From the NCBI GenBank assembly GCA_051362555.1, contig CM120646.1:5332001-5396000 (forward strand): 64,000 bases of DNA, read 5' to 3'. Below, piece by piece: positions 1-64,000 of this stretch (position 1 is the stretch's first letter; every line of letters starts with the position of its first letter). Under the pieces are notes generated by a model. The model was not told where the DNA came from. It was given only the letters and a program-made list of their open reading frames with translations, and ran no database searches. This DNA is from Lingula anatina (lineage: Eukaryota > Animalia > Brachiopoda). The position numbers and the translations under genes are program-made.

Positions 1-7
1 GAGGAAA

Positions 8-62
8 ATGCTGAGTTTTGTGGCCATATTCTTACATTGTGGTTTATTACACATCGTATGGG
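8..62 (+). CDS. BMPR2: BMPR2 exon 1 (signal peptide)
   Basis: ATG at 8, hydrophobic 18-aa peptide, phase-1 donor G|GTAAGT at 63 matching the phase of exon 2. An upstream ATG outside the window cannot be excluded. Confidence 0.8.
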
Positions 63-1065
63 GTAAGTGACACTGGTATTTTGCTGCTATGTTAAAGGGG
101 CAAGCGGCCGAGTGGTGAAATCTACACTGTAAATATCCACCGATTACTTCATAAAATTAGGTCATCATCTTTCTCTCCAACTTGAAGTTCAAGTCCTTCA
201 GCTTCCACCTAAAAATAGAATACCAGACTATTCTCATATCTTGATATCTGCCAAGTTCCTAACATATGTCTTATGATTGTGCAGTAGTTTAAATGTTTGA
301 AAAGCTGACTGTTAATTGTTATTGGCATTTTGTGTTGTCATTTTTTTCTTGTGAGCCATATTTTTCTGGTTATAAACTGGATGTGGAAAGGCACTTGCCC
401 TTTCCTCCACAATGTCATATTTTTTTTAATATCTGTCCAAACAAAATTGATGACAGTGTGTTTACCAAATTACCAGTGAAGAACTTTATTGATATCAGCC
501 ATGGTGTTATAAAGCTACATATGGTTACAAAATTACAATTACACAAATAAATAGTAACGTATACTGTTTGATATGATGAGTAATATGTAATGAGTATGTA
601 TACTATGTAGCAACCTTCCAGGCTCGTACCTAATACCAATATTTGAAGACCCAGCCCATATAATATTGTTGTCAGATACCATGTACTTGGTTGTTTGATG
701 TGTGGACACAGATGATGGGGAAGTTTTGCTTGTGATCAAGGCGATAGTGTTGGATCAACCTAACCAAATGTCTCATTTGAAGATCGAAATAGCAAAACTC
801 TAGCGATGACACATAAACCCATCTAAATAGTAAAAATTGAATTGTTACACAATTCCTGTACTAACCCTAAGCTTGGATAAGACCAAAACAATACAGTTCT
901 TACCCAGTCGGAATCATTATCCTATATTGACATAAGCATCGACACACTTCTCCCCTCCCTCCCTCTCTCTCTCCTCCTCTCTCTCTCACACGCACGCACA
1001 CACACACACACACACGCATATTAATATTGTCATTAGCATGTAAACCTCTTCTCCTCCTCTCTCTT

Positions 1066-1109
<44 letters not shown>

Positions 1110-4043
1110 ACGACAACCAGCCATCCCCTGTGACTCTCCTCCTTAAACATAAGCACACTCTGCTTCCATACATTAACACCCTGGAAATGCGGTTATGTAA
1201 TGTGTGTTTTCTTTCTGTCTCGGTCCATTCTACCACCTATTAACATACCTGTCTGCCTTGTGCTGCTGTACAATCATCATGTTAGGTGCAGAAAGATTCA
1301 TTAGCAACTTAATTGTCAGTTCACACCTAGAATATACCAAATTAGTAGCCGTCTTGTAAGGGGTATTGTAATGGCTGATTTTATCCAGCTTATTTATTGG
1401 TAATAACATAAGAACTTGGATTGTAGTGCATGTAGACACCGACAGCAGCTTTTAGTATTTATGGAAAGGAATACACCACAACTGGCATTATTTTAAATGA
1501 CAAAGGTGATTATGATGTATGGATAATTGGTGTTGCTGTTTTCTTCTCATACTGAATGGCCCTGAAGGCTCATTATTACATTATTTTAGGCTTGTAAGGG
1601 CCATCCTTTTTGTGTCCTCTGTATATGTAAATGATTGATATAAATATCCATATGTCTGCTGAATGTATGTATGTATATGATTGTTGTTCTTGAGGTTCAA
1701 TGTCATTAGAGGTTGTTGAACTTTCTCTTGAACCAGTATTACTTATTTATTTAGAGACGAGGCTGTTCAAGGTTTCTCTTTCTTTCTTTTCAGTCATCAC
1801 TTCCCTCTCTCCCTCTCTTTCTTTCCCAGGTTTTAATGTCAAAACAGAGGCGAAGTGTAAGGCATATTTAAAGAAAGACCTTTCAGCCATTTGCAGGCAG
1901 TCGACTACCCATTCTCCCTCTGAGTGGACTGCACCAATTCCCCATAAATCACATGAAAGCCCTTCATTGCTTGGCTAGGTGGATTATGCAACTTTTCAAT
2001 AGATTTTTCTGACACCAGTTGAAAATAAATACCACCGACCTACATTCTGGGCAGGTTTCTTTCAAGAAATGGGTTAAGGTTTCCAGCTAGGTCCATGGAC
2101 AAAGGCACCTTTCTATTTGAAAGACTTCACTGACCATGTTAAGAAAAAAATAAGGAAATAGTGAAGAGTTATTAAGTCGAATAACGGAGCTTTTTATGGG
2201 TAGAGTCGCAAACATTTGTATCTATTTATAGCAAATTTTGCAGGAAATGTTAAAAATATTGTATCCGCTTACTGAAATGGTAAAACATGCTATGGAGCTA
2301 ACACATATGGAATTTTCACAAGCATTTTCGAAAACAAATTCGGTGAAGTTAGAATCAATATTCCAAGTTTTGGTAGAATTGCCTGATGTGTACTTTTTAC
2401 AGAACAAGTGAATCCTTTGGGAAAAGTGCCCAGTTTAATCATTGTTCCTGAAAGTAAAACTATACATTTAGGGGATACTTCAGTGCTGCAACTAAAATGT
2501 CCCCTGTCTGTTAAGTTCCGATGAAGATGTTTTTAATTATTAATAAAATTTACATATTGAAAACAAGTAAAATCAATTAGCTGCTACAAGCAGAATTGCC
2601 AAAATTTTTTTTTTTTTTGAAACGTTCAAGTTATTTTACAACAACATTTTGGATGGTAATTACCAACAAGAAAAGAACAAGTTTTTGGTATGCCGTCACT
2701 GATTTATTATATAACAATGCATATGAAATTACATTATTCTTCTAACTTGATGGAAAATGTTAGTGATGATCGCTTTGTGAATTGCTCATTGTAAAATTTT
2801 GAGTTTCCTTCTAAAATTTAAGTGCCAGTGATATAAGCTCTAAATGATAAATGATTATTTAATGACTCCTGCCTTTTGGGGGTCTTTATTCTGATTGGAT
2901 ACCTTTGCACTTTGTGAACCAAGCACAATTGAAATTGCCAAGAAATAAAGATGCAATATATGTTATGTAAATGGTTAACTTTAGGAGGGTTTACACACTG
3001 GGGGTTGTTCAATCCTTGTCGAACATGGTTCAAACCTAGTTGGACTACTCTTAAAGAAGGTTCAGGTAATATCAAGATTATGTAGCAAATTTTTTTTTAC
3101 ACAATCTCTACAAGAGATAATGCAATCATCTTATTCTTTCCAATGTACACAGTATTTCCTCTGTAAAAGGTTGGTAGCATATGTGCTGTGTGGACTGTTC
3201 TCATTGGATGCTTATATACCACTATTTATCATTGAGTGCAGTACACATACATGCAAGATATTGATAAAACGCAGCATCTACAGAACTGGAAGTATATTTT
3301 CCATTGGTCACTTGAACTATTAGCTTTTCAAAGTTACTGGCCAGACTTTATATCCTATAGCTTAATTATGGAAATTATGGCCTGCACGACATCACATAAA
3401 AATTGTGAGAATTGGCTTGAGGTGGTGGGGTTAACTTTTTAACAATAAGGCGAAACTACACACCGAGAATGTCATCTTAGAAAGCAATATAGAAGTTACA
3501 TGCAAGAAAATGTGAGAAAGTAAAGACTGTAAATCTACAGAACTTTTGAAAAAAGGGGTTTGAAGTTGAATCAGTCAAGTTAAATTGATTAAATTATGTT
3601 TCTTAAATAAGAAATTGCTCAAGCAGGCTAGTGAATAAAGTTTTAAAAAATGTACTGGAATTTCTCTCCTTGCCACCAGAAATCCAGGCTTCGTAAACCC
3701 TGCCAAAATCAGCTGGGTGACTAGTTTACATGTCAGAATAGAGAGTCACTTAAAACATCCAACTTTCCATTCTGACAGTATGTCATAACTCATGTTTCAG
3801 GGCCCAAACAATGTCATGATGGCCGTTTCCATAATATCCCCTATATAGTGCATTCCAATACATGTTTGGGGCCCCCAGTGGAAACTTGATGGCCACTGAC
3901 AGTTATTTTATGGAAGCAGTGTGTGAGGAGCCTGACTCAATCTGCCTAGAGATATTATTTATGCACTGAGCACTTGTAGACTGACGCCAAGTCTTTATGC
4001 TAGGAACCCTGATGCATGTTGGATAGGGGGTGCCAGGTGGATG

Positions 4044-4094
<51 letters not shown>

Positions 4095-7000
4095 GGGGAG
4101 GAGTGACAGAGAGCGAGAAGGGGGTGGGGGAGGGACAAAGAGACAGAAAGATAGAGGGGGGCAGGGAGAGAGAGGGCTAGGGGGGAGAGGAGTGACAGAG
4201 AGAGAGAAGGGGGTGGGGGAGGGACAAAGAGACAGAAAGATAGAGGGGGGCAGAGAGAGAGGGCTAGGGGGGAGAGGAGTGGCAGAGAGAGAGAGAAGGG
4301 GGTGGGAGAGGGGTAGGACAAAGAGACAGAGAGGGGGCAGAGAGAGAGAGAGAAGGAGAACAGAAATGTAATAATCTAGTTATTAAACTACAGATTAAGC
4401 TTTGGTTCAATAAATTAAATTAAAAAGTGTATTCTGATTTGCATCTTTTGAAGGAACTTGTATCAGTTGGCATCAGCGATGGCAGAGAAGTATTAAAAAT
4501 GCCATCAATATTGGTTTAAGTTAAGTACATTAACAGCTTCCCCCTGCCATCTGTAATTATTCATCACAATCAGCATGTATATGAAGGTATATCCCTCATG
4601 AGGGACAGTACTGTCAATTATCTGTACATCTTTTCTCAATTTATCTATATTCAGAATTGCCCAGTCATATTTCATGATATTATAGACAGTAAAAATTGAG
4701 TGCTTGGGATTATTAAGTGCAGGGTTTTCAGTGCACTGTCTTGATCATATTAATATTGCAATGTGCTCAGTATCTTTATTATACCTTAAAGGGAAGACTT
4801 GCTGTGGAAATGCACTATTTTGAAAGGTAGTCTGAACCAAACTTTGATCCATTTAAAACAAAATGCATAGAATTTTTTTTCACATGGTTGAATTTAACTT
4901 GACAGAATGACTAGATTGATTATCAGAACAGCCTTGCTAATAAAGGCTAAGAGCACCTGGCTTGCTGAAGAGTCTCTTTCCTAGGTGTAAACTGGACTTG
5001 CTCATCTTAATACATGCATAATGGTTCAGTTGCAATCTATACACCATTGATTGAAAAGAGCAGTAACACTTGCAAATTATGAGTGCAACAACTTGCATGA
5101 AGGAAGAGGTATATATAAGGCTTATGTGTATGTACAAACATCCATACATATGTTACAATATTGTACAAACTGTAGTGGAATCAAGAATTCGCAATTTGTA
5201 AAAAATAAAATTTGTGTGTGTTTGGAAGTGCTTGAAATATATGTACATAAAATGAACGGGCAGACCAGTGAAGAATAAAAACAAGACTGTACCTATATTG
5301 CTTAAGCTTGTGGGATAAAGTCAGATTACTTACTGCATCAAAATACAGGTAACTTCAATATACCTGTGCATTCATTACTAATGCACCAACCAGATAACAG
5401 CAGTTCAACTGTTTCTATGTGCTTTATATGAACTGGGTCTATATGAGGTAACATTATGCTCTAGTACATACTACTATGGCCCTACACCTAATGTGGAAGA
5501 TGATTTACTATGGTTAAAAAGAGAAAGTAAATGTTAAATTATAGAAAAAAATTGACAATTTCAGTTTTGATTTCAACTTTCCATTTTGTTAAGGTTTGCA
5601 ATTATGGCGGAAAAATTGTATTTGATTGACTGTATGTTCTGCTTAGGTACGAGGTGGTTATGGTAATTTATAGGTAGCTTGGAAAAACCTGGATGAAAGA
5701 AAGGGAAAACAAGAAATGTACGTGTTAAAACTGTGCCACCTGGAAGTTGAAAATGAATATTATACAGTGGTTAAAAAATTGAAAAGAAAATTTTAAAAAT
5801 TTGGATTGTATAGAAGCTCCCATGCTAGGATCCCTCTTACACCCCATTTCCATAGATTAGATCGACCTACTTTAGATCGACCTAACTCCCTGGGGGTTCA
5901 CGCTAAATAGCTGTCAGCCGGGCAGACACGAAAGTTAATTACCCCCTTACAGCTTGTAGTAGGCGGGACGGACATTTAAGTCGGATTATCTGAAAGTAAT
6001 CTAGTGAGATATCCCGCGGGGATAGATCGATCTAAAATCTATGGGAATAGAGCCTTACATTTTACTGAAATGCTCTTGTCTTGGCATTAAATCAAACAAT
6101 AGTCACACCATAAAAAATATTTAAAGCCTGGTATGAAATAAGGCCTCTCTATATGTACTATGTAACTGGCAGGGGGGAGGGGGGGGCAAAAGTTGATATA
6201 AAATCACATTAATATGGTGGGGCCAAGTTACACTGACGAAAAGCAGCAAAAGCATATGCAAAAAGACATCCCTATCACAAAAGAAATAAAGCAAATTTGT
6301 GCATAATAAGATGTAGTAGTTTAAACCATGGCTATCTTCTAGGCATTTCAACAAGCTATACTATTATAATTATTGATTCTGTAGTATGGATCCCAGACAG
6401 CTGCTAGTTGAGAATATAGTTTTTTTATGTCCAGCAGCCATGATAAAACTAGACTTAGCCTTGCAGCTCCATCTGCATTATAACCTTTGGGAAACTGGTT
6501 CACTCACTAGCTTCCTCCCCTTCGCCATTTACCGAATGAACTTACCCAGCCTATGAGATAATAGGCCCTGTCCAGACAGTGGATGAACTTTGACCTCCGG
6601 ACTGTGGGCATTTGTGCGTCAGACCAGAAATAGAATGATGGATGCCCTGCAGAATTAAACAATTTTTTAAAGGGGGGAAGGGGGATAAGATTTTGAAGCA
6701 GCTGTGACAGATTTGAGTTACATACAGGTTATTTGAGAAAAAACCGCAATGAATAGTGATTGATTTTCTATGTTAATCTTACAATACATTCGTAAATTTG
6801 AAAAATTGTCACGTAGCATTAAAGACGCATATTAAGTGAGCACTTCTGTTCAATTATTGCTGATTAACCTGATCAAATGCCACCATTAGCTTTTTTAAGT
6901 AGTGTACTTTAAAGAAAAACACTGAGTTTTATTACATTTAATCCTGGAAAAATGGTATTACACATAGATTTCCTGCTGCCCTTCTATGCTTTACAAACTG

Positions 7001-10000
7001 GAGGGGTATAAATTAGTCAAATTTACAACCAGAAATTTGATGAGGGTGGTGTTTTAAAGCTATTTTCTGCTCCCTGATTAACATAGTACTTGTTACTGAT
7101 GTGGATTTTATTTGTTTTGTAAGAAACTGGTAATAATATTTTACACGCATTACAGGGCACTTTCTATGTATCTCGCCTCATATGAAACTTTAAAAAGATA
7201 AGAAACATGAATTATGTATAGCAGCTATTATGTTATGTCTGTTTCTGAACTTATTCCAGAGCAGAAAAATAAAACTGTTACTATAAAAGTGCCTGTTTCA
7301 TATTCATAGCTACACAAAGCATTTCATTCTTATGAGAATAACATATTGAACAGACAAGGCACAGACTGTTATATTTTGTCACACAATTATGTTTTGACCT
7401 GTACCTGAATGTATCGCTAATACACTACGCATGTATAGGTACTTATATGCCATACAGTCTGCATTGGTTAGTAGTCATAGCAGAATTACATATTTTGCAT
7501 TTGCCTGCTGACTTAATAAGAGGTTATTTTTTTTTACAGGGAGAGGTGGCTGATTGTGAGGCACTGGTGGTGGTGGTGGTGGTGGTGGTGGCGGTGTGTG
7601 TGTGCAGGGGGGGGGGGGGTTAGAAATCAGCTAGGCTTTCCTCATAGAGCCGCCCAGCCGTCATTTGGGGGCCATTTGCCTCAAAAGACTATCTATGTTT
7701 CCAAAGATGGCTGGATGCCATACAAAATTTTTGGGTTGGTTGGTTGGTTGGTTGGGCTTGCTTGGGTTGGAGTCCCTGTAAATCGATGACCAAATTACAG
7801 ATTCACAATTTGGACTCCCTGTACCCCAAATCCTGGGGAACGCCCTTAAAATCAGTAAATTTATAGAAACCATAGTTCATGCAGTGAAAACTGTCTAAAC
7901 TTACATCATTGCAGTAAAACTGATATGTCAGATACGTAACTTATTGCGATTCTCATTTCAGGTTCCACAGAAGGCAAATACACCTACTGTGCCTATTTGG
8001 AGAACAAGACAACGCAGACAAGAGAAAACGAAGAGATGGTGAAGAACTTCTCCCGCAACGATGACCGAGTGAAGTATCCGGAACAGCCCGATGTAATGGC
8101 AGATAACAAAACTGTTCGATGTCCTGATGTATACAACAAGTGCTTCACTCTGTGGCAGGCAGGGTCCACGAACAAGACACATTTTACGGTGCTGAAACAA
8201 GGTCAGTGTTTAAAAGGCAGAAATATTAAATCTAAGGGTGCATTCCCAGAGATTTAGATCAATCTAGAGATTAAGATTTAGATCGACCTAATTCCCTGGG
8301 GGTTCACGCTAAATTGCAGTCAGCTGAGCGGGCACCATAGTTAATTACCCCCTTACAGCTTTTAGTAGGCGGGACAGACGCTTAAGCCGGCCAAGCTGAC
8401 AGTAATCAAGTGAGACTCCCCACAGGGATAGATCGATCTAAAAATCTATGGAAATGGGGTGTCATACTGGACACTTATGTAGATTTGCTAGGTGTTATGT
8501 AGAAACTCCAACATTTTGCCCTTTATCAGAAGGACATCATCAGGGAACTGCAAAACATTTAGCAGATATACGTAAGTGTCCAGCATGATATTAATATTGA
8601 ACATCTCTACTGGATGAACCGCTATAGTTATATTTCCCTAAAAGGTTAGTGTTTATTAAAAGGTTTTTTTTTTTTTTTTTGATTTGGTGTTACACACTAA
8701 TCATTGTGCTTTCTCTACTTAAAGACGAATTTGAAGTAATTTGACATGTCAAATCATTGCCCCCAAAACCAACCAAATGACATCATATAGTTTCAAAGCC
8801 TTAGTATTTTTACTGAGATTTGTCGAGCTAATAGCTTCCATTCTTTTTGTTTACTAGTTATAACTGCAGTCAAATACAGTGGTGAAAATATGGGGCATGT
8901 ATTTGTCAGGTTTTCCCCCCTTAATTTAATGATATATTTGCATTACATTACACAGGTTGCACATAATTGCCCAATCTCAAATATAATCTGGGACTGTTCC
9001 GCCTTTTCCTTGTCTTCTGTCTGAGTAATGTATACTTAGCAAGCGTGAGGCCTGAGTTGATGCTTTGAAGTAAAAGAGGTCCCAAAAAGGGGTGGTAAAG
9101 GCAGTTTTTGAGCCAAATGCATTCAGTATTATTCTGAAAATTTTTTTAGTTGAAAACACTAAAACTGTTTCATTCTGCCATTGGTTTATTTGGCTTGTGA
9201 AAAGATGACAATTCTTTTTTGTTATTGAAATTGTCATGTTTTGTTTGGCTTCTCTTAAAAATCATGAGCTACCTATGAATGTTAAAAATCTACTTCTGTT
9301 TAGAAGAAAAGTCAGAGTGAGTCTGATTAATCAAGCCACTCTTTCCAAATAAATGCGGGGATATAACTACTCTCAGGTAGACTAAAGATGACTTTATCAC
9401 GCAACATCATTGATCATTCCCTCTTCCAAGAACTAGCGTCAGAAGATACCTCTGTCTTTTTTAAGGGCATTTGTACTCTTTCCTTTCAAGTGTAAGAAAA
9501 GATGATCTGGCACTATTCTGACACTGATGGCATTTAACAAAATAAGGAAGAAGAGCCTGTATGCCAAGTGGGCAACACCAACGCCATCTGGTGGATCAAT
9601 TGCAGGAGTACTTTTTTCAGCGTTAATGGAAATTATCTAATATCTTCTGACCCTAGATTCACCAGAAAATGTGCATGACATTTAAAAAGTAAGGCAATCT
9701 TCACCAACGGCATTAAGTGGATTAAATATTATAGGAAAATGGTTAATGGTATATCTGTAGTCTCCAGCTTCACCCAATTAAAATGTGCGTGACATTCAAG
9801 AAGTAGGACAATCTTCAGCTGTGTTGTAACAATATGTTGTACAATTCATGTTAGGATCTGTTATACTGTGTAGTGATATTAAATGAAAATAAAATGTTTA
9901 GAATTGGTAATTAGTCCCACAAAAAGGGGGAGATACCAAAAAGAATTTTAAAATGTAAAAGGATTACTTTTGTAAAAATAAAAAAAGGAAATAATGGGTT

Positions 10001-12496
10001 TGTTTCTGATGTCCTGTTATAAATCATTTATGCAACAGAGTCAGGCGAAGAGATGTCATGGCAAAATAATTTTATAGAAAACTAGAGAAAGATAGAGAAA
10101 ATAGAAGATTCACAGCAGTGGACTAACCAGTCCGCAGATCAAATATGGCTGACCCACCTGAATGCTTGTTGTGTAATCCCCACAGGGAACAAATTCACTA
10201 GGGGATTAGATGGCAATCTTGGGTTGCTATATTTGATCCACGGACTAGTTAGTCCACAGTTGTGAATGCAACCAGAGAGAGAGAACAGATGAAAGTCTAC
10301 AAAATGCTCCAATGTTAGATACTATTGATAATAAGTAGTAGTGTGCTCTTCCTAACTAATTTCTCTCAACCATGACTATTTACTCATACTGCAGTTGGGT
10401 CGCATTGACCTCTGGTATTTATTCACATCCCAAACACAGATTTTCAAGTTCCACGGTGCGGTTCTTTTATTTGCTGGGATCGAAAAACAAATTGAATCCA
10501 TGTCGGATATAAAAGCCCTACCTGTCTCGCCCAGCAGACTGTGTCTACATCTGTTAAGTATTACAGACTTAGTCAATATTTGCATTGAGGAGAGAATGCG
10601 AAGCCTTTGACTGCCATCCAGGGTAGCAGACTAGGTCAGGCGAGACTGCATAGGGCTCAAGTATGCAGGAGACTGTGCCTTGATTATTGGCAACTACTAC
10701 TGACTTACCTGTGCAGCTGTAGGAAGTACAGGGGCATGTGGATCAATATAAAACAATGTTGTTTATTATCATAATTGTAATTATAATTATTATTAATATT
10801 ATTTATTATTATTGTTATTATTATTATTATTATTATCGCCATCGTTATAATTTATTAATCTCTGCACTACATAATAAAATTTGAATTTCTTAAGGGATTT
10901 GGAATCGCAGTTCTTGGTGAAGAATTAAAAATTTGGGTAGGGTGGGGTGTGCTTAGTTTAGGAGATGGAATAAAAAGAAGAGAAGAAAGTTGGAAGAAAT
11001 TGCAGAAAATATTAGTTTGAATTGTGGCAGTTGTTCATGTTCCTTTGCTTAAACTAACCACGTGCCTAAGACCCCATTCCCAGAGATTAGATCGATCCAA
11101 CTAGATCAACCTAACTCTCTAGGGGTTCAGCTAAATAGCTGTCAGCCAAGCGGGCACGAAAGTTATTTACCTCCTTACAGTTTGTAGTAGGCGGGATGGA
11201 CATTTAAGCCGGATTATCTGACAGTAATCTAGTGAGACTTCCCACGGGGATAGATCGATCTAAAATCTATGGGAATGCGCCCTTAGTTATTGGCTTATCT
11301 GTGGCAGAAGTTGCCTGTAAGGGGAGTTTTTTTCTGTCTGTCTGTATGTCTGTCAGTCCATGTCACTGAGTTTCAAACAGAGTAACGTGTGCAGCAGGTC
11401 ATCATACCATAAATGTCACTGTACTTTTCTGTAATGTCCCAGCTTTCATTCTATGTCACTGTTGTACCCATGTCACATTAGAACTGCACGTCTAATCCGG
11501 CAGCTGTTGGATGATGCAGCACCACCTAAAAATACTACAGCACTAGCCTATAATGGCAGACCACAACCTAAAATGTCACTGCGCTAGCCTATAATAGCAG
11601 ACTACTACCAAAAATGTCACAGCACTAGCCTGCAATGTCACAGCACTAGCCTTACAAGTATATTTTTAGATTGTGCATCTCACCACTATTTGTTTTTATT
11701 GTAAAATCCAACTTTTTAAGTTGCAAATAAATACATATTACATAATGGCAGACTACTACCTAAAATGTCACAGCACTAGCCCCTAATGGCACAGTTTCAT
11801 TTGGCAGTTTCACTGATACTACAGCATCAATTGACATTGTTTGTCATTGTGAGTGATCAAGGTCATTTAATACGCCTTTTTATTGTGCTCATTAGTCTGG
11901 CACATTCATTATCACCGCGTAATATGGGCTGGAATGAAAGTTAATTAGTATAGTTATTAAAGGCAGACAGTGTGTGTAAGATTAGATTTCTTGGAAATTT
12001 CAACAATTTTCACCTAATCAGCAGGGTCTACCATGTCCAAAATAGCATTATATTAACAGCATTATGATCCATACAGCCAGTTTTGAGCTTTAAGGTTCTA
12101 GTTTTTTAGCCCCCTCCCCCAGATATAATGGATATAGATACTATCTTGTATCATTCATAACAATGAAAATGAGAAAGTTAAAACTTGAAAATGGATTTAG
12201 AGGTAATATGGTTTCCTCAGCAGCAGTATTAGACAGGGCACTCGGTGGCTGAGTGGAATTTGCATAACTATCACCAAAAAGATTTGAAGTAATTTTTTTT
12301 ATTTATGTATTTATTCATTTATTTTTTCATTTTTAGAAAAACTGCAACTGCATTGATAATACGATCAGAAAGGTTGTAACCAGGCCCCAGGGAGGGGGGG
12401 GGGAGGTAATGGGTTTTATAATAATTGCCTTTTGGTCCAGGTTCTATGCCATTTCTCAAGCTAGGGGTCAACTAAGGGGATGAAAAGGACAGCTTC

Positions 12497-12527
<31 letters not shown>

Positions 12528-12829
12528 AAAAAAAAAACTCATTTTGAAATTGTTGGCTACAGGCTTGACAGCATTTAGAGTCGGGGAGGAATTTCATTCA
12601 TGTGGAATTTTCTCAAATACTTGTGGATCCAGGGTATTGAATGAAGGAACAGGGAGAAGTTAGCGTTGGGTATTACAGGTAAAATATGGAAGTTGGGACC
12701 AAAATCTATTTTTAATGTGAAGGTTTCATGACCACTGTGTGTCCCCCTTTATCATTGTGCCATGTTTGAGTGATAGACTAGTATCACGACATCCAGGTAG
12801 AGTTGCCTTGTGATGTAGATTTTTTTTTC

Positions 12830-12887
<58 letters not shown>

Positions 12888-15800
12888 CTATTAGTTTTTT
12901 ATTTCATTTTATATATATTTCCATTATATTCACCTCCCTTTGTTTGTCTGGTGGTAACCAGCCCAGCTCAAAAAGATGGATTTTGATGTTCAAATTTTTC
13001 AGGATAGGTCACTGTTTTATGAAAGTTTTAAGTCAAGTGTGGTATTCATATTTTAGCAGACTACCACTGAATTAACCTTGATCTAAGTTGACTTAAATTC
13101 CTAGTCATCAAGTAAAGACCAAAATATTTAAAGAGGAGGGAACCGCTGTTGTAAGTACTTATGAAAAACTGGCCCCTTGACTGTCCGAGTTAGACAGTGA
13201 TGAATACTAAGCAGTGGCACCCAAATGATTTACTGCGACACAATTACTAGTACATGTCAACCTGATTCAAGCACTCAGAACTTGTTTCGCAAAAAAAAAA
13301 AAAAAAATCTACTTGCCCAAAACTGATGAACCATCAGACCAAATTTTTAGTGGTAATTAATTAATTTAAGTATAACTCCTGTTTTGAAGATGATGTCAGA
13401 CTAATATTTACTCTACACATTTGGATCACTGTACTAGTAAATTTATATGTCTTGGGCTGAAGTGAATAAAATTTTGGTCCAATTTTCGAACATAGTTATT
13501 TAATTAATCTGGCCCCGGTGATACATTATTGTGCCATTTAATGGTGATTTAAAGTGGTTCTTGTATATGTCAGGACGGGGTTTAAAAGTCATTGTTACTT
13601 TGCACTGAACCACTGTGTGCGTGCATGTGTGTGTGTGCGAGTGCACACTCACATGTGTGCAAAAACCACTGTTTGTGTTGCCTTGAATTGAATTTGAACA
13701 CATTTGTAGGAATTGTTTTTAAAGGTTGATTTTGATTACTTACCACTGGACCACATTAAGGGAGTGGAAGTGTGTGGGTGTGCATACATCTGTGTACTTG
13801 CACTAAAATCTTAACAGATATAAAACATGAAGCGATGGCTCTAATAGACATTTTTGAAATGGTTGCATAATGAAACATCTGTGGCATTTTCTGAACTTTG
13901 AAATGACCTTTGTGACCTAAGTGACTTACTGCCACCACCTCAAACCCCTACCACCACCGCGGCCGCCGCCGCGGACCTCCTCTTCATTTGGGTTTATGAA
14001 CATATTAAAAGCCTTTGTTAGTCTAAACTATATTTGCAAAGAATTTGAGCAAGCTGTTGAGCAATTTAAACCCTGGTTCAAATATAATTGATGACATAAG
14101 TTGACAGTTGGGATATGTCAGCTTATTGTCACCACCAGATAGAAGGTAGAAATGTTAACTGTTTGATGCTTGTCTTTTGGCCTTGCAAATTACAGGAATG
14201 GATGCTCAGTTAATCAAGTAAAACCATGAAACCCATAAAACATTAAGATTCCGTTTTAATGGCATGCGGGATATTGTAATTAGGCTTTCCAGAATAATTG
14301 ACATAGTGTGTAAAGTTATGTTTTATTAATCATTTGTACCTGGTAACAGTGGGTTTTTATTACTCGTCAAGGTTAATGACCTCCTTCAATACAAAACATA
14401 TTAGACAAACACGGAATATTTTTTCACATCGTTTGCCAACCAAAGCTAGGTATACATTTGGCTTTGATTTGGACATTAATGAGATAGGGTGTCCAACATT
14501 TGTGTTTGTGTTACTTGTCATGTTGTCTGTTGTATTTCCACAAATAGCATAATAGAGATGTTGTTTTTTCTGGACACAGGTGTTGAAAAAAAGTGGCAAG
14601 GTTAACTACACTCGGCTTTAATGTCAATCACATTAGTGCACTTAACATGCAAGATGGCAAAGGATTGCCAGTTTTGATTTGGAAAAAAAATCGGTTAACA
14701 TACAAGAAGCTGTAGTATGCAGTCGAAAATTAAGCATTTCTTTGATGTGTACTGAACTCTCATGGATTGTCAACAGAGGAGTTCTATTACATAGGCTGCA
14801 TTTACAATAGCAGAACATTTACCATCGTCTAATAGGAGATAAGACAGCAAGTTTTTAAGTGGCTCCCCATAATTGTTGGTCTGCAGTTGTAACTGTGGCC
14901 ATAGAAAGGTGCTGTGCAACCATTATTTGCTTCTCTGACATAGCTGCTGTGACATCATACAGTTGAGGTATGACATCATACAATGGTGCTGTGATATCAC
15001 ACTGGGGGTATGACTTCATACAATGGTGCTGTGACATCACACTGGGGGTATGACATCATACAATGGTGCTGTGACATCACACTGGGGGTGTGACATCATA
15101 CAATGGTGATACTCAGCTCTGATTCAGATTCTGGAAAGCCGTTATACGAAGAACTCATGTTTTCAAAGATAGCTGATCGCATCTCCAAAAACATGAGTTG
15201 TTTATAAACGGCATCTGCCATTTATTTTGTTTATTTAATGTTTACGATATATACATGTTGTACATGTGGTAAAGGTATACCATTATGCCTTAAATATCCA
15301 CAGGTTTTTATTTGGTATATATGCTTATCATTCAGGGTGCTGGATCAACTCAGAAGACATGAACTGTCAGACCAGCAGCTGCGTGTCCTACTCCACCATT
15401 AAGAACTCCAGCATGCGCTACTGCTGTTGTAAGGGCAACAAGTGCAATATGAACATTACTATAGGGGGCGCTCCACCCACGACAGTGCGGCCCTCTCCTG
15501 GGACTGGTGAGTTGAAATCTGTTTGATGGAAATTGGATAAGCTAGATTAGCTAATTTTGCACTTATGATTTTGATGCAATTCAGAATGATAATGAGGTTA
15601 AATATAAAAAAATGCGGAAAAAAAAAACAACAACTTGTTTGACTGTTAAAGGTCTTTCTTTTATCAATTCAAATACCTGATCTTAAATGCTTCATGTATT
15701 CTATGTAACAGAGTGAATTGGCCTTTAGTATAACCTTTGTTATGTACAGACACAGATGTGTCTGTACATATAGCCATCATCTGCGTCTGTCGTCGCCGTC

Positions 15801-18800
15801 GTCGCCGTGCACTTTTACCGATAACACGATAAGTGGAAAACCATTTTACCTTTTGACTTGAAACTTGCAGAACTGATGAATATTCATAATACGCAGGTCA
15901 AGTTCGAAAATCAGCATGATCGGGTCACTTTTAGGGAATTTATGCTGTTTTTTCACTTTTTTCAGCATATATGCAGCCCCGATAACACGATAAGTGGAAA
16001 ACCATTTTACCTTTTGACTTGAAACTTACAGAACTGATGAATATTCATAATACGCAGGTCAAGTTCGAAAATCAGCATGATCGGGTCACTTTTAGGGAAT
16101 TTATGCTGTTTTTTCACTTTTTTCAGCATATATGCAGCACCGATAACACGATAAGTGGAAAACCATTTTACCTTTTGACTTGAAACTTACAGAACTGATG
16201 AATATTCATAATACGCAGGTCAAGTTCGAAAATCAGCATGATTGGGCCATTTTTAGGGAATTTATGCTGTTTTTTCACTATTTTCAATATAAATACAACA
16301 CTGATAACACAACATAAGAAAAACGGATTGGCCAATTGTAATTATACTCACAGGAGTGGTCAATCTTACTAAAACGCAGGTTGAGTTCGAAAATCAGCAT
16401 AATCGGGCCATTATTTTAGAAATTATACTGTTTTTTTCACATTTCCTCAGATTCAATTATTAGGCATGTTAACAGTCTCATTATTTAACTAATAAGATGC
16501 CTAAAAGCGTTTGTTTGATATTTCCTGCATCTTTACAACAGTGTTAGTTGATTATGTAAAAAACATGGTAAACTTGTTATCATGTATTGTGTAATAAAGT
16601 GTCAAAAATGGAAATAAACTCATATCATTGCAGTTTGTCAGATTCAATCATCCGCTATGTTCAGAATCTCAGAATGGAGGAAATTGGACATTTAACACTG
16701 TTCTATTGATACTTTTCCCATCTCATCAATTTTCTTAGTTGGTCATATAAAATGGCAGTAAAATGTTTATTTTGTTTTATGTTAAAAAAGTGTTAAAAAT
16801 GGAAATAAACCCATTTCAGAACAGTGCTGTCTTGTTTACATTTTGGCATTTTCTTTTTTTGAACTTTTTTTGAAGTTCCATGGGCCTGAAGACCTTTGCT
16901 AGTCACATTTTCTGAATATCTGTGAAACAAATATTTTATAATTAAAAATTGATGGTCATTAAGCTGTTAAACATTATGTAATATTGCATCAAAATTTGAA
17001 GAAACCCCTATTTTGGGCACTGCTTCCATGATGACCATTTAAGGAAAATCATGTCACTTACTGTTCTCAAACTTACAGGAAAGAAACATGGGACTAAAAT
17101 ACAGCTTCAGTAGGCAATGCAGTCTGTTTGGTATTTTTATTTTATTATTTTTTTTTTGGCAGTTAAACAGTTTTTTGTGAAAATTTTATTTTTCACATAT
17201 TGGCATTTTCAAGGTGTGACTTTAAAGTTCCATGATCTTGAAGACTTTTGCTTGTCACATTTTCTGAATGTCCATGTTACTAATATTTTATTAATAACAT
17301 TTGATTGTCATTATGCTGTTAAACATTATGTAATGTTGCATCAAAATTTGAAGAAACCCCTATTTTGGGCACTGCTCCTATGATGACCATTTAAGGGAAA
17401 TCATGTCACTTACTGTTCTCAAACTTACAGGAAAGAAACATGGGTCTAACATACAGCTTCAATAGGCAACGCAGTCTGTTTGGTAAATTTTTCTGGCAAT
17501 TTAACAGTTTTTTGTGAAAATTTAATTTTTCACTTATTTGCATCTTTATTTTCTGTTCTTTGTCTGTACATTTGACAGCTTTGCTGCCTTGTATATGAAT
17601 AATTTAAAATTCCCCTTCCTACAAGCTATATTTATATGTGGAATCTGTTTTAATTTCCAGCATTTTATTATCACGACACCAGTTACAAGGAAAAGACAAT
17701 TATCATCTCTTTGACGTCAGTGTGTGGCGTGGCACTGCTCATTCTGGTGTCATACCTGGGGTTCAGGATATGGTTGGGATCTTGTAAAACACCGCCAGAC
17801 GCCTTAACGTTAGTGGAAACCCCTGTAACCATACCTGTACCACGGTTTAACATGGACGACCTAAAACTGTCAAATATGATGTGTAAAGGAAGATATGGGG
17901 AAATCTGGAAAGCCTCCTTAGGAGAGATGGATGTAGCTGTTAAAATATTCACTCCAGCCCAGAAACAGTTTTATTTAAACGAGTTGGATATATACACGCT
18001 TCCGCACATGGAGCATGACAATATTGTGAAATTCTACGGAGCCGAAGAACGCCTGACTTCGGAAGGCATAATGCAGCAAATGCTGGTGTTAATGTACATT
18101 CCCCATGGTTCGTTGGCAGTTTACTTAAAGAACAATACAGTGGACTGGGCCGCCATGTGCCGCATGTGTCAGTCCGTTGCCAGTGGACTGGCGCATCTAC
18201 ATACAGACATTCAGAAAGGAGGTGAGTTGGTGGGGGCAATTTTCAACTATAGCATATACCAGCAATAAATGTTAATGTGTTCATCTCTCCAGTCCAGTTT
18301 TGACTTAAGAACAGGTTGACTTAATAATGTTTTGAAAAAGAAAAAAAATGTTTCGGTTATTTTTGTGCTTCTGCTCACCAGCACACATACACACACACTC
18401 GAACACACTTGGGGAAAATATTACCAAGTTGTGTTATGAGATGTTATAACTATGTTTTTAATATAAAACCAATTTGGATTGCTAGACTTCAGTTCATTTC
18501 CTCTTCATGGCATTGCCCCTGACAGCATATCTTGCAGTGTATTTATATAGATATTTTTGATTTTGCCTACAAACCGAAACAGAAATAACTCAACACTTAT
18601 GAGAAGAAATTATTCCAGCATGGCAGCAGTTTTGCCCCAGTCGCATATGACCCCCTCCTGGTAATAGGCCACTGAAAGTGCAGATGAAAATGTGTGCTCC
18701 TACTCCTAATGATGCATCTAATTGCATACGGTGCCACCTCCATGTTAGAACTGTGATGCCCTTTGCATGTGAAACACGCATTGACCTCCTCAACCCAGCA

Positions 18801-21800
18801 AAAGCCAGGGCCAATGTTTGTAGTGCGGTGTCTTAAAGGAAAGATGACATGAAAAGTGGTAGTTTACCCTTATTAAAGAAACCAACTGTATCTTTAAGTA
18901 TAAGGACTGATACTCATGATTAAAAAAATTTGTGAAAGCTTCTGTAGGGCTTTTGGCCATTACAGGTAGCCAATTATTTATCTGCCCTTTTGTTGTTTTA
19001 TAAAAAACAATATTTATATAATAAAAAAGAGTGATAAGGTTATAATTTCAGATGAATAAAATTCCTATTTTTTGTGGTTGAAATTTTCCATTGAAAATTT
19101 CCATGGAATAAAAGTTAATGCTTTTGGAAATATGAATCTGATGTGAATAAATTGGTTTTTTTATGGTTATCATCTGTGCTAGCCTACAGTTTTGGGGTAA
19201 TCGAGCAAAAAATACTCTGGATTTGGAGAGGAGATGGGTAAAAAACAAAGGATTTGCAAGTGCAGTGCAGCAGTGAATAATAACTGACTTATCAATGGAT
19301 ATTTTCCAGGTTGTTTTCTCTAAAAGTTTTGTCAAATTACAGACTTTTGCACAACAGTACATATTCACCATGTTTCTAATTTTTCTTTTGTAAATTGCTT
19401 TCTAAACAAAATTCATCATTAGCATGGATTTTCCTCCCTTGTTGCTAAAAAGTTAACACCAAATCATGTGAATTTTTGCATGTTCTCTAGTCTTTTATGA
19501 TGTAACTCACTACAGAAAGCCCCCTTTTAGGTTGAATTGGATGATTTCCATTGTCAGAAACTTAACTGGTCATTTGGATAAAGTTATTCAGATTAAGTCA
19601 AATAAAGAATGAAAATAGAATCTTATATTTGACTCTCATGTACATATATTCCATAGATTTCATCAGGAAATTAAACTTAATGTCATTGTTGTCATGTCAA
19701 AATCATCAGTTTCTTCAGACAATATTTAGATTTTACTTGTTTAACTCGTAATACAAATCTTTTGAAGGTGTTTTCCCCTTCTTTGCTTTTCAGATAAAAT
19801 AAAGCCCGCCATTGCTCACAGGGACTTCAACACACGGAATATACTGGTGAAACCAGACTTATCCTGTGTCATCACTGATCTCGGCTTTGCCATGAAAATA
19901 CAAGGCTCAAAGTTCTACAGGAACGGACATGAGGAGAACGTAGAGCACGCTGCTCTCACTGACGTAAGTGTGCACGCACGTGAATAGTTTCTGTGCAATC
20001 GGCCAGTAATAAGATTTTGACGACTTTTGGCAGATTTTCGACGTTTTTGAGAGATTGATGGAGAGGGTCCCATGGACCTCACGCCATATTTTCAGACTTT
20101 TTCTCTAAATGGCAGTCTCAGTCCTGAACAGCTGTGATGATTTTTAAAAAAAATTTTTTTTTGTAACTTAAAAATTAGGTTAACTTGCTTTCCAGAATTT
20201 TAGTGTTATTGAGTCTGAATGGAAAGAATGAAGTTGCTCTCCTTGACCTCCATTTTCCATATGTGAGAAAGCAGGTTAATATGAGGGGGTGGAGAGACTT
20301 GGCTGCATTATTTCATTGGAGACCACAAAATAACCTCGAGCTTTGTTTCCTGAAGATTTTACGTGACAAACATTGTAATGTTGACGTGGAAAGGCCTGTG
20401 TTTGTGGTCATTGTTGGAAAGTAACTATTGAACCACATTGAATACTTTTATTCGGAGAGATCTGTGGGCATTTGTAGAAGAGTACAAAAATCTGCAGGAT
20501 TTTTTTTTTTTTTTTTAATGTTAGAAGTGAGTGGGGGGTCAGGGTTCTTTTTATTTTTAAATTTCTTCCATTCTCCCGTTAGAAAGACCATTTAGGTCAA
20601 ATGAAATAACACAGTAAGTAACTTGCGTTAAGTCTGTGGTGAATGGGGTTTTGTTTCAATAATATCTATGTGCAGTATCTAATCCTTCTTTTTTTTAGGT
20701 GGGAACACTGCGCTACATGGCTCCTGAGGTATTAGATGGTGCGGTGAATCTTCGCGACTGCGAGGCCTCCCTGAAGCAGATTGATGTTTATGCCTTGGGG
20801 CTGATACTGTGGGAAATAGCATCTAGATGTAGTGATCTCTATCAAGGTGAGATATAGTCCGGGCAATTTATTCTTATACTGTGGGAAATAGCATCTAGAT
20901 GTAGTGATCTCTATCAAGGTGAGATAGGATAAGGTACAGTTGAGACAAAGACTTTTTGAGACCGTAAATCATGGAGTTTAGGCATCGTCAGTGGTTACTT
21001 TGTTGCCAGGGCAATTCTGTTGCCGTGGCTACTGCCATAATTCTAGGACTCTTAGTGAAGTTTGTGTTGTCAGTGGTTATTATGTTTCCGTGGTGTTTGA
21101 GTTGTCATGGTTTCTTTGAATTCATAATTCCAGGACTCCCAGTGCCAGAATATAAACTGCCATTCCAAGCAGAAGTAGGAACGCATGTGTCGTTTGAGGA
21201 GATGCAACTGCTTGTGTCACGCAACAAACAACGACCAGCATTCCCTGATGTGTGGAAAGATACAAATCAGGTGAGTCTCAGTGGTCACATGGTTGATCAC
21301 ATGACAGTAATAAAATTGTTAAGAATAGCATTTCTGCAAAACTGAGACCAGTTGTTGTAAGTGATACAGAACAGTCAAGTTGTAAGTAGTGGGCAAATTA
21401 TGACCTTTTCTACTTATAAAAGTGCAAAAACATCAGTAACTTAATTGCTGTTTAAAATGAGCTGATGTGTAGTTGGAGCTTATTTTGTAGTCATCTCTCC
21501 AAAATTTCTTGAAATATTTTGTCCAATAAAAGAGACAAGAGAAAGCATACCAATTTAAATATAAAGAGTTTCATGCGCTCCATTTATATAGATTATTTGT
21601 TCCCTTGAAATACCCTGTGATATGCTTGACCTTGTGAGCATCTTGATTCTGCAATTTCCAGGCAATCCGTGCATTAAAGGAAACAATCGAGGATTGCTGG
21701 GACCAGGATGCAGAGGCACGTCTGACGTCTCTCTGCGTTGAGGAAAGAGTGGCGGACATGATGGCACTCTGGGATCTCAGAACCAAAGGTAGGAAGGACA

Positions 21801-24004
21801 GAAGTAGAACTTGAAATTGTGGTGATGATTCTCTCTTTCTCTCTCTCTTTCTCTCTCTCGCCAAATCAGTGGCTAGCAGATTCATCATGGGTGATCGTAG
21901 TTTACATTATAGTTTTTGTTCAGATTCAACAGTGTAAAGGTACAATAAAGCGAGAAAGTAAAGAAATAAATTTAGATATTTGATCATTCAGTGAGATTGA
22001 GTGGCAATTAAAATGTAGTAGACTGAAATCATATTATTGGTATTAGTAATTTATTTGATGAACTGAGATAGCAATCTTCACAGTATTTTGTTGCCTTTCA
22101 TGATTTTGTATTACTGATACTTTGGTTAATGTGCACACTGTAATTGTTTGATCTTTGCATGAGAGAAATACGTAACTGTCCTTCAAACTATTCCAGGCTT
22201 ATCTCCTATTGTCCCGGTGACTTCACAACTTGTAAGTTTAGGAGAAAAGACAGACGTCCAGCGTAATGCCACCATTCTGGTACCAGAGGGAGCACAAACC
22301 ATGATGACCCGAGTGCCAAACTCCTCTGTTTCCGACATGGGGGCATTAGTCCATACAGTCCCTTCACGGAGTGTTGTCCACGACAGCTGTATGAGTGATC
22401 CAGTGGTGCCTCTTGGCTCCTATATGCGTCTGCCACCTAGTGGCGGGGTGAGCAGTAGTAGAGGGGAGAACAGCGTGTCTTCCTCAACTGTTGAGACTTT
22501 GTTATCACCTTCCGAAGGAGACAGCGCTCCTGGTGTAGGATGGAGAGAACCTATGTCCAATAGTAAAGACCATCTAAACATGAACTTTGCCAAATCTAAC
22601 AAGATCCTTCAGCCTCACCAAGGTCGCAATCCCATCGTGGAGCGAAACACACATAAATGCAGTGATGAGGAGTTGGCTATCTTGGGAAATACTCTGGTAA
22701 AGGAGTCGGAGCAGGCTGTCAAAAGGCCGTCAAACAACAACAATATATTGAGCCAGCATGGAGCAGGCGTACAACATGGCGGTAATAGCGTAGGGGGTGG
22801 GGGTGGCGGTCACTCTAATACAGACCACGAAGTGGACTCACCAGCAGGTGGTTTTCATTCTGTTAATGAGAACTTTGAAAGCACCTCCCTAGTTCAGAAC
22901 GATGTGCTGAGTCATGTGAGAAATAATCCTCCGATACCACTGAACATACAGAATGAGGTTCACACCCCGCCACTGCCCTCTACAAGACCCAAACAGGCCA
23001 ACGTGCCAGGGAACGGAAACGCTCATGTTGGGCAGGCTGTAGCAAGCACTAGCACAGGTGCTGGAAAACATACGAAGCCCTCTAACACTAAGAAGTCCCG
23101 ATTTGCAATGTTTGGATTAAAGTCCAAGGGGAAAGGCAAAGGAAGTAGTATTTTCAATGGGAACTTTTTATCCAAGAGCCACCAGAATATAGAGCGGAAT
23201 GAATTTGTAGATGACAGTCATTCTTCCCATAGTCACAATACATCTTCCCAGAGTCAAGGTCATGGCCATCAGAGGAGTTCATCTGACGGTACGACCAGCC
23301 TGTCAAGTGCTGCAAAGTGTAACCTTGCAGCGCAGTCCTCGCGATCTCAAGGTGTCCCGACAGAGGTTCGAATGATGAATGGCTCCCCTATTGTTCGGCC
23401 AACCTCTCTCCCTGTACGCACTTCCGGACCAGCTCCGCAGAACAAAACTGCGTTAATTCCAGGCATGCTGCCAGTCATGGCGGAGCAGAATGGATCCGGG
23501 GGAGCAGAGAGCCGTCTAGCATTTGCTGAGGTGGGTGTTGCCCAGCTTCAGCCTGCCAGTAATGGCCAGGCTGCCATACTGCTGACTAAGAGCAATCACG
23601 TCAATTCTCAGAGCGTGACGGACCTAAGCCCTGTGCAACGCAACACAACGAAGGACAGTACCAGCTATAGCCTTACTGACCTGAACGCTAGGAGAAATCA
23701 GCTGCAGCATGGGAAAGATACCAAGTCTAAGACTTTAGATATGTTACCAAACAACAGGCATCCCAAAGTCAGTGAAGAGAAGATTGCTGGAGCGGAAGAC
23801 AACCCTCTTGGCTCAGAAAAAATAAGAACACGCGTTAAGACGCCTTACCAGATGAAATCTGGGCGATTCTCACTCTACGATGACAGAATCATGTGTGATG
23901 GACTCTCTTTGTCTGAAAACCCTTCTAAGAGAAAGGGAGGCTGTAAAATAAGCAAGTCGCTGAGTGAATTTAACAGCGTGGAGATAGGCATGGACACGCT
24001 CTGA
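8..24004 (+). CDS. BMPR2: BMP type II receptor (BMPR2 / wishful thinking-like), 9 coding exons: 8-62, 7962-8201, 15336-15506, 17661-18221, 19794-19963, 20699-20846, 21134-21270, 21662-21788, 22197-24004 (3417 nt, 1138 aa)
   Basis: All introns are GT-AG with compatible phases. The protein has a signal peptide [19 protein letters not shown], an activin-receptor ectodomain (CFTLW...QGCW...CCCKGNKCN) and a TM segment [22 protein letters not shown]. The Ser/Thr kinase has no GS box ([48 protein letters not shown]). The ~600-aa C-terminal tail is diagnostic of BMPR2/Wit. Confidence 0.95.
950..1111. repeat. Two compound (CT)n(CA)n microsatellites
   Basis: Visible dinucleotide runs. Confidence 0.9.
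4048..4360. repeat. (GA)n microsatellite followed by a purine-only ~70-bp degenerate tandem repeat
   Basis: A GA run, then repeated gacagagagagagaagggggtgggggagggacaaagagacagaaagatagagggggg units. Confidence 0.9.
5840..6054. mobile_element. MITE family A, copy 1 (Tourist/PIF-Harbinger-like)
   Basis: TIR ccatttccatagatt..agatcga / tcgatctaaaatctatgggaat, flanked by TTA on both sides. The internal sequence is shared with copies at 8236 and 11070. Confidence 0.8.
7962..8201 (+). CDS. BMPR2: BMPR2 exon 2 (ectodomain N-half)
   Basis: Acceptor ctcatttcag; [13 protein letters not shown]...[13 protein letters not shown]...VLKQG; donor G|GTCAGT. Confidence 0.9.
8236..8461. mobile_element. MITE family A, copy 2
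   Basis: gggtgcattcccagagatttagatc ... gatcgatctaaaaatctatggaaatggggtg; same core (ggggttcacgctaaat, gttaattacccccttacagc, gtaggcgggac). Confidence 0.8.
8462..8588 (-). other. Long hairpin capped by a decayed minimal type I hammerhead-like motif (Penelope/retrozyme-type remnant)
   Basis: Arms tcatactggacacttatgta / tacgtaagtgtccagcatga. The minus-strand loop reads aguucc CUGAUGA u guccuu cugaua aagggc AAAA u GUU ggaguu. Confidence 0.6.
9582..9594 (-). promoter_or_regulatory. Canonical CTCF core motif in BMPR2 intron 2
   Basis: Minus strand reads CCACCAGATGGCG, matching CCASYAGRKGGCR. Motif match only. Confidence 0.4.
10108..10267. mobile_element. MITE family B copy
   Basis: Long TIR attcacagcagtggactaaccagtccgcagatcaaatatggc / gctatatttgatccacggactagttagtccacagttgtgaat; related to the elements at 25.2-25.7 kb. 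Confidence 0.7.
11070..11282. mobile_element. MITE family A, copy 3
   Basis: Same TIRs and core as copies 1 and 2; flanked by TAA and TTA. Confidence 0.8.
11515..11790. repeat. Degenerate ~41-bp minisatellite (aaaatgtcacagcactagcctataatggcagactactacct)
   Basis: About five partial or full copies, interrupted once. Confidence 0.7.
12835..12884. repeat. (TA)n microsatellite
   Basis: About 25 TA units. Confidence 0.95.
14945..15108. repeat. 40-bp minisatellite, about 4 copies (ctgtgacatcacactgggggtatgacatcatacaatggtg)
   Basis: Unit starts at 14947, 14989, 15029 and 15069. Confidence 0.9.
15336..15506 (+). CDS. BMPR2: BMPR2 exon 3 (ectodomain Cys box)
   Basis: Acceptor cattcag; [11 protein letters not shown]...[12 protein letters not shown]; donor G|GTGAGT. 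Confidence 0.92.
15819..16445. repeat. 161-bp tandem repeat (3 near-identical copies plus 1 diverged) inside the HINE
   Basis: cgataacacg recurs at 15819, 15980 and 16141, with a diverged copy near 16302. Confidence 0.92.
16845..17535. repeat. ~352-bp tandem duplication inside the HINE
   Basis: gaagaaacccctattttgggcactgct at about 16998 and 17350. Confidence 0.85.
17661..18221 (+). CDS. BMPR2: BMPR2 exon 4 (TM and kinase N-lobe)
   Basis: Acceptor aatttccag; TM helix, [22 protein letters not shown]; donor G|GTGAGT. Confidence 0.95.
19794..21788 (+). CDS. BMPR2: BMPR2 exons 5-8 (kinase C-lobe): 19794-19963, 20699-20846, 21134-21270, 21662-21788
   Basis: [16 protein letters not shown]...DLGFAM; [34 protein letters not shown]; [12 protein letters not shown]; [18 protein letters not shown]. 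All flanked by AG and GT. Confidence 0.95.
20804..20926 (+). repeat. 51-bp direct duplication of the BMPR2 exon 6 end and splice donor
   Basis: atactgtgggaaatagcatctagatgtagtgatctctatcaaggtgagata at 20804 and 20876. Confidence 0.95.
22197..24004 (+). CDS. BMPR2: BMPR2 exon 9 (long cytoplasmic tail)
   Basis: Acceptor tattccag in phase with ORF 22217..24004; low-complexity S/N/G/H-rich tail containing [10 protein letters not shown] and RVKTPY motifs; TGA at 24002-24004. Confidence 0.92.
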
Positions 24005-25235
24005 ACTGCTTGATCTCGTTACTATTCGAATGCGCTGAACAAAAATCCTACCTGAGAGGAATGACTCGGCTTGAATCAAAACACACAATGTTTTTAAAAA
24101 AATAGCAATTTGTTTTGATTTATATTAAGGCTTGCCTCACCTTCTTGTACAACGTTAAACAGCATCTGGGATAAAGTGCACGATGTGCATAAAACTTGAT
24201 CGTGTATGTTTCAATATTGTAACATGCAACTGCATGTCTCCGGTGTCTGTGACATGTTTAGCCTTCTAAGGCATACAGTGCATGGTAGACTCTGTTATGG
24301 TCAGGGCTAAACTGGATTTTCTAATGGTGCTTACTGGGAGAGATGATTTTCCCCCCCAAAGAATTTTATCCTTGGCCTTACCCATATCAAGTTTACTCAA
24401 ATGCCATCATGATATCAGTTCATGTAATGTGTAATCACCTTATAATTGCATTTAGTGCAAAATTGCTAAGAATCGGTTTTAAAATACCCTTTTGGTTTGA
24501 ATGTATGTGAAACACAGGTCCTTACTAGTGATTAGTGTGAGACTAGCCAGGAATTCTTCCCTTCTTGAAGATATACCACGCTTTAATACGCCTAAGAAAG
24601 TGGCAGTACACATTGGTCTTATTAAAAGATGGCTTGCTTCTGTGTAAGGCTGCTAGAGCTCAAAAGTTTTCTTGTGAAGGCAGTCGGTGTGTTCACGTTT
24701 TTAATATTGCCATCTGATCACAAAGGGGGTCTAACCCTAGAACTGTTTGAAATCTCACTGCTTACCTGTTAAACTGGGCTCAAAAAGGTGAGATGATAAA
24801 GTCTGCTATAAGTTAGTCCAAATGTTGTGAAGGCTTTTATATGTTGTACTGTTATATCTTAAAGGAGGAGCTTGCATATATGGCAAGAATGGCCTTTTGT
24901 ATGTAACATGTATCGAGTAGTTTTACAACACTGATGGATATGCTGATGTCATATTTTCATCCATGATGTCATGCTTCATTGGTGATGTCATATTTTCATG
25001 CAGTATTACTGCTTTGTCATAATTCTACATTGTTATGTTTTACATATAATCAAAATGGTTGTATAATAACCATTTAAATATAGGTTTATGCATTGCCAAT
25101 ACTCTATTGTTCTTTATCTAAGTGTATGTTATGTAGTCAACATGTTGTTGCTAATTTGACATTAAATCTGGTATGGCATGTTTTTAACAATTTTGTTGAC
25201 TAGAGTCGCAACCCTGAGTTAAGACCAGTAACATA

Positions 25236-25703
25236 GAGTGTATTCAAAATAGGGGTCTAACTAGGTCGAGGGTCAAATATGGCGACCCACTACAAAGCTC
25301 TCCATCTAATTCCCTAATAGGCACTAAATAGATATCCCGTGGGGAAGTATTCAAGTGGGTCGCCATTTTTGACCCTAGGACTAGTTAGTCCCCTATTCTG
25401 AATAGGGTCATAGGGTGCGTTCAGAACAGATGATCCAAAGACCTACTGGTCTGCGGACTAAATATGGCTGACCCGACAAAAAAAAAAGTCGTCTTAACCA
25501 ATGATGGTCTCCCCGCCTGCGGATGTGCCATTAAACAGATCAAATCAGGGCTCAGAGGTTTAATTGCTAGGCCCCTGCAAGGACGGCGTCTGTGGAGGCG
25601 GGGGGACCATCAGTGGATTAGTTGGCTCTGCTGTAATGTTGGTCAGCCATATTTGATCCGTGTATCTGGTAGTCTGCAGATTGTCTTGTTCTGAGTGCCT
25701 TCC
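25236..25703. mobile_element. Two abutting family-B-like MITEs (25236-25409 and 25413-25703) in the probable BMPR2 3' UTR
   Basis: TIR pairs tattcaaaataggggtctaactag...ctagttagtcccctattctgaata and aaatatggctgacc...ggtcagccatatttg. The first element is flanked by ATA/ATA. Confidence 0.7.
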
Positions 25704-26698
25704 TAATGAAATACCTTGCTGAGGCCTTCTTTATTGGTCAAGTTATTTATTTGAATTTTTATTTGACTTTGAAGGCTAGTTAACTGCATGGGAATTGGTT
25801 ATAAAAGGAGAAAAACTGAAGTTAAAAAAAATGTGCAGCATCATGTTTAAAATGGCAGTGTGGTTGGGCTGTTTACTCCTGATTATTTTCCCAGCTTATG
25901 TAGTGAAACCATGATAACAGTTGCAACAAATAAACTGAGAAAATTGGTGCTACCAAAAGTGAGCCACACAAAGCTTCAGTACTTTTATGCCAATCCTGTG
26001 TGAACAATTGTTTGAAAAAAATTAATTTTGTTGAGTGAACTAGTGTCTGCCAATAAAGGCTACAGTAACCCCTATGAAGTATCTATTATACACATTGCCA
26101 ACTATGAACTTTATTTCAAACTTCAGATTTTCTTATATTGATTGTATGAATTTTTTCTTAGATGAAGTTCTGTTTGTATATTTATGTATTTGTTCTTTAA
26201 GGCTGAAAATGCAGATTTGTGGTTACTGGATTTTTTTCTGTTGGAACACAGTTGAGAGAAATATCATTGCTTCCGCCATTAGTCAACAATAAGGCTAGAT
26301 TTGAAAATCAATTTGTTTGAATGGATTGTTATGTAGTGAGTGGAATATATTAAGGGGAATGTTATATTTATGCTGAAATACCCTTTCAATATACTTATGT
26401 TGTATTTTAAAGAAATGGGCAGGTTCAAAACTAAGAATGTATGAGTTGTTGTTCTCCATTCTGTATTTTAGAGTATCCTTTACATGTGTTACCAATGCTA
26501 CATGTATCATTTCTTTTGACTGGTGATTTCAAAGTCACTGTATTCTATATACTTCTTAGTGTAAGAGTGACAAATTTGGTATGTGACAGCAAGTGATGGC
26601 TGAAAATAGAGCAGAACAAAAGAGAGGAGAGGAAAGTTAAAGTTTTGTAGAGGATTGGTCGAAAAATTTTCAAAATGATCATGAACCATAGGGTCTGG

Positions 26699-26729
<31 letters not shown>

Positions 26730-27255
26730 CCCAGGCCATAAATTTTGCAATTTTACTCTGCAGAGGGTCTGGACTGAGACCTGAGATTTTTACTGCTAAT
26801 TTGTGAAAATTATTTTCATTCACTGCTCTCTGTTCACTTGCTCCTGCACTACTCCATATGCCAACACAGTTATCATTTTAGTTGTAATATTTATTATGTA
26901 TTCTGTAAATATATATCTACAATTTGTAAACTTGGTGTACGACACCACTGTACATAGTTATAAGTATACATATATAAATATATATAGAATCATGCCATAT
27001 CTATTGGATGAGATGTATTGTATGACCAATGACAAATAAGCTTACACTTGGTTGCTAGAAATGGTCAGTCTGACCAATGACAAGTCAGTTTTCATTTTGG
27101 ATATGTTACTGTTTAATCCATTTGACAAATAGTATCCTTTGTATGCTTTGGTTCCCAAGACTTTATAAGTCTTAAATATTTTTGTTCCTTTTTTAATGCT
27201 GTCAATTTTAAATAACAGTTTACCTAAACTGTCCATTTTGAACAAACAAAGCTTC

Positions 27256-27286
<31 letters not shown>

Positions 27287-27821
27287 TATAGCACCCGGTG
27301 AGATGTTGATGTTAACTTTCTTAATTTCTTTGTCTTGTTTTTAACTCACAAATGTTGGGTGCAATTCACATTACATACATTATGGGGGCAATTAATTGAA
27401 AATGAAAAAGCCAGAAAATGTTTGTCAGTCAAATATATAGGCCAAAGGTCATTGATGCGAATGCCATTGGTGTGAAGAATGACCCATTTATGTAGCTAAT
27501 ACATGTAAAAATGTAGGCTTTGTAAGAATGCTATTGATATATAGAGTAGTTGTTATGATTGCCAGTGAATGTTTTGTTAAGATGGCCTATAATATGGTCC
27601 ATTTAAAAAAAAGAAGTCACAAACTAATGTGCTTTGATTTCAGCATTGCATGGGTAGTGCTGCGGGGTGAGACCCCCCCCCCCTCCCCCACCTTGGCATT
27701 GTGCTTAGATTTCAGCATTTCATGAGTAATGTTGGGGGGAACAGAATCCCCATTCTTGCATCGCTATACACTGTATGTATAGTTCGTTTTATGTGTACTG
27801 CATCTATGCTATATTCATTGC

Positions 27822-27855
27822 AATAAAAATTGCAGTAAAATCTTGGTCTTTTATT
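27822..27855. terminator. Facing polyadenylation signals: AATAAA on + at 27822 and AATAAA on - at 27855-27850
   Basis: Motifs lie between the convergent genes; other candidate signals exist (for example on the minus strand near 28690). Confidence 0.35.
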
Positions 27856-28980
27856 GAATTCTTAGATATCAGGACATAAATTGTCCATTGTAATTTTCAA
27901 TTGAAAGAAACCACTTTGTAAAGGAGTAAGTTAAAAAAAAACTGGGGTGAGTTTCATCGCTTATCCACCCCTAAAATAAAAGTTTGCAAATAAAAAAAAG
28001 GAGGCAAAAAATATATTTTAGTTTGCCAATCTTTGTTTAAATGCTAGATCCCTATTTATTTGCAAAAGATAATATGATACAGTAACATGAAAAAAGAAAT
28101 GTATACTAAGAGAATCTTATAAGATCTGTAAGCTAATCTGTTTTTTCTCCTGTGGAGTTGTGCTAAGAATTTAGAAAGATAAATTATGCGCCAGTGCTGC
28201 AAAATCACAATCTGACGTCAGCCTTGCTCAAAACTGTAACTCCTTGATGTGTTAGTGAAGACGGCACAAGGTCACCCGTGTTATTGTATAAAAATTAATT
28301 CCTACAAGATGGCAGGCTTTTTTTAAGTTGACGTTTCTTGTTTGTTTGAATATTTCAAAGAGTAACTTAATACTGCCTCTTAAAAATAATAGCATTGTTT
28401 AAATAAGTTCATCATTTTGGTACTGATATTAAATCATAAATGTTCTTTTGTCACAAACTGTTATTTTTTATACTGACAGATGTCATCTGTCTGAAGTACA
28501 TCACTAGCTGTTAGTCTTTGGTTGGGAGCTGTTGTTGGTGACCTCCCCTCTCTCCAGCCCTCTAAATACTTCCCTCCTGTATCAAAATATATTTGGTGTA
28601 AACATTTCAATCAGGAGTCAAAAAGGAGTTTTATGACTTTTACTTTAAAAAGAAAAAAACTAAATAAGGCATCAATAAGTTCTTAATCTTTTATTCTATT
28701 GAAAATTTTCATAATTGTTATTACAAAAATAATTTTTAAAATTCTTTAAAAATTAAACATTAATTTACTCATGATCCTGAAATCTGTGGATTTTTTTTTC
28801 AAATGCAAAGAATATAGAAATGTATTCATCAAAACTCACTTTTCGTTCAGTCAAAATATACATCACTTATGAACAGTTGCTTAATCAATGTTTAATCACA
28901 TCAATAAAATTTGAATATTTGTCATATAATAACTAAAATTGTTATTATAAAACCAATTTTGATCTTTAAAGTTTAATTAT

Positions 28981-31900
28981 TTAAGCATCAAGGTTTTGCA
29001 CTGAGGAAATCACAGTTTCCAGTTTCTTCCTGCTTCGCTTCACGGGGATATTGTACTGTCTCCATCCCTTAGAGCCCCCAGGATAATGTTCTGATATCTT
29101 TACATCACCAAATATGGAAGTCATTTCACTGGTCTTGGATTTAATTGCTCTCTTCTTAGACACAGGCGCCACCTTCTTTTGATTATTCCTGGCACCACCT
29201 GTTTTGGCAAGCCTGGCATTGAAGCATTTTTCACACTCACAGTTTTCAGGAATGTGTTCATAGTATGAAAATACAAATGCACGAGACACATTAGTTCCCA
29301 GCATCCATGGTTCCTCAGGGAGGACACGAAAACGTGCCTCGTTAAGTGCGGCAAGATAGGCATCCCTGTGTATGTCAGTCAGTGGCAGCAGATCTTCACT
29401 GGACTGCTGTGAAAGGTCTTCACCTTCATGAGCCAAGGTCTCTCCTATGGGTTTATTATTGGATTCAACAAAACTTTCACCATTGGCAATTTCCTGTTCC
29501 TCCTCCACTTCCTCTTCTATATTGTTCTCAAACGTAACTGTATTACTATCATCATTTTTGCTTTCTCTTTTATCCTTCTTTTGACGTTCGGAGTTTTTAT
29601 CTTTAAGGATGCTTTTCAGTAAGAACTTTTCTATATCAGGTGAGACAACAGGGGGAGTGTCCTCTATGCCATAACGATTATACAGCAACTGACCCGATTG
29701 TAAATCTGACATGTTGTCCAGCTTTTCTTCATCTTTTTTCTTGCTCTTACGTCTCTTCTTCCCACAGTTCTTGCAAAGTCCCCCTCGACCCTTGCGAAAC
29801 TCTTCTCCACACTCGCACCAACCACCGCCAGAACTGCCCCTTGACTGGGACATCATGGACGCCAGGCGGTCCCTCCCTTGTTTCTCCTTTATGTGTGTAT
29901 ACAGAAGGCGAGGAGGCGTGTCATTCCTTATGACTGGCTTCTCATTCGCTGCCTGAACTTGAGTTATGAGACTTGTTTGCGAGTCCAACCTTGATACATG
30001 TGGCTCTAACTTTTGACTGTCATCATCAGTGTAAAAGTATTCAGACTTAACACCGAACTGCACCTTTCCAGGTTTCTTTTTAGAGTTTGCCCTGCTCGAA
30101 GTCGTATTTGAGGGTTCTGTCATAGAAATGTTTGAAAGAGAATTTTCTGCACTGACTGCAGCCACTTGACTAGATTGTCCAATTTTATTACTGTTACTCA
30201 CTGAGGTTTGCTGTCCATTTTCCCTCTTAGGATTAACCTGTGTAGTCACTTTATTGGTCTTAGAGATAGAGGGCAGTTTGACCACACGCTGGTCCAGTGC
30301 ACTGTCCAAGGACTGACCAAGAGGTTGGCCATTTTTCCTCGACTTGGGGTCATCTAGGGTGGTGTCCAGGGACTGACCAAGATGGTGTCCCTTTGCAGTT
30401 CGCCTCCTCCATGCGTCATAGTCGTAATCGTCACTGAAATCTATCCCTGAAAGAACCATGGACTCATCAGGTGCAATTTTCTTGCTTTCTTTGGTTTTCT
30501 TCTTTTTGGTATCAAAGACCCCATCTTGGCTGTATTTGGCATGGTTTTTGCACTCATGAGAATCATTTGGAAAGAAATCACACGGGTGCTCACCCCGCAC
30601 AGTACGGAGGCCATTCTTTAGATGGTCTAGAGCAGGGTTTCGGTGATGACCATCAGGATCTATATGAGAGCACCAGTATAGGTAGTCCACATTGAGGGGG
30701 TGCCGCTTTACCTGCACAAAGGGAAAAAATTATTTTTGGATTAAGTAATTTAATAATAATCACTTCATAATATGCTTTATTTTGTATTAAAAAGTAACAG
30801 CTAAGCTTTCCCAGCCCCAAATTGATAGTCAAATACCAGTATCATTATTAAGCCCATGGGCAGAGAAAAGAATTTATCATTCTTAATAAAATTTATCTTG
30901 AAACAAACATTTTATGATGTTTGATTATACAACCATTTATAAATGAGAGAATAACTATTTTCACAGTTTATCATAAAATTACTTGAAGATACCATTCAAA
31001 AAACATTGAAACAATGACACTGCATTATAAACAGGTCACAACTACTTAAAGCATACCCTGTGGCTGTGACGGACTGTTTGTTGCGACTGCATGAGCGCTG
31101 CCACACGGCGCTGCTCTTTGCGCAGCTGTGGCAAATTAAGTGGCTCATGCATCGCGAGGTATTCCTGGCGCTCATCGGTGCTCAGGTAGTACTGGAAAAT
31201 GAAGTAAAAACACAGTGAGCTTTTCACAAATTACCAAAACAAAGGGCTGTACTTTGTTAGCAAGGAGGATTTGGTTGACATTTCCTTGAAAAAATGCCCC
31301 TTTATGACAACAGGTTATGGTTAGCATTTGCTTGATAGTCTCAAAATTGCCGTTTATGATCAGAATTTGGTTGCCTTGAAAAATACTTTTTATGACTAAA
31401 GGTTACGGTTAGCATTCAGCTGCTGTTTCAAAGAAAAATATCACTTCATGATCGACAAACAGGTTATGAATACAAGACTTAGTGTAGACTTACAGTTGAT
31501 ATTAGTAATTTCCTTTTAAAAAATACCACTAAACAATGTATGTGTATGATCGGAAGCATGCATTGACGTAACAGTAAAACATGCATTGATATAACAGCTG
31601 TTGTTTGCAACGGAGAAAGATTATCATTGTCTTTTTAGGTAAGATGAGGAGATCCTAGCTCAATATGCTTAGAAACTTCATTGTTCCACTCGTTATAGAC
31701 ATGAAGACACTCATTAGCACGATTCTATTTCGTATCCTTTATTTTTCATGATTTTAAATTAAAATTTAAGAATTCATTTCAAAGGAGTGCATTTTTAGAT
31801 CAATAAAACATATTCACAGAAACAGCAATCAGTAAACTAGAATTACATGAACCTCATAAATGTTGCTTGTGTGGAGTCAAAAATAGTATGGATGTGGGAG

Positions 31901-32641
31901 TCTAATGATCTGAATGATAAAGCAACGGGATAGCTGCAGTAAGTATAGGAGCACTTCAAAAGCGAGTAAAAATACTGAAATATTGGAAATTTAGATAGAA
32001 TTTCATATTAATTCAATAAAAAAGGATTGGATGCTTCCTGAAATATGTTGGAAAATGATATTCAGTTGCTGAAGGGGAGATTTCCCAAGAAGAAGTAAGA
32101 TTTTTACTGAAAGAAATAAATGAGAATGGCCATATCTAACACGGAGAAAGAGAACACTGGGACAGAAATAGTTTGTCCTTCACAGTCTATAAATATGCTA
32201 ATCCAATCTTCATACTCCTAGACATATTTGTTGTTAGTTTTAAAATAGTTCATTATAGCCATGGTAATGACTCAGTCTTTTCAATGGGGAAAAATCATGA
32301 ATTTTGTACTTTTTCAAGATATCTCAATTTTTTCTTACACACATGCAAAAAAAAGTAAAAAATAAAAGAAATAGCATCATTAGCAGACACGGTCTACTAA
32401 AACCAATGTAAAACCAAAAGGAAGAAAATGAGTATGCAGCAAAACTCTCCTTGTTGGTTCTGTTTGAGTTTCCCTTGCCTACCTGCTGATAATTTTAATT
32501 AAACATTTGAAAGTGTGGTATACATTCAACTAATACATCTATAACATCAATGGCATTTCCTACCTGTAGCCACGTCTTTGTCTGATATGGGATACAACCC
32601 TCAGAGTGAGCTATTTCTGCCCAGAAATGGTCCATATCCAT
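28981..32641 (-). CDS. Uncharacterised protein, about 647 aa, 3 coding exons: 32641-32564, 31191-31057, 30711-28981
   Basis: Phase-0 GT-AG introns join MDMDHFWAEIAHSEGCIPYQTKTWLQ | YYLSTDERQEY...RHSHR | VKRHPL...QNLDA*. The last exon is a 1.7-kb open frame. An in-frame stop lies just upstream of the ATG, but an additional upstream coding exon via acceptor ctccag cannot be excluded. Confidence 0.8.
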
Positions 32642-33769
32642 CACTGGAGTGATTCAGTTTAACAGTATGGGAGCAGATTCTATAAGTCTATCATTCAGTG
32701 ACCAAAAAGCTTGGCCCTAAATTGTTTTTCAAGTCTTTGTGATTTTCCTGTGTGACATATCTCAATTTGCCCTGGTAAATGGCAGTTTGAAATATTTAAA
32801 TAAAGTTCAATAATAATTAATCAGGTAATATTTCTAAATAAAAATTTTAATCCACTGCATACTATTCCCAAATGTCTAGGCAGTGTAAAAAAAATCCTAT
32901 GTGCACAGCTTTGCATGTGTTCTCTGAAGGTGCTTCGTACGTTGGTTATGCTGGTGGTCCCCGTTCCGAGGGAAGCCCTTTTCAGTTTTCGTCCAAGTAC
33001 TGGTTCTGAATATGTCGAAATGGTCAAAATTGATGACGTCCCTCCAGTGCAAAAGTGCAAATCTTCCGTTCTGATATGAGTGTAACAGTTCAAGCCTCTT
33101 GAGTGTTCAAGTGCAAGTGCTTAATCTACAAGGCATTTATGTACCCACTCGCCTTCTCAGACCTCTGGCAGATTCATCTGACTTGCAAATTGCCCTCGTC
33201 ATGTGTATTTGACACTGGATATCAGCTCCCCACTCAACACTTACTCCAAGCACTTACAAATGACGTCAAAACTATCAAAGAGGTGTCACTTCAAGGTGAG
33301 CCTTTTTTCCCTGATTCTAGGAATGTTAGTGATATGCCTTTTTTGTAAGTTTTTTCATTCTGCTTCTAGCTTCATAGTTATCTGATTTTAGAGATAATCT
33401 GCAATGGTTTTAGAATGCTTTATTTCCTGGAACTTAATTGATTTTTGTTGAACCATGGATAAAATATGCATGCCAAATGGTAAAATGATGAATAACACAT
33501 AAACAAAAAATCAATTATGATGACTCTTTGCGTGTCTCTTGCCTAGATTGGTTAATTTTTCCTTTTACCCTAAAATATCTTTTAAACAACTTACTTTTTT
33601 TTCATTTTCCCCTTCATTAAACTTATCATTCGTTTATTTTTGCTGGCATTTTTTTTAATAAACGTAAAATCAATTTGGTCATTAATATGGAAATACCACT
33701 AACCAAATATAACGCAAATAATTAGTTTACTTGTCAAGGCTGTATTTGTGCAAATAACACCCTTCAATT

Positions 33770-33985
33770 TTTAACACCCTATTTCCTGGATCTACTTATA
33801 ATTTTCTATACTGTGTCAATGAATATGAAAAAAAAATTCACAATGGATGTAAATTACCATCAGTGCTTTATCAAGGCTGCATATATTTACACCCCGAGTT
33901 TCTGGATCTACTTATAATTCTCTATACTGTGTCAATGAATCGAAGAGCAAATTCACAGTGGATGTATAAATTACCATCAGCACTC
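33770..33985. repeat. ~116-bp tandem duplication
   Basis: ctggatctacttataatt(t/c)tctatactgtgtcaatgaat...aaattaccatcag occurs twice. Confidence 0.75.
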
Positions 33986-36900
33986 TGATATTCAGGGTGA
34001 TTTTGGAATACCAACACAAACCTTTTCAAGCTACCCTTCATTGAAAATAACACCGGTTCTCACTTGTAGATAATTACTTTGCTTACACAAACCCTAATTA
34101 ACACAAAAGAAAATCCAATTAACAGCAATTAACACTAATGTCCAACTGGTAATGCCGACTTTCCAATCCTAACTCCTGTGATATTTCCCTTAAGAAAAAC
34201 GGCCATTCCAACCTCCTAAAAGAATAATTAACCTTTCCTTGTCCAACACGGACTTAATTAAATATTAATTCACATCAATCAATGTTAATTTTCCCTCAGG
34301 ACATGAGCCGTCTGACAAAATCCCCAGAGAGGAGGCTAACACAGCACAATCAATCTCAGTTATCAATTAACAGCACAGGCCAAAATTCCCAGTAAAGAAT
34401 CAGCAAGAATAAAACTTTTGGGTTTTTTAATTTACTGATAAAACTACGACATGGACTCGGCTGTAGACTGTACAAAATGCGCTAAGTCTGACTTACTAAG
34501 AATCCCCCAGGTGAATTTTGTTTTAATAGTTGCCAATATTTTCAGTATGGTAACAAATCACTGGATAAAAAATACTGACTTACTTTACCCAAAACAGTTT
34601 TTTGTTGGTAACATTGAAAACGAGGATTTGAAACTTCCAAAAAGTGAGTTTGCTCCATATTTATGAGCAACACAGCATCTTGAAAAAATAAAATAAAAAG
34701 AAGAGATGTGATTTGAAGTCTTAGGCAATAATGCTGTAGCCACTTTCCTCAGCTGGGATGGTTAAATATCAAATTCAACTGATAAGACTGTCACCTTCTT
34801 CACCTGTGATAGATACCCCCTACACCTTCATATCTCTAATATTTGCTACTAATCTTCAATCCTAGCTAAAGATTTTTCTTAAAATGGATGCAAAGCACCC
34901 GTCATATGAACTATCAACTACTTCTCTTCGTCTGTTTATCAAGGCAATAATTACACTTTATAATTTGTTTCATTCTACTGGTATTGTTGTTAAGCAAAAA
35001 TGTATGATTATACAAGACAATTACACTGAAGTCACTTTCTTCATGAAAAGATTGTGCATAAATCAAACAGCATTTCTACCATAATTTTCCTAAATCAATT
35101 TTATGCTAAAAACAAGCTCTATTTCATTGATAATTAAAATGTCTTATCTCACTGCTCCAACAAAAATCTTTCTTAAATTTAAGCTGTCTGATACAAATGT
35201 TGTTATATAAAATTTAAACAGCTGAAGTACAACAAAATTTTATAACAATCATAAAATGTCCTCAAACTAGCATCTGTCCATCTACACACTTGTGCCTCAA
35301 ATGCAAGATTATCAAGTCCTTATTTTATTTGTTTCTCCTAAAACTTGGCTGCCATAAAAAGTAGATAACTTTTCAAGATGACGCTCCACTCGCCATAAAC
35401 TCCCAGCCTGTTTCCAAGTTCTTGACAACACACACAAATGGGTGTGGTTTCACTTTTACACCTTCTCCATCTTCTGCGACAAACACAGCTGAAGACGTTT
35501 CATGAAATCACCATCAGCAAACATCAAATCATTTCAATAAGTAGCTCTCTTATCGCTGGACTTCAATGATACTTGTCCTTTAAAAACGGAGATTCACACC
35601 TCCCTACTTGGTGTAGCTCAAGAGAAAAACTGCTGCTTTTGGAAACAATCAACATCTAAATCATTACTTCAAAGAAGCATTCCTCATCAATGTACACCAC
35701 ACAGAGCTCTGGTTCCTTAGATACTGTACTTCACAATCAATTAAACACCGCTGTCCAAGAGGATGCCTTTTAAGTGCAGATCCACTTTGTTCTTTCTCGA
35801 CCAGTAATTGCGACCAGTAATTGCACGTAGAAGTTATAGATTAGTCCCCCTGGCTGGTAAGTATGATCTTGGGGGAGAGGCGCAGAAAATGTAAATTATT
35901 ATTAAATAAGATATGTCTGCTACGTCTTATGCCCGGATAAAACATTAATGCTTGTCATTATTGTTTTATATCTTATTTCCCTTTTCCCAAACTCATTTAA
36001 ATATTTAAAAATATATATGAAAAAGCGCCTTGTAAAGCACCAAAATATCAGCTGCTTGTCTCTCCCTTCTTTTGTTAAGTGGGACTGCCATAAAACACAG
36101 CCACACAAATCAATACATGAGATAATCTGATTTAACACCTGATGTACTGTACTGCTTCAGGTTTCATCACTTTTTCCCCCCAAAAGAATTTGCAGTTATA
36201 ATCTGTCCAAATAAGCAGTGAGAGTGCAGAAATGAATAAATATCACATACAGTATAAATATCTCACAAATCGTCAAACTGACAAAATACAGGAGTAGACC
36301 TGGACAAGGAATGTTTGAACAAAGAGAAACAAAATAGTACATTAGCATTTTCTATTGTGGGCCATATTTTTATAGCCCCTCCATAAAAAGATCAATAGTT
36401 TTACTGTTCTACTTGAAACACCACTAAAAGCCTGTAATTCAACAGGCTTGGGGGTGCTTTTGTAGTCCAACACATATGACAAGAGGAGAATAAATATTTC
36501 CAGACTCATTAAATAGTACAGGTGTGTTAGACAAAAAAGGTTATTGATGGAGATTCACTCTAAGGGACAAAACTCGGGTTGTTTGTGATAGGAAGACTAT
36601 CATTTGAGGTACAATGGAGACGTGACAACAAATGTGTGACTGAAAATTGTTACAAATGAAGCTCTTCATCAAGCACTCAGCACTGTTCTAGGTTCGATCA
36701 AGTACGGACTGAGGAGAGAGGGATGGGGGGGGGGGGAGGGGACTAGGGCAGATGTGACCTCTCAGACACCAAAATCAACAGGGTGGAAAGATACCCTTTT
36801 GAAAAAGATGGAGGGTGATTGCAAACACATGACAAAATTTTCTGAATGATTTTTTTCTGAAGAACTCGATCAACATTTTAAAACTTTTTTTTTGACTTGG

Positions 36901-38441
36901 TACACATACTGAAACATTTAGCCTTTTAAAAGTCAAACCCCAATAGGTAAATAATTTTGAGACTTACATGGAATCCACTCATCAGACTCACAGACAGAAA
37001 AATGACATACCTGTTTAAATACAAACCCTACTGTCAAAACATGTGTTGATCTAGGTCTTCAGTCACCATGACAAAATACCAGTGACTTTAGGATCAAATA
37101 CACCGAGCTTTAAAACACACACTTCTTTCTTCTCTCACCTGTTCCTATCTAACCTCCGTGTTCTACAGTATCACAGTCCAGCCTTTGTTTCCGCTGCTTC
37201 AAGTCAAGTATCAGGATAGAGTTACAGCAAAGTCTGTATCATCTTACCCATAATCTATAACAAATCAAAGCAAGGAGGTTAAGTACCCCCTCACACAGAT
37301 GTTCACTTGTTGACTTTAATCAGATTACATGACTGTCGCGGTTGTGGATTTGGGGGAGGGGCCACTACAGGTATATGTCCTGCCTTAGCTATCGGAGGTA
37401 CACATACCACCCCCCTTTACCCTGTTCTCCCTCCCAAGGGAATAATTCTGGTGAAATGTGATAAAACCAAGCAATTTTTATGTACCTCTGCCCTACATAT
37501 TACACTTAATCATTTTTGACAACAGTTGTATATTATGTTACGTTTTGTGAGCAATGACATTTCCTCTGACATGTCATAAAAAAACCTTTTTGAAAGCTGG
37601 CAATTCACAATTGTTTCATTCACATGAGATTAAAAATATGGCAACTCTTATTTTCATCCAGATTTACAGCACAAAAAGATATACATTTGTATCACATCCA
37701 TCAGAGAGCTCTTTCTCCTGGTAAGAATTATGCAATTAACTCTGAACAAGAGGCCTTTTTATTGGCATACCTTCTAAAAAGATAACGCTTGAAATCTCAT
37801 TAAAATTTCATTTAAATGTCTAACTCCTATTGGTATATTGTTACAGTTATTACTTGAATATTCCTATGCCTAGAGACATTTTCACTTAATCTGACAGCAT
37901 AATGATAAAATGACAAGGTTATCCATTAATCTTTCCTTAAGCAGTCTGGGCGAGACCTCGTCATTTTTATATCTCACCGAGACTGAATTATCCTCCTTGC
38001 GAACTAAATGGCACATCTGTAAGATGAAATTGATGGATTGGTTACTAACTTACTCATATGGAATTATGCAGCATGTTAATGTTAAACAAAAATAACTTGG
38101 GCACACTATCAACTATTGCCTTGTAAGGTAGAATATCTGCAAATCTCAAAATAAATGGACAATAATAAAATCACTTAGTTTCTGCTTGAACATAATAACT
38201 TTTTTTTCTTTTTTTTTTTTCATCCAGCTATTTCAGCCCAACCCTTGACTAAAGCTTAAAGAGGTATTTTTGAAAACCTGAAGTCTGAAATGGCTAGGGA
38301 CAATTTTTTATGTCTGCGAAAGAGAACACAAATATAAATGCAAATGTTAGTGTAACTATACCAGCATGTGCACACAATTTTATGCCTTTTCATTCACCTC
38401 TCTTATATATCACCAACAAAAAGTGAATGCAAATAGACTTA

Positions 38442-38698
38442 GGCTTCATTCACATGCAATATCTATTTACTAAATTCTATTTTCTATTCGCGGTATGTCT
38501 TATGATCACGGTCTGTGCCCTATATATCCGGCGGCGTAATTACTGGCAGCGTGAGCCAGTTACTATAAGTTACCATAAGTAACTGGCTTGTGCTGCCAGT
38601 AATTACGCGGCGGGATATTCAGGGCACAGACCGTGATCATAAGATGCTGCGAATAGAAAATAGAATTTAGAAAATAGACATTGCATGTGAACGAAGCC
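38442..38698. mobile_element. 257-bp foldback MITE, almost fully palindromic, PIF/Harbinger-like
   Basis: ggcttcattcacatgcaat... pairs with ...attgcatgtgaacgaagcc along about 120 bp per arm; TTA target duplication at 38439-41 and 38699-701. Confidence 0.88.
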
Positions 38699-40893
38699 TT
38701 AGAGATTCCTTTCACATAAGGGCTTTAGGCTGAAAATTGGTCTAAATTTTATGCCACAATTTCAGTCTATTTTGACCGAAGATAAATCAATAGTAGTCCC
38801 AGTAGAATGACATGCTGCACTTGTTTTTAAATCTTTTTACAACAACAAAACCATGACTAATTTTTCAGGTCAGTGCTAACTTTATTTAGGTAGATCACTA
38901 TGAATACACCCAGTCTTGAACTAAAGAAGACCAAATTTTTAAGCTGAAATTCTTTTGGGAAACGCAGCCCCCAGGTCCAATAAAGTGTTAATGTGGCAAA
39001 ACGTTATAATGGTGATAAGAAAGGACAGCCAATATCAGATGTTCCTTGCCATCTCATATTGGAATTAATGTACACAGGGATGAATATCAGATTAGTTGAA
39101 AATTTAATTACGTTACCAAGCCCAGCACCGCATGAATTTTAACGCCTACCTTCAATAAATAGAGATATATCCAACTCAAAAACAGTCATAAAGTATTTTT
39201 GTTAAATCTTTAATATGAAAATTTGTCATTTTTCATTTGAGAAATACGTATTTTATGTTTGATTTTAATGTATTATTTTTAATAGATTAGGAACATAAAA
39301 ACCTAAAAATAGCATCTTCTTCAGGGGGTATTTTAGATTGTAAAATATCGTTTTTTATTTACTTATCATCATTACTTTTTACTTACCTATTTGTCATTAC
39401 TTTTTACTTACCTATTTGTCAATTAAGTTTATTTTTTATTATTGACATTGTTGAAAATTTTGAACTATTCTTCAACTCTGCACCACCCATTCCAGTTGAT
39501 TATACAGACACTTCATTGATCCAAAATAATTTCCATTAAAATGAGTCAAAATTTATACTAAGCGGACCTTTGTAATATTAATACCTAAAACAATCCATTT
39601 GTTACACAAATAACTCTGTAGAAAGCACAAGTGTAAATTTGAACAAAGACTTAACTTCCCCTCTCTAACTGCACAATGTGAGTGTTAAGAGCTTCAAGAA
39701 TTGGGTTTTAAGTGTTAAGTTTTTCAGAAAGATCTAAAGGCTTGCAGGGAGAGTTAAGTATTGTGCAAAAGGAAATGTTTTGATGAGCAGAGATATGGAT
39801 TCCCTGGGTTTTATCAATGCATAGGCTTTCAATGGAGGATGCTCCTGGTAAAATGTGTGGGCAAAAAGAAAGCTTTGGTCTGCTAAAAGGATAAAGGCTT
39901 GTATGTTTCTGCTTTCAAGCAACTCTGATCAAAAAGGAGCATCCATATTCAGTGTGAATTAATAAAAGAAGAAAAGAAAAGAGAAGAGGAAACTTAACAA
40001 GAAAGGCTGACTTGAGCCTTCAAAGCAGAATACATGATTGAAAAGTCTACGGATTTCACATAAAGAAAAGTTGGAGTGTGATCTTTTAAATGATTCATCA
40101 ACTGTATACTATGTTTATATTGAACAAAAAAATATACTCATTTTGGTTTTTAAATAACTCAAAATATAAGTTTTTTCCGCCTGTCCATGAAAAAAAATTA
40201 ATTTCTGCTAGATTTTACTTTTTTAAGCTGTTTCTAAACATTCCCCAAAATTGCTACCAACCCCTACCCCACCATTATGACTGTAAGTGAAATAGTATTC
40301 TGGGAAGAACATAGCTCCTCAGGCGTAAATGTTTTTTTCTTTGCTGTTTTTGTTTTTTATCTTTGAAATACTCATCTAACACTGTATAAAAGTCCCTATT
40401 TTGATGAATTTTAATAGCGAATCCAGACCAACCAAAAAGGCAGATCCCTTAGACCCATCCCGCCCTCCCTTAACCTCAACCAATATGAATATTTTATCAT
40501 TAAATTACATAAGTTAAAGCTGCTGATAAGGTAAAGCAATGAATATTCTATAAACATTAATGGATGAACTATTGCTCCCAGCCATTTGTAAAATGTTGTT
40601 CTTTTTTTCATAAAAAAAATTCAAAAGAAACTTACCTTATTTCATCAGCAGCATGCAGAAAGCTGAAGCGTTGAAAAACTAGAGGATCAGAGAGGCGATA
40701 CCGCCTCCGAATATTGTACCACCAGCTGGAGCAAGCGCATTCGTATAGACCCCCACATACACAAAATAAGGGGTGCAGCCACCAGTCTTGTGCTTGACAA
40801 GCTGTAAAAATGCAATCAACAAGAATTTTCAAAATATGCAAAAAATATATATAACTAAAAATGGTGCAATCAAAGTTAAGTTCATTGTAAGGT

Positions 40894-42460
40894 AGGTCAA
40901 AGGTCAATTTCAAGGTCACAGTAAATTGCCAGTATATGACTTCCTATCCAACTTCAATAGTAACTATGGACCTATCTCTGCCAGTTTTGGAGATAAAAGG
41001 GAAGCAAAATTTGCAAAGTTCAGTTCATGGTGAAAAGTAGGTCAAAGGTCAATTTCAAGGTCACAGTAAGATTGCCAGTATATGACTTCCTATTCAACTT
41101 CAATAGTAACTATGGACCTATCTCTGCCAGTTTTGGAGATAAAAGGGAAGCAAAATTTGCAAAGTTCAGTTCATGGTGAAAAGTAGGTCAAAGGTCAATT
41201 TCAAGGTCACATTTAGATTGCCAGTATATGACTTCCTATTCAACTTCAATAGTAACTATGGACCTATCTCTGCCAGTTTTGGAGATAAAAGGGAAGCAAA
41301 ATTTGCAAAGTTCAGTTCATGGTGAAAAGAAGGTCAAAGGTCAATTTCAAGGTCACAGTAAAATTGCCAGTATATGACTTCCTATGCAAGTTCAATAGTA
41401 ACTATGGACCTATCTCTGCCAGTTTTGGAGATAAAAGGGAAGCAAATTTTGCAAAGTTCAGTTCAAGGTGAAAAGTAGGTCAAAGGTCAATTTCAAGGTC
41501 ACAGTAAAATTGCCAGTATATGACTTCCTATTCAAGTTCAATAGTAACTATGGACCTATCTCTGCCAGTTTTGGAGATAAAAGGGAAGCAAAATTTGCAA
41601 AGTTCAGTTCATGGTGATAAGTAGGTCAAAGGTCAATTTCAAGGTCACAGTAAGATTGCCAGTATATGACTTCCTATTCAACTTCAATAGTAACTATGGA
41701 CCTATCTCTGCCAGTTTTGGAGATAAAAGGGAAGCAAAATTTGCAAAGTTCAGTTCATGGTGAAAAGTAGGTCAAAGGTCAATTTCAAGGTCACATAAAG
41801 ATTGCCAGTATATGACTTCCTATTCAACTTCAATAGTAACTATGGACCTATCTCTGCCAGTTTTGGAGATAAAAGGGAAGCAAAATTTGCAAAGTTCAGT
41901 TCATGGTGAAAAGAAGGTCAAAGGTCAATTTCAAGGTCACAGTAAAATTGCCAGTATATGACTTCCTATGCAAGTTCAATAGTAACTATGGACCTATCTC
42001 TGCCAGTTTTGGAGATAAAAGGGAAGCAAATTTTGCAAAGTTCAGTTCAAGGTGAAAAGTAGGTCAAAGGTCAATTTCAAGGTCACAGTAAAATTGCCAG
42101 TATATGACTTCCTATTCAAGTTCAATAGTAACTATGGACCTATCTCTGCCAGTTTTGGAGATAAAAGGGAAGCAAAATTTGCAAAGTTCAGTTCATGGTG
42201 ATAAGAAGGTCAAAGGTCAATTTCAAGGTCACAGTAAGATTGCCAGTATATGACTTCCTATTCAACTTCAATAGTAACTATGGACCTATCTCTGCCAGTT
42301 TTGGAGATAAAAGGGAAGCAAAATTTGCAAAGTTCAGTTCATGGTGAAAAGTAGGTCAAAGGTCAATGTCAAGGTCACAGTAAGATTGCCAGTATATGAC
42401 TTCCTATTCAACTTCAATAGTAACTATGGACCTATCTCTGCCAGTTTTGGAGATATAAGG
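40894..42460. repeat. 146-bp satellite array, about 10.7 copies, inside the HINE
   Basis: aggtcaaaggtcaatttcaaggtcac starts at 40894, 41039, 41185, 41331 ... 42061, 42207 and 42353. Confidence 0.97.
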
Positions 42461-42707
42461 GACTAAATGTTATAATTTTGGAGTTACCATAATGTGCCAT
42501 AAATTTCCTACAGAAAAAATTAATTAAAATAAAGAAAAGGTCATTTTGGTCAAAGTTCTTGAAATGGGAGGTTCTCTGAAGTTGCAGAAGTTTAAATTTG
42601 ATAAAATAATGTCATTTTTGACCACAAGTTGTCTGCTTTGCCAAGCATTATGTTTTATTTTTCCGGAGTTCAAAATTTATTATCCATTACCGTACTGCAC
42701 ATTTTTA

Positions 42708-42995
42708 CGGAAGCCGACTGGTGCCATATGTTGAAAAAAAAAATTATCTCGAAATTTCGAGATAGCATTTTTTTTGTTCAAATTTCAAAATACTATCTCG
42801 AAATTTCGAGATAAATTTTTTTGCTCAAATATCAAAATGCTATCTCGAAATTTCGAGATAATTTTTTTTTTGTTCAAATTTCAAAATGCTATCTCGAAAT
42901 TTCGAGATAAAAATTTTTTTTGTTCAAATTTCAAAATAGTATCTCGAAATTTCGAGATAATTTTTTTTTCTACATATGGCACCAGTCGGCTTCCG
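42708..42995. mobile_element. Tc1/mariner-type MITE nested in the HINE
   Basis: Perfect TIR cggaagccgactggtgccatatg / catatggcaccagtcggcttccg with TA on both sides; five internal tatctcgaaatttcgagata palindromes. Confidence 0.88.
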
Positions 42996-44556
42996 TACAT
43001 TTTCCTTTCACCACCAATATGTACTTTCTGATACAGCGTAACTCGAAAACCGTATGGAATACAAAAAAACCGAGACCACCTCCAGTGTTGGGCTTTACAT
43101 GCTCTACAAAATGCAAAAAAGAATGGGTCTCTAGCATTAACGGTTCCCGAATTAGAGACAGTTTTCAGTTTCGGTATCTTATGGCCGCTACTCCTGTGAA
43201 AATGCACCGATTGACCCCAAATTCACGGAGATGAAAGATGACCTGAAGGGTAACACTTTCCAATAATATTATTGGTTAAGTCTGTGTGGCGTCTGAATAA
43301 CAGGGCAAAAAAATTTTTTTTCGTAAAAAATTTCATTTTTTTGAAAATTTTGACCCATTTGACCTTGAAGTAAAGGTCAAAGGTCAAATCCGAGGGTATA
43401 TTTGAAATCTACACATATGACTTTTGGAAAGCCGTCTATAGAAATTTTTCCCGTAACTCCTTCTGTAGGGTAGATAATTAGCATTTAATTTTGCCATTTT
43501 TAGACAAGGGTGCATTGCAATGAGTGCCACACCCAGACCCCAATACCGACAAAGCCCAAATTTTACGTGGAACGAGTTGAGATTATAGGTGACCTAAATC
43601 CATGAGATGGGTACGGGGGCCCTTACCGTCTAGGAGGAGAAGCGGTAACGGTAACATGGCGGCGGAGCCGGCGGAACGGACCGGACGGGACCGAAACCAT
43701 GTGTACCGCCAGCGCTAACGCTGGTGGTAAATTTTTTTGTTCAAATTTCAAAATAGTATCTCGAAATTTCCACATAATTTTTTTTTCTACATATGGCACC
43801 AGTGGGCTTCCGTACATTTTCCTTTCACCACCAATATGTACTTTTTGATACAGCGTAACTCGAAAACCGTATGGAATACAAAAAAACCGAGACCACCTCC
43901 AGTGTTGGGCTTTACATGCTCTACAAAATGCAAAAAAGAATGGGTCTCTAGCATTAACGGTTCCCGAATTAGAGACAGTTTTCAGTTTCGGTATCTTATG
44001 GCCGCTACTCCTGTGAAAATGCACCGATTGACCCCAAATTCACGGAGATGAAAGATGACCTGAAGGGTAACACTTTCCAATAATATTATTGGTTAAGTCT
44101 GTGTGGTGTCTGAATAACAGGGCAAAAAATTTTTTTTTCGTAAAAAATTTCATTTTTTTGAAAATTTTGGCCCATTTGACCTTGAAGTAAAGGTCAAAGG
44201 TCAAATCCGAGGGTATATTTGAAATCTACACATATGACTTTTGGAAAGCCGTCTGTAGAAATTTTTCCCGTAACTCCTTCCGTAGGGTAGATAATTAGCA
44301 TTTAATTTTGCCATTTTTGGACAAGGGTGCATTGCAATGAGTGCCACACCCAGACCCCAATACCGACAAAGCCCAAATTTTACGTGGAACGAGTTGAGAT
44401 TATAGGTGACCTAAATCCATGAGATGGGTATGGGGGGCCTTACCGTCTAGGAGGAGAAGCGGTAACGGTAGCCGTCCGGCGGAGCCGGCGGAGCCGGCGG
44501 AACGATCCGGACGAGACCGAAACCATGTGTACCGCCAGCGCTAACGCTGGTGGTAC
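42912..44556. repeat. ~817-bp tandem duplication (half MITE plus HINE 5' end)
   Basis: Near-identical ORFs at 42920 and 43737; junction gctggtggta|aatttttttgttcaaa near 43729. Confidence 0.93.
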
Positions 44557-46411
44557 AATGAACATCAACTTCTTTTATCTTTGATGTTAAAATAGAAATT
44601 GTCCTGTACAACAGAAAACGATGTCCCGTTCAAGACAAAGAGCAAAACTAATGTCTGAATTCCCCCACTTTATCCACTGAACAGTAGAACTGTCACCTTA
44701 ATTTCCACATGTCACTTTAGAATACGGTCACTGACCACTCAAAAATGTCCACTGTGGTCACATCATGCTTTCAAAGAAGAAAAAAAAACTTGATGAATCA
44801 TATTGATAACAGATGCCAGACGGTCAGGCTCCTCTTCAGTCTGGTGTACACCTGTTGTATCTTCACCCAAGTGTCCACTTCAGCTGGTAAAACACACGGT
44901 CCCCTTCAAACAGGATAACTTAATACCTTCACATTGTGCATACAAACTGCTTTCTATTGTCCAATTTCCGTCACACAAATTCTACTTACAGCAGGTTTGC
45001 CTTGACAACCCGGATAATCAGTTTTATCCTTTCCCTTAGTGCACCCAACAATTAATCCCCAATTAGCTTCAATATTAAGCATCCAAGACAGGTGCCCCCT
45101 GTTGGTTCTTTTTCGTCACTGACGAGGATTTTTAATATATGGTAAGCAATATTCAGTTTCCTGGGCCCAAATATTAAGTATGGGGACCAAACATCTGGAT
45201 GGAGTCACTTTTTGAATGTTTTGATTGCCTAAGTGAGGCTCAATTTACCTTAACGTACCTTGCACAAACATTGATTGTGATTTAGTGCAAAGTGGGTGTA
45301 AACTTGGGGTTATTAGCATTGATGAAGGCAGGCCATGTTTTCAGATGAAATTCTTTGCGTAAATGTGCAGCATTGTGATTTGTTTACAGTCCGTTTGGCA
45401 AGAAAAACAAAGTGAAGCTGCACCAACAAAAGACCACTGCTTCATTAACATGATCAGAGTAAAAGCTCACATCAGATGATATTACGTATAAGACAACATG
45501 AACTGCTTCAACTTTTCTATAATCAAAATTGCTTACCAGTGACTGTGTTTGAAAAATTGTTTAAATCAAGTCGTTTTTCCCCAGGAAATAGTTGAAAAAA
45601 TATCAACTAGTATGTCTGTTATTGTCATTATATTTAAAAACTTTTCATGCTCACCTTGAAAACTTATAGAAACATACATGCCCATAATCAATTAACATAA
45701 TTAAAACATATTCCAAATTATAATCTCTGACATAGAAAGCATTAATAGAGTATAATGGTTTATTTCTTTAAGATTTTTTCCTGATACTTATAAAAAGGAA
45801 TAAGATCTTGAGTAAATATTCCAAATAAAAACAGATGTCACTAGATCTCTTTGCATAAAGATGTTCATCAGTTGCTTGTGATTCAACTGCAAAGTTACCA
45901 CAACATTCAATATTGGTCATTGTTTTTATGTTCAGTAATAATACAGACTCATTTACTGCAGAAACCAATATTAATCACCAAGGCAAATCATGGACAATAA
46001 TTTAGACTAATTCTCCTTTTTCAAATCAGTTTCAGCAAGATTGTGTTAGTTGAGACAGGTCAGATTGTGCTGTACAAGATCGTCTGGTTGAGAGTGAAGC
46101 TGTAGGTTAAAAGTTGTCAGCAGAAGCCCCTACATACTTCATAATATCAATCTACAAATGTGAGTGCTCAGAAATATTCAAAATATTTTCTTTACTGTTG
46201 CTAAAAATATAGAAAAGAAGTTAATAGAATGAGGAGGAAGAAGAACTGAAGTTCATCATTTTTGAGAAACTTCACCATAATTTCCAGTGTTACAAGAGTG
46301 GAGAGTCATCCAACCTAGAATGTCATAAACCATATCAGCTGTTTTCTCATATTACCTGACTTTACACAATCTAGATTGTAGATTGACCCCAAAACCTGAC
46401 CTTGACGACAC

Positions 46412-49140
46412 TTAGGTCTGACCTTCGCCTTTTGCCTGGTCTTTATCTTCAACAGGTCTAAGACCTCTGATAGTAACATCATATACAACTTCCTCCACTT
46501 TCTTCAGATCATATTTGAGGGCATCAAACCTTTTACGTAGTGAGTCATTTTTAAGATTTAACAGTCTGAACCCGGAGTCCAATTCTCCGACAAATTTGGC
46601 AATTCTCATAGGACGGCCATAATCTCCAGCAGTAACAGAGTTGACAGCAAGGCGGGACTGGAAAAACATAAAATAAATAAATAAACATATCTGTATTTAA
46701 CAGACTAAGTGGTGACCTGTTTAAATGTCCAAGAAATCTTCTCTATGTAACAAAAATATATGGTTAAAAAAATAAATAAATACAAAAATAATCAAAAAGA
46801 TTAATATTTTTACTTTTTTTAATGTTAAGATAATAAAAACCCAATATGTAACAATCAGAAGTGAAAATTGACTTTCATCTGTAATTATCATACAGGCAAA
46901 AAGCAAATAAAATTCAAATACTGAAAAATCGTCAAAGAAACAAAGGTCACATATTTCATAAAATTAATCACAATTCTTCAGAATTCATCTCTCTTACTAA
47001 TTATAAGTAATGTGAAAACTACTTCCAGATCTTACCAGTTCACTTGCCAGCTGCAATAGTCCCATCAAGAAGTCATCCAAATCAATATGGAACCCTTCTC
47101 CTCTGATAACTTTCACTGGAAAATAAATCTTTGACATTTAAATATGCTAAAATAAATATATATATTTTAATAAAACAATGCTCCTTTCATTCCTTGTATG
47201 ATTTTGGTAAGTTAAAAAATTTCTGCATGAAACATGATAGTAAAAATCACAAATAATGTAAAATCAGCAGGCAAAAAATCCCCTATGCATACAAGTCTTA
47301 CCTGAGAGCCTATGACCTCTAACTTGGTAAATCACATTGAATTGAACTGCCTTTTTTTTCTTATAAACATAAATTCATTTTCTATGAAAAAAATCTGTAT
47401 CATAAACCACATACACATAAACCTACAATCTTCACTGTATGGAAACCTTTGGTGGCATAAAACTCAACTGCAATATATTTATAAAATTCAATTACACATT
47501 TTCTCAAAAGTAAAAAAAAAATTCTCATTTGAACAAAATGAAATCATAAAAGGATATATGCTATAATATCTTACCTTGTAATACACTGGCTACCTCCTCC
47601 CTAGTAACAAGTGTCTCCTGTTCCAAGTAATGAATATATGCTATAATAAAGACAAGTCTTTGACTCACAAACCTCCAGTGGTCATGGTATCTGAAAATAA
47701 TAAAAAAAAACCTTAATACTGTTTACTAGAAGACTACAGACAGGGTTTGCATACTTTTAGTAATTATGTTATTAAAATATTTTAAAAAATATTTTGGATG
47801 TCATGCATATCACATATGACTTCACAGAATACAGAAGAGAGTGGCAAAAGAAAGAATGGCAAAGTAGCATGTGCAGTGCAACAATGAATAAAAGCTGATT
47901 TACTGCACCCATGAATATTTCTCTGATCCTTTTCTCTAAGGTCTTGTGAATTACAATCTATTGCACACTAGTGCAATTTTACCATGTTTTGTATCTTGCT
48001 TTAATTAGTATTTTTAGCTATATGGAAATCCAAGTGCAAAAAGTTTTGCCCTTATTGCAAAATAGTTTACCCAACCTTCAGTGGATTATTTATTTATTTA
48101 TTTTTATTTATTTATTTTTTTTTTCTGTCATGCATAACATCACACAGTGCAGAAAGCCTCATTTTAGGCTAGCTTAGATGATTTTTAAAAATTAAATTAA
48201 AATTAAACATTTGATAGGACTGTACCTGTAATATTCATCCTTGGGGATCTTGGCTGCTAAATCTGCTAGCTGCTGTCTTATCACTGGGAACATGGCTCTG
48301 CTTTTAGCACACACATCAGATACTGGGGAGATAATGTCAGCATTTCATGCATCATACTAATCAAGTTTAACACCTTATCAGAATTAGAAAGACTAAATAA
48401 TTATCACTGAAAACAAAATAGCCATTTCTAAACTAACCCTGAATATGTACAAAAGTTAAATTCACAAATTTGGTCTTTTTTGAATGTGGATTAAAATTGT
48501 GAATAATGGTGTACTTCTTTTTCATTCATCTATTATTTTTCACCTTAGAATGAAGTTATAAATCATGCATCTCTTTCACAATAACTGACAGAGTCCAGAG
48601 CCAACTTTTGTAGCTAAGGTTTTTACTTTAATAAATAGGACTGTTTCATATAATCACAGGAATACTCAGATACCACATTGTACAAATAATAATAATAATA
48701 CAATTGCAGTGTTTATTATAATAAGAACTCGATCTTGTCAATGTTGGGAAATTGTGAATTTTAGAGATATTGTATTTTTCAAGTCATAATTTCTTGAAAT
48801 TAGAGCATTCCTATCGAGTGCTAGCAACAAAATTAAAACCAGGTTACTCTATACTGCAGTACTTCCATTCTGTGCAGTAAGAGCATCACAGAAATATAAT
48901 TTTTGAGATTATAAAATTATGCATCTGAAAGTTTGATAATTTTTGCCCATTGAAAAAAATGAGTCATTACTGTACCTACCATGTTTTATTCCCTCAGGCT
49001 GGTGCACAGACTGCAGGACTGTCAGCACTTCTCTAGCTGACTGCTCTAATGTTCGTACCAGCACACGGATTTCCTGAACACAAAAAGCTCTTTTAACAAT
49101 CTTATAAGAGTGCTTCATGCGTCTCATGCATTACTGTGTG

Positions 49141-49171
<31 letters not shown>

Positions 49172-49415
49172 TTGTGTGTCTGTGTTAATCTTCATCCAAA
49201 TACCGTGTAGAGTCAATCACTTTCAAGAATCAGTGAATGCCAATGAACTACCAGAAGAGTACTTGTCATAAAAATATATTTAAATCATGATTAAGAAAGT
49301 ATAAATAAGCAATTAACAAGGAAATCTTGGAACCAACCTCTCTCATATCTTGCTCTTTTGTTATATAGTCCTGAAAAGAGGAAAAAATGTCCTGGGGCGA
49401 CTTGTTTTCTGTCAT
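46412..49415 (-). CDS. TSN: Translin, 6 exons: 49415-49338, 49073-48980, 48322-48226, 47690-47575, 47115-47036, 46657-46412 (711 nt, 236 aa)
   Basis: MTENKSPQDIFSSFQDYITKEQDMREEIR...YYRYHDHWRFVSQRLVF...GFHIDLDDFLMGLLQLASELSRLAVNSVTAGDY...GFRLLNLKNDSLRKRFDALKYDLKKVEEVVYDVTIRGL are hallmark translin motifs. All introns are GT-AG with consistent phases. Confidence 0.96.
49145..49184. repeat. (TG)n microsatellite in translin intron 1
   Basis: Visible run. Confidence 0.9.
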
Positions 49416-51724
49416 CGCTGCCTGAAATTTCGATCCACATGTATCAGCTCGGTAATTAGGTCAAGTGTAGGTCCGCACTTTACAGTCCGAATCGTCATTT
49501 CGATTTATAAGAAAAATTAAAAATTAAAGTAATTTTTTAAAAACTGTTTCAGAAAAAAAAATTGTTAGTTATAGAAGGTGACGTGTTTTTTTTTTAAGTG
49601 CATTAAGTGACACGGCATTTAAACTGTCACGTATGTTACCTCGTTCGTAAGTCACGCAGACGATGCCTTAACGGGGTAAACAGTGTTTAGGCCTACTCTA
49701 TATTCTTACAGCAGTAAAATACATATTCTGGTGCTTAGGCTACTGAGAGTACTGCCCGTCCCTTCTGTTTAGTTGGGACACCACGTTTCTTTGGTGGCCG
49801 AACGGAGACCATTAATGCAATATTACAAAATGCTTCATAGCAAAATCACCACCAATTTTATAATCTTTTACTGTAAAATAAAATACCAAATTTTTCGGGG
49901 TCCTTCAGAGGGGGGAGGTCAGCTAAGCATCTGCGGACCCTCCCCCTACCTTCAAATAACCCTGAATCCGCCCCTGAGTAAAAAAGGTTTTTAAAAAGGT
50001 TTTTAAAAAACCTTTTGGATAATATTCGCACCTTATTGATACGAACAAAAATTAGACTGCGCTAAAGGGGTATTACGAGATGCACATTTATTTCACTGAC
50101 ACATTTTGTCATCAACTTTACAATAACTGTTTTCACAGTCTAGCTGAAGATCAATTACAATGCCTGTTAGCGAAGTTTTTGCAAATTACAGCTATGAGAA
50201 GGCAGCTTCGTCTAAAACAATTAATTAACTGTGTCTTGTCTTGTTGTCGCTATTCATGGATTTAACTGAACTGAAGATTCTTTAAATGACTAAAATATTA
50301 CAAAAACATCAAACAACTAAAAATAATGATCTGCGGCAAAAGACCTCAGGCATTTTTTCTCGATTTTTAAAAGCGAGGTGACACGTACCGCAACGTATAG
50401 TAGCGGTGATCTATTTAAATAAACGTAAACAAAGGCATTTTCTAAATCATCATACTCGCTTCTTGATTCTGTACTTAAGTGAAAATAAACTAGATCGATT
50501 GGAGAATGTGAGATGGCGCTGCGAACAACAGTAACGATGATTTAATTTTTAGTCCGTTCATGTTTTTCAACGAAAACATTCATAATAAGAAATTGACCAT
50601 TAAAATGTAAGCCCTTTCAGCAAGTTAAGTTGTATGCTCGCCAGTGAGATGTGTAATGATGGCCACTCAGACTTATAACAATGTTAAAACACGTGCAGTT
50701 TTCAACTAAGGTTTAAGGGGACAAAGTAAACGTATAAATGTGAAATGTTTAATTTCAATTTTTATCTTATTGCCTTATTCATTATTTTTCCTTTTTTTTC
50801 TCTATTCATGCTACTGGTATCAGAGTAGTGGCAACACAGAGCCATGAAGGGAGGCGTCCGTTGTTAATAAGTGGTGGATTTGGGGGGGGGGGAGTGGGTC
50901 AGGACCTTACGATTTCTGAAAAAAAATCACACCAGTGAAAATAGAATTTTGACTAGCTGAATCATAGTTCTAAACCGTACCAAATGGCACCGTTCGCCCT
51001 CTTAAATACCAAATAATTCCTGGGCCCTTCAGGGGGCCATGAAACCCACGCCAAGGGGGGGGGGGGGTCGGCTTCTCATCCGCGGACCCCCCTTCAAAAA
51101 TTCTGGATCCGCCCCTGATTACTATATCAGTCGATGTTTTATACGCAAAAATATTCATTTGTTTCTACTACCTGGTATAAGTTAATCAAGATTTTTCATG
51201 TGACCTGCTGCTGGTTTTCTTTGTTTCACAATTACTTGTTGTTCATTTTTCAGAGTAACAAATCAGTCGATTGTAAAATGTGTTTTAGAGCACTGAGGTG
51301 GCTGTATATGGCAAGTCCAGCGTACTTTCAATGTGACTCATTACAATTCACTACAATGGAAACAACCATGTTCCCTCAGGCTGCCTCGAAAATGCACTCA
51401 CTTTACGCCCTATTACATTATCCACATTTTGATCATTGTTGGAATACACACGTACTATTGTGACGTGGCCTGCGAGAAGTTCAGTTTAACGGACATCGTG
51501 TCTATTATAATTTTGGGGAGAAGGTATGTTTAATCAGCAATTGTCATCAAATTTGCCTGTACATTTCGAAGTCACTGCTTAGTTTCTATTACTCTTATAT
51601 TAAAATAAAGTGATAAACAGAATAATCAAAATAAAAATAGTAAATAAAAAGTGTATGTTAGTTAGATCTTATAATCAATTTTCCGCATCACTATCAAACG
51701 CCATTCCCTATGAACAAGTTGACC

Positions 51725-51806
51725 ATTGGTGACAACAGGAACGCCACCACGTGACAATATATCACTGAAGGTATAAAAGCGCGAATTTTTGAAATTGCGT
51801 TCATTC
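51725..51806 (+). promoter_or_regulatory. RNA Pol II core promoter: reverse CCAAT (51725), E-box CACGTG (51748), TATAAAAG (51772), Inr TCATTC (+1 about 51803)
   Basis: The first T of the TATA box sits at -31 from the Inr A and the CCAAT box at about -78, both canonical positions. The sequence becomes GC/CpG-richer from here. Confidence 0.7.
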
Positions 51807-51832
51807 AACGCAGACAGATCTGGAGCAACAAG

Positions 51833-52003
51833 ATGGATGCCATGTGCTGCGCCACGTATCAAGCAAAAAGGACAAAGGAGTCGACTCCCATTTCGCCGAA
51901 TGTTTTCCTCATCCCAAGCCAACGCATCGCTCATCGAAATGTTTCTTGCACAAGCAGTCGTCTGGACGGTGGATTCGACGTGTCTCTAAGCTGGCCAGCT
52001 TAA
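51833..52003 (+). CDS. 56-aa first ORF of the putative repeat transcript (MDAMCCATYQAKRTKESTPISPNVFLIPSQRIAHRNVSCTSSRLDGGFDVSLSWPA)
   Basis: First ATG after the predicted TSS, in strong context aacaagATGG; TAA at 52001. No recognisable homology. Confidence 0.3.
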   Translation: MDAMCCATYQAKRTKESTPISPNVFLIPSQRIAHRNVSCTSSRLDGGFDVSLSWPA

Positions 52004-52156
52004 ACCTTCTCTTCTCTTCTCTCCACGAGGAATCGTCGCTCAGGAATCTTCGCAGGATACATCGTCGGATTTCTGCTGTTGTGGGCTGTATTGTTGTGGT
52101 GTCATTGCATGTATTTCTATGCATTCCAGGTTTCTTCTTATTGCAGGTCCAGGAAG

Positions 52157-53082
52157 CAGAGTGCTGACATAGGTAGAAAATCTCATTAATTTTCCTTTTT
52201 ACTTTCTGTTTACAGTCGATTCTGTCGATTTCTGTCAATTCTCGACAGAGCTCCCACTGACAACTGCAAGGAGAAGAGGGCTACATCTACACGACACATA
52301 CTTCGATCAATCCTTGGTGCGAACGAGTCCTGCCATAGTCTACGAGATGGCTCCATTGGGGAAGCGTCCAGAGAGCCCTGCCACGGTCTGTCTACAAGGT
52401 GGCTGCGTTGGGGAAACGTCCAAGGCATATGGTGTTTCAATGAGATAGAAAACCGTTAAAGGTAAGCATGATTGCAGAGTAATAATAATAATAATAGCAA
52501 CAATAATAAAAACAATAATAAGAATAATTATTTTGATAATCTTTATTGAAATATTGCTGACATAGGTAGGAAAACTCGTTAATTTTCCTTTTTTCTTCCT
52601 GTTTACAGAGCCCCATTATTGCGATTCTCGACAGAGCTCCCACTGACAACTGCAAGGAGAAGAGGGCCACATCTACACGTCACATACGTCGATCAATCCT
52701 TGGTGCCAGCGAGTCCTGCCTTGGTCTGTCTACGAGATGGCTGCATTGTGGGAGCGTCCAGCGAGTCCTGTCATGGTCCGTGTACGAGGTGGCTGCATAT
52801 GGGTAGCGTCCAGCTTGGAGCAAGCCCTGCCATGGTCCATCTACCAGGTGGCTGCATTGGGTAAGCGTCCAGCGAGCCCTGCCATGGTCCGTCTACTAGG
52901 TGGCTGCATTGGGTAAGCGTCCAGCGAGCCCTGCCATGGTCCGTCTACGAGGTGGCTGCATTATAGGAGCGTCCAGCGAGTCCTGCCATGGTCCGTCTAC
53001 GAGGTGGCTGCACTGGGGAAGCGTCCAAGGCATATGGTGTTTAAATGAGATGAAAACCGTTAAAGGTAAGCCTGATTGCAGA

Positions 53083-53119
<37 letters not shown>

Positions 53120-54644
53120 GAATAATTATTTTGATAATCTTTATTGAAATATTGCTGACATAGGTAGGAAAACTCGTTAATTTTCCTTTTTTCTTCCTGT
53201 TTACAGAGCCCCATTATTGCGATTCTCGACAGAGCTCCCACTGACAACTACAAGGAGAAGAGGGCCACATCTACACGTCACATACGTCGATCAATCCTTG
53301 GTGCCAGCGAGTCCTGTCATGGTCCGTGTACGAGGTGGCTGCATTGGGGAAACGTCCAAGGCATATGATGTTTCAATGAGATGAAAAACCGCTTAAGGTA
53401 AGCCGTGATATTAGGGAGAGAAATAGACTTAATTTTTTCGGTTGCAGTCTGTGTCCTAAACCTTTCAACTTACTGGCCATTCGGACTTCAACTTTCCTAA
53501 AATCTACCGTTCTGAATTGGGATTCACTGGTCCGAATACAAATTCCAATAAAACTGGACTGGGTTGCATTTTAATATTATTAACAAGACCTTGACATTTT
53601 TAGAATCATGATGTAACAGTTAAATTAAATTAAGTCAAATTGAAAGGTCTTATAAAAATCGTAGAAAAAAATCTGTTCATATCACTAAATTCATTCATTC
53701 TGGTCTGTCTACAGGTGGCTGCAATGGGGAAGCGTCCAGCGAGCCCTGCCATGGTCCGTCTATGAGGTGGCTGCATTGAGGTAGTGTCCAGCGAGCCCTG
53801 CCATGGTCCGTCTATGAGGTGGCTGCATTGGGGAACCGTCCAGCGAGCCATTCTAGGTAAGCATGATTGCAGAGTGCTGACATAGGTAGAAAAACTTATT
53901 AATTTTCCTTTTTCCTTCCCTTTATTTTTCTTTTCTTATTAACAAGACCTTGACATTTTTAGAATCATGATGTAACAGTTAGATTAAAATTAAGTCAAAT
54001 TAAAAGGTCTTGTAAAAACGAAGAAAAAAATCTTCTGTTCATATCACTAAATTCATTGATTCTGGTCTGTCTACAGCTGCATTGTGGAGCGTTCAGCGAG
54101 TCCTGCCATGGTCCGTCTACGAGGTGGCTGCATTGGGGAAGCGTCCATCGAGCCCTGCCAAGGTCCGTCTACGAGGTGGCTGCATTGGGGAAGCGTCCAG
54201 CGAAGCCTGCCATGGTCCGTCTACTAGGTGGCTGCATTGGGGAAGCGTCCATCGAGCCCTCCCAAGGTCCGTCTACGATGTGGCTGCATTGGGGAAGCGT
54301 CCAGCGAACCGTTAAAGGTAAGCATGATTGCAGAGTGCTGACATAGGTAGAAAAACTTATTAATTTTCCTTTTTTCTTTCTGTCTACAGAGTCCCATCAT
54401 TGCGATTCTCGACAGAGCTTCCACTGACAACTGCAAGGAGAAGAGGGCCACATCTACATGTCACATACTTCGATCATTCCTTGGTGCCAACGAGTCCTGC
54501 CATAGTCTACGAGATGGCTTCATTGGGGAAGCGTCCAGAGAGCCCTGCAATGGTCCGTCTACAAGGTGGCTGCATTGGGGAATCGTCCAAGGCATATGGT
54601 GTTTCAATGAGATGAAAACCGTTAAAGGTAAGCCTGATTGCAGA

Positions 54645-54680
<36 letters not shown>

Positions 54681-57600
54681 GCAACAATAATAAAAATAAT
54701 AATAAGAATAATTATTTTGATAATCTTTATTGAAATATTGCTGACATAGGTAGGAAAACTCGTTAATTTTCCTTTTTTCTTCCTGTTTACAGAGCCCTAT
54801 TATTGCGATTCTCGACAGAGCTCCCACTAAAAACTACAAGGAGAAGAGGGCTACATCTACACGTCACATACGTCGATCAATCCTTGGTGCCAGCGAGTCC
54901 TGCCTTGCTCTGTCTACGAGGTGGCTGCATTGTGGGAGCGTCCAGCGAGTCCTGTCATGGTCCGTGTACGAGGTGGCTGCGTATGGGTAGCGTCCAGCTT
55001 TGAGCAAGCCCTGTCACGGTCCGTATACTAGGTGGCTGCATTGGGGAAGCGTCCAGCGAGCCCTGCCATGGTCCGTCTACGAGGTGGCTGCATTGGGGAA
55101 GCGTCCAAGGCATATGGTGTTTCAATGAGATGAAAAACCGCTTAAGGTAAGCCGTGATATTAGGGAGAGAAATAGACTTAATTTTTTCGGTTGCAGTCTG
55201 TGTCCTAAACCTTTCAACTTACTGGCCATTCGGACTTCAACTTTCCTAAAATCTACTGGTCTGAATTGGGATTCACTGGTCCGAATACAAATTCCAATAA
55301 AACTGGACTGGGTTGCATTTTAATATTATTAACAAGACCTTGACATTTTTAGAATCATGATGTAACAGTTAAATTAAATTAAGTCAAATTGAAAGGTCTT
55401 ATAAAAATCGTAGAAAAAATCTGTTCATATCACTAAATTCATTCATTCTGGTCTGTCTACAGGTGGCTGCATTGGGGAAGCGTCAAGCGAGCCCTGCCAT
55501 GGTCCGTCTACGATGTGGCTGCATTGGGGAAGCGTCCAGCGAGCCCTGCCATGGTCCGTCTATGAGGTGGCTGCATTGGGGAACCGTCCAGCGAACCGTT
55601 CAATGTAAGCATGATTGCAGAGTGCTGACATAGGTAGAAAAACTTATTAATTTTCCTTTTTTCTTCCCTTTTTTTCTTTTCTTATTAACAAGACCTTGAC
55701 ATTTTTAGAATCATGATGTAACAGTTAGATTAAAATTAAGTCAAATTAAAAGGTCTTATAAAAACGAAGAAAAAAATCTTCTGTTCATATCACTAAATTC
55801 ATTGATTCTGGTCTGTCTACAGCTGCAATGGGGAGGCGTCCAGCAAGTCCTGCCATGGTCCGTCTACGAGGTGGCTGCATTGGGGAAGCGTCCAGCGAGC
55901 CCTGCCAAGGTCCGTCTACGAGGTGGCTGCATTGGGGAAGCATCCATCGAGTCCTGCCATGGTCCGTCTACGAGGTGGCTGCATTGGGGAAGCATCAAGC
56001 GAGCCCTGCCAAGGTCCGTCTACGATGTGGCTGCATTGGGGAAGCGTCCAGCGAGCCCTGCCATGGTCCGTCTACTAGGTGGCTGCATTGGGGAAGCGTC
56101 CAGCGAACCGTTAAAGGTAAGCATGATTGCAGAGTGCTGACATAGGTAGAAAAACTTATTAATTTTCCTTTTTCCTTCCCTTTTTTTCTTTTCTTATTAA
56201 CAAGACCTTGACATTTTTAGAATCATGATGTAACAGTTAGATTAAAATCAAGTCAAATTAAAAGGTCTTATAAAAACGAAGAAAAAAATCTTCTGTTCAT
56301 ATCACTAAATTCATTGATTCTGGTCTGTCTACAGCTGCAATGGGGAGGCGTCCAGCAAGTCCTGCCATGGTCCGTCTACGAGGTGGCTGCATTGGGGAAG
56401 CGTCCAGCGAGCCCTGCCAAGGTCCGTCTACGAGGTGGCTGCATTGGGGAAGCATCCATCGAGTCCTGCCATGGTCCGTGTACGAGGTGGCTGCATTGGG
56501 GAAGCGTCAAGCGAGCCCTGCCAAGGTCCGTCTACGATGTGGCTGCATTGGGGAAGCGTCCAGCGAGCCCTGCCATGGTCCGTCTACTAGGTGGCTGCAT
56601 TGGGGAAGCGTCCAGCGAACCGTTAAAGGTAAGCATGATTGCAGAGTGCTGACATAGGTAGAAAAACTTATTAATTTTCCTTTTTTCTTTCTGTTTACAG
56701 AGTCCCATCATTGCGATTCTCGACAGAGCTCCCACTGACAACTGCAAGGAGAAGAGGGCCACATCTACATGTCACATACTTCGATCATTCCTTGGTGCCA
56801 ACGAGTCCTGCCATAGTCTACGAGATGGCTCCATTGGGGAAGCGTCCAAGGCATATGGTGTTTAAATGAGATGAAAACCTTTAAAGGTAAGCCTGATTGC
56901 AGAGTAATAATAATAATAATAATAATAATAATAGCAACAATAATAAAAATAATAATAAGAATAATTATTTTGATAATCTTTATTGAAATATTGCTGACAT
57001 AGGTAGGAAAACTGGTTAATTTTCCTTTTTTCTTCCTGTTAACAGAGCCCCATTATTGCGATTCTCGACAGAGCTCCCACTGAAAACTACAAGGAGAAGA
57101 GGGCTACATCTACACGTCACATACGTCGATCAATCCTTGGTGCCAGCGAGTCCTGCCTTGGCCTGTCTACGAGGTGGCTGCATTGTGGGAGCGTCCAGCG
57201 AGTCCTGTCATGGTCCGTGTACGAGGTGGCTGCGTATGGGTAGCGTCCAGCTTGGAGCAAGCCCTGTCACGGTCCGTGTACTAGGTGGCTGCATTGGGGA
57301 AGCGTCCAGCGAGCCCTGTCAAGGTCCGTCTACGAGGTGGCTGCATTGGGGAAGCGTCCAAGGCATATGGTGTTTCAATGAGATGAAAAACCGCTTAAGG
57401 TAAGCCGTGATATTAGGGAGAGAAATAGACTTAATTTTTTCGGTTGCAGTCTGTGTCCTAAACCTTTCAACTTACTGGCCATTCGGACTTCAACTTTCCT
57501 AAAATCTACCGGTCTGAATTGGGATTCACTGGTCCGAATACAAATTCCAATAAAACTGGACTGGGTTGCATTTAAAAATTATTAACAAGACCTTGACATT

Positions 57601-60600
57601 TTTAGAATCATGATGTAACAGTTAAATTAAATTAAGTCAAATTGAAAGGTCTTATAAAAATCGTAGAAAAAAATCTGTTCATATCACTAAATTCATTCAT
57701 TCTGGTCTGTCTATAGGTGGCAGCAATGGGGAAGCGTCCAGCGAGCCCTGCCATGGTCCGTCTACGAGGAGGCTGCATTGAGGTAGTGTCCAGCGAGCCC
57801 TGCTATGGTCCGTCTATGAGGTGGCTGCATTGGGGAACCGTCCAGCGAACCGTTCAAGGTAAGCATGATTGCAGAGTGCTGACATAGGTAGAAAAACTTA
57901 TTAATTTTCCTTTTTCCTTCCCTTTTTTTCTTTTCTTATTAACAAGACCTTGACATTTTTAGAATCATGATGTAACAGTTAGATTAAAATTAAGTCAAAT
58001 TAAAAGGTCTTATAAAAACGAAGAAAAAAATCTTCTGTTCATATCACTAAATTCATTGATTCTGGTCTGTCTACAGCTGCAATGGGGAAGCGTCCAGCAA
58101 GTCCTGCCATGGTCCGTCTACGAGGTGGCTGCAATGGGGAAGCGTCCAGCGAGCCCTGTCAAGGTCCGTCTACGAGGTGGCTGCACTGGGGAAGCGTCCA
58201 GCGAGCCCTGCCATGGTCCGTCTACTAGGTGGCTGCATTGGGGAAGCGTCCAGCGAACCGTTAAAGGTAAGCCTGATTGCAGAGTGCTGACATAGGTAGA
58301 AAAACCTATTAATTTTCCGTTTTTCTTTCTGTTTACAGAGTCCCATCATTGCGATTCTCGACAGAGCTCCCACTGACAACTGCAAGGAGAAGAGGGCCAC
58401 ATCTACATGTCACATACTTCGACCATTCCTTGGTGCCAACGAGTCCTGCCATAGTCTACGAGATGGCTCCATTGGGGAAGCGTCCAGAGAGCCCTGCTAT
58501 GGTCCGTCTACAAGGTGGCTGCATTGGGGAAACGTCCAAGGCATATGGTGTTTCAATGAGATGAAAACCGTTAAAGGTAAGCCTGATTGCAGAGTAATAA
58601 TAATAATTATGATAATAATAATAATAATAGCAACAATAATAAAAACAATAATAAGAATAATTATTTTGATAATCTTTATTGAAAGGTAGAAAAACTCGTT
58701 AATTTTCCTTTTTTCTTCCTGTTTACAGAGCCCCATTATTGCGATTCTCGACAGAGCTCCCACTGAAAACTACAAGAAGAGGGCTACATCTACACGTCAC
58801 GTACGTCGATCAATCCTTGGTGCCAGCGAGTCCTGCCTTGGTCTGGCTACGAGGTGGCTGCATTGTGGGAGCGTCCAGCGAGTCCTGTCATGGTCCGTGT
58901 ACGAGGTGGCTGCGTATGGGTAGCGTCCAGCTTGGAGCAAGCCCTGCCACGGTCCGTGTACTAGGTGGCTGCATTGGGGAAGCGTCCAAGCCATATGGTG
59001 TTTCAATGAGACGAAAAACCGCTTAAGGTAAGCCGTGATATTAGGGAGAGATATAGACTTAATTTTTTCGGTTGCAGTCTGTGTCCTAAAACTTCCAACT
59101 TACTGGCCATTCGGACTTCAACTTTCCTAAAATCTACCGGTCTGAATTGGGATTCACTGGTCCGAATACAAATTCCAATAAAACTGGACTGGGTTGCATT
59201 TTAATATTATTTACAAGACCTTGCCATTTTTAGAATCATGATGTGACAGTTAGATTAAAATTAAGTCAAATTAAAAGGTCTTATAAAAACGAAGAAAAAA
59301 ATCTTCTGTTCATATCACTAAATTCATTGATTCTGGTCTGTCTACAGCTGCAATGGGGAGGCGCCCAGCGAGTACTGCCATGGTCTGTCTACGAGGTGGC
59401 TGCATTGGGGAAGCGTCCAGCGAACCGTTAAAGGTAAGCATGATTGCAGAGTGCTGACATAGGTAGAAAAACTTATTAATTTTCCTTTTTCCTTCTTTTT
59501 ATTTTTCTTTTCTTATTAACAAGACCTTGACATTTTTAGAATCATGATGTAACAGTTAGATTAAAATTAAGTCAAATTAAAAGGTCTTATAAAAACGAAG
59601 AAAAAATCTTCTGTTCATATCACTAAATTCATTGATTCTGGTCTGTCTACAGCTGCAGTGGGGAGGCGCCCAGCGAGTACTGCCATGGTCTGTCTACGAG
59701 GTGGCTGCATTGTGGAGCGTTCAGCGAGTCCTGCCATGGTCCGTCTACGAGGTGGCTGCATTGGGGAAGCGTCCATCGAGCCCTGCCAAGGTCCGTCTAC
59801 TAGGTGGCTGCATTGGGGAAGTGTCCAGCGAACCGTTAAAGGTAAGCATGATTGCAGAGTGCTGACATAGGTAGAAAAACTTATTAATTTTCCTTTTTTT
59901 CTTTCTGTTTACAGAGTCCCATCATTGCGATTCTCGACAGAGCTCCCACTGACAACTGCAAGGAGAAGAGGGCCACATCTACATGTCACATACTTCGATC
60001 ATTCCTTGGTGCCAACGAGTCCTGCCATAGTCTACGAGATGGCTCCATTGGGGAAGCGTCCAGAGAGCCCTGCCATGGTCCGTCTACAAGGTGGCTGCAT
60101 TGGGGAAACGTCCAAGGCATATGGTGTTTCAATGAGATGAAAACCGTTAAAGGTAAGCCTGATTGCAGAGTAATAATAATAATAATAATAATAATAGTAA
60201 TAATAATAGCAACAATAATAAAAACAATAATAAGAATAATTATTTTGATAATCTTTATTGAAATATTGCTGACATAGGTAGGAAAACTCGTTAATTTTCC
60301 TTTTTTCTTCCTGTTTACAGAACCCCATTCTTGCGATTCTCGACAGCGCTCCCACTGAAAACTGCAAGGAGAAGAAGGCCACATCTACATGTCACATACT
60401 TCGATCATTCCTTGGTGCCAACGAGTCCTGCCATAGTCTACGAGATGGCTCCATTGGGGAAGCGTCCAGAGAGCCCTGCTATGGTCCGTCTACAAGGTGG
60501 CTGCATTGGGGAAACGTCCAAGGCATATGGTGTTTCAATGAGATGAAAACCGTTAAAGGTAAGCCTGATTGCAGAGTAATAATAATAATTATGATAATAA

Positions 60601-63075
60601 TAATAATAATAGCAACAATAATAAAAACAATAATAAGAATAATTATTTTGATAATCTTTATTGAAAGGTAGAAAAACTCGTTAATTTTCCTTTTTTCTTC
60701 CTGTTTACAGAGCCCCATTATTGCGATTCTCGACAGAGCTCCCACTGAAAACTACAAGAAGAGGGCTACATCTACACGTCACGTACGTCGATCAATCCTT
60801 GGTGCCAGCGAGTCCTGCCTTGGTCTGGCTACGAGGTGGCTGCATTGTGGGAGCGTCCAGCGAGTCCTGTCATGGTCCGTGTACGAGGTGGCTGCGTATG
60901 GGTAGCGTCCAGCTTGGAGCAAGCCCTGCCACGGTCCGTGTACTAGGTGGCTGCATTGGGGAAGCGTCCAAGCCATATGGTGTTTCAATGAGACGAAAAA
61001 CCGCTTAAGGTAAGCCGTGATATTAGGGAGAGATATAGACTTAATTTTTTCGGTTGCAGTCTGTGTCCTAAAACTTCCAACTTACTGGCCATTCGGACTT
61101 CAACTTTCCTAAAATCTACCGGTCTGAATTGGGATTCACTGGTCCGAATACAAATTCCAATAAAACTGGACTGGGTTGCATTTTAATATTATTTACAAGA
61201 CCTTGCCATTTTTAGAATCATGATGTGACAGTTAGATTAAAATTAAGTCAAATTAAAAGGTCTTATAAAAACGAAGAAAAAAATCTTCTGTTCATATCAC
61301 TAAATTCATTGATTCTGGTCTGTCTACAGCTGCAATGGGGAGGCGCCCAGCGAGTACTGCCATGGTCTGTCTACGAGGTGGCTGCATTGGGGAAGCGTCC
61401 AGCGAACCGTTAAAGGTAAGCATGATTGCAGAGTGCTGACATAGGTAGAAAAACTTATTAATTTTCCTTTTTCCTTCTTTTTATTTTTCTTTTCTTATTA
61501 ACAAGACCTTGACATTTTTAGAATCATGATGTAACAGTTAGATTAAAATTAAGTCAAATTAAAAGGTCTTATAAAAACGAAGAAAAAATCTTCTGTTCAT
61601 ATCACTAAATTCATTGATTCTGGTCTGTCTACAGCTGCAGTGGGGAGGCGCCCAGCGAGTACTGCCATGGTCTGTCTACGAGGTGGCTGCATTGTGGAGC
61701 GTTCAGCGAGTCCTGCCATGGTCCGTCTACGAGGTGGCTGCATTGGGGAAGCGTCCATCGAGCCCTGCCAAGGTCCGTCTACTAGGTGGCTGCATTGGGG
61801 AAGTGTCCAGCGAACCGTTAAAGGTAAGCATGATTGCAGAGTGCTGACATAGGTAGAAAAACTTATTAATTTTCCTTTTTTTCTTTCTGTTTACAGAGTC
61901 CCATCATTGCGATTCTCGACAGAGCTCCCACTGACAACTGCAAGGAGAAGAGGGCCACATCTACATGTCACATACTTCGATCATTCCTTGGTGCCAACGA
62001 GTCCTGCCATAGTCTACGAGATGGCTCCATTGGGGAAGCGTCCAGAGAGCCCTGCCATGGTCCGTCTACAAGGTGGCTGCATTGGGGAAACGTCCAAGGC
62101 ATATGGTGTTTCAATGAGATGAAAACCGTTAAAGGTAAGCCTGATTGCAGAGTAATAATAATAATAATAATAATAATAGTAATAATAATAGCAACAATAA
62201 TAAAAACAATAATAAGAATAATTATTTTGATAATCTTTATTGAAATATTGCTGACATAGGTAGGAAAACTCGTTAATTTTCCTTTTTTCTTCCTGTTTAC
62301 AGAACCCCATTCTTGCGATTCTCGACAGCGCTCCCACTGAAAACTGCAAGGAGAAGAAGGCCACATCTACATGTCACATACTTCGATCATTCCTTGGTGC
62401 CAACGAGTCCTGCCATAGTCTACGAGATGGCTCCATTGGGGAAGCGTCCAGAGAGCCCTGCCATGGTCCGTCTACAAGGTGGCTGCATTGGGGAAACGTC
62501 CAAGGCATATGGTGTTTCAATGAGATGAAAACCGTTAAAGGTAAGCCTGATTGCAGAGTAATAATAATAATAATAATAGTAATAATAATAGCAACAATAA
62601 TAAAAATAATAATAAGAATAATTATTTTGATAATCTTTATTAAAATATTGCTGACATAGGTAGGAAAACTCGTTAATTTTCCTTTTTTCTTCCTGTTTAC
62701 AGAACCCCATTCTTGCGATTCTCGACAGCGCTCCCACTGAAAACTGCAAGGAGAAGAGGGCCACATCTACACGTCACATACGTCGATCAATCCTTGGTGC
62801 CAGCGAGTCCTGCCTTGGTCCGTCTACGAGGTGGTTGCATTGGGGAAGCGTCCAGCGAGTCCTGCCATGGTCCGTCTACGAGGTGGCTGCATTGGGGAAG
62901 CGTCCAGCGAGTCCTGCCATGGTCCGTCTACGAGGTGGCTGCGTCCACTGAGCCCTGCTATGGTCCGTGAACGAGGTGGCTGCGTCCACCGAGCCCTGCT
63001 ATGGTTCGTGTACGAGGTGGCTGCATTGGGGTAGCGTCCATCTAGCCCTGCCATGGTCCGTGTACGAAGTGGCGT
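52157..63075 (+). repeat. 11-kb complex macrosatellite: 52-bp units, (AAT)n tracts and higher-order duplications of about 406, 512 and 1982 bp
   Basis: Unit gagccctgccatggtccgtctacgaggtggctgcattggggaagcgtccagc (for example spacing 54124/54176/54228/54280). ORF-track offsets are 55802/56314 (512), 59925/60331 (406), and 58739/60721 and 59925/61907 (1982). Confidence 0.97.
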
Positions 63076-63426
63076 CTGGTCCGATGATTGTCCACTGTCA
63101 CAAGGTTAAAATGGAGAAAGCGATATCAGCATATGGGATTTCAAGAGACCTTGCCTAGTTGTGATACCATTGGGACTTGGGCCCTTTAAGGTAAGTTTTG
63201 GGCCAGGGTAAGGGGTGATAAATGCACTAAATTGTTATTCATACTATAGATATTATAAATTTTGTGCAAGGCCTTAGACAAAATTGCTTTAAATTACTGT
63301 TCGGAAACCGTTTTCTAGTAACTAAATGTAGATATTTGTTTTATATTTACTCAAGGAAATTGACATTTTAGAATCCAAAAACTTTCAATTTGTCACAAAC
63401 TTGAAAAAAGAATTCATGCAAAATAT

Positions 63427-63465
63427 TGACAAGCTATCGACCAACTTTCAGGTCTTCATCAGTCC
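63427..63465 (-). other. Second degenerate minimal hammerhead-like motif
   Basis: Minus strand reads gga CUGAUGA a gacc ugaaaguu gguc GAUA gcuu guc. Stem II is intact, but GAAA is GAUA and stem I is poor. Confidence 0.35.
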
Positions 63466-64000
63466 TCGGTCTCCAAGTGACGTTGTTTAACTGGTCTAGA
63501 GTGCTAGAAACTAACACCCCACCACCCCAAGTGCTGTGGTTGTGGTACTAAGAGGCCATCGTACAGGTAAGCATCTGTTTTCAGCTGTTTATATGGTCGA
63601 GTTCGTTAGGCGTTTTCGTGATCCATATGCCTTCCTATATTTTTCTTATGCTCTAGTCGCTTTCTTTTTGTAGAATATTGGCACTCTCCTTTACCATGTG
63701 GTTTTCTTAAGTTAATATAGAATATATAGAAAATAGATATAGATATAGAAAAAAATAAAGTAGAAAAAACAAATTAGAAAAAAATAACCAAAGCCTTATG
63801 AAACGCCAAAATACTTATTAGTTTTAACATTAGTTTTAACAGTGTGTAAATACCAGTGTCATATCCTTTGTTGCAATTACTGCAAGCTTTCCATTGCTTT
63901 TCATACTTGAGTGAACATGTTGCATTTCATTTGTAGGCTACGAAAGGGCAGTTTTCCAACATTAATGCCCGAAAGCAGATACCAACAATCCTAGCCCAAA

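What the first reader, a model, noticed from the sequence alone, without database searches (positions are those of the whole stretch)
51725..64000. An 11-kb 'satellite' that looks like a promoter-driven spliced gene of about 25 tandemly amplified exon-intron cassettes
Seen: GC-rich blocks strictly alternate with AT-rich blocks. Almost every GC block ends in AG|GTAAGC (one copy, at 55605, is AT|GTAAGC). Every AT block ends in either a pyrimidine tract plus ctgtttacag or cactaaat...ctgtctacag. All sites are on the + strand, downstream of a canonical TATA/Inr promoter, and the pattern continues into unique sequence (donors 63191 and 63567, exon 63452-63566). There are only about four intron types: ~72 nt, ~150-170 nt with (AAT)n, ~220 nt and ~317 nt. 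Exons differ in their number of 52-nt units and do not keep a reading frame when joined (phase 0 in, phase 1 out, then TGA). Inference: a modular repeat lncRNA, a possible invertebrate analogue of Firre/DXZ4-type macrosatellite transcripts, whose spliced RNA would display about 75 copies of one motif as a multivalent scaffold. I do not recognise it as a described gene.
Basis: partly seen in the sequence, partly recalled or inferred. Interest (0 to 1): 0.88.

Follow-up and report, generated by a model that had tools for sequence, protein, structure and literature searches.

The report
Brachiopod spliced repeat-cassette RNA family
This 11-kb repeat in a lamp-shell (brachiopod) genome is built of 25 copied exon-intron blocks behind a promoter-like sequence, and related sequences are transcribed and spliced, so it is likely one copy of a multi-copy family of probably non-coding RNAs whose role is untested.

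Summary
The anatomy is real: 25 GT-AG introns of four classes, all on the + strand, in an (ABCD) higher-order array with about 70 copies of a 52-nt exon motif, behind a CCAAT/E-box/TATA/Inr element set. The neighbouring translin matches Lingula anatina. RNA-seq reads lie on the exons in sense orientation and cross two predicted junctions, 52461>52609 (8 reads) and 63566>63937 (12 reads). But only 12 of 1444 laid reads are 99% or more alike; most are 86-95% alike, also in the unique 5' and 3' parts. Two NCBI 'uncharacterized' L. anatina gene models on other-sized contigs join the same modules at the same junction. So this is most likely one member of a multi-copy, spliced, probably non-coding Lingula RNA family, not a single-locus Firre analogue; this copy's own expression is not shown. 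No Rfam family, stable structure, reading frame or exon constraint was found. Scaffold function is untested; a transposon interior cannot be excluded because the 3' end and the genome were not available.

The parts
51725..51806 (+). Pol II promoter-like element set: inverted CCAAT 51725-29, E-box 51748-53, TATA 51772-79, Inr 51801-06 (predicted start 51803)
   Evidence: stranded run X1 has no depth before 51817, but the start site is not mapped
51803..52215 (+). Unique 5' region; 56-aa ORF 51833-52003 without Pfam match; 52156-52215 is a D-type intron 3' end without its donor; first donor unresolved
   Evidence: covered by sense reads with diverged loose ends
52216..63190 (+). Array of 26 GC-rich exons (86-488 nt) made of a start module, 1-6 copies of a 52-nt unit and an end module, separated by 25 introns
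52462..52608 (+). Type A intron (D plus an (AAT)n insert); others begin at 53066, 54628, 56887, 58577, 60153, 60559, 62135, 62541. Junction 52461>52609 seen in RNA
   Evidence: 8 junction reads in 3 of 4 runs
53398..53714 (+). Type B intron; others begin at 55147, 57400, 59028, 61010. Splicing not tested
53857..54076 (+). Type C intron, a chimera of the 5' 61 nt of D and the 3' ~140 nt of B; others begin at 55605, 56117, 57859, 59434, 61416. Splicing not tested
   Evidence: alignments
54318..54389 (+). Type D intron; others begin at 56629, 58267, 59842, 61824
53939..54016 (+). Imperfect AT-rich hairpin in B/C introns (11 copies; z -1.1 to -3.2); no Rfam family
53066..62134 (+). Five higher-order ABCD units (1562-2259 nt), 2.1-3.6% apart, except the last two, which are identical
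58424..62461 (+). Mismatch-free tandem duplication with period 1982 (58424-60479 equals 60406-62461): very recent, or an assembly duplication
63042..63190 (+). Unique 3' end of the last cassette exon, donor at 63191; intron 63191-63451
   Evidence: sense depth 12-30 in X1-X3; the junction itself is not among the rows shown
63452..63566 (+). Unique exon; intron 63567-63936 follows
63937..64000 (+). Unique exon that runs off the window; junction 63566>63937 seen in RNA
   Evidence: 12 junction reads in 3 of 4 runs
46412..49415 (-). Neighbouring translin gene, head to head, about 2.4 kb from the predicted start; not part of the unit

Best explanation
This block of 25 exon-intron cassettes is likely one copy of a multi-copy Lingula family whose related sequences are transcribed in sense and spliced, whose array probably grew by unequal crossing-over, and whose product is likely a non-coding RNA that would act, if at all, by showing many copies of the 52-nt motif to RNA-binding proteins. 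Shown: the anatomy; sense poly(A)/oligo-dT reads on exons; two GT-AG junctions; diverged read classes in the unique 5' and 3' parts; no kept frame. Inferred: (1) a CCAAT/E-box/TATA/Inr promoter starts Pol II near 51803; (2) copies spread as DNA, since they keep introns; (3) within a copy, two ancestral introns (D and B) gave rise to A (triplet insertion) and C (D/B recombinant), and the ABCD unit was then multiplied, each breakpoint carrying whole splice sites along, so splicing survives without needing selection; (4) the spliced RNA has stops in all frames upstream of many junctions, so it would be nuclear-retained or decay by NMD rather than make a conserved protein; (5) motif display is the only product left once protein and small-RNA payload are set aside, and constraint on it looks weak. 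This particular copy appears weakly expressed or silent in the runs tested.
For: Anatomy. Junction 52461>52609 with GT..AG ends in X1 (2 reads), X7 (3), X9 (3), none in X4, of 195 reads laid; junction 63566>63937 in X1 (2), X2 (8), X3 (2), none in X9, of 1249 laid. In X1-X3 depth is almost all from first mates on the minus strand (for example 186 vs 0 at 62834-62885), meaning + strand RNA if the libraries are of the usual stranded kind; the GT..AG ends give the same strand independently. Reads 99% or more alike: 2 of 195 and 10 of 1249. One run (X1) holds two 5' loose-end classes that differ from each other at 6 of 30 letters (compared by eye); at 63148 X1-X3 show two other letters and at most 1 of 82 reads keeps the window's. 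NCBI models XP_013382232.1 and XP_013398288.1 (contigs up to 346 kb and 36 kb; translin's cluster up to 824 kb) are 88% identical to each other over 140 aa, match only 52242-63094 on + (101 and 85 tblastn pieces), and end in a peptide that parallels the window's predicted A/D junction read-through up to the same stop. An X1 loose end translates, by eye, to 9 of 10 residues of XP_013382232.1, tying the expressed reads to that other copy. Joined exons carry 38-42 stops per frame; linkers between cassettes in reads differ by 1 nt (13 vs 14). Intron derivation and unit divergence.
Against: No evidence that the RNA binds anything or is nuclear. Exons differ by 4.2% and introns by 1.7% between copies (1.6-2.7% for the two exon classes with little unit shuffling), so no exon constraint is seen. 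The 52-mer array folds less stably than shuffles (z +2.3, +3.5). Invariant GT/AG in 25 related copies is expected at this low divergence and is no proof of selection (my inference). L. anatina is suspected to hold cryptic species (PMC8146825), and I laid no reads on translin as a control, so part of the read divergence may be between populations. The two NCBI models could be on contigs that break next to translin. Only 2 of 27 predicted junctions were seen; only 2.9 kb of the 12.3 kb was laid. The genome was not available, so copy number, dispersal and ends are not measured.
Confidence: 0.5

Rival explanations
1. It is the interior of a large non-autonomous DNA transposon (CACTA-, Helitron- or Polinton-like) that carries its own promoter and a decayed spliced transcript; the RNA is a by-product.
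For: Several diverged, intron-keeping copies; no constraint seen; internal tandem arrays are common in non-autonomous DNA elements (recalled); PMC13121700 reports recent repeat expansions in L. anatina, mainly LTR elements (passage).
Against: No long terminal repeat or inverted-repeat pair in 44400-52300, no match of the 5' or 3' unique parts elsewhere in the window beyond a common 70-nt short repeat, no transposon domain in the ORFs scanned. The far end lies outside the window, so termini could not be compared.
Confidence: 0.25
2. It is a host or precursor for small RNAs: an SNHG14-like array releasing an intronic RNA from B/C introns, or a single-strand piRNA precursor.
For: Tandem exon-intron units with stop-rich exons are the SNHG14 layout (PMC13326403, passages); introns are less diverged than exons; a hairpin ends about 65 nt before the B/C acceptor; transcription is one-stranded and differs strongly between runs (1 read in X4 against 41-79 in the others).
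Against: No Rfam match at gathering threshold in 51000-64000 and only one chance-level hit in 51000-56000 (E 4.1); no tRNA; hairpin z is -1.1 to -3.2, with 10 of 11 copies weaker than -3, and 1 of 60 control windows also below -3; no proper C/D box pair seen by eye; loose ends suggest that the 5' half of the D-like intron differs in other copies. No small-RNA run was available, so the piRNA version is untested.
Confidence: 0.12
3. It is a single-locus, Firre-like scaffold lncRNA next to translin, and the diverged reads come from the orthologue in other populations or cryptic species.
For: Exonic repeat with intronic repeats as in Firre (PMC4820808, passages); cryptic species are suspected in L. 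anatina; a few X7/X9 reads carry the window's letters in the 5' region.
Against: Two strongly different 5' classes within one run, and two NCBI models 88% identical to each other and only 52-72% to the window's frame, while translin is identical in its first 26 and last 81 residues. Firre's repeats are defined as local to one locus.
Confidence: 0.08
4. It is a protein-coding repeat gene, as NCBI annotates the other copies, and this copy is a pseudogene.
For: The 52-mer is open in all three + frames, giving a 52-residue repeating peptide; the joined exons hold an ATG-ORF of 243 aa; two models of 215 and 147 aa exist.
Against: The unit length is not a multiple of three; 38-42 stops per frame; the 243-aa ORF starts 2319 nt into the RNA; no Pfam family; Atlas model pLDDT 0.31 with best look-alike 0.84, a level that shuffled proteins reach; only two relatives among 5.8 billion clusters, both Lingula; 1-nt indels between read variants.
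Confidence: 0.05

Closest known systems
Firre lncRNA with its exonic RRD repeat (PMC4820808; passages read)
   Same: Spliced non-coding gene in which one repeat fills many exons (7 of 13 human, 11 of 23 mouse) and other repeats fill the introns.
   Different: Firre's repeats are local to one syntenic locus and RRD is a tested nuclear-retention signal bound by hnRNPU. Here the whole gene appears multi-copy, cassettes are strictly tandem in an ABCD order with a minisatellite inside the exons, and no function is tested. No sequence comparison with Firre was run.
SNHG14 / SNORD116 host array (PMC13326403; passages read)
   Same: One promoter, a long run of tandem exon-intron units in distinct groups that expand recently and are homogenised.
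   Different: SNHG14 introns carry C/D snoRNAs; none is detected here, units are ten times or more shorter than I recall for SNHG14, and introns are only 72-320 nt.
NCBI gene models LOC106153014 (XP_013382232.1) and LOC106164805 (XP_013398288.1), Lingula anatina
   Same: Same 52-nt unit read in successive frames, same start and end modules, same junction and stop: members of the same family.
   Different: Annotated only as uncharacterized proteins; 52-72% identical to the window's frame; shorter; their DNA could not be fetched.
Epstein-Barr virus IR1 (W-repeat) exon pairs of EBNA-LP (recalled, not looked up)
   Same: A variable number of tandem DNA repeats, each adding spliced exons to one RNA.
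   Different: EBNA-LP keeps an open frame and makes a protein; this array does not.
Non-autonomous DNA transposons with internal tandem arrays (Helentron/CACTA derivatives; recalled)
   Same: Multi-copy, lineage-restricted, variable-number internal repeats.
   Different: No termini or transposase seen here; a full promoter and dozens of canonical introns are not typical of them as I recall.

Membership tests
Firre-type local-repeat lncRNA | Spliced, non-coding transcript with a repeat in many exons | tested here: met
   Anatomy and stops; two junctions in RNA of the family
Firre-type local-repeat lncRNA | Repeats confined to one locus | tested here: not met
   Diverged read classes and two other gene models; indirect, no genome search possible
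Firre-type local-repeat lncRNA | Nuclear retention and protein binding through the repeat | not testable with these tools
   Needs FISH, fractionation, pull-down
Firre-type local-repeat lncRNA | Syntenic conservation across species | not testable with these tools
   No animal genome collection; protein-level search found Lingula only
snoRNA/miRNA host array (SNHG14 type) | Tandem exon-intron units under one promoter | tested here: met
snoRNA/miRNA host array (SNHG14 type) | A structured small RNA in each intron | tested here: not met
   No Rfam hit; weak, variable hairpin; a novel small RNA is not excluded without small-RNA data
piRNA precursor | One-strand Pol II transcript | tested here: met
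   X1-X3 strand
piRNA precursor | Yields 1U-biased 24-32 nt RNAs | not testable with these tools
   No small-RNA run was listed
DNA transposon (non-autonomous) | Multiple genomic copies that keep introns | tested here: inconclusive
   Indirect support from reads and gene models; copy number unknown
DNA transposon (non-autonomous) | Defined termini and target-site duplication | tested here: inconclusive
   None seen on the 5' side; 3' end outside the window
Protein-coding gene | A conserved open frame across exons and copies | tested here: not met

The most novel reading that the evidence does not exclude
An undescribed class of self-amplifying non-coding 'cassette genes': intron-keeping units that spread as DNA with their own Pol II promoter, tune the number of exon-intron cassettes per copy, and whose spliced RNAs show dozens of one 52-nt motif as a stage- or tissue-regulated multivalent scaffold in brachiopods.
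Probability: 0.15. Interest if true: 0.8.

Novelty: new variant of a known kind. Interest (0 to 1): 0.52.

Why it matters
It is a read-supported case of a satellite-like array whose monomer is a working exon-intron cassette, caught with its history readable (two ancestral introns, a recombinant, a triplet insertion, a five-fold higher-order unit, a perfect 2-kb duplicate). That makes the route from a non-coding gene to a macrosatellite testable in a spiralian with public genomes and RNA-seq. It also indicates that two NCBI 'proteins' are probably mis-called pieces of a non-coding family. If the RNA proved functional, it would extend repeat-scaffold lncRNAs to a multi-copy invertebrate form.

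Tried and rejected
No indexed RNA holder was listed; nine same-label raw-read runs were, of which six were laid (X1, X2, X3, X4, X7, X9). Motif scans of metagenome contigs found 0 matches twice; one 18-nt match in a viral contig (L001) has no similar flanks by eye and is treated as chance. Rfam, ARAGORN: nothing. Mirtron reading of the D intron rejected (z -0.16). Homology between intron B and the unique intron 63191-63451, suspected by eye, was not supported in the part of the blastn output shown (7-nt words only). LTR reading rejected weakly: no long direct repeat on the 5' side and no AATAAA on + between 51803 and 52504. The HMMER search of protein representatives never ran, so distant relatives in other brachiopods are not excluded. 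Literature: three motif strings in full text gave 0 papers; searches on Lingula with lncRNA, repeat, transposable element, piRNA and on tandemly repeated exons gave no description of this family in the listings; PMC13121700 has no occurrence of 'lncRNA', 'non-coding' or 'satellite' in its main text and none of six terms, the two LOC ids among them, in the 3 supplements held as text; its other data files and the supplements of PMC4595640 were not seen. The LOC ids were not searched across the library. Zero depth inside A introns is partly due to masking of the AAT run and is not used as evidence.
Full report
Observation. Reading 51000-64000 and parsing it confirms 25 introns between 52462 and 62702, all GTAAGC...AG on the + strand, 24 of 25 with AG before the donor. 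They fall in four classes, A (141-168 nt, 9 copies), B (316-320, 5), C (218-220, 6) and D (72-73, 5), in the order AABCDABCCDABCDABCDAABCDAA. Two unique introns follow (63191-63451, 63567-63936). The 26 array exons are 86-488 nt and hold 73 copies of the first half of a 52-nt unit, 44 near full length. An inverted CCAAT box, an E-box, a TATA box and an Inr lie at -78, -55, -31 and +1 relative to 51803; the set of four was found once in the window and in 0 of 100 simulations. I recall the same order of elements in the adenovirus major late promoter and in many NF-Y/USF cellular promoters; that is a recollection, not a test.

How the array was built (inferred). A equals D with an (AAT)n-rich insert; C joins the first 61 nt of D to the last ~140 nt of B. 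Five ABCD units differ by 2.1-3.6%, except the last two, which are identical; 58424-60479 equals 60406-62461 without a mismatch, so that step is very recent or an assembly duplication. Unequal exchange between shared modules explains all of this and carries splice sites along. Between copies of the same class, introns differ by 1.7% and exons by 4.2% (1.6-2.7% in the classes with little unit shuffling; the duplicated stretch was left out), so there is no sign of exon constraint.

Organism. The upstream minus-strand gene is translin; its last exon is 100% identical over 80 aa to L. anatina translin, the only hit at E 1e-40 among 941 candidates, and the first 26 and last 81 residues match exactly.

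Transcription. Six of nine listed same-label RNA runs were laid on two stretches that together cover 2.9 kb. On 51300-52700, 79, 1, 41 and 74 reads were laid from X1, X4, X7 and X9; junction 52461>52609 (GT..AG) stands in 2, 0, 3 and 3 reads. On 62470-64000, 401, 422, 283 and 143 reads were laid from X1, X2, X3 and X9; junction 63566>63937 stands in 2, 8, 2 and 0 reads; unique exons are covered in X1-X3 (depth about 10-30) and hardly in X9; 63198-63353 has almost no depth. X1-X3 are one-stranded in the sense expected for + strand RNA. Some loose ends run into introns, so intron retention or pre-mRNA is present too.

The reads are mostly not from this copy. Only 2 of 195 and 10 of 1249 are 99% or more alike; most are 86-95%, including in the unique 5' and 3' parts. 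Reported heterozygosity is 1.6% (PMC4595640, passage). X1 alone holds two 5' classes that differ at 6 of 30 letters (by eye). A search with the translated 52-mer array found exactly two proteins, among 105 and 2 candidates: NCBI uncharacterized L. anatina models XP_013382232.1 and XP_013398288.1. They are 88% identical to each other, match only the array on +, and their last residues parallel the window's predicted A/D junction through to the same stop. The simplest reading is a family of at least three diverged copies. Against this: cryptic species are suspected in L. anatina (PMC8146825, passages), runs may be pooled animals, no translin control was laid, and contig lengths are only indirect evidence of separate loci. 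A few X7 and X9 reads carry the window's letters, but these runs also show depth near 1 upstream of the promoter, so this copy's own expression is not established.

Coding and small-RNA tests. Joined exons have 38-42 stops per frame; the first ATG opens 56 aa with no Pfam match; the longest ATG-ORF (243 aa) starts 2319 nt in and exists because the 52-mer is open in three frames. The NCBI models have no Pfam family and the first has a pLDDT of 0.31 and no convincing look-alike. Rfam and ARAGORN find nothing. The 52-mer array folds worse than shuffles, which can follow from repetition itself. A hairpin in B/C introns scores z -1.1 to -3.2 over 11 copies (-4.1 for the best copy), too variable to call a small RNA.

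Verdict. Best reading (0.5): one copy of a multi-copy, spliced, probably non-coding Lingula RNA family, spread as DNA, its middle grown by unequal exchange, the RNA acting if at all by motif display. Rivals: transposon interior (0.25), small-RNA host or piRNA precursor (0.12), single-locus Firre analogue (0.08), coding gene (0.05). It works like Firre or SNHG14 in layout (PMC4820808 and PMC13326403, passages only) but fails a defining test of each: repeats are not local, and no intronic small RNA is detected. I found no description of the family in the searches listed under Tried and rejected, which cover open-access text only. An earlier scan note from another genome (e1-9814498) describes a satellite with one-sided splice signals but no RNA data; it is an unchecked lead, not support. 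I rate this a new variant of a known kind, interest 0.52.

Noticed in passing
window 53701-53720 and all B/C acceptors: The B/C acceptor is one deleted base away from the 52-nt unit itself, and a one-base variant of the unit creates donor-like sites inside exons (52861, 52913). The unit may be a decayed mini exon-intron piece, or a source of new splice sites; seen by eye.
   Followed up: no
window 62900-63024: Three copies of a 41-nt variant of the unit (11-nt deletion) close the array; RNA depth drops sharply there, so expressed copies seem to lack it.
   Followed up: partly
window 63644-63689: A 45-nt intronic piece is covered by about 11-28 sense reads in X1-X3 with loose ends on both sides: shared with another transcript, perhaps a paralogue's exon or 3' end.
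   Followed up: no
window 17654-24004 (+): Exons of a receptor kinase (transmembrane stretch, kinase domain by Pfam, 613-aa tail); looks like a BMP type II receptor to me (recalled, not tested).
   Followed up: partly
window 28981-30729 (-): 582-aa open frame with no Pfam match.
   Followed up: partly
window 40871-42462 and 15817-16310: Tandem arrays of 146 nt (10.9 copies) and 161 nt (3.1 copies) rich in AGGTCA-like words.
   Followed up: no
window 42881-44410: About 800-nt block present twice in tandem (near-identical ORF translations); no Pfam match for the 138-aa frame.
   Followed up: partly
window 49910-49980 and 51059-51121: Two copies, 73% alike, of a short GC-rich repeat between translin and the promoter.
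   Followed up: no
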